From contig DASQJY010000028.1 in assembly GCA_035630815.1 (NCBI GenBank), positions 264,187 through 328,186 of the forward strand: a stretch of 64,000 bases of DNA, written 5' to 3'. Positions 1-64,000 of this stretch are shown piece after piece. Made by a program: the position numbers and the translations under genes. The stretch is from Thermoanaerobaculia bacterium. GTDB lineage: Bacteria; Acidobacteriota; Thermoanaerobaculia; Gp7-AA8. A model generated the notes under the pieces. The model was not told the DNA's origin, did not search any database, and was given only the letters and a program-made list of their open reading frames with translations. Every line of letters begins with the position of its first letter. Positions within the stretch are counted from its first letter, which is position 1.

Positions 1-2
1 CT

Positions 3-2096
3 CCGCTTCCGGACTTCGTCGGGCGTGATTTCGAGTTCAACGACATCGTCTCGTGGCTCAGCGGGAGTGAAGCATCGGCACCCACCTTCATCCTTCATGG
101 ACCGCCCGGCAGCGGCAAAACCGAATTGGCAATTCGCGCCGCACATGCGCTCTCCGAACAATTCTCGATTCGGCTGCTGATCGACGGCCGAGGTCTCGAT
201 CCGGTGCCGCCAAGCTCCGCGACGCTCCTACGAACGATCCTGCGCCGGTGCGGCCAGAATCCCAAAGACGACGGCGCGGCCGTTATGGACCTCGTCACCG
301 CGCTTGTACGTGCAATCGGCGAACGGCGCGCGCTGATCGTGCTCGACAACACGCACGACTCGAATCAAGTCGCAGAGCTTCGAATGCCCGCGGGCAGCGC
401 ACTCCTCATGACCGCGCGGGAACCGATCGCCTATCCCGGCGCGCGCATTCACGACATCGGCGCACTCGATCGCGAGAGCGCCCGCGGCTTCCTCATTGCC
501 GCTTCGGGCCAGGCATCGAGTCCGATTCCCGCCACATGGCGCCGGAGGCGCATCGACGGGATCGACCCTCGCGACATCGCCGTTCAATCAACTACCGTCG
601 CCGATCTCCTGGCGCAGCTCTGCGGCTTCGCGCCGATCGCACTTCGCGCTGCCGCCAACCTCCTGCGCCTCGGCGAATACGCGCCGCTCGCGCTCGCCGA
701 GCGAATGTTCGATGAACGGCACCGCCTCGATAGCATCGGCAGCGTCGGTATCCGCGCGCCGATCGCCGCGATCTTGAGCGTCGCTTACGGCCGACTGTCC
801 ACCCGCGGCGCACGCGCGGTTCGCGCGCTGGCAACGTTCCCCGCCAACTTCGATCGCGCCGTCGCGCGCGCGTTGGAAGTGGACACGGCAACTTTGGATG
901 AACTGCTTGATCGTGGATTCGTCCAACGCCGTGGCGACGATCGGCTTCTGCTACACGATCTCTACCGGCTGTACGCCCGTACGCGCGCTGAAGCGGACGA
1001 GCCCGCGGCGTTCGCGCTCGCGCGGATGATGCACGCGGCCTACGTCATCAACATGGCCGCCCACGTCGCCAAGTTGTGGCGCGAGGGTGATCCGACGGCA
1101 AACACCGCACTCTCAGCGATGGATGCGGAATGGCCGAACTTCGATGCCGCCCACGCATGGGCCATCACCTACGCTGAACGTACCGGGGACGCGGTTGCGC
1201 TGGAGGAACTCGTACTCAACCTCCGCTGGCTCCTCGTCCACCTGCGCGATGCGGAGACGCTGCTCGCGTGGTCGCAGAAAGCGCATGACATCGCGATCGC
1301 GCAGAGCCGATGGGTGGACGCGTCGCGCCACCTCGTTTCCATCGCTATCGCTCACTACCTGCGAGGCGACAGCGCCGCCGAACAAGAGGCACAGGAGCGA
1401 GGGCTTGCGCTCGCAGAGCGCGTGAACGACGAAGACCTTATCCGTGCGCATGCGGCCAACGTTGCGGTCTCCTTGGAGTACGCAGGTCGACTTTCGGAGG
1501 CGCTGGCGCTCCTCGAGCGCGTCGTAGCTCTCGACGCGAAGGCCGAAGCGTGGCGCGGCGAGCTGTCCGATCAGGTGAGCCTCGCACTCGTGGCACTCCG
1601 GCTTCGCGATTTTCGTAAAGCCGAAGCTGCGGCGCAGCGCGCCGCAGAATTCGCGCGTGAACACGGCCAGCAGCAGGAGCTGGGAAACGCGCTCGGCATT
1701 CTCGGCAACATCTACGCCGAGGAAGAGGAATGGCAGCACGCGCTGGACTACTACGACGCTGCGCTCGACGCTTTCGAGGCCAGCAGATACCACGCCGGCG
1801 AGATCGTCGTCCGCGCGTCGATCGGACGAGTCCACGTCATGCGCGGCGACAAGCGAGGCATCGACGAAATCGATGAAGCGATTCGCGCCGCGAAATCCAA
1901 ACACGACCACCGTGGTGAGTTGCACGGCCTAATAGCTCTCGGACGTACGTACGAACACTTGCGCGACTGGGCCTCGGCCGCGAAGGCGTACGACGCCGCA
2001 CTGCCGATTGCCGAGGCACTACAGGATCGCCCACGGGAAGAGCTGATCCGTGAGCGTCAGCAGCACTTGTTGCCTGGGCAGGTCACAAGCAGGTGA
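3..2096 (+). CDS. STAND-class P-loop NTPase (NB-ARC-like) with C-terminal TPR array; 5' end lies outside the window
   Basis: The frame is open from nt 3. Translation upstream of the listed TTG start reads ...FILHGPPGSGKTELAIRAAH (Walker A). RALIVLDNTHD follows (Walker-B-like), then about 350 aa of TPR-like helical repeats (e.g. LGNALGILGNIYAEEEEWQHALDYYDAAL). Confidence 0.8.
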   Translation, partial: PLPDFVGRDFEFNDIVSWLSGSEASAPTFILHGPPGSGKTELAIRAAHALSEQFSIRLLIDGRGLDPVPPSSATLLRTILRRCGQNPKDDGAAVMDLVTALVRAIGERRALIVLDNTHDSNQVAELRMPAGSALLMTAREPIAYPGARIHDIGALDRESARGFLIAASGQASSPIPATWRRRRIDGIDPRDIAVQSTTVADLLAQLCGFAPIALRAAANLLRLGEYAPLALAERMFDERHRLDSIGSVGIRAPIAAILSVAYGRLSTRGARAVRALATFPANFDRAVARALEVDTATLDELLDRGFVQRRGDDRLLLHDLYRLYARTRAEADEPAAFALARMMHAAYVINMAAHVAKLWREGDPTANTALSAMDAEWPNFDAAHAWAITYAERTGDAVALEELVLNLRWLLVHLRDAETLLAWSQKAHDIAIAQSRWVDASRHLVSIAIAHYLRGDSAAEQEAQERGLALAERVNDEDLIRAHAANVAVSLEYAGRLSEALALLERVVALDAKAEAWRGELSDQVSLALVALRLRDFRKAEAAAQRAAEFAREHGQQQELGNALGILGNIYAEEEEWQHALDYYDAALDAFEASRYHAGEIVVRASIGRVHVMRGDKRGIDEIDEAIRAAKSKHDHRGELHGLIALGRTYEHLRDWASAAKAYDAALPIAEALQDRPREELIRERQQHLLPGQVTSR

Positions 2097-2282
2097 ATCG
2101 GCAATTCGCTTCCGCGTTCGAGCACATAAATTGAATGAAGTTGCTGTGAAAGGTCCTACGGCGACTGGCCGAAGTCGCAAACCGGGCCATACCAAGCTTC
2201 CGCGGGAAGAAACGGACACTTACCTGCGCGTCTGTGCGGCGGCGCTTCTTGCTCGCATTGCGGAATAATTCGTCTTCGAGGC

Positions 2283-2495
2283 ATGTCGCTCTTGACGACA
2301 TTTGGAGGCATCATGTCAGACCACGAATCCGAAACGCCCACTCCGGCGCAGATCGGGGTTGGATATCTAGCTGGCAGTCTTCTGCCTGCTCTAACGGTCC
2401 TGGCGATAGGAGCAGTGCCTACGCTGATCTTGGCCGTTGCTGCGCAGGCTGCGATCTTCATCGCGGTAAACAGCGACGGTAAAGGCGAGAAGTAG
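2283..2495 (+). CDS. small hypothetical membrane protein
   Basis: 70-aa ORF with one long hydrophobic stretch (GYLAGSLLPALTVLAIGAVPTLILAVAAQAAIFIAV). No other support. Confidence 0.3.
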   Translation: MSLLTTFGGIMSDHESETPTPAQIGVGYLAGSLLPALTVLAIGAVPTLILAVAAQAAIFIAVNSDGKGEK

Positions 2496-2867
2496 CCCTG
2501 ACATTAGCTAGCGCTAGCGGCAGTCTCCACAAACTTTCCGGATCTGCAGGAAGAAAGCTACTGTTACGTGAGCTGAGTATTTCGCCTTCCAGCTAGCCGG
2601 CAGCGGCCTAATTTCGCGTTCAAGCCGACAGCGGGCCGGCCCGTGCACCAGCTCGGCGCTGAAGCGTTTCGGCTCATCCCACCGCGCATGGCGTCATGCC
2701 GCTTGCATCCGCGTCGACGTGTCAAATGCGGCTGAGCGGCACGCCGCTCTGCCGCAGCGAGGCACGGGGTCGCTGCGGCTTCACGTCGAATGTTCGACAA
2801 CACCAGGCAAAGATCCACGGTCGTTCTGCCCCCACGAGTCGCGGTACGCGACGCATCTTTGGTGAAT

Positions 2868-3845
2868 TCATCGAAATGTCTCGACTAGCTGCAAAACCTT
2901 CTGCGCACATCCCCATGAGAGCGACACGCCGCAGCCTCCGTGTCCATAATTGTGCACGACAAGCCGACCGTCGCCCAGTCGCTCCGCTTGAAGCCGGACT
3001 CCCGCTTTGCGTGCTGGCCGAATTCCTACAGGTTCTGCGAGGACGCTTGGTGAACGTTGAAGATTCAGCATCTTCGAACATCTAGCGACAATTTCCCTAG
3101 TCAGCTCGTGATTCGGCGCGATGTCCTCGCTCGTTTCGTTGACGCCGCCGAACACGCAGTCGTTCTCCCGCGGGATGACGTATGTAAGGGGCTTGTCGAG
3201 AGCGAAGGCTGGCACATGGGCGAGCTTCTCGACCACTGCGACCTGTCCCCTGTGCGCTATCATCTCATCGTCCACAACCAGCGCGCGGGCACCATAACCC
3301 GAGCAGTTGACAACCACCGGAAAGTCAGCCGGTATCTCCGTCAGCGCATTCAATGACACGCAGCGGAACAACTCATCGGTGAGTTTGGTACGCTTCTCAA
3401 GATACCGCAGGTAGCGTGTCGTATCCATGAGTGGCACCCGCACCTGAAAGGCGCTGAGATAGGGTGAGTCTTTTGAGGGCTGAAGACGCCGGTATCCGAT
3501 ACTCTCAGCCCACTCCGGCACATGGACATCGTCGTGCGCTGAACGATATTCGAAATCGATCATCGATACGCCGGTATCCGGAACGCGCGCGAGTTCCGCG
3601 AACCGGCCGTAGCTAAGTAATCCCCAGGCGGCAACGAGCGGTTCGGGTTCGGCATCGTACGGGAACCATACTGCGGCGCCGACGGAGGAGGTCGTGTTCG
3701 ATGTACGGTTGGAGGAGAAAATCACCGGTGCGTAACCACCATGCTCGATGAGTACCACCGCTGTCGTCAGGCCGACCACACCTGCTCCAACAATAGCCAC
3801 AGGCAGAGCTTCAGACATACGGCGATTGTCTCCCTGTAAGCGCAT
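2868..3845 (-). CDS. D-amino-acid oxidase-like FAD-dependent oxidoreductase
   Basis: N-terminal dinucleotide-binding motif VAIVGAGVVGLTTA. C-terminal HNYGHGGCGVSLSWGCA signature typical of the DAAO family. ATGA stop/start overlap with the upstream gene (alternative ATG at 3818). Confidence 0.85.
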   Translation of the reverse strand: MRLQGDNRRMSEALPVAIVGAGVVGLTTAVVLIEHGGYAPVIFSSNRTSNTTSSVGAAVWFPYDAEPEPLVAAWGLLSYGRFAELARVPDTGVSMIDFEYRSAHDDVHVPEWAESIGYRRLQPSKDSPYLSAFQVRVPLMDTTRYLRYLEKRTKLTDELFRCVSLNALTEIPADFPVVVNCSGYGARALVVDDEMIAHRGQVAVVEKLAHVPAFALDKPLTYVIPRENDCVFGGVNETSEDIAPNHELTREIVARCSKMLNLQRSPSVLAEPVGIRPARKAGVRLQAERLGDGRLVVHNYGHGGCGVSLSWGCAQKVLQLVETFR

Positions 3846-5464
3846 CAGCGCCTTGCCGACTCCGTGAGAGCATGTTCAAAAACATCCTGCAACTCCCCGA
3901 ACGGCTCGATCCCGACAGAAATGCGTAGCATCCGGTCGTACTGGGCAAAGCGATCGAACACGCGCCCGGCCGGAATGAACGTCGTTGACAGATCCCCAAG
4001 GGTGATCCGGCATTCAAAGCCACCCTCGGCCAACGCATCCATGAAACGGTCGAGATCCTGAGACTCAGCGAGCTCGATCGCGATCATCGATCCGAAACAC
4101 CTCTCATTCCGTTTGAACTGTTTCAGAGCGGTTTTGTGGTTCGCATGGCAGACCAACCCCGGATAAATGACCCGATTCATCTTACCGTGCAGGAACTCCG
4201 CGAGACGCAGCGCGTTCGCATTGGCGGCTGAGGCCCGGACGAGAAACGTGTCGGCTTGCTGAGCCAGCTCAAAAGCATCTCGCGGACTCAGAACGTTGCC
4301 AATCGTCTTCCGATGGTCTAGCACCGCTGCTCTATAGGTGGATTGCTCTGTGCCGCCGTCACGCATGCGCGGTGCGCCCTCTCCGCCGTCATTCCGCCCG
4401 CACACGATACCAGCAGTGATGTTTCCGTGCCCGCTGAGAGACTTAGTCACGCTGTGAACCACGAGATCTGCGCCGTACTCCAGCGGACTACAAAGCAGCG
4501 GAGTAGCGAAGGTGTTGTCGACGATCACCTTCGCGCCGACGCCGTGCGCCGCGCTTATGACTTCGTCCATGTCGAGGACGCATAGCGACGGGTTAGTGAT
4601 TGGCTCGAAGAACACAACTTCGGGCCTTTTGGACTTGATATCCTTTACGAAGTCATCGGTCACCCCCTCGTAGGGAAGGAGGGGGAGGGGGGACGGGTAA
4701 ACATTGAGTCCCCGGCGATACTTCAACACTTCGTCGAAATACTTCAGGGTGCCGCCGTATAGCTCGGACGTATACATCCAGACGCCGTTCGTTGGGGAAC
4801 CGCTCTTCTGCAGGATAGATAGCGCGCAGTCGATCGCGGCCATGCCGGACGACGTTAACGCGGCCCAGGCATTTTCGTACTCCAACCCCGCCAGCAACTC
4901 TTCCGTGACGGCCACGGTCGGATGCCAGTAACGGCTATAGACGAAGCATCCCGACGAACCGGCCAGTCGTTGTTCCGCGGCAAATATCGAGGCAACGCCG
5001 GCGCGTTGGTCGTGATCGAGGGCTCCGGTAGTGGATGGATCGAGCGTCCGTGAATTTTGTGCTTGGTGGCTTGTCATGCGATTCCTCACTTTGTAACGCG
5101 GCGGAGAAGCCGGATTGCGTACGACAATCCTCGACTCCTCCACGAGAACGGCCGGCTCCTCCCATGGATGGTTCGCTCGGGGCGAGATGCCCAGCGTCAT
5201 GACGCGGTCGAGAATCGCGACATCGCGAGGAATGACGAACTCCAACCGCACCGACGGTGCTTGTTTCACTTCGCCCGCCGCTCCGAGGCTCGGGTTGCTT
5301 CCGGGCAGGGGCTTGAACTGTTCGGTGCCGGTCGCCGACCACCACGCAACTTGCTCATACCGCCCATACCGGAGTGGCACGGTGCGGGCGATCGCTTCGA
5401 CGAGTCCCTTTAGCGCATCGGGTGGGACGAACGTCGTAACGTGGTAGACGTCTTCGTAGTGCAT
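3845..5464 (-). CDS. fusion protein: N-terminal PII-like/NIF3-insert (COG3323-like) domain + Cys/Met-metabolism PLP-dependent enzyme (gamma-lyase/gamma-synthase family)
   Basis: Residues ~1-125 (HYEDVYHVTTFVPPDAL...YGRYEQVAWWSATGTEQFKPLPGSNPSLGAAGEV...HPWEEPAV) match the pattern of stand-alone COG3323 proteins. The C-terminal ~370 aa carry SGMAAI, VDNTFATP and the PLP-lysine motif HSVTKSLSGHGN. Confidence 0.85.
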   Translation of the reverse strand: MHYEDVYHVTTFVPPDALKGLVEAIARTVPLRYGRYEQVAWWSATGTEQFKPLPGSNPSLGAAGEVKQAPSVRLEFVIPRDVAILDRVMTLGISPRANHPWEEPAVLVEESRIVVRNPASPPRYKVRNRMTSHQAQNSRTLDPSTTGALDHDQRAGVASIFAAEQRLAGSSGCFVYSRYWHPTVAVTEELLAGLEYENAWAALTSSGMAAIDCALSILQKSGSPTNGVWMYTSELYGGTLKYFDEVLKYRRGLNVYPSPLPLLPYEGVTDDFVKDIKSKRPEVVFFEPITNPSLCVLDMDEVISAAHGVGAKVIVDNTFATPLLCSPLEYGADLVVHSVTKSLSGHGNITAGIVCGRNDGGEGAPRMRDGGTEQSTYRAAVLDHRKTIGNVLSPRDAFELAQQADTFLVRASAANANALRLAEFLHGKMNRVIYPGLVCHANHKTALKQFKRNERCFGSMIAIELAESQDLDRFMDALAEGGFECRITLGDLSTTFIPAGRVFDRFAQYDRMLRISVGIEPFGELQDVFEHALTESARR

Positions 5465-5841
5465 TAGTTGTCCAGGCGCATGATTTCATGCGCGACAATC
5501 CAGACCTCTTCTTCCGGGTGGTCGGCGTATTTCTCATAGAGCTTGCGGATCGTGGTGCGCAGCTTTTCCGCGACGGTACTGGCGTCGTCCCTTACGCTTT
5601 CGTCGACCAGCCAATCGATCATACAGACAACGATATGGTCAGGCACCCAGCTTCTCGGTTTTTTCTGCGAATACCAACCACCGCCGAAAGCAGTCGGCCA
5701 GACGCTGCTGTGCGTGAAACCACCGCAATGGCGGTTTACTGCCTTTTTTCTGAGATAGCCGAAGACCTTGTGGACGACAAACGCCTGCCGAGCGTTGTTG
5801 TTCGGCAGGTGACAGATGATGCGAATCCGGGTCTCAGCCAC
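5464..5841 (-). CDS. hypothetical protein (start assigned to the in-frame GTG at 5841)
   Basis: Its stop and the downstream PLP gene start share one base (5464). The GTG start lies 4 nt after the TAG of the upstream small ORF. No motif recognised. Confidence 0.45.
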   Translation of the reverse strand: MAETRIRIICHLPNNNARQAFVVHKVFGYLRKKAVNRHCGGFTHSSVWPTAFGGGWYSQKKPRSWVPDHIVVCMIDWLVDESVRDDASTVAEKLRTTIRKLYEKYADHPEEEVWIVAHEIMRLDN

Positions 5842-5845
5842 AGCT

Positions 5846-6133
5846 CTAATCCCCGACCGATGCAGGCCTCCGCCGCCGGGCGACAGGAGATTCCGCCTGC
5901 GCAATCACACTACCCTTTCGGCATCGGATTCCTTTCAGATGAGGCACCGCTTCGGCCGGCAGGATCATCGTCCGCTCCGCCGCGATGTCACGCGGTACTC
6001 CGAACAGAGGGTGACGCCGGTCCCACATCCGCTCGAGTGCCTGCATCAATTCCGCGTCGGACGGAAATGTGATGGCTCGGAGCTGGTCGTCGGGGTACTG
6101 ATAAAGAGTCATGTGCCACAAAAGTTCATTCAT
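5846..6133 (-). CDS. hypothetical small protein
   Basis: 95-aa ORF co-directional with and tightly spaced from its neighbours. Protein-like composition (MTLYQYPDDQLRAITFPSDAELMQALERMW...). No motif. Confidence 0.35.
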   Translation of the reverse strand: MNELLWHMTLYQYPDDQLRAITFPSDAELMQALERMWDRRHPLFGVPRDIAAERTMILPAEAVPHLKGIRCRKGSVIAQAESPVARRRRPASVGD

Positions 6134-6153
6134 ACGAATGCCCCCGCAAGCCT

Positions 6154-7269
6154 CTATAAACCCTCATCGCGGACATTTCTGCCCATCCTATCGAGGATAA
6201 TAGCGCCGATTTGATCCACATATACAGCGTCAAAGAACCATGATTCGCAATAGTCGTAGTCGTAATACCTGTCGGAGGGGTTGGACAGCCGATCAGCCTT
6301 AAGCTGGCTCTTCGTGCCGTTCTTCTGATGCTTGAAGTCTTCGTCCGAACCGGACTCGTCCCATAATTTTTTGAAATCACTTCTGAATTTCGCTATGCCT
6401 AGCCGCTGTTGAGCCGTATTGCCGATAAAGACTCTCTCTTCTGCTATGCTCCGCTTTTCGTCCTTGAACGGAATTGGGGTGTATACGATATCCACTCCTT
6501 CAATTTGGTAAAGGCCGAAGTCGTAGTATGCGCTCGCTGGCACGCTTGCTTTTGCTATATATCGGCACTCGATAACACCTTGGATCCGTGTATGGATTTT
6601 TGCGACGTCATATGCGTACTGCACGACACGGCGAGCGCTTTCAGTGGATGGTGGTATCGCCGACAGTTCTTTGAACTCGGCACCGTTGAGCTGGGCGTCG
6701 TCGAAGATTCTCTTCGTATCGAATAGGAAAAGCAGCAGCAGGGTCCTGTCGAAAAATACTATCCGGCGTTTGTCACTGGCTGTCGCGGCCCTGTCGTTGA
6801 TGTTCGTCAGATAAGTATTCCATGGTTTGCTGAAAGTCAGGCGTTGCTCGCGACCGTGTCCAGCATCGAGCGGCGGAATCAGGAAGCCCGCGAATTCTTT
6901 GAGCTCGACGTCCTCCCGGATGAAGAAATGATATGTGGGCGTTTCGCCATCCTCCTGTGCGCTCGCATTGTTGCTCTGCGTGCTGGGCACTCGCTTCTCC
7001 TTGGGTGGTTTTGGATGTGGTCGCCTGTAATAAGCTCGTTTGCCGTTGGCAGGAAACTTGACGTAAGGTGGATCAGCTACCTGTAATGCCGCTTCAAATT
7101 CCTTGACGCGCTTAGTCCTGCTGAATCGCTTGAAAGCCCAGTCGTAAAGCCTTCCAAAAAGCCGAGAGTGGTGAGCGCGATTGGCGATGACGGAAGCTAT
7201 GACACCGAGAATAAATGTGATCAGGGTGTTGAGTACATAGAAGGTCGTTGGATCTGTGTAGTCACTCAC
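6154..7269 (-). CDS. hypothetical membrane-anchored protein (AT-richer orphan)
   Basis: The 371-aa ORF is the only long ORF here. N-terminal TM helix (FYVLNTLITFILGVIASVIAN). The GTG start overlaps the metG stop by 8 nt. By eye the DNA is clearly AT-richer than its flanks. Confidence 0.6.
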   Translation of the reverse strand: MSDYTDPTTFYVLNTLITFILGVIASVIANRAHHSRLFGRLYDWAFKRFSRTKRVKEFEAALQVADPPYVKFPANGKRAYYRRPHPKPPKEKRVPSTQSNNASAQEDGETPTYHFFIREDVELKEFAGFLIPPLDAGHGREQRLTFSKPWNTYLTNINDRAATASDKRRIVFFDRTLLLLFLFDTKRIFDDAQLNGAEFKELSAIPPSTESARRVVQYAYDVAKIHTRIQGVIECRYIAKASVPASAYYDFGLYQIEGVDIVYTPIPFKDEKRSIAEERVFIGNTAQQRLGIAKFRSDFKKLWDESGSDEDFKHQKNGTKSQLKADRLSNPSDRYYDYDYCESWFFDAVYVDQIGAIILDRMGRNVRDEGL

Positions 7270-9241
7270 GGCCCGATATCTCTCGTTTTTCCATCTGTTC
7301 AGTTATTGCTGGAACAACGATGCCCATCCTCGCGTCAACGGCAGCCAGCAGCATCCCTTCAGAGAGATCTCCCGCCAGTTGCTTCGGCTTGAGATTCGCC
7401 AACACCAAGACCACCTGTCCGACCAAATGCTGAAACTCGTCGGGAGTTCCGAGGTGGGCAATAACGACCCGATCACCCTCCAGCCGCAGTCGCAGATAGC
7501 CAGGTTTGCCAGACGTCGGCGTCTCTACCGAAATGACTCGAAGAGCCCTGAATTCGCAGGCCCCAACGGAATCCATGGTCAATTCGATCGGGTCGGCCGT
7601 CCCCTTGAGTGTTTCCTTCGACGCCTCGACCAGCGCCTTTACTAGCTCGGGGTCGACGCGGTCGATCAGTCTCTCGTAAGGCTTGACCGGTCGCTCCTCG
7701 AGATCCTCGGCGATGCGATCCCAGCTGAGATTTGGGATGTCGAACATGCGCGCCACGGCGCGGCCCCACTCGGGAAGAATGGGCTGTAGGAGTGTCGCCA
7801 GGATGCGAAATGCATTCAGCGCTGCTGTGCACACGGCGGCGGCGGAGTCGGTATCGGTTTTCGCGAGCTGCCACGGCGCGCGGTCCTGCAGGTATGCGTT
7901 CACCTCGTCGGCGGACTCCGCGAGATGGCGTACGACCTGATTGAATTCGCGTTTTTCATACAGTCCGCTGACGGAGGTGCAGCGTTGGCGCACGCTCGTC
8001 ACCAGCGCCCGTCCATCAGCGTCGAGACGGCCTAGCCTTCCGCCGCAACTCTTGTGCAGAACGGCCAGCGTCCGGCTGGGGATGTTGGCCAGCTTTCCGA
8101 CCAAGTCGCTGTTGACCCGCTGGATGAAATCGTCGAAGTTCAGGTCGAGGTCTTCGACCTTTGCGTTCAGCTTGGTTGCGTAGTAGTAGCGCAGATACTG
8201 AGGATCGAGATGCTCAAGGTATGCGGACGCATTGATGAAGGTCCCGCGCGTCTTGGACATCTTCTCGCCGTCCACCGTGAGAAACCCATGCACTGCGAGT
8301 TCCGTCGGTGTACGGAAGCCCGAACCCATGAGTGTGGCTGGCCAGAAGAGAGCGTGAAAATAGGTGATGTCTTTCCCGATGATATGCACGACTTCCGCTT
8401 CATCGCTGCGCCGCCAGTACGACCCGAAGTCCACGTCGCGCGCCCGGCACCAGGCCAGCGTCGTGGCCATGTATCCGATGGGCGCATCGAGCCAGACATA
8501 GAAATACTTACCGGGATAATCCGGAATCTCGAACCCGAAGTAAGGGGCGTCACGGGAGATATCCCAGTCCTGAAGCCCGGATTCGAACCACTCCTGGAGC
8601 TTGTTCGCCACCTCCTCCTGCACATGGCCGGAAGTCAGCCAGGCGCGAAGCCGGTCGGTAAAGTCGCTGAGCCGAAAGAAGAGGTGCGTCGACTTGCGCC
8701 ACTCCGGGTTCGCATGACAGCGCGCGCAATAAGGGGCGATCAGGTCGCGAGGCGTGTACGTCTTCGAGCAGACTTCGCACGAATCGCCATATTGATCACC
8801 GGCGCCGCAGTTCGGGCATTTGCCGCGAATGTAGCGGTCGGGAAGGAACATCGCGTCGTTTGGGCAGTAGGCCTGCTCGATCTCGCCGGTGACGATGTGC
8901 CCATTCGCTTTTAGCGACCGGTACATCTCCTCCGACAACTCGCGGTTCTCGGGAGAGTGGGTGCTGTGATAGAGGTCGAATTCGACTCCGAAGCCGGCAA
9001 AATCACGCCGGTGCTCGTGCCAGACGCGGGCGATGAGCTCCTCCGGCGTGGTCGATTCCGTCCATGCCCGCAGCATGATCGGCGTTCCGTGCGTGTCGTC
9101 GGCGCAGAAGTAGACGACATCGCGGCCGCGCAATCTCCAGTAGCGGACCCAAATGTCGGCCTGGATATATTCGACGAGATGGCCGATATGAATCGGGCCG
9201 TTCGCATATGGGAGTGCGCAGGTTACCAGCAGCTTCTTCAT
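7262..9241 (-). CDS. metG: methionyl-tRNA synthetase with C-terminal tRNA-binding (EMAPII/Trbp111-like) domain
   Basis: ALPYANGPIHIGHL (HIGH motif), KMSKT, zinc knuckle CPNCG...CEVC. C-terminal LVLANLKPKQLAGDLSEGMLLAA OB-fold motif. Confidence 0.97.
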   Translation of the reverse strand: MKKLLVTCALPYANGPIHIGHLVEYIQADIWVRYWRLRGRDVVYFCADDTHGTPIMLRAWTESTTPEELIARVWHEHRRDFAGFGVEFDLYHSTHSPENRELSEEMYRSLKANGHIVTGEIEQAYCPNDAMFLPDRYIRGKCPNCGAGDQYGDSCEVCSKTYTPRDLIAPYCARCHANPEWRKSTHLFFRLSDFTDRLRAWLTSGHVQEEVANKLQEWFESGLQDWDISRDAPYFGFEIPDYPGKYFYVWLDAPIGYMATTLAWCRARDVDFGSYWRRSDEAEVVHIIGKDITYFHALFWPATLMGSGFRTPTELAVHGFLTVDGEKMSKTRGTFINASAYLEHLDPQYLRYYYATKLNAKVEDLDLNFDDFIQRVNSDLVGKLANIPSRTLAVLHKSCGGRLGRLDADGRALVTSVRQRCTSVSGLYEKREFNQVVRHLAESADEVNAYLQDRAPWQLAKTDTDSAAAVCTAALNAFRILATLLQPILPEWGRAVARMFDIPNLSWDRIAEDLEERPVKPYERLIDRVDPELVKALVEASKETLKGTADPIELTMDSVGACEFRALRVISVETPTSGKPGYLRLRLEGDRVVIAHLGTPDEFQHLVGQVVLVLANLKPKQLAGDLSEGMLLAAVDARMGIVVPAITEQMEKREISGRE

Positions 9242-9531
9242 GACACGCGGCTCCCATCGGCAAGACCGACATCCTCGGACAGCGCCGCGATGACGAACCC
9301 CGTGTGTTTCGCACCACTAACGGCTAGAGGATGCAGTCCGACCGCAACCACCACGCGAGAGCCCGCCGCGAGCCGCGCGGCAGTGCTCGCGGGCAGCAGT
9401 GCCGCAACCCGTTCGCCCGCTTCAATGTTAGCCGCCACGAGATCCATGGAATCGAGGCGCTGGACCTCGACAACGGTTCCGATTCGAAGATCGAGATGCT
9501 GGAAATCGCCGAGCTCGATGAGAGGCTTCAT
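9238..9531 (-). CDS. stand-alone tRNA-binding OB-fold domain protein (CsaA/Trbp111-like)
   Basis: 97 aa. IELGDFQHLDLRIGTVVEV... resembles the N-terminal signature of the EMAPII/CsaA tRNA-binding domain. 4-nt overlaps with both neighbours. Confidence 0.7.
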   Translation of the reverse strand: MKPLIELGDFQHLDLRIGTVVEVQRLDSMDLVAANIEAGERVAALLPASTAARLAAGSRVVVAVGLHPLAVSGAKHTGFVIAALSEDVGLADGSRVS

Positions 9532-10211
9532 GCGGCCTTCCCCTCTGTCGCTTCCTGAAACGAGACCAGCTCCGCCGACCCGCCCAGGAAGCGCTCGATG
9601 AGCTCTACGAGCAGCCAGGCACCGGCGAGAAGATCCGCTGAGCCGATCGCGCGGTTACCCTGAATGAAAAAGATGACGTCGCGTGTGTCGGAAACAACCT
9701 TTGTGAAGTCACATTGAAGGACTTCCATCCGGCAGACGATGCGGTGATCGGGATCGACGTATCCGTATTCACCTGCGCACGTGCGCGACTCGGCGCCTTC
9801 CAATGGCTGAAAGACATCAGCTTCACTCAGGTGACGGAGTGTAATGGGCGTTCTGATCTTCGCCATGTCATGAGCGCCGATCGATAGCAACGTTTTCGCA
9901 GAAACGATGTTATAGCAGTCGACGACGGGCCCCGCCACCGTCAGGTCTTCGTGCCGCTTCACGTACTGTAAGAGCTTGTGAGGAGCGGAAAGCTCATCCC
10001 GGACGCCGAACAGTTGGTGGACGCGTTCGTACTCTGCCAGAACGGGATGAGAAGACAGTGACACCTTTTTCCACTGCTCGGCGAGCTGTTGCCCGGTTTT
10101 GCGGCGATAGTCAATCAACGCGGACGGAGTCCCGTCCTGGCTCACACCGCGGCCTACGACCACGGCGGTTGACAAGCCAAGACGTAGGAGATCCGGCGAA
10201 ATGTCGAGCAT
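9528..10211 (-). CDS. B3/B4 tRNA-binding domain protein (PheT B3/4-like, stand-alone)
   Basis: PVVDCYNIVSAKTLLSIGAHD...ITLRHLSEADVFQPLEG...GEYGYVD pattern of the B3_4 domain. The internal ATG at 10211 abuts the metK stop. Confidence 0.7.
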   Translation of the reverse strand: MLDISPDLLRLGLSTAVVVGRGVSQDGTPSALIDYRRKTGQQLAEQWKKVSLSSHPVLAEYERVHQLFGVRDELSAPHKLLQYVKRHEDLTVAGPVVDCYNIVSAKTLLSIGAHDMAKIRTPITLRHLSEADVFQPLEGAESRTCAGEYGYVDPDHRIVCRMEVLQCDFTKVVSDTRDVIFFIQGNRAIGSADLLAGAWLLVELIERFLGGSAELVSFQEATEGKAA

Positions 10212-11443
10212 CAGATCTGGAACGGTTTTTCCCACGGAAAGATATCGCGTCCGTAATGCCCATAAGACGCTGTCTGGTAGTAACTCCAACCGTCCGGCTT
10301 CAGCAGTCCGAGCCGCTCAATGATCGCTTTGGGAGACAGTGGCGAGTGATCCTTGGTGTCGTTAAGCTTCAGGGCGTCTCTGACTTTCTGCGCGATATCG
10401 ACGCCTTCTTCATTCACCACCGTAAACATCTCCGGCTTGTGTTGGCCGATTCCGTACGCGAGGCTCACCGTGCACTGGCGCGCGCCTTCGATCTTGTGCT
10501 GAATCACTGCCTTGGCTATGTGGCGGCACATGTACGCGGCGCTGCGATCGACCTTTGACGGGTCTTTCCCAGAATAGGCTCCGCCGCCCACGGGAACGCG
10601 AGGACCATAGGCATCAATGACGATCTTGCGCCCGACCACGCCCGCATCGCCTGTCGGTCCGCCGACGACAAACCGTCCCGTTCCGTTGACGCGGACATCG
10701 CTCACCTCTCCGACGACGGGAACAACAACATGCTGCCGCAACTGCCTGTCCATCTCCTCGGAAGTAATGTCGGGAGAGTGCTGCGCGGCGATAATCACAC
10801 TCTGCACGGCTCCGTCGGCATCGATCGTGACTTGCGTTTTGCAGTCGGAGCGCAGCCACGCAAGCGTGCCGTCTTTGCGCAGGTCGTGCAGCTTCCGGCA
10901 GAGGTCCCGCGCGAGGACCCACTCCTTCGGCATGAGCTCGGGCGTCTCATCGGTGGCATACCCGACCATGATCCCCTGATCGCCCGCGCCACCTTCATTG
11001 ACGCCGGTGCCCTGATCTTCGGTCCGTTTCTCGCCGCCCTTTCCGATGTCCTTCGACTGCGCGCGGATGTGATTGATGACGGTCAGCTCGCCGTTGATCT
11101 GATCCGCGTCGTCGGCGCCGAATCCTCCACTCCACACGTCGCCGTAGCCGACGTCCTTCCAGACCTGGCGAGCGAGAGTGATAATGTCGAGCCCCGCGCG
11201 GATCGACGGCGTCAGCTTCACCTCGCCGGAGACGACCAGAAGGTTGTCTTTGACCAGACACTCGATCGCCGTGCGGATGTGCCTCACTGCTGACTGCTGA
11301 AGGTTCCCCGGTGGGTTGTCCTTGTCTTGCTTAGTAGCGCCGGCGAGGACTTCATCGAGAATCCGATCCGCAACCTGATCGCAGAATTTGTCAGGATGCC
11401 CTTCCGAGACATGCTCCGCAGTTCTCGCAGTTCGTTGAATCAT
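10211..11443 (-). CDS. metK: S-adenosylmethionine synthetase
   Basis: GHPDKFCDQVADRILD, GAGDQGIMVGYA, GGGAYSGKDPSKVDRSAAYM. An SD-like AAGGAGAG lies upstream of the ATG. Confidence 0.97.
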   Translation of the reverse strand: MIQRTARTAEHVSEGHPDKFCDQVADRILDEVLAGATKQDKDNPPGNLQQSAVRHIRTAIECLVKDNLLVVSGEVKLTPSIRAGLDIITLARQVWKDVGYGDVWSGGFGADDADQINGELTVINHIRAQSKDIGKGGEKRTEDQGTGVNEGGAGDQGIMVGYATDETPELMPKEWVLARDLCRKLHDLRKDGTLAWLRSDCKTQVTIDADGAVQSVIIAAQHSPDITSEEMDRQLRQHVVVPVVGEVSDVRVNGTGRFVVGGPTGDAGVVGRKIVIDAYGPRVPVGGGAYSGKDPSKVDRSAAYMCRHIAKAVIQHKIEGARQCTVSLAYGIGQHKPEMFTVVNEEGVDIAQKVRDALKLNDTKDHSPLSPKAIIERLGLLKPDGWSYYQTASYGHYGRDIFPWEKPFQI

Positions 11444-11671
11444 TCAATCTCTCCTTAGAGGCGTTCGCCTCCGCTCCGCTTGCTGGCGCGTTTCTATCTT
11501 GGCGTGTTGTCGAACCGATGGACAGCACTACTCCTAATCGTCGTGGCGACGAATCGCTGACCTCTCTAGTATGGAGTGACGCAGCGGCAGAATTCCCTAC
11601 CCGTCGCGATGAAGATTTACATCGGGCCGTCCATTTTTCGCGCGCCTAAAGTGTGATAATCCTTCCCCACG

Positions 11672-12703
11672 ATGAACCCTCGCGGGACACTCTCCCCCGG
11701 CCAGAGCGCCACGGCGCAATTTCCGATCGTCGGCGAAAGGGAAGCGGCGCCATGGACAGGTGGCGAGTGGTCTCTGCGGGTCGATGGGTTAGTGGTGCGT
11801 CTACTGACTCTCGCGCTACCGGAGTTGCTGCGCCTGCCGCGGTCGGAACGGACATGGGACACGATCTGTGTCACCGGCTGGACTCATTTTGGTCATCACT
11901 GGGGCGGTGTGATGCTGTCCGACGTCCTTGCAGTCGCACAGCCGCTTCCGGACGCGCGCTTCGTGCGGTTCGTCGCTCACTCGCCTAGGAATCACGACAC
12001 GTCGCTGACACTCGAGTACGCGAGTGAGCACGTGATGCTTGCGTATGACCTCGATGGGCAGCCACTCCCAGTGGACCACGGCGGACCTCTCCGCTCCGTC
12101 TGCGAAGGGAAGTACTTCTACAAGAGCGTGAAGTGGCTGACGCGTATCGAGCTGCTGGCAGAGGATGAGCCGGGGTATTGGGAACGAGACTCGGCCTACC
12201 ACAACGAGGCGGATCCCTGGAAGGAGCAGCGGTACGATCCGAAGCCGCTTCCGGAGGCGGAATTCGCGCGTCGTGTTCGCGAGCGAGACTTCAGCGGCGC
12301 ATTCGCAATCGTGGACGAGAAGTTCAAGACGCTGACCGGCACCGACCTCTCGGATTGCAACTTCGAAGGAGCGCGCATCAAGGCATGCAGGTTCCTGCGT
12401 GTGACCTTGCGCCGAGCCCGAGCCACGGGCGGAAACTTCACCCGCTGCATCTTCATCGATTCAGATCTTCGAGACGCGGATCTCTCGCGATGTGATCTTG
12501 AGGGAGCTGATTTTCGAGGAGCGGATCTGCGCGGCGCCGATTTGCGAGAAACGTTTCTGACTGCCACGCAATTCGCGGACAGACATCGCGAGACCAAGAT
12601 TGAAGGCGCTCGCCTCCTCAGGTCAGATATCGACAAAGCAGGACTCGGAGATGACGATCGAGCGTTTCTGCTGAACGCAGCGAACGGCGCGATCTTCGAC
12701 TGA
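11672..12703 (+). CDS. molybdopterin-binding oxidoreductase domain (sulfite-oxidase/MsrP-like) fused to pentapeptide repeats
   Basis: ICVTGWTHFGHHWGGVMLSDVL and YDLDGQPLPVDHGGPLRSVCEGKYFYKSVKWLTRIELL (Oxidored_molyb pattern). C-terminal DLSRCDLEGADFRGADLRGADLRE pentapeptide repeats. Confidence 0.85.
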   Translation: MNPRGTLSPGQSATAQFPIVGEREAAPWTGGEWSLRVDGLVVRLLTLALPELLRLPRSERTWDTICVTGWTHFGHHWGGVMLSDVLAVAQPLPDARFVRFVAHSPRNHDTSLTLEYASEHVMLAYDLDGQPLPVDHGGPLRSVCEGKYFYKSVKWLTRIELLAEDEPGYWERDSAYHNEADPWKEQRYDPKPLPEAEFARRVRERDFSGAFAIVDEKFKTLTGTDLSDCNFEGARIKACRFLRVTLRRARATGGNFTRCIFIDSDLRDADLSRCDLEGADFRGADLRGADLRETFLTATQFADRHRETKIEGARLLRSDIDKAGLGDDDRAFLLNAANGAIFD

Positions 12704-12871
12704 TCACGAAGCGCGATTACTCATCGGGCGGAAGCTTCGTCAGCGTGGTGCCAGCACGCAGCCTGTTTGCTGCTGGATGACGAGAAGCTTCGCGACAAAC
12801 ATCGGATTTCGTTGCGTCCGCCCGTCGCCTAGGTATTGACGTTTTCCCGGAAAAGCGTGCGTTCGCCGCGC

Positions 12872-13597
12872 TTACTGTTGCCCATCGGTGCGCGCGATTT
12901 CGCGTGAGCGCAGCGTCGCGCGGTAGCGGGCTTCGCGGCGCTTGTTCGTGATACGGAAGTAGATGAGCGTCGAGGAGATGTCGCGGTGGCCGAGCCAGTC
13001 CTGTACGTCCGCGACGTCCCATCCGGCATTCGCGAGATGGACTCCGATCGAGTGGCGGAGAACGTGGACATGACAACGATCAGGCGGCAATCCCGCGGTG
13101 ACTGCGTAGCCGTGAAAGAGTCGATTGATCTCTCCGCCTGACAGCGGTGCAGCCGTTCGTCGACGACCGCGAAAGAGGTACGTACTTTTGTCGCCGCATC
13201 GAAGTGCCAAATAGCGGCGCAGCAGCCGTGCACTTCGCGGGTGGAGCGGGTACGCGTTGGAAGCGCCATGTTTGATCCGGGCGATCCAGACCTTCCCGCC
13301 GCGCACGTCGTCGAGCGTGAGGAGAGCTGCCTCAGTTCGCCGTAAGCCGTGCCGGTAGATGAGGTCGAAGAGCAGAACGTCGCGGATGTTGCTCTCCGGG
13401 ATCGCGCGGAAGAACCGTTCGACCTCCTGCTTCGTGAGGTACTTGATCGCCTCCTGCTCGCGCCGCCGAACGGCCATTCCGTGACGTCTCGCACGGCCGG
13501 CGATTCTGACGCTTTTCCGGGAAGGCATGCGTTCGGGGGGAAGGCTGCGGAGGGAGGCACTTTCCAGTTTGCGGCTCCTCCAGAGACCTGTAAACAC
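12872..13597 (-). CDS. short tyrosine recombinase (phage-integrase catalytic domain, little or no N-terminal core-binding domain)
   Basis: GLRRTEAALL (Arg), KHGASN, HVLRHSIGVHLANAG (HxxR), WLGHRDISSTLIYFR (His/Tyr). Alternative start at the MAVRRRE methionine. Confidence 0.85.
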   Translation of the reverse strand: MFTGLWRSRKLESASLRSLPPERMPSRKSVRIAGRARRHGMAVRRREQEAIKYLTKQEVERFFRAIPESNIRDVLLFDLIYRHGLRRTEAALLTLDDVRGGKVWIARIKHGASNAYPLHPRSARLLRRYLALRCGDKSTYLFRGRRRTAAPLSGGEINRLFHGYAVTAGLPPDRCHVHVLRHSIGVHLANAGWDVADVQDWLGHRDISSTLIYFRITNKRREARYRATLRSREIARTDGQQ

Positions 13598-13635
13598 CGC
13601 CGCCGCGAACGCGAGCGTCAGCAGGTAGCCGAATC

Positions 13636-14325
13636 ATGCGACGACGAGGACGAGATTCGGTGCGGCGCGAAAAGACTCCTAAACGAGGCGTCACCGATCG
13701 CGCGCTCATCCGCGAGCTGTTCATTCAACGCGTGCCGCTCTACTCGTTCGCCGATGCGCTCCGGCTCACGCGAATGACGCAGGCGGAGATCGACGGAGCG
13801 CTCGCCGTCGGTGGCATCGCGACGGAGCGATACGGCGAGCGCGTGGTCATTCCGTGGGAGGACGTCGCGCGGCTCGCGCTCGACCATTGGACACCGCGCA
13901 TGATCAATGGCGCGCTCGGCTCCACCGACCGTCTCCCCGTCATTCCGCTCCTGAATCGCGTCCAGCAGATCGAGGTGTTCCTGCCGGTCTATCAGGTCCG
14001 GCTGCTCCACTACCTCGCCGAAGCCGAGCGGGGACAATTCCGCGCACGCCTGAACGCGAGCGATGTCCTCGAACGGCACCTCCTCGATCTCGCAAGCGCC
14101 GTCAACGCGGACGAGATCGAGATCGCCATACCGGGCTTCCGCATGGCGCTCCACTACCCCTACTTCATCTCGCGCGAGGACGACTGGTTTACCGCCTTCT
14201 GCTGGTACTGCGGCCGCGTGAGCGACGTGCCGGGCCGGCAGGTCTGCACGGATTGCCACGGCCGCCACGAGCCCCGGCCGCACCTCGGCGAAGACGGCAT
14301 CCCCGAACTGGATGAGGAGGAGTAA
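13636..14325 (+). CDS. hypothetical protein with excisionase/MerR-like HTH and C-terminal zinc ribbon
   Basis: LYSFADALRLTRMTQAEIDGALAVGGIATERYGERVVIPWEDVARL resembles HTH_17-type excisionase motifs. C-terminal CWYCG...CTDCHGRH. Divergent from the integrase. Preferred over the R/G-rich antisense ORF 13618-14904. Confidence 0.5.
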   Translation: MRRRGRDSVRREKTPKRGVTDRALIRELFIQRVPLYSFADALRLTRMTQAEIDGALAVGGIATERYGERVVIPWEDVARLALDHWTPRMINGALGSTDRLPVIPLLNRVQQIEVFLPVYQVRLLHYLAEAERGQFRARLNASDVLERHLLDLASAVNADEIEIAIPGFRMALHYPYFISREDDWFTAFCWYCGRVSDVPGRQVCTDCHGRHEPRPHLGEDGIPELDEEE

Positions 14326-14654
14326 TGCCGCGCGATCGGGACAAGCTCTACACAACAGGGCGCGGCGGGGTGACACCTCCCGAGTGGGATCAGGCGATGG
14401 ATCTCGTCTCGACGGGCGCGGTCCGCGACTTCCTCGAAGACCTGCTCGCGTATCTCGACGTGGGTCTGCCCGTCTCGCCGCTCGCGAACGACTGGATGCG
14501 CGAGCAAGCGGATCGCGCCGCGCAACTCGCAGAGCGGGGCATCGAGGAGATCGCACGCACGGCTGCTGCCCTCGAACGGATCGCCCGGCTCCTCGAACGC
14601 GCCGAGCAAGCCGCCCAAGAACGATCAACAGCAAAGGAGTCGCTGCATGAGTGA
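14325..14654 (+). CDS. hypothetical protein (helical/coiled-coil C-terminus)
   Basis: 109-aa ORF. Its ATG abuts the upstream stop and it overlaps the next gene by 8 nt. Confidence 0.4.
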   Translation: MPRDRDKLYTTGRGGVTPPEWDQAMDLVSTGAVRDFLEDLLAYLDVGLPVSPLANDWMREQADRAAQLAERGIEEIARTAAALERIARLLERAEQAAQERSTAKESLHE

Positions 14655-15090
14655 CGACCTTCAACTGACCCGCCGCGGGCTCTTCCACTTCATCACCACG
14701 TTCATCGCTACGGCCACGTTCGCGGCGCGTCGGCCACTGTTCACGGTGCCCCGCGAGAACGCTGTCGACGTCGAGATTATCGAGGACGAACCGCCTCCAC
14801 CGCGTCTCGGACGCTCGAAACTGACGAAGCTCGAAGTGTTCCTCAAGAGCCGCGGCATCAAGCCCGCGCACCTCGCGCGCGAGTCGGGCTACAGCCGGCA
14901 GCACCTCCTCCGTATCCGCACGGGGCGCATGGAGCCGACGCGTCGCTGCATGGTCGAAGTCGCGGCGGCGTGCGCGCGGCTCTCGCGTGAGCGCGTGACC
15001 GTCTCCGATCTTTTCGACCTCGTGCCAGTGTTGCGGCTCCTTCCGTCGCCACGAAGCAGTCGAGCGTTCATGGACGGAGGTGCGCGATGA
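14647..15090 (+). CDS. XRE-like HTH protein with Tat-signal-like/hydrophobic N-terminus
   Basis: KPAHLARESGYSRQHLLRIRTGRMEPTRRCMVEVAAA (HTH pattern). The N-terminus LTRRGLFHFITTFIATATFAA looks like a twin-arginine signal or membrane anchor. Confidence 0.55.
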   Translation: MSDDLQLTRRGLFHFITTFIATATFAARRPLFTVPRENAVDVEIIEDEPPPPRLGRSKLTKLEVFLKSRGIKPAHLARESGYSRQHLLRIRTGRMEPTRRCMVEVAAACARLSRERVTVSDLFDLVPVLRLLPSPRSSRAFMDGGAR

Positions 15091-15166
15091 CCCGCCGTCC
15101 GTCGCTCGGACTGCCGGAGCGGTTCAAGCGCGGCTGCGATCTCGCGGTTCCCCGGAGCGGGTGACA

Positions 15167-15583
15167 ATGCGAGATCCCGGTGACCTCCCGCTGGCGACCG
15201 TCGCGCTCACAGGTGTGCTCTCGCAGGGCGCCCCGATCGACGAGTCGAGCCTGCCGGAAGCGGCAGAAGTGCCCGCGGACCAGATCGACGCCCACGAGTA
15301 CGTCCTGCGCGTGAAGGGCACGAGCCTCCGTGCGTTCGGGATCGAGCCGGCCGACCTCCTCATCATCGAGCCGCGGCCGGAAGGCCGTGCGGCGACGGGC
15401 GAATTGGTGCTGGCGGAGCTCGGCGAGCGCGTCTTCCTCGGCCGCTGGTGGATGAAGCAGGGACGGCGCGTCCTCATGGACGCCGTCATCCAACCCATCA
15501 CCGAGAACGCCGATCTGCGCGTCATCGGCACCGTCACGGTGATCGTCCGGCATGAGACGCCGGGCGGGAGGAGACGGCAGTAG
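15167..15583 (+). CDS. S24 (LexA/UmuD/CI C-terminal)-like peptidase domain protein lacking a DNA-binding domain
   Basis: YVLRVKGTSLRAFGIEPADLLIIEPR...GELVLAEL...FLGRWWMKQG...RVIGTVTVIVR follows the S24 layout, with Ser in GTSL and Lys in MKQG. ATG at 15167 preceded by GGAGCGGG. Confidence 0.55.
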   Translation: MRDPGDLPLATVALTGVLSQGAPIDESSLPEAAEVPADQIDAHEYVLRVKGTSLRAFGIEPADLLIIEPRPEGRAATGELVLAELGERVFLGRWWMKQGRRVLMDAVIQPITENADLRVIGTVTVIVRHETPGGRRRQ

Positions 15584-15662
15584 ATCAAACCAAGGACCGC
15601 GCACGGCAGCGCCGCGCGCACGAAAGGCGCCTATGCGCGTCTGCAACCAGGAGGGAGATCAC

Positions 15663-16610
15663 ATGCTTGCGAGGAAGCCACGAAATCTCGATGACGGAGC
15701 ACGCTACGCCGTCCGATCCACACACAGCCGCATCGTGCCGCCGACATCGCGCACGTGGACGCTTGCGGTGCACGAAGCAGGGCACTGCATGATGGCGTAC
15801 CTCCTCGACCTCGGCATCAGCCGTGCCGTCATCCGGCCGGCGAACAGCACCGGGAACGTCTGGTGGCGTCACGCGGGACGACGCTATGAGCGCTTCCGCG
15901 ACGAGCCGTACAGCCGCGCGGTGATCGAAGCGGATGCGCTCGTGGCGCTCGCCGGCGCCGCGGCGCAGTGGCTCTACCGCGATGGTAGCGTGCGCGCCGT
16001 CGATCTCGGGCATGACGATCGCGTCGCAGCGTCCATCCTGCGCCAGCTCGAATCAGCGGATGTGGTGATCTCAAACTGGCGCGAGTACCTGCGCCAGCGT
16101 GCACTCCGCATGCTCTCGGAGCAGCGGCACCAAGCGCTCACGGCACGCCTTGCCGGTCTCTTCGTCGAGCGCGAGCGCCTGCGTGGAGAGGACATCTACA
16201 CCTTCCTCGAACACGAAGAGGCGCGCGTCGCTGAGTTCGTGCTGGACGGCACCGCCACGATCGAGGACTACGTGGGCCTCGTCGGCACCGACGCGTTTGC
16301 GCGACCGGTCGAGAGCCTGGGCCTTCCGAGTCGCGCGACGACGTGCCTGCGCGGTGCACGCATTACGACCATCGGCCAGCTCCTGCAGCACAGTTCCTAC
16401 GATCTCGCACCGGTCAAGGGACTCGGGAAGGACACGCTGCACAAGATCGAAGAAGCCGTCACCGCAGCAGGACTGGAACTCGCGAACTATCCGCGGAGCA
16501 ACTGCCGAGAGGTGTACTTCTCGGCCGCGAGTATCTACGCACGCGACGCCGAGTTCGCGCGAAGGAAACAGCGAAGCGTCGCCTCGGCACAGCAGGACGC
16601 GCTTGGGTGA
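15663..16610 (+). CDS. FtsH-type (M41-like) zinc-metalloprotease domain fused to an RNA-polymerase alpha C-terminal-domain-like HhH domain
   Basis: LAVHEAGHCMMAYLLDLGISRAVIRP...ALVALAGAAAQWLY aligns by eye to FtsH VAYHEAGHA...VTIIPRG...LYGGRLAEE. C-terminal PVESLGLPSRATTCLRGARITTIGQLLQ...VKGLGKDTLHKIEEAVTAAGLEL aligns to E. coli RpoA [28 protein letters not shown]...[21 protein letters not shown]. ATG preceded by GGAGGGAG. Confidence 0.7.
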   Translation: MLARKPRNLDDGARYAVRSTHSRIVPPTSRTWTLAVHEAGHCMMAYLLDLGISRAVIRPANSTGNVWWRHAGRRYERFRDEPYSRAVIEADALVALAGAAAQWLYRDGSVRAVDLGHDDRVAASILRQLESADVVISNWREYLRQRALRMLSEQRHQALTARLAGLFVERERLRGEDIYTFLEHEEARVAEFVLDGTATIEDYVGLVGTDAFARPVESLGLPSRATTCLRGARITTIGQLLQHSSYDLAPVKGLGKDTLHKIEEAVTAAGLELANYPRSNCREVYFSAASIYARDAEFARRKQRSVASAQQDALG

Positions 16611-16697
16611 CGGCGAGGCCAGCACGCGCCTTCGATCCCGACGATCCTCACTCGATGAGCGAGAGAGAACATAGAACCGAACGAAAGCCGAGGACCC

Positions 16698-16988
16698 ATG
16701 GCCAACCAGAACGCGATCATTACTGACACATGGTCGAATCCCGACTCGGAAGCGCTCTACCGGAATGAATGGCCGGACGAGCCGGCGATCCGAGCGCAGA
16801 AACTCGAAGGAGACCAGTGCGGCGGCTGCTCGTACTTCGCGCCCTTCAATCTCGATTTCGGATTATGCTGCCACCCAGCGTCGCGCCACTTCAGCGAAAC
16901 AGTGTTTGAGCACTTCACCTGCCCCGTCCTCCTCGCCGAAGGATGGGGTGCGCATAGCTTCGGCGCCATCGAGCTGGACGAGAAGTGA
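16698..16988 (+). CDS. Cys-rich small protein, DUF3027-like
   Basis: GDQCGGCSYFAPFNLDFGLCCHPASRHFSETVFEHFTCP matches my recollection of the DUF3027 pattern (CxxC...GxC...S...VFEHxxC). GAGGA lies upstream of the ATG. Confidence 0.55.
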   Translation: MANQNAIITDTWSNPDSEALYRNEWPDEPAIRAQKLEGDQCGGCSYFAPFNLDFGLCCHPASRHFSETVFEHFTCPVLLAEGWGAHSFGAIELDEK

Positions 16989-16998
16989 GGGCACCGGT

Positions 16999-17034
16999 TC
17001 GTGTTGAGACGACCGTCAACACGACTTGACGGTC
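16999..17034 (+). promoter_or_regulatory. two overlapping, mutually exclusive hairpins just downstream of the 16698-16988 gene
   Basis: tcgtgttga(16999-17007)/tcaacacga(17016-17024) and gaccgtcaa(17011-17019)/ttgacggtc(17026-17034), read directly from the sequence. No T-tract follows. Confidence 0.4.
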
Positions 17035-17580
17035 AGGGAGGCGTAACCCGCTCTACCACCGTGCGTTAGCTACCGCCGGATGGGGGGTATTAGGGACGAA
17101 AGTTCGGCCGAATGGACGAACTTCGTCCGAATGATTGCCGCCGCGTGAGAGGTGACGCTGACCGGGAAGCCGGCGAAGACTTCTCCAATCCACCCCGGAG
17201 GGCTCTCGATGGGTGCTCCTCCGGATGTGAAATGGAAGTACCTCGGCCACGGGCGTCCCTTCCCATCCCGCCTCTCCTCCGCGTCTCTGGCGTCCCTTGA
17301 CGACGCTCTCACGCGGTCGGTCACGACCTACTGAGACAGGCACCGTCGCGATCCGTCGGCACCTTGCGGCACCTCCTGGTGCCCGTGCCTCCCTCGGATC
17401 GCACCCGTGCGGACCTCTCCCGGATCTCCGTGCGCCGATCGCCTGAGGGCGTCGTCGAACGCCCTCCAGACGAAAGGAGGAGAACCTTGCGATTCACACC
17501 ACCACCCCGCTACCGCCGCTTGCCCCGCTGCCAGCTCACCCGCCACCGCACCCGCCGCGTGCGGAGAAAGGACACCCGCC

Positions 17581-17814
17581 ATGCGCCAGCTCGCACGTGA
17601 CCCGTTTGGCCGCACCACGCTCATGCGCGAAGTAGTCCGACCGCTCGCGCCGGGGCAGATTTGCTCGTGGTGCGGCAACGTGCGGATGTCGCGTCGATCC
17701 CGCACGCCCTTCCTGTATCGCTACGGCACAGAGCCGGACCCGGTACGCCCCCGGATGCAGTGGCACGACGGAGCGTTCTGCTCGAAATCCTGCCACGACA
17801 CCTACCACCACTAA
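17581..17814 (+). CDS. small Cys/His-rich hypothetical protein
   Basis: ATG at 17581 preceded by GGAGAAAGG. ICSWCGN...FCSKSCHDTYHH suggests a zinc-binding fold. Confidence 0.4.
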   Translation: MRQLARDPFGRTTLMREVVRPLAPGQICSWCGNVRMSRRSRTPFLYRYGTEPDPVRPRMQWHDGAFCSKSCHDTYHH

Positions 17815-17846
17815 CCCCACAACCGACAACCGAAAAGGAGATCGTC

Positions 17847-19496
17847 ATGGCCCAACCCGAGGCCGCACGCTGTCAGTCCGTCTCGCTCGCGCAGCTCCGC
17901 GAGTCGCCCTTCAACCCGCGCAAGCACTACGACGAAGGAGGGCTCAACGAGCTCGCGGCGAGCATCGCCGATCGCGGCATCTTGCAGCCGCTCCTCGTCC
18001 GTCGCATCGAGGACGAGAAAACGCCCTACGAGATCGTCGCCGGGCATCGCCGCTCCCGCGCCGCGAAGATCGCGAAGCTCACCACCATCCCCGTGATCGT
18101 TCACGAGTTCACCGATCGCGAAGTCCGGCAGGTGCAGCTCATCGAGAACGCGCAGCGCATCGATCTCTCTCCGCTTGAGGAGGCGGAGGCGTACGCCGCG
18201 CTGCGCGAGCTGGGGCTCTCCACCCGCGACGTCGCCGAGCAGGTGAAGAAGAAGCCCTCGCACGTCGCCGCGCGCCTGACCCTCACGACCCTCCCCGAGA
18301 AGGTGAAGAAGGAGCTGGCGGCCGGCGTCATCACCGCGGAGCACGCGGAGCTGATCGGGCTCATCCCGAACGCCGAGCTGCAAGAGCAGGCCCTCAAACG
18401 CATCATCGTGGAGCACCCGCTCGAACCGCATTTCTCGTCCAGGGTCGCGAGAGGGGCCGTCCCGATCGCGAAGGCGCGCCGCATCGTGGAAGCGGAGTTC
18501 ATGACCGTTCTCGAGAACGCGCCCTTCGACATCGCGGACCCGACGCTCTCGCCCCTCGGCGCGTGCGCCACGTGTCCCTTCCGCTCCGGCAACGATCGTG
18601 ACCTGTTCGGGAGCGTTTCGGGCAAGAACGTCTGCACGAACCTCGCGGATTACCGGCTCAAGATCGAGAACCACCTCAAGCGGCTCCGCGAGCAGGGCGC
18701 AACCGTCCTGCTCACACCGCGCGAGGTGAAAGAGGTCTTTCCGTTCGGCAACCCGCAGGTCGCGGACGGCTACGTGGATTTGGAGGCGAAGTGCGCCGAC
18801 GATCCGAAGAGCCGCACCTACGACCAGCTCCTCGCCGCGGAGCCGAAGCGCTCGACGGTGTTCGCGTTCGTGAACGGCCGCCTGCGCCGGGTCTTCCCGA
18901 AAGCGCAACTCGCGGCCGCCCTCGACACGTCCGGCCACGAGTTCCTGCGGCGCAAGGCCGAACGCCCGGCGGGTAACGACGCCGAGCGGGAAGCGCGTCA
19001 GCAGCAGAAGATCGACCGCGCCGTGCGGCAAGCGACCCTCGCCGCCTTCGCTGCGGCCATTCCGAAGGCGAAGCTCGGCCTCTCGGAGTGGATTGATCTT
19101 CTCGCCTCCATCGTCATCGAGGAGAAGGGCTGGCAGCTCGAAGACGTGCTCCCGCGGCACGGCTTCGGCGGCAAGCGTGACGCTCTCAAAGGCAAGTGCG
19201 AGGAGACGGGCAAGAAGCTCGTTGCGAAGATGAACGACGCGCAAAAGCGCGCCTTCGTCATCGACGCGCTCATGCACACCTGGGCCGGTCCGAACGCCGA
19301 CGCCGGCAAGCGGGCCGTCTTCGCCAAGGTGGTCGCGCAACTCGGCATCGACGCCAAGGCAATCGAGCGGAAGGTGCGCGCGAGCTTCGCTGCCAAGGCT
19401 GCGGGGAAACCCAAGGCGAAGGAAGCGAACGCCGCGCGTCCCGTGCGGAAGAAAGTCGTGCGTCCCGCGGCGAAAGTCGTACGGGCGCGCGCCTGA
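17847..19496 (+). CDS. ParB/Srx-like N-terminal nuclease/CTPase-fold domain protein with long C-terminal extension and Lys/Ala/Pro-rich tail
   Basis: LRESPFNPRK...LAASIADRGILQPLLVRR...YEIVAGHRRSRAAKIA...VQLIENAQRIDLSPLEEAEAY (ParBc motifs). ATG at 17847 preceded by AAAGGAG. Tail KAAGKPKAKEANAARPVRKKVVRPAAKVVRARA. Confidence 0.85.
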   Translation: MAQPEAARCQSVSLAQLRESPFNPRKHYDEGGLNELAASIADRGILQPLLVRRIEDEKTPYEIVAGHRRSRAAKIAKLTTIPVIVHEFTDREVRQVQLIENAQRIDLSPLEEAEAYAALRELGLSTRDVAEQVKKKPSHVAARLTLTTLPEKVKKELAAGVITAEHAELIGLIPNAELQEQALKRIIVEHPLEPHFSSRVARGAVPIAKARRIVEAEFMTVLENAPFDIADPTLSPLGACATCPFRSGNDRDLFGSVSGKNVCTNLADYRLKIENHLKRLREQGATVLLTPREVKEVFPFGNPQVADGYVDLEAKCADDPKSRTYDQLLAAEPKRSTVFAFVNGRLRRVFPKAQLAAALDTSGHEFLRRKAERPAGNDAEREARQQQKIDRAVRQATLAAFAAAIPKAKLGLSEWIDLLASIVIEEKGWQLEDVLPRHGFGGKRDALKGKCEETGKKLVAKMNDAQKRAFVIDALMHTWAGPNADAGKRAVFAKVVAQLGIDAKAIERKVRASFAAKAAGKPKAKEANAARPVRKKVVRPAAKVVRARA

Positions 19497-19512
19497 CCGG
19501 AGGGCTGATGCG

Positions 19513-19731
19513 ATGGCACGGTTCTACGGCGAAGTCGAAGGCACGCGCGGTCGCGCGTCGCGCCTCGGCGCTTCGGGCATGCGGTCCCACACCCGCGGCT
19601 GGAACGTGGGGGTGGAGGTCGTCTGCACGATCCGCGACGGCGCGGACGTGATCGAGGTCTATGAGACCGGCGGCAGCCACGCGCCCAGCGCGAAACGGCT
19701 GCTCGCGACGGTCACGGAACGCAAGGAGTAG
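19513..19731 (+). CDS. hypothetical small protein
   Basis: 72-aa ORF. GGAGGG lies ~9 nt upstream of the ATG. A strong terminator follows directly. Confidence 0.4.
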   Translation: MARFYGEVEGTRGRASRLGASGMRSHTRGWNVGVEVVCTIRDGADVIEVYETGGSHAPSAKRLLATVTERKE

Positions 19732-19738
19732 TTGTCTT

Positions 19739-19772
19739 GGGGGCGGCCGGTTTCGGCCGCCCCTCTTTGTTT
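19739..19772 (+). terminator. rho-independent terminator
   Basis: ggggcggccg-gttt-cggccgcccc, a perfect 10-bp GC stem, followed by tctttgttt. Confidence 0.75.
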
Positions 19773-19842
19773 GGAAGGTAGGGATTTTCGCCTCCGTGTC
19801 ACTCCCACCTCTAGAGAGGTTCAACGCTTCATGGAGGAGAAA

Positions 19843-20571
19843 ATGCGCAAATCGTTCTACGTCGGCTCACTCGCGGCTTTTTTCATGGCATGTGCGTCAG
19901 TCACCGTGACACCCCTGGCGCCGGATGGAACTGCGCTGACGGGGAAAGCAGAAGGAGTTCGGTACTACTTGCCGAAACCCTATCTACTGGTCACGGAACT
20001 TCCTTCCGAGACGGCGTCTAGCACGCCAGCGACCAATGCGCCCAAGTCGTCGAACCAAGTGCCGGCACCCCAAAATCCGGCCGTACCGTCACCCTTCACA
20101 CCGCCGCCGGGCGGTGACGGCGGCGAAAAGAAGGAAGATGCCTCTGCAGCGGGAGCGCCTTCAACGAACACGAGCTTCGCGGCGTCCAATTCGCGGTACG
20201 TCCTGAAACTTATCTACTTGCCGGACCTGGAACATCCCATGAGCATCAGAATCCGGGCCGGCTTGGGAACCGCGCAGATGAAACCGACGCTTCAGGATGG
20301 ATGGATGCTGACCGGACTTGACGCCAGCGCGGACGCAAAGACGGCCGAGATTCTCACCTCCATCGCAGGAATCATCGGTGCGATCAAGGGCGGCGGAGGC
20401 GACGCAGGCGGCGGCGCACCTGGCGGTGGTCCCGGCCAGGAGCGTGATTGTGAACTATGCTACTCCCCAACCGTACTTCGTCCAGGCCTGTATAAATTCG
20501 TCTACGACGACAAGGGCATGCTTACCGATCTAGTGCCCGTAAGGTTGTTCGACAGCAAGACGATGAAGTAG
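19843..20571 (+). CDS. lipoprotein, function unknown (Pro/Gly-rich low-complexity segments)
   Basis: MRKSFYVGSLAAFFMACAS has a lipobox-like FMAC. GGAGGAG lies 4 nt upstream of the ATG at 19843. The terminator at 19739-19772 excludes the longer listed ORF start. Confidence 0.65.
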   Translation: MRKSFYVGSLAAFFMACASVTVTPLAPDGTALTGKAEGVRYYLPKPYLLVTELPSETASSTPATNAPKSSNQVPAPQNPAVPSPFTPPPGGDGGEKKEDASAAGAPSTNTSFAASNSRYVLKLIYLPDLEHPMSIRIRAGLGTAQMKPTLQDGWMLTGLDASADAKTAEILTSIAGIIGAIKGGGGDAGGGAPGGGPGQERDCELCYSPTVLRPGLYKFVYDDKGMLTDLVPVRLFDSKTMK

Positions 20572-20623
20572 TGGTTACTAGCACGAGTAATACCCAATAA
20601 GCCCCAACGCCGGAGGACCTACG

Positions 20624-21163
20624 GTGGCTCTTCGAACAAGCTCGCCCGTTCCAATCGCGTCTGTCGCTCCGCCGCCCGGCGGTGGAGCGGACACGCCCCT
20701 CGCTGTCCCGTATCGATCGCAGAAACCATTCTTAAACCTTTGCTGGGCAGCGTGTTGCCAGATGGTGTTTGAATACTACGGGCGCGTAGTACAGCTCTGC
20801 CAAGTGGCCGCAACCGTCTACGGCGCTCATTGCTGCGATAATCTCGCGACGTGCGATCGGGCGACATGGCCCGAAACGGTGTACTCGCAGCCGATATGGC
20901 ATTTCAAATGGCAGCGCATCGACCGTCCGTTCACGTTTGGGAACATTGAGTTCGAGATCAACGCGGGTCGGCCGATTCACGCTTATTATCAGTGGGCCGG
21001 TGGTGGCTCGCATGTCGCCGTCGTGAGCGGCTACTACTCGAATGGCGATGTTGAGGTGCTTGATCCCTTATTTGGACAAGGCCGCCTCAGTTACCGGTAT
21101 GTTTTTGGCGCCTACGGCCACGGCGCGTGGAGCAAGTCCTACTTCCAGCTGGAGCCTCAATAA
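20624..21163 (+). CDS. papain-like cysteine peptidase (C39/C70 AvrRpt2-like pattern)
   Basis: YRSQKPFLNLCWAACCQMVF (Gln + Cys-Trp catalytic context), GGGSHVAVVSGYYSNGDVEVLDP (His, Asp). GTG start preceded by GGAGGA. Confidence 0.6.
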   Translation: MALRTSSPVPIASVAPPPGGGADTPLAVPYRSQKPFLNLCWAACCQMVFEYYGRVVQLCQVAATVYGAHCCDNLATCDRATWPETVYSQPIWHFKWQRIDRPFTFGNIEFEINAGRPIHAYYQWAGGGSHVAVVSGYYSNGDVEVLDPLFGQGRLSYRYVFGAYGHGAWSKSYFQLEPQ

Positions 21164-21759
21164 TGGTCAGGCACTACACGCTTCCGGAAAATACGCGCGC
21201 GACCATTGCGCGACAGCTCGCTGAGCGGCTCACACCAGCCGCGCAGATTCTCGCAATGGACGGCGGCAGGATGGCGCTAGCAGAGGACTTCCCGATATCC
21301 ACCCTGCAGCTTGAGAGCGTCCGGAGCAGCCAGGATAACCTCGCGCATATGCTGCACCGAACAGAGTATTGGCATCACCAAGTTCGGCACGGTGAGGTGG
21401 CGAGGGAATTCGCCACATCCACGCCAATTGGGCCCCTGGAATCGGACTGGCGAGTAGAAGGTGTATTCACGTCTGACATCGCTTCGCAATTAGATAGCGT
21501 GATCCTGTGGGTTGACGAGGCGGTGAAGGACGACGGCCTAGCCGAACTGTTGTATGCGCCGGCATACGGTCTCGTGGCGCTCTGGTGGCGTCCGGAGGCA
21601 GGAAACGACGTCGCGGTAGTTGTCGTCGATATGCCCGAAGTTTTTACGCATCTAGCCTATCGGCACGTCTATTCCGGAAGGGAGTTCTTGGAGAGGCTTC
21701 GGCAGGAACCATTCATTCAAGGCACGCCCGAAGAGTCTCCCATCGGAAGTAGCGACTGA
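21163..21759 (+). CDS. hypothetical protein translationally coupled to the peptidase
   Basis: The ATG overlaps the upstream TAA (TAATG). ~198 aa, no recognisable motif. Confidence 0.5.
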   Translation: MVRHYTLPENTRATIARQLAERLTPAAQILAMDGGRMALAEDFPISTLQLESVRSSQDNLAHMLHRTEYWHHQVRHGEVAREFATSTPIGPLESDWRVEGVFTSDIASQLDSVILWVDEAVKDDGLAELLYAPAYGLVALWWRPEAGNDVAVVVVDMPEVFTHLAYRHVYSGREFLERLRQEPFIQGTPEESPIGSSD

Positions 21760-21890
21760 TGAAGGACGGACCCGACAGCATGCACGCTTGGCGTGAATCT
21801 CTCGCGGCTTCTTTGCGGAACGCCGGAGAACGATTCGAACGATTCGGCGTGTTGCCACAGCACCTCAAGGATGAATAGTTTGCCAATGGC

Positions 21891-23465
21891 CTACCATGCC
21901 GTGCTATCCCCGAGCGGCGGCTCGGTGAGCTTGACGTCCCCTAGAAAGAATTTCGCAACATCAGTCCATAAACTCCACCACTCGTGAGACTGGCCACGAT
22001 CGGCAACGATCGCGGCCGGTTTCAGCACATCTACTTGCGGTTCCTGGCCCGCGGCTTCGATTTGGAACCCAAGTGCGCGGAGGAAGAAGCGCTTCTCCGC
22101 GACCGGCAGCGTCTCGAACAACGAATCCGCATCCACAAGCGACGCGAGGAACGTTCGCGCGTTTTGGAACTTTTCTGCGAGGTCGCCCTCCGCGTGCGCG
22201 GCGGTCAGCATCGCCTCGGCGCGGCGGCCGGCGAGCTCGCGGCGTTTGAAGTCGTAGTCATCCTGCGTGATCGTCGCGGCGAGGAGCAGATCGAGGAGCC
22301 GTGATTGCTGCGCGTCGAGCTGCTTAATCTCCGTCTCTGCGCGTGCCTTCTGTTGGGCAAGCTGCGTCTGCCCTCGTTGCTCGGCGTCCTGCAGGATGCG
22401 AAACGCCATCGCGTACTCTTCCTCCGTGATCGCGAGACGATGCAGCACCGCGGCAACATCGCGCAGGAGCGCCGTCTCGGAGAGCCGTGGCTGCGTACAG
22501 CGGCGGCGCATCTTGTTGCTGCACACGTAGTACGTGTACGGCTTGCCCGACTTCGACTTCGTGATCGTGCCGGTGAGCGTCCGCCCGCAACCACGACAGC
22601 GAACGAGCCCGCCGAGCGTGAACAGGTGCCGCTGCGGACGGTCCGTGCTCTTTCTGCGCTGGCCGAGCGCGCGCTGCACCCGCTCGAACAGTTCGTCGGA
22701 GACGAGCGGCTCGTGGGTGCCGGGATAGACCTCCCCCTTCACGACGAGGAGGCCACGGTAGAACGGGTTCGTGAGGATGTGGACGACGGTGGTGTGCGAA
22801 AGGCCGAGCTTCGTCGAGTTCACGCGGCGCTGCGGCTTCCGCACCTTCCACTCGTCGCGCGTGATGCGGGCGAGCGCGTCGATGCTGTACGCGCCCGTCG
22901 CGGCGAGGGCGAAGAGTTGCCGCACGTGAGGCGCCATCTCTTCATCAACAGCGATGACCGCGCGGTCGGCGCTCAGACGCACGTTCTTGTAGCCGAACGG
23001 CGCAGTCCACGCCCATTCGCCGCGCCGCAGCTTCTCCTCCATCCCGCGGCGGATGTTCTTCGAGAGATCCTTTGAATACTTGGCGGAGAAGCCAAGGAGG
23101 ATGCCGAGCATCAGCTCCGAATCGGCGTCGTCCGCGTACACGCCGTCCGAGGTGATGATCCGTTTGAGGCGCTTTGATTCGAGCGCGAAGAGAACGGCGC
23201 CGGCATCGGCGGCGTTTCGCGCGAGGCGGTCTGCTTTCCAGCAGATGATCGTGTCCACCTCCCCCTTCCCGACGGCCGCCATCATCCGCCCGAACTCCAC
23301 GCGTCCGGGCTTCTTCGCCGACTTCGCCTCCTTGAAGATCAGCGGCTCACGAATGCCGTTCTTCGCGCACGTCTCCACGGCCCAGTGAAGCTGGGCGTCG
23401 AGGCTCAGTGCTTGACGGTCGTCGGACTCGCTCGACTTGCGAGCGTAGATGGCGGTACGGGGCAT
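21891..23465 (-). CDS. large serine recombinase (resolvase domain + recombinase domain + zinc ribbon + coiled coil)
   Basis: N-terminus TAIYARKSSESDDRQALSLDAQ (catalytic Ser context), DTIICWKADRLARN. CRGCGRTLTG...YYVCSNK zinc-ribbon region. Long helical C-terminus. Confidence 0.92.
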   Translation of the reverse strand: MPRTAIYARKSSESDDRQALSLDAQLHWAVETCAKNGIREPLIFKEAKSAKKPGRVEFGRMMAAVGKGEVDTIICWKADRLARNAADAGAVLFALESKRLKRIITSDGVYADDADSELMLGILLGFSAKYSKDLSKNIRRGMEEKLRRGEWAWTAPFGYKNVRLSADRAVIAVDEEMAPHVRQLFALAATGAYSIDALARITRDEWKVRKPQRRVNSTKLGLSHTTVVHILTNPFYRGLLVVKGEVYPGTHEPLVSDELFERVQRALGQRRKSTDRPQRHLFTLGGLVRCRGCGRTLTGTITKSKSGKPYTYYVCSNKMRRRCTQPRLSETALLRDVAAVLHRLAITEEEYAMAFRILQDAEQRGQTQLAQQKARAETEIKQLDAQQSRLLDLLLAATITQDDYDFKRRELAGRRAEAMLTAAHAEGDLAEKFQNARTFLASLVDADSLFETLPVAEKRFFLRALGFQIEAAGQEPQVDVLKPAAIVADRGQSHEWWSLWTDVAKFFLGDVKLTEPPLGDSTAW

Positions 23466-23964
23466 GGATGGACGGGAGGATCAGGAGGTGCCGGATCAGC
23501 GACGCGGTCGAGCGCGCGGAGCGCAATGGCGAACGCCCAGAGGAGTTGCCGGTACTGGCGCAGTTCCTCGGCCGTTCCCTCCCTCCCCAATCGCTTCGCC
23601 AGGAGCGCCGGGAGCTCGCGCTCGATGTCGGGGGAGAAGGTATCCGGAGCCGCGATCGGCAGGGGTGCGTCAGGGAGCATGGGCTGCGCGGCAAGGACGG
23701 CGGCGCACCCGAGGCCGGATCATACGCTTCGAGCCGCGACACGCAAGAGTGATCCGTGCCTGCGGGGCACGTGTGCTACGCGAACGCACCGCGTCAGGAT
23801 GCGATCGCGGTGTGCCCCCGCGGCACATCCAGCGCAGGACGCATCGCACAGAGCGCGCACCCCATCGGATGATGCGGTCGAGCCATCTCCGATGAACACC
23901 GCACTGCACACACATCGACTGCACGTTCTCACGGTAGACGCTCGGGCGTCTGGTTCGGAGCGCC

Positions 23965-25287
23965 GTGCGGCATCTTGGAGAACTCCTGTCCGACTTCGCC
24001 CGCGCGTTCTGCCATCGAAGCGTCGGATCGCGCACGGACAAATCCTCTCCAATCGACGCACGTCGTCTCCGTCAGGCGGAGGGCCGCGCCGTAGGCTTTG
24101 CAGTGCAGCACGCCGGTCGAATCGCTTCCTTCCTCCCACCCATGTCTCCTGATCCTCGCGAACGTGATCTTGGGGTCTCGCCCCCTCCCCCTGTCTTCGC
24201 CGCGCTGCCAGTGTCGAGCGAAGCACCGGCAGACAGTAATAGTCACGCCGAAGCGACGGGCGAAAGCGATGGTGCCAAGCGGTGGAAGACACCCGCGGGG
24301 GTGTCTCGCCGGGAAGACAGGCGGAAAGACACCCCTCCCTCTGGTGTCTTCGCTACCCCTTCCTCCAATGGGCTGTCTGTCTTCGACGGTCCCGAGGTGC
24401 CCCGTGACCGCGAAGCCATCCTCCACCTCGTGCGCATGCGGGCGCTCTCCTACGACCAGCTTGCGCGGCTCACGTATCACGGCGTGCATAAGACGGTCGC
24501 GCAACGTCGGATGCGCAAGCTCCGCGCATCGGGTTGGGTTCACGTGTGGGATAAGCCGGTGGCCGCCGGAAGTGGCCCCCGCTATGCCTATCCGACACAG
24601 CAGGCGTTTCGATGGGGTCACGAGCGGCTGCACGGCGTCCTCGAGACGCCGATCGGCCGTCTGGTCGAGCACATGTTGCCGAAAAACCCGCGGCAGCCGT
24701 GGGACTTCAAAACCGGGGTGACGCCCACGTTCCTCGCGCATACCGAGGAGGTCAATGACCTCGCGATCGCCTGGCGCCGCGCGCTCCCGGCCGAAGTCGT
24801 GTGGATGTCCACGTGGGATGTGCCGTTCCCGGAGCACATCGCATGGCGGCAGATGCCGCAGCCGGACTACGTGCTCGTGTTCCGACGTGACGGGCGGCTC
24901 CACGTCGTCTTCGGGGAGCACGACCGATCGACCGAGCCGGTGCACGAGCTCGCGCGGAAGCTCGGAGTGTACCGCGCGTGGTTCGAGACACCGGACGTGC
25001 TCGCGGAGACGCTCGGGTTCTCCACGTTCACGCTGCTCCTCACCGTCACAGGGGACGCGCCGATGCGTCGGCTCATCCGGCTCTCGGAAACCGCACGAGA
25101 TAGCGGCGCCGCGGCCTTTACGCGGCTCTCCCTTTTCCCGTGGGCCGTCGCGCAGCCGCACGGTGCAGCGTGGTTCCACCCCGACGAACCGCCCACGTCC
25201 ACACATCCTGACCTGAGCGGACATCCCGCCGCGCGTCGGCTCGCCCTTCCCGCCATCACATCCCTTCCCCCGCAGAACCATGCTTGA
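23965..25287 (+). CDS. Replication-relaxation (PF13814-like) winged-helix protein, copy A; true start uncertain (candidates ATG 24142, GTG 24397)
   Basis: PRDREAILHLVRMRALSYDQLARLTYHGVHKTVAQRRMRKLRASGWVHVW...YAYPTQQA parallels copy B (31669-32370) and the family pattern. The antisense ORF 23929-25281 is R/G/P-rich. Confidence 0.65.
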   Translation: MRHLGELLSDFARAFCHRSVGSRTDKSSPIDARRLRQAEGRAVGFAVQHAGRIASFLPPMSPDPRERDLGVSPPPPVFAALPVSSEAPADSNSHAEATGESDGAKRWKTPAGVSRREDRRKDTPPSGVFATPSSNGLSVFDGPEVPRDREAILHLVRMRALSYDQLARLTYHGVHKTVAQRRMRKLRASGWVHVWDKPVAAGSGPRYAYPTQQAFRWGHERLHGVLETPIGRLVEHMLPKNPRQPWDFKTGVTPTFLAHTEEVNDLAIAWRRALPAEVVWMSTWDVPFPEHIAWRQMPQPDYVLVFRRDGRLHVVFGEHDRSTEPVHELARKLGVYRAWFETPDVLAETLGFSTFTLLLTVTGDAPMRRLIRLSETARDSGAAAFTRLSLFPWAVAQPHGAAWFHPDEPPTSTHPDLSGHPAARRLALPAITSLPPQNHA

Positions 25288-25492
25288 CGAACTCTATTGC
25301 GGCTTCTGCGACCGCCTCATGCCGCGCGGCCTCGACGCCTGTCCGTCGTGTGGCGCCCCGGTTTTCGAGCTTGCGATGGACCCGCTCGATGCGGAGCTCC
25401 CACCGCCGCGGTTCGACGTAGCCGCTGAACTCCTCGATCCTGACGCACCGCAGCCCACCACAGTAGATAGTGGTGTGTCCGCTCACCCTTGA
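25280..25492 (+). CDS. small zinc-ribbon protein
   Basis: YCGFCDRLMPRGLDACPSCGAPVF. Its ATG overlaps the end of the upstream gene. Confidence 0.45.
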   Translation: MLDELYCGFCDRLMPRGLDACPSCGAPVFELAMDPLDAELPPPRFDVAAELLDPDAPQPTTVDSGVSAHP

Positions 25493-25660
25493 CCACATGA
25501 CCCGAGGATGTCGTAAACATCGACGACACGAGAGCCGCGGTGTCTCGCTCCGCACCAGCCCCGCAGGGCTTGCGCAACGGTCGGAATGGCGTTCAATGGA
25601 GGGAGAACCTACATCCACCCTACACGCTCCGGCGCTTCAGTTGTCCCCTCTGGCCAGCCT

Positions 25661-26380
25661 ATGAACCGCCCCGCCCTCCTCATCCGCGAAGTCATGCGGC
25701 TCACGCAGGAGCGCAACTGGACGCCTACCGTCGTTGCGCAGCAGCTCGGCGTGGATGAGGAGACGTGGCGGCACATTCGCGCCGGGCGAAGTCCCGTCTC
25801 CATGAATCTCCTCCTCGCGATCGGGCGGGTCTTCGGCGGCGAACCCGCGATCCAGTCGGCGATCGTCCACTACACGGTGATCGATGGGCAGAAGGAACAT
25901 CCGCCGAAAGCGGCTGCATGCACGGCGACTGCGGAGCTGCCGCACGCGCAGCGCTGGCGAATCGATCGATGGCTCGCGACGCTCCGAACGACCGACCTGC
26001 CACCGCGAGGCCTCTTCCTCACCGGGCCGGCGCCGCTCCTCACGCGCGGCCTTCGCGCTGTCGTCGCGAGCTGCGCTGCGCGAGGAGTGCGAACGCACAC
26101 CATCCGCGGGAGCGACCAGCTTGCGGGCTCGCATGCGCGCGCCGCGGTCGAGGCCGAACTGCTCCTCGTGGAGCGCGTGGATTTCGCGTCGGATGCGGTG
26201 AAGAAGCTCCTCGACGAGCGGTCCGACACCCTGCGTCCGTTCGTCGTGACGAGCATCGTCGATCGTGAAGAGATCGCGGACGCGTATCTCCGCCGCCTCC
26301 TTCGCACGTGGACACGCCTCATTCGCCTCCGGCCGGACGCCGGAACCACCCACCCCACACGCCATGCTCGACGCGCCTGA
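25661..26380 (+). CDS. HTH (XRE-like) domain protein
   Basis: LIREVMRLTQERNWTPTVVAQQLGVDEETWRHIRAGRSPVSMNLLLAIGRVF from the ATG at 25661. Confidence 0.5.
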   Translation: MNRPALLIREVMRLTQERNWTPTVVAQQLGVDEETWRHIRAGRSPVSMNLLLAIGRVFGGEPAIQSAIVHYTVIDGQKEHPPKAAACTATAELPHAQRWRIDRWLATLRTTDLPPRGLFLTGPAPLLTRGLRAVVASCAARGVRTHTIRGSDQLAGSHARAAVEAELLLVERVDFASDAVKKLLDERSDTLRPFVVTSIVDREEIADAYLRRLLRTWTRLIRLRPDAGTTHPTRHARRA

Positions 26381-27098
26381 TCCAACACGGCTCTTCTTCC
26401 TCGGGCCACGGAACGCGCCGGTCGAAGAACTCTCGATCGTGCCGGTGGACTTCGCGCACCTCTTCTCGCTCATTCCGCACGTCGGACGCAATGCCGCGGT
26501 CCTGTACGTCGCGATCCGGGCCATGCGGCAGCGCGCAGGCGTCACTTCGTTTGCGATCAATGACCTCGCATGGATGCTCCGCGCGCGTCCGATCCGGATT
26601 CGCCTGTGGATGCAACGGCTGGCGCGGGAAGGGCTGCTCGTCTACCACATGACGAACGGCAGCTTCTCGGACGTGCTCCTGCTGGAAGTCGCGGCACGTC
26701 CGGACGCCGGCCGCACGCACGACCTCCCGACGCACTGGGTGCCGCACGTGCTGCCGCGCCTCAATCGGACGCGGTTCCTCGTCTACTTGTGGGTGCGGAG
26801 CCATGAGTGGGGCGGCCACACGGCCGAGGTTCGGGAGGAGCGGCTCGCGCGCGAGCTCGCCCTGCATCCGGTCCGCGCGCGCTTTCACCTGTGGCGCCTG
26901 CGGCACGCCGGGCTCGTCGTCTGGAGCCGGAAGCGGCGCGAGTTCACCGTTCGCGATCCGGCGCCGCTCTCGATCCCGCAGCAGGCCGCACTCCGACTGC
27001 GGGAACTGCGCGTTATCCCGTGGGTCGCGTTTCAGGTCGTACTCGCGATCGCAATGGGCGTCGCGCTCACGCTCTTCATCCTTCACCTTCGCCAGTAA
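26364..27098 (+). CDS. double winged-helix protein with C-terminal TM anchor
   Basis: FAINDLAWMLRARPIRIRLWMQRLAREGLLVYH and LARELALHPVRARFHLWRLRHAGLVVW. C-terminal WVAFQVVLAIAMGVALTLFILHL. Confidence 0.5.
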   Translation: MLDAPDPTRLFFLGPRNAPVEELSIVPVDFAHLFSLIPHVGRNAAVLYVAIRAMRQRAGVTSFAINDLAWMLRARPIRIRLWMQRLAREGLLVYHMTNGSFSDVLLLEVAARPDAGRTHDLPTHWVPHVLPRLNRTRFLVYLWVRSHEWGGHTAEVREERLARELALHPVRARFHLWRLRHAGLVVWSRKRREFTVRDPAPLSIPQQAALRLRELRVIPWVAFQVVLAIAMGVALTLFILHLRQ

Positions 27099-28495
27099 TG
27101 ACCACCACAAAACGCATCCTTCGCTTCCGCTATGAGACCGCCGCCGCGCACGCCGCGAAGGCGTGGGAGCAGTTCTACCTCGATAACGACGGCTTCTATC
27201 ACGAGCAGCGCGAGCGCGCCGGTGCGGCGCGCGGTGCCGTCTTCGCGACGTACCGCCTCGCCAACAACCGGCAGATGCCGGTCTGGCTGACGCCGGAGGA
27301 TCTCGACCGCCATGCCATCGTTCTCGGCGCGACCGGCACCGGCAAGTCGTCGCTCCTCGAACGCATGGCGCGCCTCTGCTTCGACACGAAGCGCGGCATC
27401 GCGCTCCTCGACCCGCACGGCGATCTCTACGCGCGTACGGCAGCGTGGGCGAAGCATGCCGGCGTCAGTGACCTCACGCTCCTCGACTTCACCGAGCCCG
27501 ACCAGCTCCCCGGCTGGAACCCCTTGAAGCCCATCCCCAGCGTCGATCCCGGCCGCCAGGTCGATCTCCTCATCGGCATCTTTAAACGCCTCTACAGCGA
27601 CGAAGACGCGAAGAGCTGGAGCTATGGCGTGAAGGCCGAGGAGATCCTTCGCTACAGCCTCCGCGCCTGCATCGAGAGCGAAACGCCGGCGACGATCGAC
27701 ACCATGCGATCGTTCCTCCTCATCCCGGCGCTCCGCTCATCGCTCTTGCAGACGACTTCCGCGGAAGTGCGGTACTACTTCCACGAGCGCTTCTCGAAAC
27801 GCGAGGAGATGCACGTCGCAGCAGTGCTCAACAAGCTGGAGCCCTTCCTCGGCTCGATGGCGGTGCAGCGCTTCCTCGGCAAGCCCACGAGCACGGTCGA
27901 TCCACTCGCGATTATGGATCGTGGCGGCACGCTCCTCGTGAATCTCGCGAAGGGCTACCTCGGACCGACCGCCGACATCCTCGGCCGCCTCCTCCTCAAC
28001 GGACTGGAACTCGGCGCGCTTCGCCGCGAAGCGGTCGCGCCGGAGGAGCGTCTACCATACACACTCATCATCGACGAGGCACACACGTTCGCCGGCAGTG
28101 ACGGCGCGCTCGACGTACTCCTCACGGCCGCGCGGAAGTACCGAGTGTCGCTCGTCCTCGCGGCGCAAGCGCTCGCCCTCTTTCCAAGTCGGTTCGAGAC
28201 GCTCGCCCTCGGTAACGCCGGCCATCACTTCTTCTTCCGGCTCGCGCAGCAGGAAGCGCAGAAGGTCGCGCCCGGTCTCTTCGAGCCGCAGGGCAACGTG
28301 CCGCGGGTCGCCGTCCGTGCCTACGACAAGATCGCGGACCCATACCTCACACCGGCCGAGGAGATGCGGGAGCGGGCGCGCGAACTCGCCGATCTGCCGA
28401 TCGGCGCGTGCTACTGGGCGATCAAAGGAAAGGCGTACCGCGGGCGGCACATCCAAGTGCACTCGCCCGAAACGCTCACAACGCCGCTGGCATGA
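27098..28495 (+). CDS. HerA/FtsK-superfamily ATPase, type-IV-coupling-protein (TraD/VirD4)-like, copy A
   Basis: The ATG at 27098 overlaps the upstream TAA. HAIVLGATGTGKSSLLERM (Walker A), ALLDPHGDLY, YTLIIDEAHTFAG (Walker B), VSLVLAAQ. Confidence 0.85.
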   Translation: MTTTKRILRFRYETAAAHAAKAWEQFYLDNDGFYHEQRERAGAARGAVFATYRLANNRQMPVWLTPEDLDRHAIVLGATGTGKSSLLERMARLCFDTKRGIALLDPHGDLYARTAAWAKHAGVSDLTLLDFTEPDQLPGWNPLKPIPSVDPGRQVDLLIGIFKRLYSDEDAKSWSYGVKAEEILRYSLRACIESETPATIDTMRSFLLIPALRSSLLQTTSAEVRYYFHERFSKREEMHVAAVLNKLEPFLGSMAVQRFLGKPTSTVDPLAIMDRGGTLLVNLAKGYLGPTADILGRLLLNGLELGALRREAVAPEERLPYTLIIDEAHTFAGSDGALDVLLTAARKYRVSLVLAAQALALFPSRFETLALGNAGHHFFFRLAQQEAQKVAPGLFEPQGNVPRVAVRAYDKIADPYLTPAEEMRERARELADLPIGACYWAIKGKAYRGRHIQVHSPETLTTPLA

Positions 28496-28557
28496 TCTGA
28501 CCAGTAAAACACCAGCGTCAATCACGCCCCAAGCGCAGATGAACCGTAAAACCGTCC

Positions 28558-29400
28558 TTAAACTACACTTACCCCAATCCAAACCGCAACAAAAACCACG
28601 CAAATTATTATCGCCGCAATATCCTCTGGACTCAGATCGGCCGGAAGATCATGCACACTTGCAACCTGCAAAAAACCGCGCTCTATAAGTATGGCATTCG
28701 TGTCACGCGCGAGCTCATCGAACATCATAAGTATGGAATCAACAAAGTGCAGGCCAAATACGCGCCCACCATCCTTGCGACCACGGGCCGTCCTCACAAG
28801 AGCCGCCTTGCCGCGAGCACGCCACCAAGCTTCGCCCACGCGACGATCGATTGTGCTTGACACAACGTAATATGTCACAGCGACCGTGACATACGCGTAT
28901 TGTAGGAACGCCCAACGCGACAAATACTTCCGAATCCACAAAACGTCTGACGGGCAGACACGCAACGTACCCCGCGCAGCAGCCAAAAATAGCAGCAACA
29001 CAAGTGCAACATACGCTGCCACGCCGCTTGTTAATGCACCACTCGCGCCGATCCTTTCCGCAAGCCAATCTTCGATTGAGAACATGCCTAGGCGATTCGC
29101 TGCCACGACGAATCCACTGACGGCCAACCCGATGACCCACCGCGCAGTCGGGCCTCGTCGGTCTGCCCGGAAGTCGAGGCTCTGACACGTCAAGATAATA
29201 AGCAACGAGAGTAAGAGAAAGTCCGCCGAGAACGTCGAATCATAAAATCGAAGCAGCGTTGCGACAGAAGCGACCCCGAGTGGAAGAAAAACAAACAAGA
29301 ACTTCACCAGCGGATGGGACAGGTGACCTCTTCCTTCATATTGGAAGTTGCCGCCGAGCAACTCGTTGACGAGCTGTTGGGTTAATGCGTTGTTCGGCAT
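28558..29400 (-). CDS. EcfT/CbiQ-like transmembrane (T) component candidate
   Basis: Multi-TM protein. Two Ala-Arg-Gly motifs (LAAARGT, RTARGRK) and C-terminal ELARDTNAILIERGF resemble EcfT coupling helices. The ATG at 29400 lies 11 nt after the upstream stop codon. Confidence 0.55.
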   Translation of the reverse strand: MPNNALTQQLVNELLGGNFQYEGRGHLSHPLVKFLFVFLPLGVASVATLLRFYDSTFSADFLLLSLLIILTCQSLDFRADRRGPTARWVIGLAVSGFVVAANRLGMFSIEDWLAERIGASGALTSGVAAYVALVLLLFLAAARGTLRVCPSDVLWIRKYLSRWAFLQYAYVTVAVTYYVVSSTIDRRVGEAWWRARGKAALVRTARGRKDGGRVFGLHFVDSILMMFDELARDTNAILIERGFLQVASVHDLPADLSPEDIAAIIICVVFVAVWIGVSVV

Positions 29401-29411
29401 TACTTCTTCCC

Positions 29412-30875
29412 TCACCCCAGTAGCGTAGCCAACGTATCGGCCGGACGGTTGCTTGTTAATACAACCGCGCTCCACGTCCTATTTTTGACGTACTCATTGA
29501 GCTTTGCAGCGATGCGTGCTCGCAGTTGCGGCCCGAGATTAGCGAACGGCTCGTCAAGAATTGCAAGAACGCATTGTGATGGCAGAAGAGCAAACGCCAC
29601 AATCTTGCGCTGTCCATATGACAGAGAATCTAAAGCAATGTCCAAGGGGACGTCGAGTTCACGAAGCCAAGCATACTTGCCATCTAGCTCCGCTGGATCA
29701 CACACCGAAGCTAGCTCGGACCGAGCTGACGATTGTCCGGACAACAGAAGCTCCGGCTCAGCCGGAAGGTAGGCCAACCGCTTACTTGCCGCAAGTCCCC
29801 GGATTGAAGTGCGAACGGAAAGCACACCCGATAACTCTGCGTTGGGCGCGCGTCCGTAGACGCAAAGGCCCGATCTGCCGAACCATGGATTGAATCGAAA
29901 ATGGCCGGCAAGCGTTCGTGCGAACAAAGTCTTGCCCGCACCGTTGTCGCCGTACACGACATTCACACCTTCCGCAATAGAGTCGACACGAGCCAGACTG
30001 ATCGATGTATCGCCTGCACGATACTCAAGTTCAATGTCAGAGAATATCTTTCGTCCACTACCTGATATGCAGCGGACGCTATGACTAGGAAGGTCCTGAA
30101 AGCTATCCGTGTCAGTGAGGGCTTTAACGTAACTATCTTTGTCCACCCCAAAAGCTGTGAGGTCATCAAGTCGGCCGCTAATATCGTCCACGGCCGCCCC
30201 GGTTGGTCGCGGGCGAACGTCGATTCGCTCCCGCGAACTGGACACCTCGTGATCGATTGCGCCGGACACAAAGACCGCGTCAGCGGGGTGCATGCTCGCG
30301 ACCACATACTTGCCCTTGCAGTGTCGCTCGATCAGCCTAACGGTGCGTTCGGCGTACTTCTTGCTCAGTCGAGCAAAGGGTTCATCCATCAGAATTAGAT
30401 CGGCCTCTGCTAACAGCGCGACGGCCACGCCAATCATTTGCTGCTGACCGGCGCTGAGCGACGCACCGGGGCGCGGAAGTGCGCTGGGAGCCCAATCTAG
30501 TTCATCCTGTAGGAGTGATCCAACCGAATCGGCAAAGTCCTGCTCGTCCAAACCCGAATCGGCGTACATCACCCGAAATTCTTCCGACAAGATACTACCG
30601 ACAAGATTTGCCTTGGGCGATTGGCGGACGTTGATAACGCGCTGAATGTCCGCCGCCTGTAGTACGCGTACTGACTCGCGGTCGAGGGACCGCAGTCCTG
30701 CAAACGATGGGTGGCGGTAAAACAAGGAAAGCGCCGAGAGGAGTGTCGTCTTGCCGCTCGCGTTCAGACCCCATAATACAGAATAACGATCGCAATGCAG
30801 TTCGCCCGTCAGGACTCGCGTGCTGCCTCCATGAAACTCCAGTCGCGCCTGATCAAACGCGAGATGGAGAGTCAT
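29412..30875 (-). CDS. duplicated ABC ATPase (two nucleotide-binding domains, ECF A-A' style)
   Basis: NBD1: GLNASGKTTLLSAL, LSAGQQQMIGVAVAL, LILMDEPFARL. NBD2: GDNGAGKTLFARTL, LSYGQRKIVAFAL, LAILDEPFANL. Confidence 0.85.
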   Translation of the reverse strand: MTLHLAFDQARLEFHGGSTRVLTGELHCDRYSVLWGLNASGKTTLLSALSLFYRHPSFAGLRSLDRESVRVLQAADIQRVINVRQSPKANLVGSILSEEFRVMYADSGLDEQDFADSVGSLLQDELDWAPSALPRPGASLSAGQQQMIGVAVALLAEADLILMDEPFARLSKKYAERTVRLIERHCKGKYVVASMHPADAVFVSGAIDHEVSSSRERIDVRPRPTGAAVDDISGRLDDLTAFGVDKDSYVKALTDTDSFQDLPSHSVRCISGSGRKIFSDIELEYRAGDTSISLARVDSIAEGVNVVYGDNGAGKTLFARTLAGHFRFNPWFGRSGLCVYGRAPNAELSGVLSVRTSIRGLAASKRLAYLPAEPELLLSGQSSARSELASVCDPAELDGKYAWLRELDVPLDIALDSLSYGQRKIVAFALLPSQCVLAILDEPFANLGPQLRARIAAKLNEYVKNRTWSAVVLTSNRPADTLATLLG

Positions 30876-31507
30876 GCCTCCTCCCGTAAGTATGACTGCA
30901 CGCGCCTTACAAACTTATTGTCCTCTGGCACAATTTTGAAGACGAAGGACGCGATTATCGCTGAGATTCCAAAATGGAACGGCGCTGCGACAGCGACTGC
31001 GGTCAGAATTACTTTAGCGCTGCCTGGAACCATTATTACAAATATGAGCCAAAAAATTGCGAAGCCAACAAGAGTTATCCAGAGATGGCCCAAGATGAGA
31101 CGTCCCTGCGTGATCTTCTTCCTAGTTGCAAGGTCGAATACAGCTCCTGCGATAATATAAAGAGGTTTTAAAATAGTGGGTGGTCCGAGATAGGTTGTGA
31201 AGATGGCGATCGTACCCGCGACTGCATACATGCTTGCAACCGACCACCTACGTCGAACAACAACTTTGTTGAGCGTTATGAGGAGTGCTACCCACGGGCT
31301 TGCGGCGGTGATGTTCATGAGCGGGATCGGAAACGGTTCCAACGCGCTGCCACCGAGAGCCAACGCCGTCCCGAAGATGACGCTCCAAATGATGTATTGG
31401 ATTCGCCCCGGAGGAACTGCAACCGCTGCCGGCCGCTGAAGCCGCGTACGAACTCGAGATTCGGGTGTTTCAGTGCCGTTCTGGCCATGCGACATCTTCG
31501 ACTCCAT
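30872..31507 (-). CDS. polytopic membrane protein, candidate ECF substrate-capture (S) component
   Basis: ~6 predicted hydrophobic helices. 4-nt overlap with the downstream ATPase gene. The assignment rests on context only. Confidence 0.5.
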   Translation of the reverse strand: MESKMSHGQNGTETPESRVRTRLQRPAAVAVPPGRIQYIIWSVIFGTALALGGSALEPFPIPLMNITAASPWVALLITLNKVVVRRRWSVASMYAVAGTIAIFTTYLGPPTILKPLYIIAGAVFDLATRKKITQGRLILGHLWITLVGFAIFWLIFVIMVPGSAKVILTAVAVAAPFHFGISAIIASFVFKIVPEDNKFVRRVQSYLREEA

Positions 31508-31533
31508 TCGTCTTGGAAAACGGTTACAGATCG

Positions 31534-31666
31534 CTGAGTACCGCTCCTCGGAATGCTACGCCTTCACGACACATTTACGCAACACGCACTCCACGGCAGC
31601 GGCGACGAACACTGGAGATCCACCCGCGTCTCACCGTCCATTAGATTTCTTTCCGAAGGTACTCAG
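31534..31666 (-). ncRNA. candidate structured 5' leader (riboswitch-like closing stem) upstream of the ECF cassette
   Basis: On the minus strand, cugaguacc (31666-31658) pairs perfectly with gguacucag (31542-31534). It is extended by cuucgg/ccgagg and encloses ~110 nt. No known riboswitch core was recognised. Confidence 0.25.
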
Positions 31667-31668
31667 AT

Positions 31669-32370
31669 TCAGAGCGCCGATAGCGTTTCGACCGCCAACG
31701 GGAAGTCACTCAACGCAGGTACAAGCGCGTCGCGCAGAGAGTCCCGACGTCGCGCCGTCGCGGTGAGGAGCAGGATCGCGGCGGGCGCAGGTCCTATCCA
31801 TTCAGTGAGGAAGCCGATGAGTTCCAGGGTCTTGGGCACGAGTACGGTCTTCACTGACTCGCCGCCCAAATCCACCTCGATTGCTAGCGCGGCACCCGGA
31901 TCATCGGCCTGCGGCTGCCAGAGGCAAAGGAGATCCGGCCAAACGGTGAGTTTCCCCGCGAACAATCGCTGAACCATCCATGCGGGTAGTAACTCGTCCG
32001 GTGCAGGCGTGCGGCGGCGCATCGCGAGCGCCGCGTTCACGATCTCCACCGTGTGCGCGAAGTCCTTCGCCGGAACGGGGCCGCCCGCCGGGAAGAGGTC
32101 GGACGCGGGTGCGAAGCTGCCATCCCCGAGGAAGTCGCGGCCTTTCTTCGTGAGCCAGCAGACCTGGATGCCGTTGCCGTGCAGCCGCTCGACGCCGAGA
32201 TAGCCGCGCTCCGTCGAGCGGTCGAAGAAGCGGGTGACGATCGTTTCCGATACGTCAGGGAAGAGCCAGCCTTTGAGCTGCTGGCGGGTCATCATGCGGA
32301 AGCGGCCGACGAGCGCGTACGCCTCCAGATCGCGCGGGAGGATACGATGTTTCTTTGTCGTCGTCGCCAT
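31669..32370 (-). CDS. Replication-relaxation (PF13814-like) winged-helix protein, copy B
   Basis: From the ATG at 32370: MATTTKKHRILPRDLEAYALVGRFRMMTRQQLKGWLFPDVSETIVTRFFDRSTERGYLGVERL...WLTKKGRDFL. Its start shares one base with the upstream TAA stop. Confidence 0.7.
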   Translation of the reverse strand: MATTTKKHRILPRDLEAYALVGRFRMMTRQQLKGWLFPDVSETIVTRFFDRSTERGYLGVERLHGNGIQVCWLTKKGRDFLGDGSFAPASDLFPAGGPVPAKDFAHTVEIVNAALAMRRRTPAPDELLPAWMVQRLFAGKLTVWPDLLCLWQPQADDPGAALAIEVDLGGESVKTVLVPKTLELIGFLTEWIGPAPAAILLLTATARRRDSLRDALVPALSDFPLAVETLSAL

Positions 32371-32663
32371 TACAGCACCTTGATTGTCACTGAGCAGTAG
32401 TCGCAGTCGAAGCTGCGCGACTGCTCGCCGCAGGATGTACAGCGGAGGCGGCTGCCGTACTCCGTCGCCCGGCATTTCGGGCACGTGGCGAGGAGGTCCA
32501 AGGCGTTCGTCGCTCCGCAATGCGGGCAGTCGATGTAGCCCTTCCGCATGAGCGCCGCCCCACGGGAGAGCTTCATGACTTTGCATGCGAAGACAATGAC
32601 GTACACCGGGCTTGCGAGCAGGTAGAGCAGAGCAAGGCCGATCCATCGAAGTGTCTTATCCAC
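32370..32663 (-). CDS. membrane-anchored multi-zinc-ribbon protein
   Basis: The GTG at 32663 overlaps the ATPase stop by 8 nt. TM LRWIGLALLYLLASPVYVIVFA, then CPHCG...CPKC...CTSCG...CDYC. Confidence 0.5.
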   Translation of the reverse strand: MDKTLRWIGLALLYLLASPVYVIVFACKVMKLSRGAALMRKGYIDCPHCGATNALDLLATCPKCRATEYGSRLRCTSCGEQSRSFDCDYCSVTIKVL

Positions 32664-34278
32664 GATCGCCCTCCTCGCCCTCAGATTTGCCCCGTGCACG
32701 ATCCAGCAGCGCGAAGAGGTCCGAAATACCGCGCGTCGCGGTCCCACCGCTTTGCGGCCTTTTTACGGCCCCAGGCACGATCGACGGCGAGATGCCGCTG
32801 TGGCTCGCGAAGAGATCGGATTCCCATGTCGCGATCAGCTTCTCCGCGTCCTTCACCCGGACCATCGAGCGGCGGGCGATGTGCTGCTCAAACGTTTCGG
32901 TCAACACCTCGCGCGGGTAGCGCGTCGTCGGATCATCGAGGTCGCGCGTACGGAAACGGACTGCGGGGAGTCCCTTCTTCACAAGCACGGCCTGCTGCGT
33001 TGGCAGCTTCGCCATGTCGCGCACGAACGTCTGCCGCTGCTCGGATTCGCTCTTCCCCGGCGTCCGGCTGACGTGCGGGAACAGCCACAGCGCCTCGTCC
33101 TTGCCGCACTCGAACGCAAGCAGCCATTTCGAGTTCAGTCTCAACGCTTCGCATGTCTCACGGGGAATCGCATTCGCCGGGTCTTGCGAGACGGTCACGA
33201 TGGAAAGCCCTTTCCAGCGGAGCGTGCGCGATGCTTCGAGCAGGAAGTCCGCGACCGCGGGCTGCTTCACGATGACGCTGACTTCCTCGACGAGCACCAT
33301 CTCGGGAGTGATCTCCTCGCGCACGTTGGCGTCGTTCAGCACGTCGATCATGCGGTTGATCGCCATTGCCTTCGCGAGTGCCGGGGAGCGCTGCGGCGTC
33401 GGGCCGAAGTTGCCGAGGAAATCGGTCGCGCGATCATCCAGCGGCGCGAGCGCCTGCACCATCGAAGGGGATAGCCCGAAGCTGATCCGCGCCGGCGCCG
33501 ACGACAGGAGGATGTCGAACTGCCGCACGATCGCCGTGCGCGTCTGCGTCGGCAGAGTCGTGTCGATGTGCTCGATCGAGTCGCGGAGCCGCGCATCGGT
33601 GATCCTTGGCAAGATCAGGCGCACGCGAAACTCGGCGTCGAGGAAGAAGGAGCGGACGAACTTGACCGTGATGCCGCACTGCATATTGATCGTGGCGGAG
33701 TACAGGAGGAAGACGCCGTACTCCATGAGGTCGGAGTAGTCGTGGCCGCTCATGTGGCGTGTCGCCGCTGCGCGCAGGCTCGCGAGAAGCGACGGCGACA
33801 TCCCCTTTGGGACCGCGAAGAGGTTGAACCGGGTCAGCGCGTCGGCCGTCACGTCGAAGACCCGGAAGCGCGCAGCGAACGCTTCGCGCTCGGGGTCAGG
33901 GAGATCAAGGAAGTCGGCGGCGATGTGAAGCGACTTGAGGAGGTAGGTTTCGCCCTTTGGGTCAATGAGCTGAAGCCTCCGGGTGCCACTCGCCGACCAG
34001 CCATTCGTAATGATGACGAGGCCGTAGCTCTTGCCCGCGCCGGAGGAGCCCCAGACCATACCGTGCCGCCCGACTTCACGCGCGGCGATGCGGATCTCTT
34101 CGCCACTCGTGATCGTGCCGAGGACGAAGCTCTCGTCACCATCCAGCGCGGCGAGGGTCGTGCGCGCGTCGTCTTCCGAGGAGCCGCGCATCTCGGCGGC
34201 CATCGCGGCGGTGTTCTTGCGCGCGCGGGCGTAGGACTCCTTGCGATTGCCGAAGAACCAATCCGAGCCGGGCGGCAT
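32656..34278 (-). CDS. HerA/FtsK-superfamily ATPase, T4CP/VirB4-like, copy B
   Basis: The ATG at 34278 forms an ATGA overlap. HGMVWGSSGAGKSYGLVI (Walker A), QLIDPKGETY, EMVLVEEVSVIV (Walker-B-like), LSIVTVSQ. Same motif order as copy A. Confidence 0.8.
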   Translation of the reverse strand: MPPGSDWFFGNRKESYARARKNTAAMAAEMRGSSEDDARTTLAALDGDESFVLGTITSGEEIRIAAREVGRHGMVWGSSGAGKSYGLVIITNGWSASGTRRLQLIDPKGETYLLKSLHIAADFLDLPDPEREAFAARFRVFDVTADALTRFNLFAVPKGMSPSLLASLRAAATRHMSGHDYSDLMEYGVFLLYSATINMQCGITVKFVRSFFLDAEFRVRLILPRITDARLRDSIEHIDTTLPTQTRTAIVRQFDILLSSAPARISFGLSPSMVQALAPLDDRATDFLGNFGPTPQRSPALAKAMAINRMIDVLNDANVREEITPEMVLVEEVSVIVKQPAVADFLLEASRTLRWKGLSIVTVSQDPANAIPRETCEALRLNSKWLLAFECGKDEALWLFPHVSRTPGKSESEQRQTFVRDMAKLPTQQAVLVKKGLPAVRFRTRDLDDPTTRYPREVLTETFEQHIARRSMVRVKDAEKLIATWESDLFASHSGISPSIVPGAVKRPQSGGTATRGISDLFALLDRARGKSEGEEGDRG

Positions 34279-34730
34279 CAGTCGTCGTCCTCGTCGTCGG
34301 AGTCGAACGGGAACCGCCCCCGACTGCGACGTGCGTTCGGATTCATGGTGAAGGGCCGCTTTCCGCCGCCCCGGTTGAAGAAGCTCTCCCACGGATCGCG
34401 CGGCTTCGCCTTCGACGCGAAGCGGCTCCGCAGTTTCAGGACGCCGTAGGCGATGAGCGCCGCGATGACGACGGCTGCGATGCAGCCGAGGCCGGACAGG
34501 AGGTCGTGCGCGGGCGACAGAGCGACAGGACCGGGAGGTGCTGCTCCGGCCTCGGTACTCGATATCCCATAGAACAGTCCAACAATGAGCGAGGGTAGGA
34601 ACGCGAGAATGAAGCAAACGCCCGCCCAGCGGCGGAGCATCGCACCAGCATCGGTTTTCGAGAGCGACAGGCTGAGAACGAAGAGCGCGCAGGCCGCCGC
34701 GATGAGAAAGCGAATGAGTTCTGCGAACAC
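34278..34730 (-). CDS. membrane protein with acidic C-terminal tail
   Basis: 3-4 hydrophobic helices. C-terminus ...RFPFDSDDEDDD. Confidence 0.5.
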   Translation of the reverse strand: MFAELIRFLIAAACALFVLSLSLSKTDAGAMLRRWAGVCFILAFLPSLIVGLFYGISSTEAGAAPPGPVALSPAHDLLSGLGCIAAVVIAALIAYGVLKLRSRFASKAKPRDPWESFFNRGGGKRPFTMNPNARRSRGRFPFDSDDEDDD

Positions 34731-34795
34731 GAAGGTCTCCTGACGAAACAGGCGGGCCTTGCGGCCCGCCCGATGGTGTGATGCGGTACGTCGGC

Positions 34796-35257
34796 TTACT
34801 CCGCGTTGTGCGGGCCGTCGTTGTTCTTGTTCAGGTACGGGAAGTGGCGGCGCAGAAGCTCCGCAACTTCGTTGTCGAACGGCCCGGCTTCGACGTACGT
34901 GTAGTGGGCGTTGTGCTTCCGCCAGTGATGCACGTACGGGATGAAGACCTGCTGGAGCTTCTTCAGGCGGCGGCGGACGAGGCGGTGGTTCGCTTCGAGC
35001 TGGTTCGACAGCGCGGAGCGCTTCGAGGCGAAGTAGCAGTACGTCTTGCTCGCGTGCGCGAGCCTGCCGCCGAACAGCACGAGCACGTGCGCCGCAAAGC
35101 TGATGATGGCGAGGATCACGAGCATGAGGAACGGCACCGAGTCGTCGGCGACGACCTGCACCGACACGGCGGTAACGACGGCGGTGAGCGGCATCACGAG
35201 CGCGACGAGCACGCCGAGCGCGATCCAGAGGTAGTAGGCGGTGCGATTACCAGCCAT
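34796..35257 (-). CDS. membrane protein, function unknown
   Basis: Two N-terminal TM helices (YYLWIALGVLVALVMPLTAVV, FLMLVILAIISFAAHVLVLF) plus a basic cytoplasmic tail. Confidence 0.5.
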   Translation of the reverse strand: MAGNRTAYYLWIALGVLVALVMPLTAVVTAVSVQVVADDSVPFLMLVILAIISFAAHVLVLFGGRLAHASKTYCYFASKRSALSNQLEANHRLVRRRLKKLQQVFIPYVHHWRKHNAHYTYVEAGPFDNEVAELLRRHFPYLNKNNDGPHNAE

Positions 35258-35699
35258 AGCTCGGAACCTCCTCCTGCTCGCGCGCGTCGCGCGCTTCGAC
35301 GATCTTCAGCGAGATCAGTACCTCGATCCCGAGGAAGAAGAGCGGAATCCCGTACTTCGCGATGAGCACGAGCATCCAGTTGTTCGTGAGGAGACTCGCG
35401 ACGTACTCGGCGGTCGCGCCGAAGAGCAGCACGTCGATGCCATAGACGCAGCCGAGGGCGAAGAGGAACACGGCGTACTTCATGACGTCGCTGCTATGGA
35501 CCTTGAGGAGATCCGGGTTGCGTTCTTCGAGCCGCTTGATGGCGTTCGCGGTCGCGACGACCTTCCCCTCGGCGTCGAGCACGTCGTGGCCTTTCCAGTT
35601 GATCTTCTTCGCGGTGGCGATGAGCCTCTGACGGCTCGCCTCCTCGTGGGCGGCGGAGCCGCCCGTCGTGATGTTGGGTGCAGCGGTGTTAGCGGGCAT
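35247..35699 (-). CDS. membrane protein, function unknown
   Basis: The ATG at 35699 overlaps the end of the VWA gene. Soluble N-terminal half, then TM helices (YAVFLFALGCVYGIDVLLF, MLVLIAKYGIPLFFLGIEVLISL). Confidence 0.45.
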   Translation of the reverse strand: MPANTAAPNITTGGSAAHEEASRQRLIATAKKINWKGHDVLDAEGKVVATANAIKRLEERNPDLLKVHSSDVMKYAVFLFALGCVYGIDVLLFGATAEYVASLLTNNWMLVLIAKYGIPLFFLGIEVLISLKIVEARDAREQEEVPSYGW

Positions 35700-36477
35700 T
35701 GGGTTCTCCGTTGATGGTGATGTAGCGGACGGCGGCGGCGGTGGACTCGAAGCGGAGCGGACGCGGGGTGAGCTTGTCGAGGATGCCGAGCGCGCCGATA
35801 CCATTGACGATCACGACCTGCCCATTTGACCGGAGCGCCGGCGTCGAGGCTGCGGTCGCGTTGTGATAGCCATCCGTAATGACGACGATCGCCGTCTGCG
35901 CCGGACCGCGGAAGGGCGAGGGCTCGGCCATCATGAGATCCCCGCGCGCGATCGCGCCGAGAATGTCGGTGCGCGGCGCGATTGGCGGCGCGGCGAGGAG
36001 CGGCGTGATCGCGGCGATGAACGCGTTGATGCGCGCGTTCGCGTCCGCCTCCCACGCGCGACGTTTCGCCTCGTACTTCTTGCGCTCCGCCTCCTCGCGC
36101 TTGCGCAAGTTCGCGTTGGCGAAGACGTTGCCAGTCGCCTCAGCTGGGAACGTCGGCGGCTCGGGCGGCTCAGGCACGTAGCAGCGGATGAGCGGCATGT
36201 CCGAGTCATCCGTGATGCGCCCGAAGCCGATCTCCCCACCGCTGACGCGCAGGCGGTCGAAGAGCGGCGTGAGGTCGTCGATCGACGCGCTGATGCGCGC
36301 CGCGTCGCGCGAGGCCGTGCCGTCGAGGAGCGCCGCCGCGCGGAGCGGCGCTGGCACCGCGATCGTCTGGACGACCGCGACGGCCTTCGGCGGCGGCCCC
36401 GCATGCTGCTGCGGCGACACCGACCCGATAGTGATGGCCGCGGCGAGCGCCGCGGCCGTGATTGCGATGAGTTTCAT
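35689..36477 (-). CDS. secreted von Willebrand factor A (VWA)-like protein
   Basis: Signal-like MKLIAITAAALAAAITIGS. MIDAS-like LLDGTASRD, TDILGAI, VVITDGYHN. A Lys/Glu-rich insert splits the domain. Confidence 0.6.
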   Translation of the reverse strand: MKLIAITAAALAAAITIGSVSPQQHAGPPPKAVAVVQTIAVPAPLRAAALLDGTASRDAARISASIDDLTPLFDRLRVSGGEIGFGRITDDSDMPLIRCYVPEPPEPPTFPAEATGNVFANANLRKREEAERKKYEAKRRAWEADANARINAFIAAITPLLAAPPIAPRTDILGAIARGDLMMAEPSPFRGPAQTAIVVITDGYHNATAASTPALRSNGQVVIVNGIGALGILDKLTPRPLRFESTAAAVRYITINGEPNAR

Positions 36478-36491
36478 TGAGCCTCCTTTGG

Positions 36492-37769
36492 TTATCGCTG
36501 GCCGCTACGCGCGTCAGCGAGTAATGGAGGAATCGTGAAGGTGGGATTCGTGTTGGCCGCTGAAGCCGTCGAAATGACCGGCAGAAGCGGATCAGAATCG
36601 AGCGCGCGGGTGATCTCGCGCATGGCTTCTGTCGACGGCCGCGCGTAGCGCTCGGCCATGCGCGTGGTCGTGTGTCCGAGAGCTTTCGCGATCTTCTGGA
36701 GGCTGATGTTCTGGTCGGCCAGGCGGCAGCCGAAGGTGTGCCGGAGATCGTGCGGCCGGAAGCGGCGCGTGATCCCGGCAAGCTCCTTCGCGAGACGGAA
36801 CGCGCGGCGCAGGCGCTCGGGCGTGTGCTGGCGTCCCTCCTCATCGACGAAGACGTAGACGCTCGCCACGGCGGGGCGCGTGCGGCAGATGCGAAGCGCC
36901 TCTCGGCAGGCGGACGAGATCGGGATCTCCGCCTCGTTCTGCGTCTTCTGCATGAGCACGCGAATGAATCCGGCGGACAAGTCGATCGATGACCATCGCA
37001 GGTTGCGGAGGTCCGACCACATGCGAAGGCCGGTCTCGGTGGCGACGATGAAGAACTCACGCAGCTCGCGGAAGCGCTCGAAGTACGCGAGCGCCGCGTC
37101 GCTGTCGCCGCGCATCCCGCCGCCGAAGCGGCGAGAGTGTGTGAAGTGTTGACTCGACTTAACGGGTCCGAGTTGACGGTTCACATCGAGGTAGCGGAGG
37201 AACGCCGCCTCGTCGGTGAAGGCGGCGAAGAACCGCGCGCGCTCGTCCGGCTTCAGCTCCAGCCGCAGCGGCACCTCCTTTTCGCGCGGGATGCGCTTTC
37301 GGATCGGATAGTCGGCGATGACATCCCGCTCGACCGCCTGCCGCAGCAGCATTTTCAGGACGCGTACAGCGTCGTTGATGTAATGCGCCGAGCAGTTGCG
37401 CGAGCGCATGTCGGCCATGAAGTCGATCACACGAATCGAGGTGATCGTCGTCAGCTCGTCATCGCCGAAGTAGCGCAGGAGGTGATTCTTGATGATCACC
37501 TCCTGCGACTGCTTCGTCGCGGGCGCGTGACTGGCGCAGATGAGATGGAGGTATCGCGCGACAAACTGCCGGAGCGTGAGCGGCCCTTCGACCGCACGGC
37601 CGCTTTCGAGATCGTCGCGAAACACCTTCCACGCTGCGAGCGCCTGCGCGCGCGTCACGTTCTCGACGGTCTTCCGGCGGCGAACCTTGCCGCCCGTTCC
37701 TGCCACGTAGCCGTCGAAGATGGCGCGCTTGCGCCGGCCGTCGTAGGTGAAGCCGGGGAGTTGCTTCAT
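36492..37769 (-). CDS. int: tyrosine integrase (phage-integrase family, full length)
   Basis: GLRMWSDLRNLRW (Arg), HDLRHTFGCRLADQ (HxxR), ALGHTTTRMAERYAR (His...Tyr). N-terminal SAM-like arm/core-binding region. Lies adjacent to the tRNA. Confidence 0.93.
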   Translation of the reverse strand: MKQLPGFTYDGRRKRAIFDGYVAGTGGKVRRRKTVENVTRAQALAAWKVFRDDLESGRAVEGPLTLRQFVARYLHLICASHAPATKQSQEVIIKNHLLRYFGDDELTTITSIRVIDFMADMRSRNCSAHYINDAVRVLKMLLRQAVERDVIADYPIRKRIPREKEVPLRLELKPDERARFFAAFTDEAAFLRYLDVNRQLGPVKSSQHFTHSRRFGGGMRGDSDAALAYFERFRELREFFIVATETGLRMWSDLRNLRWSSIDLSAGFIRVLMQKTQNEAEIPISSACREALRICRTRPAVASVYVFVDEEGRQHTPERLRRAFRLAKELAGITRRFRPHDLRHTFGCRLADQNISLQKIAKALGHTTTRMAERYARPSTEAMREITRALDSDPLLPVISTASAANTNPTFTIPPLLADARSGQR

Positions 37770-37785
37770 GGCCGCACCCCCGCGG

Positions 37786-37980
37786 TCACACGCGCGTCGG
37801 CGTCTTCGCGGCGCGCTCGGCGAGGAACTGCTCGACTTCGCTGAGGGGATACGTCACGTGCGTCGGCGAGACCTGAATCCAGCCTTTCGGACCTTTGCCC
37901 ATGCAGCGCCACTTCGCGAGCGTGGCCGTTTTGATCCCGATGAGACGTGCGACATGAGGGGCGGAAATGCGATCTTCCAT
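37786..37980 (-). CDS. AlpA/excisionase-type HTH protein
   Basis: 64 aa. ISAPHVARLIGIKTATLAKWRCMGKGP...YPLSEVEQFL is typical of HTH_17/AlpA. Immediately upstream of int. Confidence 0.7.
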   Translation of the reverse strand: MEDRISAPHVARLIGIKTATLAKWRCMGKGPKGWIQVSPTHVTYPLSEVEQFLAERAAKTPTRV

Positions 37981-38145
37981 GTTGGATCTCCTTTGCGGGA
38001 ACCACGGTGCAGGACGAACCGCGGGCGTCGGCTGAATGTGTCGAAACGACGCGGAGATCGGCGGGAAGTAGACACCCGATAGACACCACCATAGACACTC
38101 CTGGGTTTTGGAGTCGCCTGATCGCGTCTAAGTGCCTGATTCTAT

Positions 38146-38221
38146 TGGAGCGGGCGACGGGATTCGAACCCGCGACCAAGAGCTTGGGAAGCTCCTACTC
38201 TACCAACTGAGCTACGCCCGC
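38146..38221 (-). tRNA. tRNA-Gly (anticodon CCC), 76 nt with encoded CCA
   Basis: Minus-strand sequence GCGGGCG-TA-GCTC-AGTTGGTA-GAGT-A-GGAGC-TTCCCAA-GCTCT-TGGTC-GCGGG-TTCGAAT-CCCGT-CGCCCGC-T-CCA folds as a canonical cloverleaf. Anticodon loop TT-CCC-AA. Confidence 0.95.
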
Positions 38222-38733
38222 TTGCGGAAGGAAAGTCTCGTGTTTACCGAAGGATACGAGCGCCCGAAGGTTTCCCTCACGGCGCGGGGCACAGTTTATC
38301 ACGCAGCCTGCGTCCACGGGTGGAATGGGTGTCGCGTGCGGCAGGCCGCTGGGGCGAGCACGGCTGGCGTTGGCAGCCGCTTTCCACGGGCAGCGTGACC
38401 GCGCGGACAGCCCTATCGCCGCAGCCTCACCTTCTTCTCGACGGCACCGACCAGCATGTGGATGCGGTGGCCGTGCTGTTCGGCCAGCGCATCGTCGTAC
38501 TCGATGTGGACGACACCGGGAAAGGCGGCCGCGCGAATTGACCATCGCCATTCTCTGGCGATGCGGTGTGGGAGCGCGCGGGATCGAAGATTCGAAAGGG
38601 ATGGTCTACGTCGCTCCGGCCGGCATTCGAACGGCGAGTGCGTTGCGGAAGTGGGTCGAGCGCGGCATCCGCTTTTCCGAAACGCCCAGGAAAGCTACGT
38701 TTGCGGCACTCCTATCAGTATGGGAGGTCTCTC

Positions 38734-40326
38734 TTGAACGACCCGATCCTCTACTGGAATGCCGTAGCACTCGAAGCGAACCGCGTCAGTCACACCAATG
38801 GAAAGTCCGAGCAAACCGGCCCGACGCTCAGCTCGCGTGCGCTGGCAATCGTCCATCTGGCGATGCACGACGCGTTCATGGGGACTGAAGGAGGAACGCA
38901 GTATCTGCCCGACCTTCCGCCCGGCCCGTCCGGAGCGAGCGAAGCGGCCGTAGCCGGAGCGGCGCATGCCGCACTGTCAGCTCTCTTCCCGAGCCAGAGG
39001 GAGTTCTTCGCCGTTCGTCTCGCGGAAGCCGGCGGAGCGATCAACCCCGGCCACGACTACGGCGTCTGCGTCGCGCGGCGCATCCTGGCCGACCGCGCCT
39101 GCGATCCGGGCGCCGGTGACGCCGGATACGTTCCATCGAACGCGCGCTACCGTCACCGCGTCGATCCCGACAACCCTCAGCAGGGATTTGACGCGCCATT
39201 CTACGGCGCCCGATCGAAGGGGTTTGCCATCACGAACCGGTGGGAGCTCTGTTCGCCCGCCACGCTGTCGGAGGCCGAATACATTGCGGCCGTGCGCCAG
39301 GTTCGCGCGAAAGGCATCGCCCCGGAGCTTTCCGGGACGCTTCCGCTCGGCTTTGACGGGCGGACACCTGATGAAACTCTGGCCGGCATCTACTGGGGCT
39401 ACGACGGCGCCCTCGGACTCGGTACGCCGCCACGTCTCTACAACCAGATCATTCGTCTCGTCTCCATAAAGAAGAACAGCACCCCGATGGAGAATGCGCT
39501 GCTCTTCGCGCTGGTCAACGTCGCCATGGCGGACGCCGGCATTCTGGCGTGGGACCAGAAGTACATCCACGAGTTCTGGCGCCCCGTCCTCGGCGTGCGC
39601 GAGCACGATCCGTCGATGGGCCTCGCCGACGCCGCGCAGGACGGAATCTCCATGGTCACGGATCCGGGATGGCTGCCGCTCGGCGCGGCCGCCACGAACT
39701 CGATGAATCAGGCGTTCGCACAGCCGGTTGCGCAGAGCTTCCCTTACAACCAGGCCATCGTCGGACGCTTCAAGAACTTCACGCCGCCCTTCCCCGCCTA
39801 TCCGTCAGGCCACGCCACGTTCGGCGCGGCCGCGTTCCAGATCACGCGCCTCTTCTACAACGTGCCACGCGATCAGCAGTTCGACGATCTGTTCGACGGC
39901 CTCGCGTTCGTGTCCGACGAATTCAACGGCGTCAATCAGGACAACCGCGGGACCGTTCGGCCGCGTCACCTCCGCAGCTTCGCTCGCGGCCTCTGGGACA
40001 TGATCATCGAGAACGGCCGGAGCCGAGTCTGGCTGGGCGTGCACTGGGTTTTCGATGCGTTCGCGGTCGATGAAAACGACGACCCCGACCTGACGCGCAA
40101 CGTCGGCGGAGTCCCCCTCGGACTGTGCATCGCCGAGGATATCTTCGACCACGGCATGGTCCCGTCGCCGGTTGGCCCGCGCGACACGCCGGCGTGCTGC
40201 TGCGGGCCGGTGAAAGAGCACGAGAAAAAGGGAAAGAAGCACAAGGGCGAAGACCGCCCATGCCCTCCATCAGTACAGCCGGCCGGGGAGAAATGCGACG
40301 TCCCCTCATGCCGATCGCGTGTGTAG
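38734..40326 (+). CDS. vanadium-dependent haloperoxidase / PAP2-superfamily protein (ORF is open from 38566; TTG at 38734 preferred)
   Basis: YWNAVALEANR...ALAIVHLAMHDA, FPAYPSGHATFGAAAF, SRVWLGVHWVFDA (PAP2/haloperoxidase motifs). GGGAGG lies 8 nt upstream of the TTG at 38734. Confidence 0.85.
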   Translation: MNDPILYWNAVALEANRVSHTNGKSEQTGPTLSSRALAIVHLAMHDAFMGTEGGTQYLPDLPPGPSGASEAAVAGAAHAALSALFPSQREFFAVRLAEAGGAINPGHDYGVCVARRILADRACDPGAGDAGYVPSNARYRHRVDPDNPQQGFDAPFYGARSKGFAITNRWELCSPATLSEAEYIAAVRQVRAKGIAPELSGTLPLGFDGRTPDETLAGIYWGYDGALGLGTPPRLYNQIIRLVSIKKNSTPMENALLFALVNVAMADAGILAWDQKYIHEFWRPVLGVREHDPSMGLADAAQDGISMVTDPGWLPLGAAATNSMNQAFAQPVAQSFPYNQAIVGRFKNFTPPFPAYPSGHATFGAAAFQITRLFYNVPRDQQFDDLFDGLAFVSDEFNGVNQDNRGTVRPRHLRSFARGLWDMIIENGRSRVWLGVHWVFDAFAVDENDDPDLTRNVGGVPLGLCIAEDIFDHGMVPSPVGPRDTPACCCGPVKEHEKKGKKHKGEDRPCPPSVQPAGEKCDVPSCRSRV

Positions 40327-40338
40327 CCAGCGGGAGAG

Positions 40339-40369
40339 CCGTCCGGTCCGCCGCCGTCGGACCGGGCGG
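40339..40369. terminator. GC-rich hairpin between convergent genes (possible bidirectional terminator)
   Basis: ccgtccggtccg ... tcggaccgggcgg, near-perfect inverted repeat between the stops at 40326 and 40370. Confidence 0.45.
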
Positions 40370-41113
40370 TTACGAGGACCCTCTGGCCAGCGCGCGGTCC
40401 AGCGCTCGGCTGATGACGGGAATCCACGTGGCGTAGCCGCGGTCGTTGGGGTGAAACTCGTCGCTGCTGAACAGGGTTTTGTCGGTTTCGAACAGGGGCC
40501 CGGTTTGCTCCGCGATGGGCGCGAACGTGAGGCCGTAGCGCTCGGCCTGCTCGCGAAACACGCGATTGAGCGCGTTCGTGCGCCAGCCGGCCAGCCTGCG
40601 GAGCAGCCACGGAATCCGCGGCGGAGTGCTCATGTCGGGTGCACCGGTCATGACGATCCGGACGTCGCGATTGATCGAGACGAGCGCCTCGACGATCTGC
40701 CGCAGGTCGCGTTTCACGGAACCGGCGGTCGTGAGATGGGTGACGTCATTCGCGCCCGCGGCGAGCAGAACGACGTCGGGCACGAAGCCGTCGATGCGGG
40801 GCAGTTGTTCGCGCAGTACGTCGGTCACCTGCGCGCCGGACACGCCGAGGTTCTTCACGATCACTTGGCGGCCGGCGGCCAGATGGCGCGCCGTCATCAC
40901 GGCGATGCCGTTCGCGTATGCACCGCCTTCACCGACCGCAGTGCTGTCGCCGAGCACGAGGTAGTGGAGCGTCTCGCCGGAGCCGAATGTCTCGATCTCC
41001 GGAGATGCGCGGCGGGACTGTTCAGGGCTGCGCGTCGTGCCGCACGAGACGAGCAACAGCAGTGTGATGGCAAGTGAGAACCTCATCTTCTCCGACCTGA
41101 ACGATGTCGTCAC
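40370..41113 (-). CDS. SGNH/GDSL hydrolase lipoprotein
   Basis: Lipobox LLLLVSCG. YLVLGDSTAVGEG (block I), LLAAGANDV (block III), SSDEFHPNDRGY (block V). Confidence 0.85.
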   Translation of the reverse strand: MTTSFRSEKMRFSLAITLLLLVSCGTTRSPEQSRRASPEIETFGSGETLHYLVLGDSTAVGEGGAYANGIAVMTARHLAAGRQVIVKNLGVSGAQVTDVLREQLPRIDGFVPDVVLLAAGANDVTHLTTAGSVKRDLRQIVEALVSINRDVRIVMTGAPDMSTPPRIPWLLRRLAGWRTNALNRVFREQAERYGLTFAPIAEQTGPLFETDKTLFSSDEFHPNDRGYATWIPVISRALDRALARGSS

Positions 41114-41151
41114 GCCGATGCGGAACGCCGCTTACGCCGGTGCTCGCCGCG

Positions 41152-41286
41152 TCAGCGGCAGTCGGGATGGCCGCAGGCGCAGCGGCCGTTCTCGCTCTTT
41201 CCTTCACGGCACGAGGAGGAGCAGTACCCGTCCGACTGCACTTCGTTTCCCTGGCAATGACACTCGTCGTGAGCGCACTTGGTCAT
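41152..41286 (-). CDS. bacterial metallothionein-like Cys/His-rich mini-protein (44 aa from the internal ATG)
   Basis: MTKCAHDECHCQGNEVQSDGYCSSSCREGKSENGRCACGHPDCR has 9 Cys and 3 His. The spacing is reminiscent of SmtA/BmtA (KCxxxxCxC...YCSxxC...CxCGHxxC). Confidence 0.5.
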   Translation of the reverse strand: MTKCAHDECHCQGNEVQSDGYCSSSCREGKSENGRCACGHPDCR

Positions 41287-41756
41287 GGCGATCCCTCCGC
41301 CGCGTGAGGCTGCACGGCGGGTGCCCATCGTTTGCCCGGAACGCAAATCGCGACGTCAGGAAACGACGAGGTGCGGGATCGCGCGAACAACCTGCAGGCA
41401 AATGGCTTCCCGGGAGGGTGGACGGCCACGAGCGAGCACGCGTGGGTCCTGCTCCCGCCGAAGGGGCGAAAGCTGGTGAACTTCACGATCACGCCGAAGC
41501 CGTTGAACTTCCGCCAGCCATGGGGTCCGTACCGCCTGTACCTGATGTCGGGACTGGGCTGGTACCAGTGGAACGGCTCGGCGCAGGCCGGCCTGCAGGC
41601 GGGCGGCGGCGTGGAGTTTCCGCTGACCGGCAGCATCTACCTGATGTCCGGCGCCACGGTACACGCCGTCAATGGCGGCGTGCCGGCGGACCCGGTGTGG
41701 GTGGATGAAATCGATTGCGTCATCGTCGCAGTGATTCGCTCGAGCGACCCGATTGA

Positions 41757-41876
41757 CCGCGCCATCCTCGCGATGACTCGGGTCGGTGACCCACCTGGTT
41801 GCGCCATCGTCGCGATGACTCGGGTCGGTGACCCACCTGGTTGCACCATCATCGCGATGATTCGGGTCGGTGACGC
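41757..41876 (+). repeat. 42-bp tandem direct repeat, ~2.6-2.9 copies
   Basis: Units at 41770-41811 and 41812-41853 differ at 2 positions (gcgatgactcgggtcggtgacccacctggttgc[g/a]ccatc[g/a]tc). A partial third unit runs 41854-41876, and the unit tail is also present at 41757-41769. Confidence 0.9.
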
Positions 41877-41948
41877 TATTCATCGCGACGTTGAGGCAGC
41901 GAATCGCGACGGCGGCGAGGTGAACGGCGTCCCCCGATCCGCCATCCG

Positions 41949-42221
41949 TTACTTCGGCAGGATCGACGGCAGGTCCGTCTTGTCGAACACGCCGACCAGA
42001 TCCATGACCTTGCAGTCGAGGGCGACGGCCAGGCGGAGGATGGTGGTGAGGCTCGGCACCTTCAGGCCGTGCTCCATGTTCGAAGCGATTGCGGAGTCGA
42101 TGACGACCTGATGCTGCGGAATCCTGCAACGGGCGAGGCTTTCGCGGCTCGAGTCGACGAACTTGCACCTCCATCGGCGGTTGTGCAGACACGCGCGAAG
42201 ATCTTCGGTACCCGCTTGTTC
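41949..42221 (-). pseudogene. XRE-family HTH remnant lacking a canonical start codon
   Basis: Manual minus-strand translation: ...SRESLARCRIPQHQVVIDSAIASNMEHGLKVPSLTTILRLAVALDCKVMDLVGVFDKTDLPSILPK*. An in-frame TGA lies at 42222-42224. No ATG/GTG/TTG lies upstream of the HTH, so it is absent from the ORF track. Confidence 0.35.
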
Positions 42222-42473
42222 TCAGAGGCGCTGCTCGAGCTGAAAGATCGTGCGGAGGCAGCGATGAAGGTGAAGGGATATTGACGACCAGCGACGCTCT
42301 CCGCTTCTCTGTCGCCCGCTTCGCGGGCTGGAAATGGGGCGTACCGTGGTCCCGGTCTGAAGACCGGGGCTACGGATCTCTTGCTGCCTTCGGCAGCAAC
42401 CACTGGCGCGGTGACTGGCGTCACCGCATTCCGGATGTCGCGGCGCTAGAATCGCCGTTCCTGGTCAACGGAG

Positions 42474-43994
42474 GTGTCGATGCGGACCCTGGTCGCGGTG
42501 CTGCTTGTTTTCGTTCCCCTTTCCCTTGGCGCGGACGATCCGCATACTGATCATCAGCATGGGGCGCCGGATCTCGGCAAGATCGGGAGGGCGCACATCG
42601 GGACGTCGTGCAACGACGCTGCGCAGAAGGAGATCGATCGCGGGGTCGCGTTGATCCATTCGTTCTGGTACGGCGAGGCGGAGAAGGCGTTTCGGAGCGC
42701 GGCCGCGGCGGACGAGACGTGCGGGATGGCGTGGTGGGGCGTGGCCATGGCGAACCTGCATCCAATTTGGGCGCCGCCGACGCCGGATGAATTGAAGATC
42801 GGGAGCGAGGCGGCCGGGAAGGCGAAGGCGGTTGGGGCGAAGACGGATCGGGAGAAGGCGTTCATCGACGCCATCCACACCTTCTACTCCGGCGCGGACA
42901 AGCTGGATCACCGCACGCGCATGGTGGCTTACGAGAAGGCGATGGCGGAGTTGGAGAGCGCGTATCCGAAGGACCGCGAGGCGGCGGTCTTTCACGCGCT
43001 GTCGCTGCTCGGGATCGTCGATGCGAAGGACAAGACGTACGCGTACCAGAAGCGTGCCGCGGAGATCCTGAATCGCGTGCTGCCCGAGGAGCCGGAACAT
43101 CCCGGCGTCACGCATTACCTGATCCACAGCTTCGATTATCCGGAGTTGGCGGAGCTGGCGCTGCCGGCGGCGCGCGTGTACGCGAAGCTGGCGCCGGGCT
43201 CACCGCACGCGCTGCACATGCCGTCGCACATCTTCACGCGCCTCGGCCTGTGGGAGGAGTCGATCGCCTCGAACCTCGCCTCGCGGGACAAGGCGGCGAA
43301 TTACGTCGCGAAGGTGATGCCGGGCGCCGCGGCGTTCGACGAGCTGCACGCGATCGATTACCTCGTCTACGGGTACCTGCAGCTCGGAAAGCTCGACGAG
43401 GCGAAGAAGCTGGTCGACCGCGTGGCGGCGGTCAGGAAGATCGACAACCCGACCAGCTTCGCCGCGGCCTATGCCATCGGCGCGGTGCCGGGACGGTACG
43501 CGCTGGAGCGGCGGCAGTGGAAGGAAGCGGCGGCGCTGACGGTGCCGTCGGTCTTCGACTGGAGCAAGGTGCCGTACGCCGAGGCGAACATCCATTACGC
43601 GCGCGCCATCGGCGCGGCCCGCTCGGGAGACCTCGCCGTCGCGCGCGATGCCGTGGCACGTCTGGAAGCGATCCGCAAAATGCTGGACGGCTACTGGCAG
43701 GGTCAGGTCGAGATGCAGCGCCTCGCGGCGTCGGCGTGGCTGGCGCACGCGGAGAAGAACGATGACGAGGCGCTGAAGCTCGCCCGCGCGGCCGCGGAGG
43801 TGGAGGCGTCGACGGAGAAGCATCCCGTCACGCCGGGCGCGATCGTGCCGGCACGCGAGCTCCTTGCGGAGCTGCTGTTGGAGGTCGGGAAGCGCGAAGA
43901 GGCGCTGACCGAGGTGCGCCGCGTGCTGAAGGATGCGCCGGGGCGGAAGAACGCGATACTGCTGGCGGCGCGGGCGGAGAGCGGTACGCGATAA
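42474..43994 (+). CDS. secreted TPR-like helical-repeat protein
   Basis: Signal-like MSMRTLVAVLLVFVPLSLGA. Repeated helical pairs throughout (e.g. WYGEAEKAFRSAAAAD, LGKLDEAKKLVDRV, GKREEALTEVRRVL). Confidence 0.75.
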   Translation: MSMRTLVAVLLVFVPLSLGADDPHTDHQHGAPDLGKIGRAHIGTSCNDAAQKEIDRGVALIHSFWYGEAEKAFRSAAAADETCGMAWWGVAMANLHPIWAPPTPDELKIGSEAAGKAKAVGAKTDREKAFIDAIHTFYSGADKLDHRTRMVAYEKAMAELESAYPKDREAAVFHALSLLGIVDAKDKTYAYQKRAAEILNRVLPEEPEHPGVTHYLIHSFDYPELAELALPAARVYAKLAPGSPHALHMPSHIFTRLGLWEESIASNLASRDKAANYVAKVMPGAAAFDELHAIDYLVYGYLQLGKLDEAKKLVDRVAAVRKIDNPTSFAAAYAIGAVPGRYALERRQWKEAAALTVPSVFDWSKVPYAEANIHYARAIGAARSGDLAVARDAVARLEAIRKMLDGYWQGQVEMQRLAASAWLAHAEKNDDEALKLARAAAEVEASTEKHPVTPGAIVPARELLAELLLEVGKREEALTEVRRVLKDAPGRKNAILLAARAESGTR

Positions 43995-43997
43995 GGG

Positions 43998-44408
43998 TCA
44001 GATCACAAACGGGTTCAGGATCTCGACGCCGGCATTCTCGAAATCAGTGCGGTTGCGGGTCACCACGACCAGTTCGTGGACGAGTGCCGTCGCGGCGATG
44101 AGGCTGTCCTTGATCGGCATCGCGCGGCCGGCCTTGCGAAGGGACGCGAGCAGTTCCGCCCATCGCAGCCCGGTCTCCGCGTCCCATGGCAGACAATGCA
44201 GCCGTTGGACACCGGCGTCAAACCAGCGTTCGAGGCGTGCCCGCCGGCTTCCTCGCGGCAGAAGAAGGATGCCGAAACGGACTTCGCCGAGGATGATGGG
44301 ATCGACGGCGATGTCGCGCTCGTTCTTCCTCAGCCAGTCGAGGACGCTGGAGTGCGGAGCCGGTTTCGTTGGCTCGCTCAGCACGTTCGCGTCGACGAGA
44401 TATCTCAC
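43998..44408 (-). CDS. vapC: PIN-domain toxin VapC
   Basis: A GTGA overlap with the antitoxin stop gives VRYLVDANVLSE... (first acidic residue). ...DSLIAATALVHELVVVTRNRTDF is the typical C-terminal PIN motif. Confidence 0.85.
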   Translation of the reverse strand: MRYLVDANVLSEPTKPAPHSSVLDWLRKNERDIAVDPIILGEVRFGILLLPRGSRRARLERWFDAGVQRLHCLPWDAETGLRWAELLASLRKAGRAMPIKDSLIAATALVHELVVVTRNRTDFENAGVEILNPFVI

Positions 44409-44638
44409 AGGGCGTCGGTCGACTCGGATTCGATCGGAACGAAGAACCCTTTCTCGGGACACGCGAGCAGCCAGTCGACGACGCCTTCATTGGGCGGGGG
44501 CGTTCGTCTCACGAGCCGATACTCGCCACGATCGAGACGCTCGACGGTGAACTCCTCGCCGGCCTCGATCTGATCCTGCTCGCGGAGCTCGGCGGGAAGT
44601 ACGATCTGGCCTTTCGACGATACGGTCGTCTTCATCAA
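44405..44638 (-). CDS. vapB: AbrB/SpoVT-type antitoxin VapB
   Basis: MKTTVSSKGQIVLPAELREQDQIEAGEEFTVE is a swapped-hairpin AbrB motif. Located upstream of and overlapping vapC. Confidence 0.8.
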   Translation of the reverse strand: MMKTTVSSKGQIVLPAELREQDQIEAGEEFTVERLDRGEYRLVRRTPPPNEGVVDWLLACPEKGFFVPIESESTDAL

Positions 44639-44695
44639 GAAGTAAGATAACGTCTTACACCGAAACAGTCAAACGCCTGCGCTCGGATCTCACCA

Positions 44696-46230
44696 CTACC
44701 TGCGCAGGTCGTATGCGTGGAACGCGTATGCGAGCGCAAAGAACCCGAGCGTGAGCGCGGCGTAGGCTGCGGTCACCTGCGGAGTGGCCACGCCGTTCCA
44801 GCCTGCAAAGTCGAGGGATGGTGAGCCGCCTTTGTCGCTCATGGCGATGTAAAAGAACGTCAGGAAGGCGAGCAGGAAGGTTTTCGGGTTGGCGCTGGTG
44901 ATGCCGAGGGCGGTGGCGGCGGCGGCGAGAAACAATAACCCGACGATCGACGCGAGAGCCGACGACGGGCGGGCGGCGATCGTGCGCGCGAGGGGGATGG
45001 CGAGGAAGGCCAGGGCTACATAGAGGGTGGAGAGGAACTTCCAGAGGACGAAGCGTTCGCGCAGGCCGGGCATGGCGAAGACCAGCGACGTGGTGGCGGC
45101 GCGTTTTTCGCGCGAGGCGATGTCGGCGAGGGCGACGGCGCAGGCGGCGAAGGCGAATGGGAGGACGGCGGTGGGGCTCGCGGTCAGGGAGGCGATGGCC
45201 AGGGCGATGATGGCCACGGCGGCCAGGGGGAAGGCGGCGATGGTGGCCATGGCGTCGGTGAGGGCGGCGCGTGGGATGGATGCGCCGCCGGGGAGGCGGT
45301 CTGCATAGACGAAGAGGCGGGCGAACGGCTTCGAGAGCGCGTTGAGGCGGCCGAGCCAGGTGCGGCGGGTTTGTTCGTTCGGAAGCGCGCGCACGCGGGC
45401 GGGGTCGAAGCGGTGGAAGAAGAGCCGCGCGACGAAGAGCAGGGTCAGGGGGAGCAGGGTGGCGGCGATGCGCGGGAGGAGCCAGCCCTCCCCTACTCCG
45501 AGGCCATCGAAGACGGCGATGCCGCGCGCGGCGTCGAAGTCGGAGGCGCCGATGGTGACCGAGGTGGTGTGGAACGCGGCTTTCATCTGCTGCAGCACGA
45601 AGCCGAGGCCCGCGAAGTCGAGCGCGGTGCTGCTCGAAGCGCCCGCGGCCATCCCTCCCATCCAGAGGAAGAAGTAGAGGACGTCGCCCGCCTTGCCGCG
45701 CAGGAGCGGCGTGCATTCGAAGAGGATGGCCAGGGCGGAGACGGCGGCGATCGTCGGCGGGAGGAGCAGGAGGTACTGCTTCGCGAAGACGAGCGGCTCG
45801 AGCGGCGCTTCGCCTCGCACCACCACCATGGCCATGGCGGTGAGCATGTAGCCGAAGGTGAAGATGGAGAGGAAGACCACGTTGCCGGCGAACTTGCCGG
45901 CGATGTATTCGCTGCCGCGCATCGTGGTGGAGGCGATGACAAACCCGCAGCGCGTCAGCACGTCGCGGCGCAGGGCGTTGGAGACGACGTAGAAGCCGGC
46001 CAGGCCGATGAACATCGCGCCGAGGGCGGCGGTGGCGGTGCCGACGGCGGCGGAGTTGTAGAGCACGCGGCGGCCGTCGATGGTCATCAGCGCGCGGCCG
46101 GTGGCGGGGTCCGGGATCCAGAGGTACGGGATCGCGGAGAGGAGCACGAAGATGACCGCGGTCGACGGGCGGCGCAGGCGGATCTGCACGTCGGCGCGGA
46201 TGACCGCGAGCAGGCGATGAACTCGAGAGC

Positions 46231-46234
<4 letters not shown>
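44696..46234 (-). CDS. ABC-2-type transporter permease (large, ~10-12 TM)
   Basis: The ATG at 46234 (ATGA overlap with the ATPase stop) gives MSSRVHRLLAVIRADVQIRL..., followed by many hydrophobic helices. Confidence 0.8.
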
Positions 46235-46962
<728 letters not shown>

Positions 46963-46990
46963 GCGCGGTTAATACGGACGATTCGCGGAG

Positions 46991-48787
46991 TTGTTGCCGG
47001 AGGAACGGCGCAGGCCTCTGCATACAATGCGTCGCGTGAAGTTCCTCCCGGCGGCGGTGGCGTTCGCGATCGCCTTTTTCGCCTTCGCGTTTCTCTTCCT
47101 CGCCGCGCCGGTGATCCCGGACGCCGATTCGTACTACCACCTCGCGGTGGCGCGCGAGTATGCGAGCGGCGGCTATCTCGAGGCGCTGCCGTGGGCGCGG
47201 GCGAGCGTGCTGGGCGAGACGTTCGGGGACAAGGAGTACCTGTTTCACGTGCTGCTGGCGCCGTTCGCGTCGTGGACGGACGCGGCGAGCGGCGGACGGC
47301 TGGCGCTGGCGCTGCTGAACGCGGCCTTCGTCGCAGCGATCACCGCATACGCCACGCGCGCGTTCGGGTGGTGGAGCCTGGCCGTGCCGCTGTGGCTATA
47401 CGTCGCCGCGCCGATGATGACGTTCCGGCTGATCCGGCTGCGTCCGGAGCTCGTGGCGCTGCTACTGCTCCTGGCGCTGCTGCGGCTGGCGTCGGAACGG
47501 CGATTCGCGTTCGTGGCGGCGGTGGCCGCGGTGTTCGCGTTGAGCTATACCGCGTTCCACGTCGTGGTCGGGCTGTCGTTCCTCTGGTTCTGCACGGTGT
47601 GGCGCGAGCGCGAGTGGCAGCTCCCGGCGGCGGCCGTGGCCGGGGCGGCGGCGGGGCTGCTCGTGCATCCCGGGTTCCCCGACAACCTGCGCATCTGGTG
47701 GATCCAGAACGTCGTCTATTTCCTGGAGAAAGGAAGGCTCGACGTCGGCAACGAGATCGCGCCGCCGACGGTCTCTCTCCTCCTCCTCACAAACCTCGGC
47801 TGGTGGGTCGGGCTGGCGCTGCTCTGGATGGGCGCGCGCGGTCTTCGTCCCGACCGGCGGCGCTTTCTCTTTACGTGCATCGCCGCCGGCGTCTTCGCGC
47901 TGCTGACGGTGGCGATGCAGCGGATGGCGGTGTACTTCGTGCCGCTCGCGACGCTGGCGGCGATCGTGAGGCTGGAAGCGCGTCCGGTGCGGCCGCGCGC
48001 ACGCTTTGCGCTCGCGCTCCTCGCGACGGCGGCGTTGTCGCTGCCGGCGTCCGTGAAGATCTACCGCGACCTGCTCCCCGACCAAAGATACGACCAGGGA
48101 TACGAGGCGGATTACACGGCGTTCGGCAAGGCCGTCCCCGCCGGCGCGAAGGTGGCGGCGCATTGGGGGCCGGCGGAGTTCTACACGTTCTTCGCTCCAC
48201 AAGGTCGATACCTGAACGTGCTCGATCCGGTGTTCATGGCAGTCCGGGATCCCGAGCTGTACGAGGTGCAGCGGCGGGTGTTCGATGGGACGGCGCCTGA
48301 TGTGCCGGGTGCAGTGAAGCGCGTCCTCGACAGCGACTACCTCGCGTTCGACGTCACGACACCGCTCTTCGAGCGCGTCCAGTTCGATCCGCGCGTCGTC
48401 CCGCTCTACAACGGCTACACGTTCCTCGGGCGCATCGACGCGCGGGAGATGCACCGGTTCGTGCGCGACTGGCGCGGGTACGCGTTCGCGTCCCCGTTCG
48501 AGGCGTACGTCGATGCGGCGCGTCTGTCGCGGACGCGGTGTACGCGGCTCGTGCGGGAGGAAACGCTCGCGGAGCCGGTCACGCGCATCTACGAGCTCGC
48601 GCCATTTGGTCCTGCCGAGCTGCGCATCGGCGAAGCGATCCGCGTGCGCGCGCCCGGCGTTGGGGCGATGCTCGGGAAGGGGACGCGGTTCCGGGTGCGG
48701 CTCGGTGCAGGGACGCAGCGCTTCACGGTCACGACGTGCCCTGCAGCGGGAAAGAACGGGTTTTATCTGGTGCGGCGGGATGGGTGA
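46991..48787 (+). CDS. polytopic membrane protein with C-terminal soluble domain, possible GT-C-fold glycosyltransferase
   Basis: ~12 hydrophobic helices. The first-loop motif IPDADSYYHLAVAR is reminiscent of the DxD loop of PMT/STT3-type enzymes. The function call is weak. Confidence 0.65.
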   Translation: MLPEERRRPLHTMRRVKFLPAAVAFAIAFFAFAFLFLAAPVIPDADSYYHLAVAREYASGGYLEALPWARASVLGETFGDKEYLFHVLLAPFASWTDAASGGRLALALLNAAFVAAITAYATRAFGWWSLAVPLWLYVAAPMMTFRLIRLRPELVALLLLLALLRLASERRFAFVAAVAAVFALSYTAFHVVVGLSFLWFCTVWREREWQLPAAAVAGAAAGLLVHPGFPDNLRIWWIQNVVYFLEKGRLDVGNEIAPPTVSLLLLTNLGWWVGLALLWMGARGLRPDRRRFLFTCIAAGVFALLTVAMQRMAVYFVPLATLAAIVRLEARPVRPRARFALALLATAALSLPASVKIYRDLLPDQRYDQGYEADYTAFGKAVPAGAKVAAHWGPAEFYTFFAPQGRYLNVLDPVFMAVRDPELYEVQRRVFDGTAPDVPGAVKRVLDSDYLAFDVTTPLFERVQFDPRVVPLYNGYTFLGRIDAREMHRFVRDWRGYAFASPFEAYVDAARLSRTRCTRLVREETLAEPVTRIYELAPFGPAELRIGEAIRVRAPGVGAMLGKGTRFRVRLGAGTQRFTVTTCPAAGKNGFYLVRRDG

Positions 48788-48837
48788 TTGTCGCGAAGAG
48801 CGGTGGGCGAGACGCCCACCGCTCCACAGTCCGCGAG

Positions 48838-50763
48838 TCACTTGAGGTCGATGCATTGCAATCTACGGCAGAGGATGTCGCGATAGAACTTTCTCGCCGC
48901 CGAGTGTTCCTCAGCCTCGATATACCCCTGGAGGGCAGTGCTGATCGATGCGAAAGTCATTGTTGGCTTTTGTCCGCGGAGCTTCGCGAGCTCGACGTAC
49001 GTCTTCGCGGCTGCCGCCAGCGCCACGTCGGGTCGCGCCGAGATCGTATCGACGGCATAGTCGGCGTCCGCTCCCGCAGCGCCTCCTCCTATCCCGCCAA
49101 ACAGGGCGCCGCCGATCCCACGGCCCGTATGGCCGACACGCGAGCCATAACCGAAATGCGAGTACGTGTCCTGCAGCGCATGCAGGTACGTTCCAATGTC
49201 GGACGCCTGGCCGGTAGCGACGGCGGTCGCCCTGAGGGTTGCCAGCCTCTCCGTTGAGACGAAGTGAAAATCGCGCCGGGCTTGGAAATGCGTCGGAACC
49301 GTCGGGCTTCGTTCACCGTGGTCAGGTGCCTCGGTCGCAGCCGCGATCGCGGCCGCTTCCGCGGGCGTATACCCCGCGGCGATGGCCAGGAGGTTCGTGA
49401 GATCCCGATGAAAGTCGGTGCGGTACAAGCCGGTACTGTCGTAGAAGTTCACCGGCTGGTTCAGCACGTACGAGTAACGGTTCCACGTCTGTGGCCGGAA
49501 AGGGTTCGCAGCGGCGCGGTCGATCGAGAGGAAGCGCCCCCAGTTCGGGTTGTAGAAGCGGGCGTGCATGTAATCGAGGTAGGCGCTGTGCTCTCCGCCC
49601 CAGGTCTCGATGCCGTCCCGTTCGTGGCCCGTAAAATGTGCGGTCTGTTCGCGCTCGTAGCCGCGCGCGCGTTCCTGCTGGAGGCTCGTGATCTCCACGC
49701 CGAACGGAAAGTAGTCGTGCGTCGAGATCTGGCCGCCGCCGGCGTTGGTGACCAGGCGCGGCGTCCCGAGGTGGTCCAGGTGGTAGTGGCGCCGGCCGCC
49801 CTCGGCCGTTTCGCGCTGCGACGCGATCAGGCGCTGGCCGTCGTGATAGTCGTCCTCGCGCCAGAGGAAGTAATCCAACTCGACGCTTTCGTACTCGCGC
49901 ACTTTCCGGCCGCCGAGATCCCGCAGCGTCCAGCGCCAGAGACCGCCGTCGTACCCGCTCCCGGGGATGACGGCGAGCCGTTCGTCGCCTGGCGTGTAGA
50001 CGTACGTGGAATTGGACGCGTCATCGAAGTTCATCATGCCGAGCTGGTCGTAGGCGTAGCTGCTGACAGGAGAGTCGATGAGATTGCCCGCGTCGTCGTA
50101 CGCCACGCCGAGGGAGGGGGAAAGACGGTTCGTGGAGACCTCTACCGGGAGGTTGATGGTCACGCCGTCGTTGACGAGCTTCGTGAGATTTCCTACCGGA
50201 TCGTATTCATACGATTCCTGATGGGACGCGAGGCCGCTGTAGACCTTCGCGGTGGCCAGCCTGCCGATCCGGTCGTACGTGAACTGGTCCGTCTTCCCCA
50301 GCGTGTCGGGCCCGATGGACCAGACGTTGCCGGAGCCGTCGTAGGTGTAGGTGCCGCTCGTGAGGACGTCGACGCCGTTCGTGGTCAACAACGGCATCGT
50401 GGCCTCAGCGAGCGGAGCGCGGCCCCCGGCTTCACCGGCCGCGCGGCGGGCGGCGAGACCGACCACCATCCGCTGAACGCTGCGCACTTCCGCGCGCTGG
50501 CCGAGCGCGGCCGCCGCTTCGGCGGTCATCCGGACGACGAGACGCGCGCCGCTGCGCTGCTCGACCCGGGCCCCGTAGGCGGCGGGGTCGAACGCCGGCA
50601 CGCCTTTGCGGGCCGGCTGCAGCACGATGAGATAGACGTCCTGCTGGGCGGCAAAGGCGTCGGCGGCAGGCTGCTGCGCCACGAGCGTGGACTGCGCAGC
50701 AAGGACAACGACGACTGCAAGAATGCGTGACGCCGCGTGCATGATCGAATGACGCGTTTTCAT
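48838..50763 (-). CDS. secreted RHS-repeat-associated core protein with His-rich C-terminal (putative effector) domain
   Basis: The ATG at 50763 forms an ATGA overlap. Signal MKTRHSIMHAASRILAVVVVLAAQS. YD repeats (YTYDGSGNV, FTYDRIGRL, YEYDPVGNL). Core YHLDHLGTPRLVT...THDYFPFGVEI...ARFYNPNWGRFLSIDR...NRYSYVLNQPVNFYDSTGL. ~190-aa tail with HFVS...YLHALQDTYSHFGYGSRVGH. Confidence 0.9.
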   Translation of the reverse strand: MKTRHSIMHAASRILAVVVVLAAQSTLVAQQPAADAFAAQQDVYLIVLQPARKGVPAFDPAAYGARVEQRSGARLVVRMTAEAAAALGQRAEVRSVQRMVVGLAARRAAGEAGGRAPLAEATMPLLTTNGVDVLTSGTYTYDGSGNVWSIGPDTLGKTDQFTYDRIGRLATAKVYSGLASHQESYEYDPVGNLTKLVNDGVTINLPVEVSTNRLSPSLGVAYDDAGNLIDSPVSSYAYDQLGMMNFDDASNSTYVYTPGDERLAVIPGSGYDGGLWRWTLRDLGGRKVREYESVELDYFLWREDDYHDGQRLIASQRETAEGGRRHYHLDHLGTPRLVTNAGGGQISTHDYFPFGVEITSLQQERARGYEREQTAHFTGHERDGIETWGGEHSAYLDYMHARFYNPNWGRFLSIDRAAANPFRPQTWNRYSYVLNQPVNFYDSTGLYRTDFHRDLTNLLAIAAGYTPAEAAAIAAATEAPDHGERSPTVPTHFQARRDFHFVSTERLATLRATAVATGQASDIGTYLHALQDTYSHFGYGSRVGHTGRGIGGALFGGIGGGAAGADADYAVDTISARPDVALAAAAKTYVELAKLRGQKPTMTFASISTALQGYIEAEEHSAARKFYRDILCRRLQCIDLK

Positions 50764-53700
50764 TGAGTTCTCTCCCGAAGCTGCTCGATGGGCGTGAAGC
50801 GGAACCAGATCGGGACCGGGTCCGCGTACGCCGAAACCGCGAGCTCGTGTGCCTGCAGCGCGTTGTCCATCCAGGTGCGAAGGGCCGTGATGTGGGCGGC
50901 CCGGATGAAGCCGTCCGCGGCGGGTGGCGCCGTTCCGGCCGGGAGGATCGCCGCCCAGGTCAACTCGCCCAGGCCGGCGGCGGCGCGGATTGCGTTGACA
51001 GCGGAGAGGAGCTGGTCGAAGTGCCGGTAGTCGACTCGCGTGTCCGCTCCCGCCGAAAGGTATGCGATCAGCGTGGCGAGATCGTTGTTGCTGGGGGCGG
51101 ACTGGGCGCCGATGGCGGTCAGGGCGCGGACGCGATAGACGCACGCCGAGCCCGTACCGCAGGTGCTGTCGACGTACGAAAGCGACGACGTCGTGGCCAC
51201 GGCGCTGAACGTGCCGCCATTGCGGCGCTCGAGCCGGTAATTGGCGGCGCCGGGCGTCGCGGTCCATTGAACGAAGACGCTGGACGTGCCTTGACGCGTG
51301 GCTACGAGCGACGTCGGCGGGTCGAGCGGTTGCTCGGGGGTGAGGACCGCATGGGCCGATTCGACCTTGCCGCAGTTGGACGTCACGATCACCCAGAACG
51401 ACTGCTGCGCCGTGATCGGCGGGGTCGTGAAGGAGGACGAGGTGGCACCAGGGATCAGCGACTCCTCTTCGGACGACGTCGTGCCGTACCACTGGTACGA
51501 GAACGGGCCGGTGCCGGACGCGGTCACGGTGAGGTTTTTGGTGAGTCCGTGCGTCACCGGACCGGAGGACGGGCCGGAGGTAATCGTCGGCGCGGTACAG
51601 GTGCGCGAGAAACCGCTGTATGTGATCGCCTCGGGGCGTGCCAGTCCGTCGGGATCGGGAACGACCTGCTCGAGCACTCCGTTGGCGTGCGAGGTCCAGA
51701 GCCGCAGTCCGTTGGCGGCATGGTCGAGCGTGGCGAGGGACGCGCGTGCCGTGAAGGCACCGGTGGAGGAAAAGTCGCCGGCGGTCAGGCTCCTCGGTCC
51801 CCGGTCGTCATACGCGGTGCGTGTTCCGTCGTACGGAGCCTCTCCGCATGGGACGGTCGTGCAGACGGGATAGATGTGGTCGACCGGCCGGTCGAGCGCG
51901 TCGTACGCAAAGGCCTGCTCGAATTTCTGCAGATGGATTGCCGAATCGGGATCGTCGACGTACACCTGCCTGTCGACGGACGTCTCTTTGCGCGTAACCC
52001 GGCCGGCGCCGTCGCCGTAGGTCAGCGTTTCCGCGACCTTGATCAGACCGACGGTGGGAGACGGGTTGTAGCGGACGGCGGTGCGAAGCTTGCCGAGGCC
52101 GCGGTCAGACGCCGAGAGGTTGTCCTCGTAGAGCAGCTCTTTCATCGGCCGCCAGTGGTTCGCGGTGCAGGGATCGGCTACGAGCATGTTGCGAACGTCC
52201 ATCCGGCGGAGCCGCTCGGCGGCGTCGAACGTGAAATTGGTGTCGTAACGGCAGTCGGCGGTGCGCTTCTGCCTGGCGTGCCCGCGGGCATCGTAGAAGT
52301 AGGTGATGGTGCCGTTCTCGGGATTCGTTTCGGAGGTCAGGAGTCCGGCGCCGTCGTAGACGAACGAACGGGGCGCGGCGGACGACTTGTTTACGGAAGT
52401 GAGCCGGTTGCCGGCGTCGTACTCGTACGAAGTGGTGGCGACGTTCGCGCCCTCGAAATCTTCAATGACGGAGGTGAGCCGGCCGAGGAAATCGGACGTC
52501 TCCGCGGTCTTGACCCACCCCCACGTCGTCGCGGCCAGGGCGAGCATGGACGAACGGATGGTCCGGCGCGAGCTCGGATATGCGAAGGTGAACGACGTGT
52601 CGTCGGGCTGCTGTACCTCCAGCAGCCGTCCGGTCGTGTCGTAAATCCACTTCGTCTGCTTCGTGCCGGCGGGCATGGTCTCCCGCGCGCCTGTAGCCGC
52701 GGGAACGACGACCGACACGGCCGACTTGTGACCCTTCGCGTACTCGGTCCAGGTGGCGGCCCACTCGTCGGAATCGGCCGTAGAAAGGATGCGCTGCCGC
52801 TGCTGCATCACCCGGCCGAACAGGTCGTAGTGCGCGCGCGACTCGGCCATCGCGTTGACGCTGCAATTCGTCACGCCATTGGCGCAGTGCCGCGACGTGA
52901 CGCTCGGACCGGTGGTGCCGCTCGCTTCCGTGTATACGTGCTCCGTCCAGGCGCGTCCGGCGGGCCTCACGCCTGTCAAGCGGCCGAGCTGGTCGTACTT
53001 CAGCACCGTCTCCAGGCCCGCGGTGTCGCGCGTGCTGGACGGCAACCCCGAGGGAGGATCGATGGTCGCATCGAGAGCCTTGAAATTCATGCCCTCATAG
53101 CGCGTGGAGGCCAACGAGCCATATTGATAGGTGTGGTGAATGCGGTATTGCGGCGCGACGTTGCTCAGGTTTCCACTGCACGTGGCGAACCCCGCGCCGA
53201 GCGACTGCAGGTCACCGCCGTAGTACTCTTCCTGGGATACGTTTCCGTCGGTACTGCCGCCGCTCGCGTCCTGGTCCTTGAACACGGCGAGCAGGTCGAA
53301 TTCCGAGGCCGTTGCACCGCGAAGAGCACGTCTTCGCAGTAAACGGCCGTTCAGGGGATCGAAGCAGGCCTCCGTGCGGGACCGCGACAGGACCCCGGCG
53401 GTCGCGTGGACGTCCTTCGTCTCCACGAAGTCGTAGTTTTCCGTGAGCCACGACTCGCTCGGGTCGATGATGCGCACGCCATCGCTGGCCGTGGTGGGGT
53501 TGTAGTTCGTCGTGGTCACGCGTGTGACCGGGCTGTCCGATGAGCTGGTGGTGGTGGTCCGGTAATGACCGAGACCGTCGAAACCGGAGTAAACCTCGGT
53601 CGTCTCGTTTCCGTCCTCGAAGACCGTCAACCGCGATTTGAGGCGGCGGTTGTCGTCCAGGGCGGCGGCGGTCATGTCGTATTCGTACGTGACGTACGTG

Positions 53701-55289
53701 AGCCGCTTCTTGCCGTCGGGGAGCAGCGTGCGGGTGGAGATGTACATCCCCTTGTACGGGTTCGGGTCGTCCCCTGCCTGCGCCAACCGTTGCGTGAACG
53801 GCGCGCCATAATCGCGCTCGCGCGGGTAGCCGGAGGTCCAGGTCGAGAAAAAATGCGCGGTGGACGACCCGTCCGGCGCCAGGACTGTGTTGATGGACAC
53901 GGTCTTCATGTGCTCGTAGAGCGCCGAGCCGCTGTAGGTCCAGACTTCATCCGCGGCCTCGGTGGAGCCAGCGGTCTCCGTGACGTATTTCGTCCTGCGG
54001 CCTACACCCGCCGAAAAGGTCGGCGGCTGGAACTCCTCAGGCCTGACCGGATGGTGCTCGTAGTCGGGGGGAAAGCTATAGATCCGGTACTGCCATCCGT
54101 AGCGTCCCCGCGACGGCGTTCTCACTTCGATGAGACTGCCGGTGTAACTGCCGGGATTGTGGTGCGTGAGGATGTTGCTCAGTTGGTTCGGGACGGTGGT
54201 GCTGGTGACGGTGTCGCTGCGCACGCCGGCGGCGGGGGCACTCCCCTGCTGGGTCATGCCGATGTCGTAGGCCATGTCGTAGGACGAGCCGGAGGGAAGG
54301 CTCACTTTCGTGAGCAGCGGCACGAGGACCGTGGGAGACGGAAGATCCAGCGGGTCATACGGCTCCGGCCCGTCCGTCTTCTGGCGAGAGATGACCTGGT
54401 CGGAATAGGTGAAGAGGTAGTCGGCACGCTGCGAGGCGGAGCCGAAAGCAGCCAGGCTGGCCTGGCAGACTCGTTCTTTCATGAACGCGGCGTATTCGGG
54501 GCCAGTGGGGTGCAGATAGATGTAATGGGTGCGGTGTCCGTCCGCCACCTTCCAGGTCAGATAGGAGGTTCCGCACGCATCCTGATTGGCCGCCGGGATG
54601 CCGGCGGAGTTTGCGGGGTAAGGCGTGATGGTGACGGCGTTGTTGAAGCGGTCGTAGATCTTCCGGAGCGTGCCGTCGGCGGCGAATTCCCTGATCGTGC
54701 CGTCTCCCATCTCGAGCGTGTGGCTGACGATGGCTGTACCCGATTTGTTGATGGTGTGACGCATGTACGTGCCGGTGTGGCTGTAGTTGACGTCGGAGAC
54801 GTTCAGGTTGGCCGAATGGTGCAGTTGGGGATACAAATGATGATCGCTGCCGTCAGGAGCCTGATAGACCCAGTACGGCGTCCCCAGTCGCGACTCGGTC
54901 GGTGAGACCAGCCGGCCGAGCGAGAACAACCAGCCCATGCCGGCGTTCAGCTTCCGGATCGGGACGCTCCACGTCATCCATCCCCTCTGGTATTGCTGAA
55001 AAGGGCCGTCGGCGATGCGCACTTCCCTGCTCTCGTAGTCCCAGTTGTTTCCGCCGTACACGAGCTTGAACCCGTACGACAGGTTTCCTCCGGCCACATA
55101 GGTCGGCCCGACCGGGAGCGCGACGTTCAGGTTGCCGTTGAAGAGATTGATCACGTCGACGTCGCTGACGGCATACGCCTGTTGCGGCTTGACGCCTCTC
55201 TCGTTATTGGCGTGCTGTTGTGCCGCGGTGCGGTGGGCGAGCGACGCCAGGCCGCAGAAGAGGAATGCGATGAGCCTTGCGCGGCTCAT
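50760..55289 (-). CDS. 1509-aa secreted YD-repeat protein with C-terminal Ig-like and fibronectin-III domains
   Basis: Signal MSRARLIAFLFCGLASLAHRTAAQQ. YD repeats (YDQLGRLTGV, WIYDTTGRLLEV, YEYDAGNRLTSV, FVYDGAGLLTSE, YFYDARGH). GTGPFSYQWYG Ig-like domain. PPTSLVATRQGTSSVFVQWTATPGAANYRLERR...YRVRAL FN3 domain. Confidence 0.9.
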   Translation of the reverse strand: MSRARLIAFLFCGLASLAHRTAAQQHANNERGVKPQQAYAVSDVDVINLFNGNLNVALPVGPTYVAGGNLSYGFKLVYGGNNWDYESREVRIADGPFQQYQRGWMTWSVPIRKLNAGMGWLFSLGRLVSPTESRLGTPYWVYQAPDGSDHHLYPQLHHSANLNVSDVNYSHTGTYMRHTINKSGTAIVSHTLEMGDGTIREFAADGTLRKIYDRFNNAVTITPYPANSAGIPAANQDACGTSYLTWKVADGHRTHYIYLHPTGPEYAAFMKERVCQASLAAFGSASQRADYLFTYSDQVISRQKTDGPEPYDPLDLPSPTVLVPLLTKVSLPSGSSYDMAYDIGMTQQGSAPAAGVRSDTVTSTTVPNQLSNILTHHNPGSYTGSLIEVRTPSRGRYGWQYRIYSFPPDYEHHPVRPEEFQPPTFSAGVGRRTKYVTETAGSTEAADEVWTYSGSALYEHMKTVSINTVLAPDGSSTAHFFSTWTSGYPRERDYGAPFTQRLAQAGDDPNPYKGMYISTRTLLPDGKKRLTYVTYEYDMTAAALDDNRRLKSRLTVFEDGNETTEVYSGFDGLGHYRTTTTSSSDSPVTRVTTTNYNPTTASDGVRIIDPSESWLTENYDFVETKDVHATAGVLSRSRTEACFDPLNGRLLRRRALRGATASEFDLLAVFKDQDASGGSTDGNVSQEEYYGGDLQSLGAGFATCSGNLSNVAPQYRIHHTYQYGSLASTRYEGMNFKALDATIDPPSGLPSSTRDTAGLETVLKYDQLGRLTGVRPAGRAWTEHVYTEASGTTGPSVTSRHCANGVTNCSVNAMAESRAHYDLFGRVMQQRQRILSTADSDEWAATWTEYAKGHKSAVSVVVPAATGARETMPAGTKQTKWIYDTTGRLLEVQQPDDTSFTFAYPSSRRTIRSSMLALAATTWGWVKTAETSDFLGRLTSVIEDFEGANVATTSYEYDAGNRLTSVNKSSAAPRSFVYDGAGLLTSETNPENGTITYFYDARGHARQKRTADCRYDTNFTFDAAERLRRMDVRNMLVADPCTANHWRPMKELLYEDNLSASDRGLGKLRTAVRYNPSPTVGLIKVAETLTYGDGAGRVTRKETSVDRQVYVDDPDSAIHLQKFEQAFAYDALDRPVDHIYPVCTTVPCGEAPYDGTRTAYDDRGPRSLTAGDFSSTGAFTARASLATLDHAANGLRLWTSHANGVLEQVVPDPDGLARPEAITYSGFSRTCTAPTITSGPSSGPVTHGLTKNLTVTASGTGPFSYQWYGTTSSEEESLIPGATSSSFTTPPITAQQSFWVIVTSNCGKVESAHAVLTPEQPLDPPTSLVATRQGTSSVFVQWTATPGAANYRLERRNGGTFSAVATTSSLSYVDSTCGTGSACVYRVRALTAIGAQSAPSNNDLATLIAYLSAGADTRVDYRHFDQLLSAVNAIRAAAGLGELTWAAILPAGTAPPAADGFIRAAHITALRTWMDNALQAHELAVSAYADPVPIWFRFTPIEQLRERTQ

Positions 55290-55996
55290 TCGTGCACCGC
55301 CGTTGCAGCTACATCCATGAGGTAAGGATCGACGGCGATGAGGACGTCGTGCGGACGGAAGGCGACCGGCGGCGCCGATTCACCGGAAACGGGCCGCATG
55401 AGGGCGGCGCCCGGCTGCACCGTTCCGAAAGCAACGTTGCCATCCATGCCGGAGCCGTCCATGAGCGACACCTTCCATGCGCCCTGGTCGGGACGGACCC
55501 AGATCGCCTCGACCCATTGCGCGTCGAAGTCGAAGGCGTCGAATTCCTGCCCGGAATTCCGCTTCATCCGGAGCGCCTGCGCGGGACGCACGTGCAACGG
55601 AGTGCCGGGCGGTGACGCAACCACGAAGTCGCCGCTCGAATAATCGACAGCGGCATAGATCGAGGTCGCGGCGACGGGCCGCTGCAGGTCGAGACGGGCC
55701 TCGCCGCGCTCGTCGCTCTGCAGCGTCACTGAGACGTTCATTGTGCGCATGGTGTAATTGCGCGCCTCGCGCACAATGCCGAAGACGATTACCTGCGCAC
55801 CAGGTGTAATGCCGGTAATGACGACCGCCCCCTGCTCGAATGCAATCGCAGGTGGACCGATCTGCTCCGCGGCGCGCGCGGACTGCGCGCAGAGCGCCAC
55901 CGGGATGCCGGTCAACACTGCAGTCAACACGACGCGTCCTGCAAGCCGGCGGCGATGACGAAGCCGTTCCATGATGAATCCGATTCGACCGTTCAT
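55286..55996 (-). CDS. secreted hypothetical protein
   Basis: Signal-like RVVLTAVLTGIPVALCAQSARA. 4-nt overlap with the downstream giant gene. Beta-rich composition. Confidence 0.6.
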   Translation of the reverse strand: MNGRIGFIMERLRHRRRLAGRVVLTAVLTGIPVALCAQSARAAEQIGPPAIAFEQGAVVITGITPGAQVIVFGIVREARNYTMRTMNVSVTLQSDERGEARLDLQRPVAATSIYAAVDYSSGDFVVASPPGTPLHVRPAQALRMKRNSGQEFDAFDFDAQWVEAIWVRPDQGAWKVSLMDGSGMDGNVAFGTVQPGAALMRPVSGESAPPVAFRPHDVLIAVDPYLMDVAATAVHE

Positions 55997-56011
55997 ATGA
56001 CTCTCCGCCGC

Positions 56012-58015
56012 CTACTGCATCGACAGCAGGACCAGGATCTCGCCCACGCCGCCCTGTAATGGCTCGAGCGCCTTGCCGATGATCGTGCCGGGCTGATGGA
56101 ACTCGCGGCCGTTGATCTGCATCGGCTCGGAGCGCATGGCCGTGCCGGAAATGTCGCTGGTCACGAGCAGGTCGCCGACACGAACGGCATGGACGCGGGC
56201 GTCTACACGGACTTTGACGCGGCCGGTGGTGGCGATCTGCTCTTTTTCGGCGCCTTCGACGCCGAGGAGGATTCCGGGAGAGGCGGAAACGACGCCGGCG
56301 ACCGTCGTGTCGTACTGGCGGGACGACGGCATGACCTCGTTGTTCCGGTCGCGGTTCAGCACCACCACGGTTCCGGCGGCCATGTCGACCGTGGCCGGGA
56401 CCCATTCGGCGAGATCCTGGTAGACCGCACCGATCACCTTCGCGCCGGTGATGTTTCCGGTGGCGATGATGTTGCCGGTGGTGGTGAGGTTGCCGGTGGC
56501 GGTGATGTTCCCCGTGGTCAGGAGGTTCCCGACCACGTGCAGTTTCGCGGAGGGGGTGGCGGTGCCGATGCCGATGTCGCCCGTCTGCGTCACGCGAAGG
56601 CGCTCGTTGGCCGGACCGGTGCCGCCTGTGTACATCCGGACGTTGCCGGTGGTGACGTTGCCGGAGCTCAGCGAAAGGCCACCGGTCTCCAATGAGGTCA
56701 GGGCAACCGTTCCGGCGGCGTGCGCGGAATTCGGCTGGTTCGTATACGTGGCGCCGGTTGCGGTCAGCGAGCCGCCGGTCCCTACGGCGCCGGAGTTGAG
56801 GATGAAGGACGTGTACGACGCCGGATTGGTGTTCTGCATCGCGATGTTGCCGAGCACGTGCAGCTTCTGCTGCGGGGTGGTGGTGCCGATGCCGATGGTG
56901 CCCGAAAAGAAGTTCGTGTCGTCGGGGCCGTTCTGATAGATGCCGAAGTCATTGATTGCTTCGGCGTCGGCGATGTACACGCCATAGCCGGTATTGACGG
57001 TGCCGCCACCCGACTCGACCGCGGCGTGAACCGCGGTCGCCGTGGTCACGGTGCCGGGGAAGCCGTAGTAGTTGCCGGCGTGGAAGTACCCGCCGGTGGC
57101 CCAGGTCACTGTGCCCGGTCCGTAGTTCCACGCGTCCATCTGGCCGGCGATGAGGCCGCCGGTGTTCGTCACGCCGAGGGGAACGGTGTTGACGGCGTTG
57201 ACGAACAGCCCCGCATCGTCCTGCCTGATGGTCGCGTCCACCACAGCGTGCTGGTAGACGAACATCGCCCGTCCGTTGTCGGAGTAATTGTAGGTGGAGA
57301 GCTTGCCGTGATTGCTCGTCGCGCCGATGCTGACGTTTCCGTCGGCGAGAATGCGCATGCGCTCGGCGGAGCTCGTACCGAAGATCATCGGCCCGCTGGC
57401 GAAGTTCCAGAGCTGGAGCGCGTTCGCCCCGCCCGTCGCTCCGGTGGAGGCGGAACCGGTGCTGGAGAGCTTCGCCACCTGTGTTCCGCCCGCGAAGAAG
57501 CGCACCTGCCGCGACGCCTCGGCGGTGGCCGTCCCGGCGTTGGCGTTGTTGATCTCGATCCCGGTCGCGGCGTCCTGGTCGCGGCGCAGGATCGTGTAGC
57601 CGTCGCCACGGACCTTGAACAGCGCGGCGTCGCTCGCGCTCAGGACGGTGAAGCCGGACGCAGACGTCTGCGTGCCGAGCTTCAGGAAGACATCCGGAGT
57701 GGCGGTGGCGGCTCGCAGGAGCACACCCGAAGCGGGTGCGGTGGCATTGTCGAGCAGGAGGTCGCCGTGATTGCCGGTGACGTCGGCCTGCGCGCCCACT
57801 GCCGACGGCCGGTTGCGGCCGGACTGCAGCACTTTCAATGGACGATCGCCCTGCGGCACCTCCGGCGCCGCGGCTGGCTCCTCGGCCTCTTCGCGCCCTG
57901 GCATTTCGATCACCGGGATCGGCGGAGGCGCGGAGGGATCGACCACGGGATCCTGGGCCAGGAGTACGGGAGCGGCAAGGCAAAGTGCGACCAGTGCGAC
58001 ACGAAATGTCGGCAT
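56012..58015 (-). CDS. secreted tail-fibre-like repeat protein
   Basis: The ATG at 58015 (AAGGA upstream) gives signal MPTFRVALVALCLAAPVLLAQ. Repeated IGTTTPQQKLHVLGNI / IGTATPSAKLHVVGNL motifs. Pentameric TGN repeats (TTGNITATGNLTTTGNIIATGNITG). C-terminal DLAEWVP...GDLLVTS...IIGKALEPL domain. Confidence 0.75.
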   Translation of the reverse strand: MPTFRVALVALCLAAPVLLAQDPVVDPSAPPPIPVIEMPGREEAEEPAAAPEVPQGDRPLKVLQSGRNRPSAVGAQADVTGNHGDLLLDNATAPASGVLLRAATATPDVFLKLGTQTSASGFTVLSASDAALFKVRGDGYTILRRDQDAATGIEINNANAGTATAEASRQVRFFAGGTQVAKLSSTGSASTGATGGANALQLWNFASGPMIFGTSSAERMRILADGNVSIGATSNHGKLSTYNYSDNGRAMFVYQHAVVDATIRQDDAGLFVNAVNTVPLGVTNTGGLIAGQMDAWNYGPGTVTWATGGYFHAGNYYGFPGTVTTATAVHAAVESGGGTVNTGYGVYIADAEAINDFGIYQNGPDDTNFFSGTIGIGTTTPQQKLHVLGNIAMQNTNPASYTSFILNSGAVGTGGSLTATGATYTNQPNSAHAAGTVALTSLETGGLSLSSGNVTTGNVRMYTGGTGPANERLRVTQTGDIGIGTATPSAKLHVVGNLLTTGNITATGNLTTTGNIIATGNITGAKVIGAVYQDLAEWVPATVDMAAGTVVVLNRDRNNEVMPSSRQYDTTVAGVVSASPGILLGVEGAEKEQIATTGRVKVRVDARVHAVRVGDLLVTSDISGTAMRSEPMQINGREFHQPGTIIGKALEPLQGGVGEILVLLSMQ

Positions 58016-58113
58016 ATCGATTCCTTTTCTCGAACGGGTGCGCCGGCGGCGACGATGCGCCTGCGCGTTGCGGATCTTTTGTTGGTTGTTGGACTGACTC
58101 GTTTCGTAGAGAC

Positions 58114-59256
58114 TCAGAAACGAGCGGCGTATTGCCATGCGCTCTTTGCGAGCGCGGACGCGGAGGTGCCGGGATGCGCTTCGGCAAACGCGGCGAGCCG
58201 CCGCGCACCCTCGTCGAAGAGCCCTTCACGCATGCAGATCAGCCCCTGTTCGAGGTCGGAGCCGGAGCGGCGCGCTGCCTGGAGCTCCGCCAGCGCCTCC
58301 GCGGTCAACAACCGGAATCGCGCCGGCGGATCGGTCTCCGGCGGCAGCACTTTCTCGCCCGACCCGGAGCGGAGAACCACCTGCCACTGGTACGTCACGC
58401 CGCGTTTCAGGGCGGTGGGGCTGGTCCAGGCGGTCCCCTTCAACGCGGGGCTCTCCAGCACGCGGTTGTAGCGGCTGTCGAATACCTGCACCACGCCCAT
58501 CTGCGTGCTGTCGTCACGGGACCAGCGGAATGCCGGCCGGTCCGCCTCGAGCACGACACCCACGGGGCCGAGCAGCGCGGCGGTGCCCGGCGCGACCGCC
58601 CCCGCCGATCGCTGACCGCCCGCTGTCCCCTGGAGCGAAGCGACGAGATTCGCGCTGGCGAGCGTGCCGCGCTGGAGCGCCGTCGCCACCCGGCGCAGCG
58701 ACGGTGGGAGTTGCTCCAGGGGATTGCGATCGGACGCCGTGGCAGGAGCGGGTGCGAGTGCGGGTGGACTGTCTCGCGGAAGCGGCACAGTGGCCGGAGC
58801 ACGACGGACGGATTCGACGCCGCGATGCGGCTCCGGTTCAGGCGATGCGGTGTTCCAGACGAGTGCGGCACCTCCGGCGACAAAGGCCGCGATCGCGGCC
58901 GCGATGGCGAAGCCGCGGAAGCGGGCACGAACGGCGACGACACGCACGGCTTGCCCGAGATCCGCGGCCTCGGCACGGCACATCGCGCAGACTTCCAGAT
59001 GGTCGCCAGCCGCCGTTCGTTCGTCCGCGTCGCCGAGACCGTCCACGTATGCCGAGAGCTCTTCGAACGAAAGGTGGTCGCCGTCCAGCGTTTCCAGTGC
59101 CTGCCTCACCGCGACGCGGGCCATGGCGGAGTCGGCGACCGTGCGGCGGCACGAGTTGCAGCGGCCGAGGTGGTCGTCGGTCGCCAGCAGCTCCTGCCCT
59201 GAGAGCTTGCCGAGCCTGAAGCGCTCGAGGAGCCCGGCGTCGGGGTGATTCGTCAT
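58114..59256 (-). CDS. membrane-spanning anti-sigma factor with two zf-HC2-like motifs
   Basis: HLGRCNSCRR and HLEVCAMCRAEAADL. TM FAIAAAIAAFVAGGAALVW. ~220-aa extracytoplasmic domain. 4-nt overlap with the sigma gene. Confidence 0.7.
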   Translation of the reverse strand: MTNHPDAGLLERFRLGKLSGQELLATDDHLGRCNSCRRTVADSAMARVAVRQALETLDGDHLSFEELSAYVDGLGDADERTAAGDHLEVCAMCRAEAADLGQAVRVVAVRARFRGFAIAAAIAAFVAGGAALVWNTASPEPEPHRGVESVRRAPATVPLPRDSPPALAPAPATASDRNPLEQLPPSLRRVATALQRGTLASANLVASLQGTAGGQRSAGAVAPGTAALLGPVGVVLEADRPAFRWSRDDSTQMGVVQVFDSRYNRVLESPALKGTAWTSPTALKRGVTYQWQVVLRSGSGEKVLPPETDPPARFRLLTAEALAELQAARRSGSDLEQGLICMREGLFDEGARRLAAFAEAHPGTSASALAKSAWQYAARF

Positions 59257-60287
59257 TTCGACCTTCCGTAATCCGGCACGCGTGTCTTCCGCAGGAGCCG
59301 CGACCGGGCGGCCCGCCTGAGATTGATGACCTGTTGTCTCGTCACTCCAAGCCGCGCGGCGATGAAGAGGTCGTCCGCGGGAAGGCGGGGCCAGATGAAC
59401 GCGAATTCGTCGTCGCTCATCTCCAGCGCGCGCGCGATGTCGCGGACCGTCGCGACGGCGGCGACGGGGAGGAGGTGAGTGACCGACTCACCGGCGGAAT
59501 CGCGAGCCTGCAGCAGCAGCGCAACTCGCTGGCGAAGCGGCAGTTCCAGGATCTCGTTCCACAACCTGCGCAGGTCCTGGAGCTGGATCAGCTCCTCGGC
59601 CGGATGGGTGACGGCCGAGCTGAGCTCGACCGCCTCGTCGAGCGACTGCGGGGTCTCCTTGCGCGGAATCCCGGCCGCGGCCGCAAGCACCGTGACCACG
59701 TCTTCGACGGTTCGCGGCGCACCGGCGGCGGTCAGTAGGGAACGAAGGTCGGGACGGAGATCGCCGCGCCCTCCGCCGAAGGCGAGCGGCGGCATCGGTG
59801 AGTGCTCATCTTGAGGATTGTCCTTCCACGCCGCAAGTCCACAGACCATCACGCCGCGGTAGGTCCAGACGGCCAGGGCGGGATCGTGATTCAGGAAGTA
59901 GAGCGTCCGGTTCCTCAGCTTCGCGCGGAGCGGAAAGTGCTTGCGGACAAAATCCTCGAACGCGTTGAAGGTAACGGTCGCAACGTAGTCGGGGAAGCTC
60001 TCGATCGGCGGGTCGTCGATCCCGAGCAGGCGGCGGAAGCGGCTCACGAGCCGGACGATGACGTCGTGCCGCAGGTCGGCGACGTACTCGACATCCATGC
60101 GTGCCCTCCTGAAGCGCGCCGACAGGATCTTTTCGATCCGGTCGTATGCATGCTCGGCCAGGATCGCCGCGACCGCGGCCTCACGCTCGGTGTCGGACCG
60201 CGCAGTCAGGACGCGGTCGAGCATCGGATCATTCAGCCGCCTTTCCGCCCTCGGGTCCAACGACTGCTCCTTCTGCAGAGAGAACAC
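59253..60287 (-). CDS. ECF-like sigma-70-family factor, atypically long (up to 344 aa; the listed start is GTG and may be further downstream)
   Basis: Region-2-like ADLRHDVIVRLV...YVATVTFNAFEDFVRKHFP. Region-4-like ILELPLRQRVALLLQ ... IAARLGVTRQQVINLRRAARSRL. Long inserts lie between and within the regions. Confidence 0.65.
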   Translation of the reverse strand: MFSLQKEQSLDPRAERRLNDPMLDRVLTARSDTEREAAVAAILAEHAYDRIEKILSARFRRARMDVEYVADLRHDVIVRLVSRFRRLLGIDDPPIESFPDYVATVTFNAFEDFVRKHFPLRAKLRNRTLYFLNHDPALAVWTYRGVMVCGLAAWKDNPQDEHSPMPPLAFGGGRGDLRPDLRSLLTAAGAPRTVEDVVTVLAAAAGIPRKETPQSLDEAVELSSAVTHPAEELIQLQDLRRLWNEILELPLRQRVALLLQARDSAGESVTHLLPVAAVATVRDIARALEMSDDEFAFIWPRLPADDLFIAARLGVTRQQVINLRRAARSRLLRKTRVPDYGRSK

Positions 60288-60337
60288 TCATTCATGGAGA
60301 CGCAGACCGCGAGCCGATATTGCCATGCCAGGCCGGC

Positions 60338-63300
60338 TCACTGCGAAGTTGTGATCAGGACGAACGGCGACCAGTAGTAAGGATGGCTGAACCGGGGGTT
60401 CCGCAGCAGGGCGAGTTGCGCCTCGCGGAGGGCGAATGGGTAATCGGCGCCGCTCAGGCTCGCCTGCCGGTGAAACGCGATCATGAGTTGCGCGGTGCTC
60501 GCCGAGTCGACGGCCCATTGGCTGACGACCGTGTTCCTGCAGCCGGCCACCATCAGCGCCCACGACATTCCGACGACGCCTTCGCCGGGCGTCAGTCCTC
60601 CGTCGGCGGACTCGCACGCGGACAGGACGACGAGGTCGGCCCCGAGGTCGAGCTCCATCATCTCGCGCGCCTCGAGGAGACCGTCGTCCGTGTCGGAGGC
60701 GCCGAGGACGACGGCGGAGTACATCGGGGACGCGTCGTCGATGATCCCGTGCGTGGCGAAATGGAGCACGGGATACTCCGCGGCGAGCTTCTTCGCGGTC
60801 GTTTCGGTCGCCTGCGCACCGACGAGGGCGCGGCTCGCCGGGCCGTACATCTTCGCGATGGCGAACACCTCCGCGCGCGCGTCGGGAAGCGGGCCCAGAC
60901 TCGCGCCGCGACTCACCGCACGCGTCGACACATCAGACCCGGGCGGGAGGAGCGGATCGGCCAGGGCGAGCAAAGCCGGCGCTGTCGCGGTCACGCTCCT
61001 CGGCCGCTGCCGGCGTTCGTGCCGCAGCAACGCCAGTGAAGGGGCGTAGGCAATGGCGATCCGCTCGATCAGATGCTCGCCGCCGGCCGATTGCAGTGCC
61101 TGAAACGGCAGGCGCCAGAGCATCCCGTCCGGGACGATGAAGAGGCGGCGCTTCGAGCCGATGCGCGAGGCAAACGGCGCAACGAGCAGGTCGTACAACG
61201 AGCGGGCGGATTCGCGATAGTCGAGATTCCGCTCTTCGATCCGGCCGACGAAATGACGGATGCGCTCCTCGAGCTCCACCTTCGGCAGCGCGATCCGATG
61301 GACGGCCACGTCGACGTCGTCTCCCGAGCGTTCGACGTAGAACGCGAACGTCTCCTGGTCCTGGACGGAAAAGGTCAGGAGCGCTTCGGCGGGATCCGGG
61401 AGCAGGCGATGCACGTCGCCGACGATGACTTCGGGACTGATGGCAACGGCCCCCCGAGGCTCCGGGCCGCCGCTCTCCATGCGCGAAAGAAAGACCTGCT
61501 GCTCGATGCGCTGCTCGGCCAGGCGCTCGCGGAGCACGGCGGTCGCCGAGCCGTCGCCGGACGCGAGGAGGCTCCGGTTCAGATCGGCGATGGCGCGGTT
61601 CAGCGCTGCGTATCGTTCCCGGTCGGCGGCGCTCATCGAAGGAAGCCGGTCGACCTGGCCACGAGCCATCGCCGTGGCCAGCGCCCGTGCGCGAAACCGC
61701 TCCGCGACCACGAGCGCGTCGCGCGGACGCCCCTGTCCGACGAGCAGGGCAACCAGGTCGCGATACGGCTGCGCCTTGTTGCGCATGAACGCGGACAGGG
61801 TCAACTCGTCCGCCCCGACCCCCGCGCGCTTCGCCTCGATCAACCCGATCGACGATTCGAGTGCCAGGATCGCCTCCGGGAGCCGGCCAGCGGCACGGAG
61901 GGCATGTCCCAGCGTCGCCCGAACCACCCAGGAGGGGTCGTAGCGATACAGCTGCGCCTTGCCGAACGACTGGCGAAGGAGGACGTCCGCGCTGGTCGCC
62001 GTGGCGAGGGCCTCCTCGGTACGCCCCTGGAGCAGATGAATGCGCGCGTGCAGTTGCAGCATGTCCGCCTTGAAATACTGCTCGTCGCTCAGGCGCACGA
62101 GCTCGAGCGCGGCGAGGATCTCCACCTCGGCTTCGCCATAACGGTGCGCGTCCGCCAGCATCTCCGCGAGCTCGAAGCGAGTCGACGCCACCGCCACCTG
62201 GTCCGGTTCACCGGGACCTGCCCGCGCCAACAACTTCCGCATCAGCGCCGCGGCTGCATCGTGGTTCCCCAGGGCACGTTCGGCGACGGCAAGGTCGGAC
62301 GTCGCGACCGTGATGAATTCGCGGTCGCCCAGCCGCTCCGAGCACCGCAACGCCTCGGCGGCGTAATGCCGTGTCGCCTGCGCGTCCTGAAGGTCGCCGA
62401 ACACCGTGTAGAGCTGAAACGCGGTCGCGCAGCGCCCTTCACGCCAATCGAACCGCTCCGCCGCCGACGCCAGCGCGGACGCTGTCATCACGGCGTCGCG
62501 ATACGAGCCGCGGTAGACCAGCAGGTTCCCTCGCATGTAGAGGGCCTTCATGGCGGGGCGCGGATCATCGATCACGTTCAGCAGGGCGGCCGCAGCGTCG
62601 TACAGGGCCATTGCGGCTTCATGGCGGCCGTTCTGCCACTCGGCCGTTCCGGACATGAGCAACGCGGCGGCGCGCACGTCAGCAATGCCGGTTCCCTCCG
62701 CATATCTCCGTCCTTCCGCCGCCAGGGCGGCTCCGCGCTCCGGCTCTCCCGTGTGCAACAGATGCGCAACCCGCATCCGAAGGCTGAGGATCGCGGCGGC
62801 CGGCAGACCGGCGCTGCGCGCGACGGAGCTCACGACGTCCAGCGTGGGTGCAGTCGTCGCGACAAATATTGCGGTGTCCACCTCGTCAACCAGCGCCACG
62901 AGGAAGGTCTCGAGATCCACATACGGCGCACAGGCAGCGATTCCCTGCGGAGTGACATCGCCCGCGGCGACCAGCCGGCGGGCGAGCACGCGCTCCTCGA
63001 CCATGATGTTCCGCAGCCGCCAATCGCCGCCGGAACGCTGCGCCTCGAGGTGCCAGCGGTCAGGGAAACGGATCGGCGTGCGGGAGGTGCCTCGCGCGGC
63101 TGCCGTGGCGTGGACGGTCACGCGCAGCGTCATCGCGGTGTCGGTCGCTGATTCGACCGACACCTCATGGGCGCGGATCGAGATGCAGTCGTACGTCTCG
63201 AGGTCTTTCCGGAGGAATTGCCAGTCCCGCGAAACCGTCGCCTCGGCGGTGCTCAGGGAAGCGAGAGCATCGATGTCACCTGACCGCAGGGCGCGGACGA

Positions 63301-63397
63301 ACCGCTCCGCTGTCAGCTCTGGGGTCAGCTCCGCATCCGCCGGCGCAGCATTCGCCGTCAGCGCAAACACGCCGAATACCACGAGGAAGCGGAGCAT
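60338..63397 (-). CDS. secreted CHAT-domain (caspase-like) protease with NTF2-like N-domain and TPR array
   Basis: Signal MLRFLVVFGVFALTANAAPADA. Central TPR-like repeats. C-terminal LHFATHGIIDD (His) ... ADLVVLSACESADG (Cys) ... GMSWALMVAGCRNTVVSQW is typical of CHAT. Confidence 0.92.
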   Translation of the reverse strand: MLRFLVVFGVFALTANAAPADAELTPELTAERFVRALRSGDIDALASLSTAEATVSRDWQFLRKDLETYDCISIRAHEVSVESATDTAMTLRVTVHATAAARGTSRTPIRFPDRWHLEAQRSGGDWRLRNIMVEERVLARRLVAAGDVTPQGIAACAPYVDLETFLVALVDEVDTAIFVATTAPTLDVVSSVARSAGLPAAAILSLRMRVAHLLHTGEPERGAALAAEGRRYAEGTGIADVRAAALLMSGTAEWQNGRHEAAMALYDAAAALLNVIDDPRPAMKALYMRGNLLVYRGSYRDAVMTASALASAAERFDWREGRCATAFQLYTVFGDLQDAQATRHYAAEALRCSERLGDREFITVATSDLAVAERALGNHDAAAALMRKLLARAGPGEPDQVAVASTRFELAEMLADAHRYGEAEVEILAALELVRLSDEQYFKADMLQLHARIHLLQGRTEEALATATSADVLLRQSFGKAQLYRYDPSWVVRATLGHALRAAGRLPEAILALESSIGLIEAKRAGVGADELTLSAFMRNKAQPYRDLVALLVGQGRPRDALVVAERFRARALATAMARGQVDRLPSMSAADRERYAALNRAIADLNRSLLASGDGSATAVLRERLAEQRIEQQVFLSRMESGGPEPRGAVAISPEVIVGDVHRLLPDPAEALLTFSVQDQETFAFYVERSGDDVDVAVHRIALPKVELEERIRHFVGRIEERNLDYRESARSLYDLLVAPFASRIGSKRRLFIVPDGMLWRLPFQALQSAGGEHLIERIAIAYAPSLALLRHERRQRPRSVTATAPALLALADPLLPPGSDVSTRAVSRGASLGPLPDARAEVFAIAKMYGPASRALVGAQATETTAKKLAAEYPVLHFATHGIIDDASPMYSAVVLGASDTDDGLLEAREMMELDLGADLVVLSACESADGGLTPGEGVVGMSWALMVAGCRNTVVSQWAVDSASTAQLMIAFHRQASLSGADYPFALREAQLALLRNPRFSHPYYWSPFVLITTSQ

Positions 63398-64000
63398 GGG
63401 GCCAGTCTAGCGGCATTTGGTGCGCGGTGACCGCAGTCGCCGCTCGTTCCGCGCGTCCCCGCCCACCCAGGTCCCTCGCGGGCGGGGAGCGCAGGATGCG
63501 AGCCGCAGCGGCACACGCGTTAAACGGTGTGCAGTGCGGTGACTGCGGTGAGGGTGTCTTAAAACCATTTGCTTCACTCCTTGGATGAGGAGAGCGAGAG
63601 AGGATGTGTCGAGAGCTTCGAGCGGATTACACGACACAATATCTGTTACCGCCGGCGTTGGAGGATAAGTACAACTTGCGTGTTCGAAACGTATGAAGGC
63701 GCAGCACTTGCGCCCTGAGTACCGCTTCGCTCACTCACCAACCGGGAGAAAAACTACCGCATGAATTGGCCACCTTCCCATGCCACACAAACGGGGATCA
63801 GGAACTGTCGCAACTCGACGGCGCGTGCACTCTGCATGGCCGTCCTCGTCGTCCTCGGGCTGAATCTCAGCTCGGGAGAGGCGTAGCGCAGTCCTGGAGC
63901 CTCACCCTGGCCCAGCGTCAGGCGTACCTGAACTACTACGCGCCGTTGATCCTGAAACGCGGCGACGAAAACAACGCAAGCAGGGGCGTGACTGGCTCAC

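Follow-up and report, generated by a model that had tools for sequence, protein, structure and literature searches.

In the Tc (ABC) toxins, such as TcdB2-TccC3 and YenB-YenC2, two polypeptides, TcB and TcC, form one YD/RHS shell, and the smaller chain bears both the RHS core protease and the variable C-terminal toxin. TcC contributes roughly 680 shell residues, and we know of no Sec leaders on Tc subunits. Single-chain signal-peptide RHS toxins (the 'T2SS' class of PMC3482391; WapA-like) carry a Sec leader, a YD shell, an RHS core, a cleavage motif and an exchangeable C-terminal toxin, and have a downstream immunity gene. Here, we analyzed a locus of two overlapping genes, A and B, which shares features with both systems, in a 64-kb stretch of DNA from a Thermoanaerobaculia bacterium (the window). 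Its features are as follows:

47027..48787, + strand: convergent gene for a 586-aa polytopic membrane protein (third-position GC frame analysis, gene call)
48798..48824, no strand: hairpin GAGCGGTGGGCG-AGA-CGCCCACCGCTC, 12 bp with a 3-nt loop, in the 50-nt gap (sequence reading)
48838-50763, - strand: gene B, 641 aa
48841..49425, - strand: DUF6765 toxin domain, B aa 447-641, 195 aa (Pfam, 301 relatives, AF2)
49426..50367, - strand: last fifth (approximately) of the RHS shell plus RHS core, B aa 133-446 (TIGR03696, alignment to P0015)
50389..50667, - strand: small N-terminal domain, B aa 33-125 (common to L003 and L008 only)
50677..50763, - strand: putative signal peptide of B, aa 1-29, ending ...STLVA before QQ (sequence reading)
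50760..50763, - strand: ATGA overlap of the A stop and the B start (sequence reading)
50760-55289, - strand: gene A, 1509-aa YD-repeat protein
50763..51062, - strand: C-terminal tail, A aa 1410-1509, presumed helical (shared among split-class A proteins)
51087..51353, - strand: FN3-like domain, A aa 1313-1401 (phmmer to FN3con 4u3h, E 6.7e-4)
51369..51593, - strand: Ig-like domain, A aa 1233-1307 (weak Pfam Ig_7 match, E 1.9e-4, below cut-off)
51621..55220, - strand: RHS/YD shell, A aa 24-1223 (AF2 model, Foldseek, alignment to P0015)
55221..55289, - strand: putative signal peptide of A, aa 1-23, ending ...LAHRTAA before QQ (sequence reading, leader common to homologues)
55286..55996, - strand: 236-aa secreted accessory protein (conserved, without known family)
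56012..58015, - strand: secreted fibre-like protein, 667 aa, or 708 aa from an upstream ATG (PHROG and 8OND matches)
58114..59256, - strand: 380-aa anti-sigma factor with zf-HC2 motif (weak matches to Pfam zf-HC2 and to NCBIfam anti-sigma models)
59253..60260, - strand: ECF-type sigma-70 factor, whose gene opens the same-strand cluster (TIGR02937, 335-aa gene call, L001)

The initial annotation had read A and B as a two-part RHS system without an immunity gene, and all of its structural claims hold at these coordinates. Residues 24-1223 of A make up about the N-terminal four-fifths of an RHS/YD shell, with RHS_repeat and YD_repeat_2x matches at aa 957-1004. The AF2 model of this region is all-beta (pLDDT 82.5, pTM 0.81) and resembled the shells of RhsA, Tse5, TcB-TcC and teneurin in Foldseek searches (RhsA 7q97, E 1.8e-29; TcdB2-TccC3, TMq 0.45-0.53). 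Behind the shell, the Ig-like domain has precomputed Ig_7/Ig_3 counterparts in homologues of A, the FN3-like domain has a PF00041 counterpart in the homologue P0005, and the C-terminal tail is conserved in P0003-P0012 and L008_190. In B, the small domain at aa 33-125 gave no family match, YD motifs occupy aa 139-230, and Rhs_assc_core (TIGR03696) matches aa 351-446 with 52 bits against a cut-off of 32.5. The motif NQPVNFYDSTGL occupies aa 435-446, and the 195-aa tail comes next. D383 (HERD) and D415 (LSID) form a candidate aspartyl-protease dyad, and cleavage of B is predicted after L446. Among B-like proteins the N-terminal region is common and the tails are unrelated.

The division into two genes could in principle be a sequencing or assembly frameshift in one gene, and such an artefact is conceivable at L076, where the ORF for the RHS core and toxin shares 20 nt with the shell gene. 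However, identical A and B proteins were called in two independent soil-metagenome assemblies, and the same overlap arrangement occurs in distant homologues (4 nt in L003, L006 and L007; 1 nt in L078). Nothing in fused relatives such as P0015 and P0019 corresponds to the last 286 aa of A or to the first 132 aa of B, which include its signal peptide. GGAGAG lies 6 nt upstream of the B ATG, and by third-position GC the frame of B is coding only downstream of 50763. The frameshift reading is effectively refuted by these comparisons, and the earlier claim of a two-part system is borne out by recurrence: separate A-like and B-like genes are kept in at least seven related loci, with the order reversed in L079. 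Separate B-like genes with their own leaders are found in L003, L006, L007, L078 and L008, and all seven B-like proteins that we read start with a signal-peptide-like leader. Ten single-chain relatives contain, side by side and in this order, segments that align with A 24-1223 and B 133-445 (residues 32-1131 and 1139-1439 of P0015). Because of this adjacency, A and B are, at the level of sequence, one RHS shell, with an Ig-FN3 module and its presumed helical tail, then a stop codon and another signal peptide, lying at the break.

Alternatively, B might be an orphan RHS C-terminal cassette displaced by replacement of the toxin tip, and A an independent YD-repeat adhesin that does not assemble with it. 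Displacement of C termini is a known feature of rhs loci (PMC2935791), and the Ig/FN3 domains at the end of A are of the adhesion type. Yet orphan cassettes normally sit after a complete rhs gene and its immunity gene, and none of the 15 split-class A homologues, which carry the Ig/FN3/tail region, contains an RHS core motif. Translation of B, which is coupled to that of A, uses a ribosome-binding site and start codon of its own, and the product carries its own signal peptide; the A/B pair is conserved in the loci described above, including the one with reversed order, and the A-B boundary falls on adjacent residues of the single-chain relatives. We regard a displaced cassette as distinctly improbable.

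We propose instead, with a probability of roughly 0.6 for the scheme as a whole, that A and B are halves of one split-gene RHS (YD-repeat) toxin cocoon. A provides about 1200 shell residues and B the last 230 or so together with the RHS core, which contains the self-cleaving aspartyl protease; the break is taken up by the Ig-FN3-tail module that closes A and by the second signal peptide with which B opens. Both chains would be exported unfolded through Sec and would come together around the 195-aa C-terminal domain of B, either in the periplasm or at the surface; we infer this assembly from co-linearity alone. The RHS core may then cut after Leu446, freeing the toxin with Tyr447 as its first residue. 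RHS toxin cocoons are already known, so that two separately exported chains would represent a conserved new form rather than a new kind of system. The arrangement resembles TcB-TcC in its two-polypeptide shell and in the smaller chain bearing the RHS core and toxin. Unlike TcB-TcC, both A and B have Sec leaders, A has no Pfam match to the SpvB or TcdB mid-domains, gene calls gave no TcA gene in the 10 kb on either side, and the break lies much closer to the C terminus, with about 310 shell residues coming from B. Since A and B are most closely related to single-chain RHS proteins of the Sec type, the A/B split probably arose independently of TcB-TcC. From those single-chain toxins, with which A and B share the leader, shell, core, cleavage motif and exchangeable tip, the locus differs in its two-gene shell, in the module and second signal peptide at the break, and in lacking a downstream immunity gene.

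The tail of B matches Pfam DUF6765 with 29.7 bits (cut-off 26.6), and AF2 predicted ten helices (pLDDT 89). We found 301 relatives, and the domain is carried by more than 100 RHS protein clusters, so the tail is not specific to this scaffold. Among 131 domain starts, 103 come after an RHS DPxG site and no fewer than 10 after a signal peptide; 124 of the 131 begin with Tyr and 3 with Trp. DUF6765 is a widespread RHS toxin domain whose first residue, a conserved Tyr, lies precisely at the autoproteolysis site. In domain numbering, H6, D35, H54, H82, D86, H90 and D126 each recur in 116-118 of the 118 sequences compared, and H99 recurs in 100 of them. The tail retains all residues called invariant (H452, D481, H500, H528, D532, H536, H545 and D572), and a non-toxic function, which the initial annotation had allowed, is therefore unlikely. 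The tail might mainly insert into membranes or form pores through its Gly-rich insertion GRGIGGALFGGIGGGAAG (B aa 547-568), with the His/Asp set being structural, as this segment and its equivalents in P0074 and L008 resemble glycine-zipper segments. The insertion is confined to a small subfamily (gaps in about 95-107 of 118 sequences), and the family-wide His/Asp pattern argues for catalysis or metal binding, which makes such a role very unlikely.

The tail had also been likened to zinc-dependent phospholipase C and P1 nuclease. When 26 diverse DUF6765 members were searched against 24,736 Pfam families, the only recurrent secondary matches were VWA7_N (10/26) and Zn_dep_PLPC (2/26), all below Pfam cut-offs and both on the HxxxDxxxH motif. 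This motif is the Tox-HET-C signature (PMC3482391), and by our reading of the same paper VWA7_N is the animal Het-C domain. The tail resembles these proteins in its all-alpha character, its further His and Asp/Glu residues and its use as a toxin tip. Unlike them, it belongs to DUF6765 with every cross-family score below threshold, and the DUF6765 alignment shows no conserved equivalent of the HxD element from the Tox-HET-C signature. Fold and profile-profile tests against phospholipase C and S1/P1 nucleases were negative: Foldseek with the confident tail model found nothing significant in the PDB (best E 1.3; alpha-toxin TMq 0.31-0.33), and hhalign probabilities were 0.2-1.6% with individual PLC or P1 sequences and about 0.4% with S1/P1 profiles, both small ones and one of 52 sequences. 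Thus, the proposed likeness stands as far as the His/Asp-rich helical tail and the weak matches go, and the relationship remains a motif-level lead. The invariant His/Asp residues and the weak Pfam hits point to a Het-C/phospholipase-C-like metal hydrolase, in which the new N-terminal residue may help bind metal like Trp1 of Het-C/zinc phospholipase C-type enzymes. An S1/P1-type nuclease acting on nucleic acids, rather than on lipid or envelope, would agree with the Tyr1/His6 spacing, which equals Trp1/His6 of P1 nuclease, and PMC3482391 leaves Het-C open as nuclease or phospholipase. Set against this are the 0.35% probability with the 52-sequence S1/P1 profile, the weak matches to Zn_dep_PLPC and not S1-P1_nuclease, and the membrane or secreted candidate immunity proteins of relatives, which do not fit a cytoplasmic target; we consider a nuclease improbable.

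Beside B, the absence of an immunity gene is confirmed. The gap to the convergent gene (48788-48837, 50 nt) contains no ORF, and its hairpin is likely a bidirectional terminator, with no T-run terminator reported there by a consensus scan. The convergent membrane protein has no family match in Pfam, NCBIfam or PHROG and lies outside the RHS system. As a trait of the family, however, the absence fails: of the 62 loci in which a downstream ORF was identified, 29 carry one of three recurrent families there, many such ORFs in high-GC contigs being singletons and possibly spurious. Since relatives carry these candidate immunity proteins, the missing gene is local to this locus, although no small ORF adjoins the toxin gene in two of the four closest relatives that we examined either. 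The three families are multi-TM proteins, secreted beta-helix proteins and proteins of about 140 aa with a leader. Because all are membrane or secreted proteins, we suggest that the toxin attacks the cell envelope of its target. A fungal or other eukaryotic target, making immunity unnecessary, would explain why no homologues of these candidates occur in the 64-kb window and why two of those four relatives have no adjacent small ORF. PMC3482391 names no immunity family for Tox-HET-C and refers to a Pseudomonas Het-C that is needed for infecting fungal hyphae. The three recurrent families speak against it, as does the 128-aa 4-TM ORF following the closest B-like relative (L008, 56% tail identity), and the search covered 64 kb of a 369-kb contig. 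A eukaryotic target is thus unlikely, though by no means negligible; the likeliest reasons for the absence would be shielding of the producer by encapsulation and export, or immunity encoded elsewhere.

Upstream of A, the ECF sigma factor (TIGR02937 sigma70-ECF, E 2.3e-8, with 33.8 bits against a curated cut-off of 42.9) and the anti-sigma factor, whose genes overlap by 4 nt, probably control expression. The 236-aa and fibre-like proteins may be accessory parts for assembly or targeting. The stop of the 236-aa gene overlaps the start of A by 4 nt; the protein has no Pfam, PHROG or PDB match, and each of the six other loci with a recovered upstream flank, whether split or fused, has a homologue (E 6e-16 to 3e-50) immediately upstream of its shell gene. 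The fibre-like protein, possibly a targeting or adhesion component, matches a PHROG tail fibre (E 1.5e-6) and the Bdellovibrio fibre bd2133 (8OND, E 2e-9). It was found in three of six cassettes examined, with the homologues L007_486 (E 2e-60) and L078_821 (E 1e-57) at the same position, the latter sharing 62% identity over the last 167 aa.

The genes of interest lie in a cluster of same-strand genes, which we delimited by third-position GC (GC3) analysis together with the ORF list in a window of ~65% GC:

59253-60260, minus strand: ECF sigma factor, heading the cluster
58114-59256, minus strand: anti-sigma factor
56012-58015, minus strand: fibre-like protein of 667 aa
55286-55996, minus strand: protein of 236 aa
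50760-55289, minus strand: protein A of 1509 aa, with YD repeats
48838-50763, minus strand: protein B of 641 aa, with an RHS core and a C-terminal tail

The ORF list and GC3 bore out the layout described in the initial annotation: the stop codon of A and the start codon of B overlap in ATGA, with GGAGAG 6 nt upstream, and only 50 nt separate the stop codon of B from the end of a convergent gene for a 586-aa membrane protein. A longer 884-aa ORF for B was rejected because coding-type GC3 in the frame of B is found only downstream of 50763. Between the two convergent genes, at 48798-48824, lies a hairpin whose arms pair perfectly over 12 bp around a loop of 3 nt; the T-run required by the terminator scan is absent from it. 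The window matches a 369-kb soil-metagenome contig, of which there is a second, independent assembly; the public sequencing runs contain the region solely in the form of assembled contigs. A gene for a CHAT/TPR protein lies just beyond the ECF sigma/anti-sigma pair (58114-60260, minus strand, and upstream); on an unrelated contig, the gene for another B-like protein, P0073, whose tail is of the same type as that of B, likewise abuts a CHAT/TPR gene.

Both A and B have matches to RHS_repeat and YD_repeat_2x, as expected for a YD-repeat β-shell. AlphaFold2 modelled residues 25-1224 of A confidently as an all-β structure (pLDDT 82.5, pTM 0.81), and a Foldseek comparison of this model with known shells retrieved RhsA (E 1.8e-29) as well as Tse5, teneurins and TcdB2-TccC3 (TMq up to 0.53). 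The RHS core resides in B, where TIGR03696 matches aa 351-446 with 52 bits (cut-off 32.5). B also bears the motifs of the aspartyl dyad and of the predicted cleavage, namely HERD (D383), LSID (D415) and NQPVNFYDSTGL (PxxxxDPxGL-type); we take D383 and D415 to correspond to the protease dyad D651/D674 of TccC3.

A homology search with A returned about 30 full-length relatives. BLASTP assigned 15 of the relatives to an A-like class, which runs from the shell into the Ig/FN3/tail region and lacks the RHS core motif, and 10 to ordinary single-chain RHS proteins, on which A 24-1223 and B 133-445 align to adjacent segments. In one such fused relative, P0015, residues 32-1131 match A and residues 1139-1439 match B, leaving a gap of only seven residues. 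From this adjacency, the split form is equivalent to a single-chain RHS protein in which one shell turn has taken up about 420 additional residues. This insertion comprises, in order, the last 286 aa of A, the stop and start codons, and the first 132 aa of B including its signal peptide.

The initial annotation had left room for the two ORFs being one gene broken by a sequencing frameshift. The split is kept across loci, and its boundary maps to adjacent residues of the fused relatives. Separate B-like genes overlap the preceding gene by 4 nt in three related loci (L003, L006 and L007) and by 1 nt in a fourth (L078), and at L008 the end of an A-like gene is followed by a B-like gene carrying the same tail as B. 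The order is reversed in L079 (6001-13689), where a B-like gene with this tail (with Gln at the position of H99 and Ala at that of Q85) comes first and is followed after 9 nt by the gene for an A-like giant of 3151 aa in which Ig domains are repeated. All seven B-like proteins that we read carry signal-peptide-like leaders. Both a frameshift artefact and the reading of B as an orphan cassette are therefore poorly compatible with the split-class alignments, the loci and the core motifs of B, and we consider the split architecture solidly supported. A and B are co-linear with the fused relatives in sequence alignment, and we infer that the two chains could physically assemble into one shell.

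A third kind of break is seen in L076 (6001-10837), which encodes a 1359-aa shell protein and, with a 20-nt overlap, a 258-aa ORF that begins inside the RHS core (MKFTGHERD...) and has its own toxin tip; it could reflect a frameshift or a pseudogene, or mark a further position at which the gene is split. L003, the closest homologous locus, has a 910-aa S8 peptidase (1899-4631) in the place of the fibre gene, and residues 634-843 of this peptidase resemble the Ig/FN3 region of A (E 4e-13).

The division of labour between A and B would be like that of the TcB-TcC cocoon. Pfam matches to SpvB, TcdB mid-N/mid-C and the β-propeller are absent from A, however, and the gene calls for the 10 kb on either side include no TcA-like gene. 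Both chains of A/B carry Sec leaders, which Tc subunits are not known to have. Because the nearest relatives of A/B are single-chain Sec-type RHS toxins, their split probably arose separately from that of the Tc toxins. We found no description of a gene-split Sec-type RHS system in the literature searched.

The tail of B (aa 447-641, numbered from Y1) belongs to DUF6765: scanned alone, it scored 29.7 bits against the Pfam gathering threshold of 26.6, although only profile positions 3-58 of 325 were aligned, and all of 26 diverse tail relatives (26/26) match the same family. Word-indexed protein searches found one relative with the tail alone and two with a 26-sequence tail profile, so an exhaustive search of representative proteins was needed. 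This search yielded 301 representative relatives, and a genome scan found 65 loci with DUF6765 tails, most of them in Acidobacteriota and the remainder in Planctomycetota, Verrucomicrobiota, Oxalobacteraceae and additional groups. DUF6765 has a wide distribution, in soil Acidobacteriota as well as in further phyla, and no function is assigned to it; the literature searched does not mention it, and we found no name for the tail family in NCBIfam. Among 131 matches that include the start of the domain, 103 directly follow an RHS DPxG site and at least 10 directly follow a signal peptide; position 1 is occupied by Tyr in 124 of them and by Trp in 3. Of 118 sequences, 116-118 retain H6, D35, H54 (followed by F55), H82, D86, H90 and D126, and 100 retain H99; the copy in the window has all of these residues. 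AlphaFold2 modelled the tail confidently as an all-α domain of ten helices (pLDDT 89, pTM 0.86). A Gly-rich hydrophobic insertion, GRGIGGALFGGIGGGAAG..., is encoded at 49105-49170 (B aa 547-568); it is glycine-zipper-like, was modelled with a lower confidence (pLDDT 65-68) and is common to the closest subfamily only.

The initial annotation had likened the His-rich tail to zinc-dependent phospholipase C (PLC) and P1 nuclease. The conserved residues of the tail can be matched, one after the other, to what we take to be the nine metal ligands of B. cereus PLC and P1 nuclease, whose sequences were confirmed. The candidate ligands run Y1, H6, D35, H54, H82, D86, H90, H99 and D126, all conserved, in a domain that starts at the cleavage site, and PLC and P1 nuclease also have an aromatic first residue, which becomes N-terminal after processing. 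The mapping concerns order only, as the spacing differs: HxxxDxxxH in the tail versus HxxxDxxxxxH in PLC/P1. The former is the signature of Tox-HET-C, a domain that has been proposed to be kin to PLC and S1-P1 nucleases and for which no immunity family was listed (PMC3482391). When the 26 diverse members were compared with all of Pfam at E up to 10, the only recurrent families besides DUF6765 were VWA7_N (10/26, best E 0.001) and Zn_dep_PLPC (2/26, best E 0.12), and all other matches were singletons. These weak matches sit on the central motif or are co-linear across D35 to H90, with every score below threshold.

Fold and profile comparisons did not bring the proposed kinship to significance. 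Foldseek with the tail model gave no match below E 0.9 in PDB and BFVD; in PDB nothing fell below E 1, and α-toxin chains ranked 9 and 34 with TMq of 0.31-0.33. With hhalign, the tail family never reached significance: the probability was 0.2-1.6% against single B. cereus PLC or P1 sequences and about 0.4% against two profiles, one of three P1 sequences and one of 52 S1/P1 sequences gathered in a metagenome scan. A sequence profile search of PDB with one alignment of the tail family (A1) recovered only RHS cores because some of its rows kept upstream residues. Weighing the motif and the weak Pfam matches against these negative tests, we keep a Het-C/PLC-like metal hydrolase as the best working idea for the tail, at roughly even odds, and do not file it in that superfamily.

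A conserved first residue located exactly at a proteolytic site suggests a simple idea of how DUF6765 could be switched on. Once the chain is cut after Leu446, Tyr447 would have a free amino group that completes a multi-metal site, the part played by Trp1 in zinc phospholipase C. In that case the protease of the cocoon would be a zymogen activator, and self-cleavage may be a chemical requirement for toxin function. The two halves, exported separately by Sec, would assemble into the cocoon outside the cytoplasm. We give this combination of zymogen activation by RHS self-cleavage and extracytoplasmic assembly of a two-half cocoon a probability of about 0.3; the mode of assembly, the activation by cleavage and the enzymatic activity of A/B are what we infer here. 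Neither activation by cleavage nor extracytoplasmic assembly is described for RHS systems in the literature searched. As natural capsules for the delivery of proteins, RHS and Tc cocoons have been a subject of study, and to our knowledge all characterised ones fold in the cytoplasm, as a single chain or as a TcB/TcC pair. A conserved family with a split shell gene and a Sec leader on each half would imply that the parts of a cocoon can be joined once they have been exported, which bears on the enclosure of cargo and on capsule engineering.

The split shell carries variable toxins: the B-like proteins of L006, L007 and L078 share aa 133-446 with B (36-42% identity), have unrelated tails, and are followed by small ORFs of 105, 359 and 110 aa, respectively. 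Homologues of the 236-aa secreted protein, which has no known family, immediately precede the shell gene in each of the six other loci with a recovered upstream flank (6/6; E 6e-16 to 3e-50), among them L077 and L076, whose genes are fused or broken differently. Since it accompanies shells with different tails, we rejected it as a tail-specific immunity protein; it would instead be a scaffold partner. The fibre-like 667-aa secreted protein, from the same operon, recurs in L007 and L078; its C-terminal domain of ~165 aa is shared with both and is 62% identical in L078. It resembles phage tail fibres and the Bdellovibrio fibre proteins 8OND (E 2e-9), 8OML and 8OL4, and we would guess that it might take part in recognising the target.

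We found no cognate immunity gene beside B, where the 50-nt gap holds the hairpin and is followed by the convergent gene. We also discounted the antisense ORF 47462-48856 as a candidate, its frame being a GC3 shadow of the convergent gene. Of the 65 DUF6765 loci from the genome scan, 62 have a same-strand ORF with a length of 50 aa or more whose start lies close to the stop codon of the tail-bearing gene, and clustering and HMM searches over L011-L075 defined three recurrent downstream families:

Family 1: multi-TM proteins, 100-167 aa long, that bear a GHG motif (BLAST, 10 loci; HMM, 14 loci)
Family 2: secreted right-handed β-helix proteins of ~335 aa matching Pfam Beta_helix (eight betaproteobacterial loci, mostly Oxalobacteraceae)
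Family 3: proteins of ~140 aa with a leader (7 loci)

Families 1 and 3 have no Pfam family. All three consist of extracytoplasmic or membrane proteins, which argues that the envelope, and not the cytoplasm, would be where the DUF6765 toxin acts, and as candidate immunity families they offer handles on its target. Searches by tblastn and HMM for every candidate immunity protein found no homologue in the 64-kb window.

The lack of immunity noted in the initial annotation thus holds for B and is seen again in close relatives, without being general in the family. Within the closest tail subfamily, which shares the Gly-rich insertion, the tail-bearing gene is followed by a 128-aa 4-TM ORF at L008 and a 138-aa 4-TM ORF at L011; the gene for P0073 runs straight into a convergent CHAT/TPR gene and that of L079 into the A-like giant. 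The producer may be protected by encapsulation and export, immunity may lie elsewhere on the genome, or the target may be non-bacterial. Elsewhere in the window, gene calls and Pfam matches on its contig record (L001) revealed a pair of a MazE-like antitoxin and a PIN-domain toxin at 43998-44638 (minus strand), and a tRNA gene lies at 38149-38221 (minus strand). The segments 2001-8000 and 28001-32000 have a GC content of 0.55-0.59, compared with about 0.65-0.69 elsewhere, and are possibly acquired DNA.

Follow-up and report, generated by a model that had tools for sequence, protein, structure and literature searches.

A conserved Acidobacteriota module of a secreted CHAT protein, a sigma-like protein and an anti-sigma factor, with a plausible site-1 protease role for the CHAT protein

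Does a secreted CHAT protease release a sigma factor by cutting the anti-sigma factor encoded beside it? The question is raised by a three-gene module (58114-63397, minus strand) in the window, the 64,000-nucleotide stretch of DNA that was analysed. It encodes a predicted secreted CHAT protein, a sigma-like protein and an anti-sigma factor. An earlier note on this DNA had described these genes as a CHAT protease next to a sigma/anti-sigma pair, and each element lies where it had been placed, on the minus strand. If the proposal is true, the protease would switch on neighbouring genes by cutting a membrane-bound inhibitor that is a separate protein.

Domain architecture of the three proteins

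The CHAT gene (60338..63397, minus strand) encodes a protein of 1019 residues. Residues 1-~20 (MLRFLVVFGVFALTANA/APADA; 63338..63397, minus strand), read from the sequence, look like a Sec signal peptide, as had been claimed, and equivalent hydrophobic N-termini are found in nearly all of ~55 orthologues. In the AF2 model of the protein (pLDDT 87.4, pTM 0.85), a helix (residues 2-13) and a low-confidence segment (13-22) are followed by an alpha+beta region of four helices and then four long strands (~25-133; 62999..63325, minus strand). This topology agrees with the NTF2/SnoaL-like domain reported earlier; the Pfam matches are sub-threshold throughout (DUF4440, E=0.0016; SnoaL_2, E=0.006; also SnoaL_3). 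Such matches recur in several orthologues, and the domain is missing from some. The long TPR array (~134-650; 61448..62998, minus strand) is borne out by matches to Pfam TPR_12, TPR_14 and TPR_16, by TPR proteins matched in a PDB profile search, and by paired helices throughout this part of the model. It might conceivably serve as a ligand sensor, as had been suggested. The CHAT caspase-fold protease domain comes last (~670-1019; 60341..61390, minus strand). It matches Pfam CHAT at residues 729-1015 (E=7.5e-67), and the best structural matches of the whole model are Csx29, DdvA and separase (E=2e-15 to 1e-12). The catalytic dyad consists of His883 (codon 60749-60751, minus strand) in a canonical hAtHG motif and Cys928 (codon 60614-60616, minus strand) in an LSAC motif. 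It aligns with H862 and the Cys motif VVLAACEG (C907) of DdvA and with the dyad motifs of Csx29, and it is invariant in 57/57 sigma-linked CHAT homologues.

The anti-sigma gene (58114..59256, minus strand) encodes a single-pass zinc anti-sigma factor of 380 residues, recognised by a zf-HC2 match (22.2 bits, exactly the Pfam cutoff), by its H/C columns and by its AF2 model (pLDDT 82). The protein contains two H..HxxxCxxC units (residues 4-36 and 61-93) whose H/C columns are conserved among homologues. Weak PDB matches include ChrR, the DdvA anti-sigma domain, RslA and RsiW. In the model, residues 91-136 make up one continuous helix, the hydrophobic end of which is the predicted membrane segment (~115-136). 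This places ~240 residues outside the membrane, in line with the predicted extracytoplasmic domain of the earlier note, which had put its size at ~220. The outer part comprises a linker (~138-175), a small helical unit (179-209), a loop (210-226), an Ig/Fn3-like beta-sandwich (227-316) and a TPR-like helical tail (319-379), and its structural matches are to generic Ig/Fn3 domains only. The juxtamembrane linker of ~40 residues is disordered in the model and its sequence is not conserved. The loop, which is also disordered (pLDDT <50), carries Q215-R216-S217 (58606..58614, minus strand), for which the family alignment gives the consensus L-[R/L/M]-[G/S]. Column 216 is Arg in 37 of 77 homologues, Met in 24, Leu in 15 and Val in 1, and column 217 is mostly Gly or Ser. 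For separase and craspases, Arg, Leu and Met have been reported at P1 (PMC11506125), and the loop is a candidate recognition or cleavage site.

The sigma-like protein is the weakest element of the earlier description. Its gene (59253..60287, minus strand) encodes a divergent sigma70/ECF-like factor of ~340 residues, 344 from the GTG at 60287; a TTG at 60260, after an AAGGAG Shine-Dalgarno sequence, is the likelier start. The window protein has no Pfam match and no PDB sequence match, and it scores 33.8 bits with TIGR02937 against a cutoff of 42.9 (E=2.3e-8). Within the family, which comprises 1971 clusters at 50% identity, Pfam Sigma70_r2 matches 12/46 members and Sigma70_r4 none of those tested. 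An hhalign profile-profile comparison with canonical ECFs gives 81.6% probability (E=1.1e-5) over sigma2 (~33-112) and sigma4 (~230-296), and a profile from 7 canonical ECFs ranks family members directly after true ECFs. By these comparisons the family is sigma70-related, and its identification as sigma depends on remote homology. The stop codon of the sigma gene and the start codon of the anti-sigma gene overlap (ATGA), an arrangement that marks the two genes as translationally coupled.

Gene linkage, promoter-like motif and cargo

Eighty Acidobacteriota loci were gathered by sigma similarity alone. A CHAT gene of the same kind lies within 1 kb in 51 of the 80. Of the 46 loci whose flanks both extend for 4.3 kb or more, 37 (~80%) have one. 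Distal DNA, as background, contains 5 CHAT genes in 499 kb (~1 per 100 kb), and the adjacency is far beyond chance. Co-conservation of the three genes is strong and persists through several rearrangements. At least four arrangements of the trio occur: CHAT>sigma>anti-sigma (window, L001), sigma>anti-sigma>CHAT (L007, L085, L086), a convergent order (L003 and most other loci) and an order with inserted genes (L004). Since the convergent order is the commonest, CHAT is in most cases transcribed separately. Despite ample flanks, no CHAT gene lies near at least six of the sigma loci (L009, L038, L042, L049, L071, L088), three of which carry an ordinary anti-sigma factor. In an all-against-all clustering of neighbours, the constant members are sigma, anti-sigma and CHAT only. 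The others vary, and no other protease is conserved across the loci, S8 and M4 peptidases being sporadic. The three genes are thus a conserved module in Acidobacteriota. Distances between anti-sigma periplasmic domains track those between CHAT proteins (r=0.88; partial r given sigma, 0.59), and the partial r for the cytoplasmic domain is 0.30. The loop residue (R vs L/M) covaries with CHAT columns 843, 887 and 911, a pattern that reflects one or two independent events only.

An ECF-type promoter-like motif, GGCAATAT-N15-GTCTCC (60296..60324, minus strand), lies directly upstream of the sigma gene and is the best PWM match in the whole window. A second copy, GGCAATAC-N15-GTCTCT (58108..58136, minus strand), overlaps the stop codon of the anti-sigma gene, ~90 nt before the next gene, so that the two best matches in the window flank the sigma/anti-sigma pair. 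The pattern occurs twice in the window (0.03 expected), and CATGGCAATA occurs there only at the upstream-of-sigma motif and at 58130-58139. Across the loci there are 87 matches, compared with 1 in shuffled DNA: 27 before anti-sigma, 8 before sigma, ~40 before variable neighbours encoding secreted or membrane proteins, and 1 before CHAT. In convergent loci the motif is upstream of CHAT and points away from it. We infer that the motif is the promoter of this sigma, and its presence before the sigma operon suggests autoregulation. Its near absence before CHAT fits a protease that acts upstream of the sigma factor and is not its target.

A predicted secreted protein of 667 residues is encoded at 56012..58015 (minus strand); ATG 58015 was chosen as the start, which gives a signal peptide. 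The protein has no Pfam, NCBIfam or PADLOC match. Its homologues adjoin the module in L035, L037 and L086, with the same motif upstream in L035 and L086, and its gene is putatively the first of a sigma-controlled cargo operon. Further possible cargo (48838..55996, minus strand) comprises a 236-aa signal-peptide-like protein, a 1509-aa YD/RHS-repeat protein and an 884-aa RHS protein, with matches to Pfam RHS_repeat, Ig_7 and RHS and to TIGR01643. YD/RHS proteins flank the module in 10 of ~85 loci. The cargo differs by locus and includes a MacB-like permease, an M4 peptidase, YD/RHS proteins and unknown proteins. No terminators were predicted between the window genes, and none of the module and cargo proteins tested was recognised as a defence protein (CBASS, CRISPR, other).

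A possible site-1 protease and its alternatives

We propose that the module carries a signal from the envelope to the cytoplasm. The anti-sigma factor would hold the sigma-like factor at the membrane via its cytoplasmic zinc-binding domains, and its outer part would be a partner for the NTF2-TPR-CHAT protease, which is secreted as a protein of its own, and probably also the substrate. The His883/Cys928 site may become active when the TPR/NTF2 part, or the complex, senses a cue in the periplasm. The protease would then cut the anti-sigma factor outside the membrane (site 1), perhaps within the L-[R/L/M]-[G/S] loop or else in the linker next to the membrane, and the membrane stump would become a substrate for an RseP-type intramembrane protease. 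The freed sigma would transcribe from GG[C/T]AATA-N15-GTCT-type promoters, located before its own operon and before the neighbouring cargo operon, which encodes the 667-aa and YD/RHS proteins.

The site-1 role put forward in the earlier note is plausible: the invariant dyad and the co-conservation favour it, and cleavage itself is the step that we infer. The predicted periplasmic location of both proteins fits a protease acting on the periplasmic side of the anti-sigma factor, as do the disordered linker and the conserved loop. DdvA and Csx29-Csx30-sigma lend support by analogy. After a cut at residue 216, ~80 residues of the stump would still be in the periplasm, above the usual limit for an RseP-type protease without trimming. 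The unconserved linker, the CHAT-less sigma loci, the convergent transcription of CHAT, the few independent events behind the loop covariation and the remote homology of the sigma also count against the model. On balance, we consider that the CHAT protease is about as likely to free the sigma in this way as not to.

The linkage and co-divergence data fit equally well a CHAT protein that partners the anti-sigma factor in the periplasm without cleaving it, which we regard as rather unlikely. The anti-sigma outer domain might tether or inhibit the protease in a securin-like manner, with other envelope proteins as the true substrates. The TPR/NTF2 part might instead be a co-receptor that, on binding or release, changes the anti-sigma conformation, with the site-1 cut made by another protease of DegS-, Prc- or PrsW-like type. 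TPR arrays are protein-binding modules, and the TPR-like anti-sigma tail would suit protein-protein docking. In DdvA the bulky TPR-CHAT part serves mainly as a steric block to RseP, the dyad mutants have no phenotype in unstimulated cells, and a bound pseudo-substrate keeps separase inactive (PMC11506125). However, invariance of the dyad and surrounding motifs in all 57 homologues indicates that catalysis is under selection. Moreover, only sigma and anti-sigma are constant enough to supply a dedicated substrate, and the loci hold no second conserved protease.

We consider it improbable that CHAT is an output of the system, either a sigma-controlled effector or a maturation protease for secreted cargo (YD/RHS, 667-aa). 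The motif counts and its direction in convergent loci speak against this reading, as do the constancy of CHAT while cargo families vary and the presence of YD/RHS proteins in a minority of loci, although ECF sigma genes often adjoin their own targets and the window CHAT gene heads a same-strand row with no predicted terminator between genes. YD/RHS toxins commonly need proteolytic processing, and for ECF54 the association with CHAT, subtilase and carboxypeptidase genes has been interpreted in both ways. It is very improbable that the 344-aa protein does not function as a sigma factor and that the trio is a non-transcription protease system or an adjacency without functional meaning. The missing Pfam, PDB and Sigma70_r4 matches and a length ~140 residues above that of a typical ECF sigma would fit such a case. 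In contrast, the TIGR02937, Sigma70_r2, hhalign and ECF-profile results point to a sigma factor. The gene is coupled to one for a protein with an H-x3-C-x2-C anti-sigma motif, an ECF-type promoter-like motif is present, and the adjacency statistics exclude chance.

Relation to known systems

The earlier note had called a CHAT protease in this role mechanistically new, which overstated the case. The concept is known already from the DdvA fusion (proposed in 2024) and from Csx29/Csx30/CASP-sigma, and the CHAT neighbours of ECF54 had also been described. A split, trans-acting, phylum-wide CHAT/anti-sigma form with an unclassified sigma family was not found described in the literature. The DegS/RseP-RseA, PrsW/RasP-RsiW and Prc/RseP systems share with the module an anti-sigma factor that crosses the membrane once and binds sigma through a cytoplasmic domain, translational coupling of sigma and anti-sigma, and an ECF-type promoter-like motif before the operon. 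In these systems the outer anti-sigma domain is removed first, as proposed here. Their site-1 enzyme is a serine protease or metalloprotease encoded elsewhere, whereas the candidate here is a clan-CD cysteine protease encoded within the module.

The genes for the ECF54 sigmas of Actinobacteria have CHAT, subtilase and carboxypeptidase genes in their neighbourhood (PMC8999054, PMC7826278). As in the module, a sigma gene is conserved beside a CHAT protease gene, and proteolytic control has been suggested. ECF54 sigmas are of canonical ECF size and have no anti-sigma factor, whereas the module sigma family always comes with a zinc anti-sigma factor and is missed by Pfam sigma4 models.

Cytoplasmic cleavage of the sigma inhibitor Csx30 by the TPR-CHAT protease Csx29 is experimentally established (PMC10028731). 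In craspase (type III-E CRISPR Cas7-11, Csx29, Csx30, CASP-sigma), as proposed for the module, a TPR-CHAT protein cleaves the inhibitor of an ECF-type sigma, so that proteolysis leads to transcription. Among the structural matches of the CHAT model Csx29 ranks first (8eey_B, E=2.2e-15), and the P1 residues reported for it (Leu, Met) also occur in the R/L/M column of the anti-sigma loop. Craspase works in the cytoplasm, is guided by RNA and belongs to a CRISPR system, whereas the module is predicted to be extracytoplasmic with a putative substrate. Csx30, unlike the module anti-sigma, is neither a zinc anti-sigma factor nor a membrane protein, and no CRISPR components were evident in the neighbouring genes examined.

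The closest relative is Myxococcus xanthus DdvA, an anti-sigma factor fused to a periplasmic TPR-CHAT part that was proposed to be a site-1 protease ahead of RseP; in this only studied relative, CHAT activity and autoproteolysis are likewise undemonstrated (PMC11506125). DdvA and the module have in common a zinc anti-sigma domain, a single membrane helix, a flexible linker in the periplasm, a TPR-CHAT part on that side of the membrane with a His-Cys dyad, and an ECF-type sigma as partner. By PDB sequence comparison DdvA is the best match of the window CHAT domain (E=1e-7, dyads aligned) and also a top structural match, and its anti-sigma domain weakly matches the second zinc motif of the window anti-sigma. 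With P0047, a DdvA-like fused zf-HC2-CHAT protein from a metagenome, the anti-sigma family shows no detected homology beyond the zinc motif, and the sigma family has no significant match to the sigma-like protein encoded beside it. The module differs from DdvA in that its protease is separate, with its own predicted signal peptide and an extra NTF2-like domain. Its anti-sigma factor has two tandem zinc motifs and an unrelated outer domain of its own (beta-sandwich and TPR-like tail), and its sigma is of a divergent ~340-aa type. DdvA belongs to Myxococcota, whereas the module is distributed in Acidobacteriota.

The TPR-CHAT protein and the sigma/anti-sigma pair

The last 15 kb of the window form a single minus-strand gene row, in which a CHAT gene lies directly upstream of a sigma/anti-sigma pair, the arrangement described in the earlier note. 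Judged by its sequence relatives, the window belongs to Acidobacteriota, with Thermoanaerobaculia as the most probable class. The CHAT protein (60338-63397, minus strand; an ORF of 1019 aa) matches the Pfam CHAT domain (PF12770) over residues 729-1015, scoring 226 bits (cutoff 24; E=7.5e-67), and TPR families are matched as well. Its catalytic dyad, which the earlier note had left to be checked by alignment, is present: His883 in a FATHG motif and Cys928 in LSACES are invariant in 57 of 57 aligned sigma-linked CHAT homologues. In a CHAT-domain profile search, the two residues align with His862 and the Cys motif (C907) of DdvA, the Myxococcus xanthus anti-sigma factor fused to a periplasmic TPR-CHAT, and with the motifs of Csx29, the TPR-CHAT protease of craspase. 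DdvA was the best PDB match of this profile (E=1e-7), which was run with the CHAT domain alone after the full-length profile had been swamped by TPR proteins; a single-sequence PDB search with the CHAT protein returned nothing useful.

The AlphaFold2 model of the CHAT protein (pLDDT 87.4, pTM 0.85; 50 homologues in the alignment) begins with a hydrophobic helix followed by a low-confidence stretch, which fits the signal-peptide-like N-terminus MLRFLVVFGVFALTANA|A. Comparable hydrophobic N-termini are found in nearly all orthologues, in agreement with the signal peptide claimed in the earlier note. Residues ~25-133 are modelled as four helices and four long strands, and residues 25-133 of the window protein and several orthologues give sub-threshold Pfam matches to DUF4440, SnoaL_2 and SnoaL_3. 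Therefore the NTF2-like domain that had been proposed here holds at the fold level; it is missing from some orthologues. Beyond residue ~133, the model contains ~500 residues of paired helices, a TPR/helical-repeat region N-terminal to the protease domain, and then the CHAT fold. The top Foldseek matches are Csx29 (8eey_B, E=2e-15), DdvA (8rw5, 8rot) and separases, all with a probability of 1.00 and with low TM scores (0.25-0.49) because the superhelix differs. By profile, dyad and predicted fold, the protein is a protease of the TPR-CHAT type, and proteolytic activity is predicted.

The anti-sigma factor (58114-59256, minus strand; an ORF of 380 aa) matches zf-HC2 (PF13490) with 22.2 bits, exactly the Pfam cutoff. 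Two tandem zinc-type H...HxxxCxxC units span residues 4-93 (window 58978-59247, minus strand). In alignments of 5 and 40 homologues, H4/H29/C33/C36 of the first unit are invariant and H61/H86/C90/C93 of the second are nearly so; the homologues at loci L012 and L063 carry one unit only. The family gives weak profile matches to ChrR, the DdvA anti-sigma domain, RslA and RsiW. The protein thus carries the zinc-binding anti-sigma (ZAS) motif, from which zinc and sigma binding are predicted. In its AlphaFold2 model (pLDDT 82), two three-helix units are seen, the second of which continues into a membrane helix at ~115-136. The outer part has ~240 residues, close to the ~220 estimated earlier. Residues 138-175 form a disordered linker, which leads to a small helical unit; a loop at 210-226, also disordered, follows, and then a beta-sandwich of ~90 residues and a TPR-like tail of four helices. 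A structure search matched the beta-sandwich to generic Ig/Fn3 domains only. As modelled, the protein has features needed for an intramembrane-proteolysis cascade: it crosses the membrane once, its outer linkers are disordered and its outer domain is bulky.

The sigma-like protein between them (59253-60287, minus strand; a 344-aa ORF) has no Pfam match at E<=0.01, and its TIGR02937 score of 33.8 bits is below the cutoff of 42.9. Sigma70 region 2 (PF04542) is matched by 12 of 46 family members (best 1.4e-9), and region 4 (PF04545, PF08281) by none of the 46; domain-based ECF censuses therefore probably miss the family, which is probably absent from ECF classifications. Alignment of 83 family members to canonical ECFs with hhalign gave 81.6% probability and E=1.1e-5, placing sigma2 at residues 33-112 and sigma4 at ~230-296, and with a profile built from seven canonical ECFs, the family members rank directly after true ECFs. 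A PDB profile search with the sigma alignment gave nothing useful. At ~320-360 aa, the family is larger than the compact ECF form of two domains and a short linker (~170-220 aa). Its sigma2 and sigma4 are separated by a conserved insert of ~115 aa, which the second zinc unit of the anti-sigma factor may bind, and it has an extra, HTH-like C-terminal segment (LGVTRQQVINLRRAARSRL). ECF-type operon features are also present: the anti-sigma ATG overlaps the preceding sigma stop codon (ATGA), the two genes sharing 4 nt, and an AAC/CGT-type promoter-like motif lies upstream. The family comprises 1,971 clusters at 50% identity (E<=1e-3), or 1,468 at E<=1e-10. Judged from these profile comparisons, assignment as a sigma factor is adequate at the family level and least secure for the single window protein.

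Conservation of the three genes in Acidobacteriota

The close CHAT homologues (52-63% identity) and one 32%-identical homologue all lie beside the same sigma and anti-sigma genes, and the gene orders differ. CHAT precedes sigma and anti-sigma in the window and at locus L001, is convergent with the pair at L003 and, with an M4 peptidase gene and another gene inserted, also at L004, and follows sigma and anti-sigma at L007. A genome scan with the sigma alignment only, using one genome per species, gave 373 confirmed matches. The best 80 of these 373 were examined, and all are from Acidobacteriota (Thermoanaerobaculia, Blastocatellia/Pyrinomonadaceae, Vicinamibacteria and Bryobacterales). At these best 80 loci, six-frame ORFs were searched with HMMs: the family anti-sigma gene was found in 76, nearly always directly after the sigma gene, and a CHAT ORF of ~930-1170 aa lay no more than 1 kb from the pair in 51. 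Where at least 4.3 kb of flank was available on both sides, CHAT was within 1 kb in 37 of 46 loci (one more if L021, counted without CHAT through an over-extended ORF, is included), against a background of 5 CHAT genes in the rest of the flanking DNA (~0.5 Mb). The commonest layout is CHAT convergent with the pair (39 loci). No CHAT gene was found nearby in at least six loci with sufficient flanking DNA. All-against-all clustering showed that only sigma, anti-sigma and CHAT genes are widely shared (85, 80 and 61 loci), the other neighbours being variable. The co-conservation on which the earlier note had made its proposal depend is thus observed in several gene orders, and CHAT is very probably coupled functionally to the sigma/anti-sigma pair.

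Several other arrangements were seen. The closest genome homologue of the window sigma (65% identity) has another partner at L009 (10163-12936), an anti-sigma factor of 657 aa with a single zinc unit; by clustering and visual reading, the outer part of this protein groups with TPR-type proteins. No CHAT gene lies within 8-10 kb at this locus. The pairing is a natural partner swap, which could inform on the role of the anti-sigma outer domains. Among distant TPR-CHAT proteins, P0018 has an unrelated context (caspase/VWA/tubulin), P0021 adjoins a sigma gene of canonical size, and P0009 lies beside two 333-aa genes that match the sigma/anti-sigma pair in size and layout. Several genomes have at least two complete or partial copies of the module (locus pairs L011/L066, L057/L061, L012/L065, L041/L050, L021/L085, L025/L075 and L058/L084), suggesting paralogous, insulated signalling channels.

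A promoter-like motif and the candidate regulon

In the module loci, a 38-nt bipartite motif is strongly enriched, with 87 PWM matches versus 1 in shuffled DNA. Read on the ECF-like strand, it is GG[T/C]AATA[T/C]-N15-[C/A][G/A]TCT[T/C]C and resembles ECF promoters, with 'AAx' at -35 and 'CGTC' at -10, 16 nt apart. In this orientation, an ORF on the same strand begins within 400 nt of 78 of the 87 copies. The ORFs behind the motif are anti-sigma genes (27, the motif lying in the spacer that separates sigma from anti-sigma), sigma genes (8, including that of the window), variable flanking genes (~40) and CHAT (1). At convergent loci, the motif is upstream of CHAT yet directed away from it, toward the next gene. 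At Blastocatellia-type loci, where it is located between sigma and anti-sigma, it would drive anti-sigma alone. An initial bipartite k-mer search upstream of sigma genes found nothing convincing, and 7-mer enrichment gave TATTACC upstream of CHAT genes. A reading of TATTACC as a CHAT promoter, together with an antisense promoter after sigma, was rejected: the opposite strand is ECF-like (AAT-N16-CGTC), and it is on this strand that the 78 ORFs are found.

Only three sites in the 64-kb window score at least 11 bits. The best two, both on the minus strand, are at 60290-60327 and 58102-58139 (cores 60296-60324 and 58108-58136). The core of the former reads GGCAATA-N15-GTCTCC and lies 9 nt before the sigma ORF; the latter overlaps the anti-sigma stop codon, ~90 nt before the gene of a secreted protein. 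In the window, CATGGCAATA occurs only at these two sites beside sigma and anti-sigma (expected 0.00), as does GGYAATAY-N15-GTCTCY (expected 0.03). The third match (21.5 bits; 54350-54387, minus strand) is inside the gene of a 1509-aa YD/RHS protein and may be an internal promoter or chance. ECF sigma factors are usually autoregulated, and on this ground we infer that the motif is the cognate promoter of the sigma family. Its regulon would then consist of the sigma/anti-sigma genes and the adjoining cargo, with CHAT outside it. This placement counts against CHAT as a mere target of the sigma factor and for CHAT acting upstream.

The candidate cargo in the window is a minus-strand row at 48838-58015, possibly a regulon of the sigma factor. 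It encodes the secreted protein of ~667 aa, which belongs to no known family (56012-58015), a protein of 236 aa whose N-terminus resembles a signal peptide, and two proteins recognized by Pfam/TIGR matches, a YD/RHS-repeat protein of 1509 aa (50760-55289) and an RHS protein of 884 aa (48838-51492). Homologues of the 667-aa protein flank the module at L035, L037 and L086, and are preceded by the motif at L035 and L086; in 10 loci, genes beside the module encode YD/RHS proteins. PADLOC found no match in the module or the downstream genes, so an antiphage defence island (CBASS/CRISPR) is absent by this search, and the neighbours are YD/RHS proteins and secreted proteins of no known family. Across 55-64 kb of the window, a scan for sigma-70 promoters and terminators found no promoter and no minus-strand terminator, and Rfam gave no match. 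A GC-rich inverted repeat, CCCCGCCC...GGGCGGGG, precedes the CHAT start codon by 55-95 nt (63455-63492, minus strand). The surrounding DNA, apparently non-coding over at least 600 bp, reaches the window end; the repeat too has no Rfam match. Elsewhere in the window, G+C is lower at 2001-8000, 20001-22000 and 28001-32000 (0.55-0.59 versus ~0.66), and these stretches may be acquired DNA.

CHAT as a candidate site-1 protease

To our knowledge, the way in which extracytoplasmic signals set off the first cut of an anti-sigma factor is known for few protease types only. The earlier note proposed that the CHAT protein is an alternative site-1 protease for the adjoining anti-sigma factor. The module would then be a periplasm-to-cytoplasm switch. 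On a cue, the secreted TPR-CHAT protease would make the site-1 cut in the outer part of the anti-sigma factor, the membrane stump would next be cut by an RseP-type enzyme, and the freed sigma factor would transcribe its own operon and the adjoining cargo operon.

Three sequence patterns bear on this mechanism. The disordered loop that joins the helical unit of the anti-sigma factor to its beta-sandwich contains residue 216. This residue is R in 37, M in 24, L in 15 and V in 1 of 77 homologues, with mostly L before it and mostly G or S after it. The P1 residues reported for separase and craspases are R, L and M (PMC11506125). Pairwise divergence of the anti-sigma outer domain correlates more strongly with that of CHAT (r=0.88) than with that of its own cytoplasmic domain (r=0.74), and with sigma controlled, the partial r with CHAT divergence is 0.59 for the outer and 0.30 for the cytoplasmic domain, the pairwise distances in these comparisons not being independent. 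Three CHAT columns, 843 (E or Q), 887 (D or N) and 911 (R or W), track the R versus L/M state of the anti-sigma loop, also in an R-type clade of Blastocatellia with a CHAT that in other respects is nearer the L/M group; this covariation represents one or two independent evolutionary events. The loop motif, the co-divergence and the covariation are suggestive of a direct protease-substrate relation.

We give about even chances to CHAT being the site-1 protease of the anti-sigma factor, the likeliest of the mechanisms considered. A fuller proposal is more tentative: a stand-alone periplasmic TPR-CHAT would be the dedicated, trans-acting site-1 protease of a double-zinc anti-sigma factor, with specificity set by the L-[R/L/M]-[G/S] loop, and the atypical sigma factor would direct transcription of cargo operons through GG[C/T]AATA-N15-GTCT. 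The main rival is that CHAT binds the anti-sigma factor without cleaving it, as a co-receptor or by securin-like tethering, which we consider rather unlikely. Alternatively, CHAT could be an output or cargo-processing protease of the module. This is improbable, being weakened both by the motif distribution, with CHAT behind 1 of 87 copies, and by the variation of the cargo among loci.

The site-1 reading has precedents, and the earlier note's description of it as mechanistically new goes too far. In DdvA, a single chain runs from a zinc anti-sigma domain through a membrane helix and a flexible linker to a periplasmic TPR-CHAT; the authors of the DdvA study proposed CHAT self-cleavage as the site-1 step before RseP, and could not trigger it (PMC11506125). 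In the cytoplasm, the craspase protease Csx29 cleaves Csx30, the inhibitor of an ECF-type sigma factor (PMC10028731). ECF54 sigma factors have CHAT neighbours and no anti-sigma factor (PMC8999054, PMC7826278). DdvA-like fusions were found only in Myxococcota and one Comamonas, and defence linkage in a subset only of the DdvA-like pairs (PMC11506125).

As with DdvA, a cognate sigma-like gene adjoins the anti-sigma gene in the Acidobacteriota module. Unlike in DdvA, the anti-sigma factor and CHAT are the products of different genes, which in the window stand on either side of the sigma gene, and the CHAT protein, with its own predicted signal peptide, is proposed to work in trans as part of a split system. 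The module also differs from the known CHAT/sigma systems in the NTF2-like domain of its protease, the two zinc units and unrelated outer domain of its anti-sigma factor, its atypical sigma family, its wide distribution in Acidobacteriota and its non-defence cargo. Full-text literature searches found no description of a split, trans-acting module in Acidobacteriota. Because the natural split provides two separable proteins to mix, mutate and co-fold, the question of a caspase-fold site-1 protease becomes directly testable. If the proposal is true, the module would provide the first protease and substrate of the CHAT site-1 kind that are separable, and a system in which the DdvA hypothesis can be tested directly, protease and substrate being in the same polypeptide in DdvA. 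The analysis also brings to light a large sigma family (~2,000 clusters at 50% identity) of abundant soil bacteria, for which it offers a candidate promoter motif and, as candidate regulons, genes for secreted and YD/RHS proteins.

A fused zf-HC2-TPR-CHAT protein of the DdvA type, 1123 aa long (P0047), was found on a metagenome contig (L008, 9153-13372), with a 283-aa sigma-like gene before it and an S8 peptidase after it. Simple fission of such a fusion was tested as the origin of the split system: the anti-sigma profile matches P0047 at the zinc motif only, and the sigma profile has no significant match to its sigma-like neighbour. The two architectures are therefore treated as analogous, rather than as demonstrated orthologues. 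S8 or M4 peptidases also occur near the split modules at L007 and L004.
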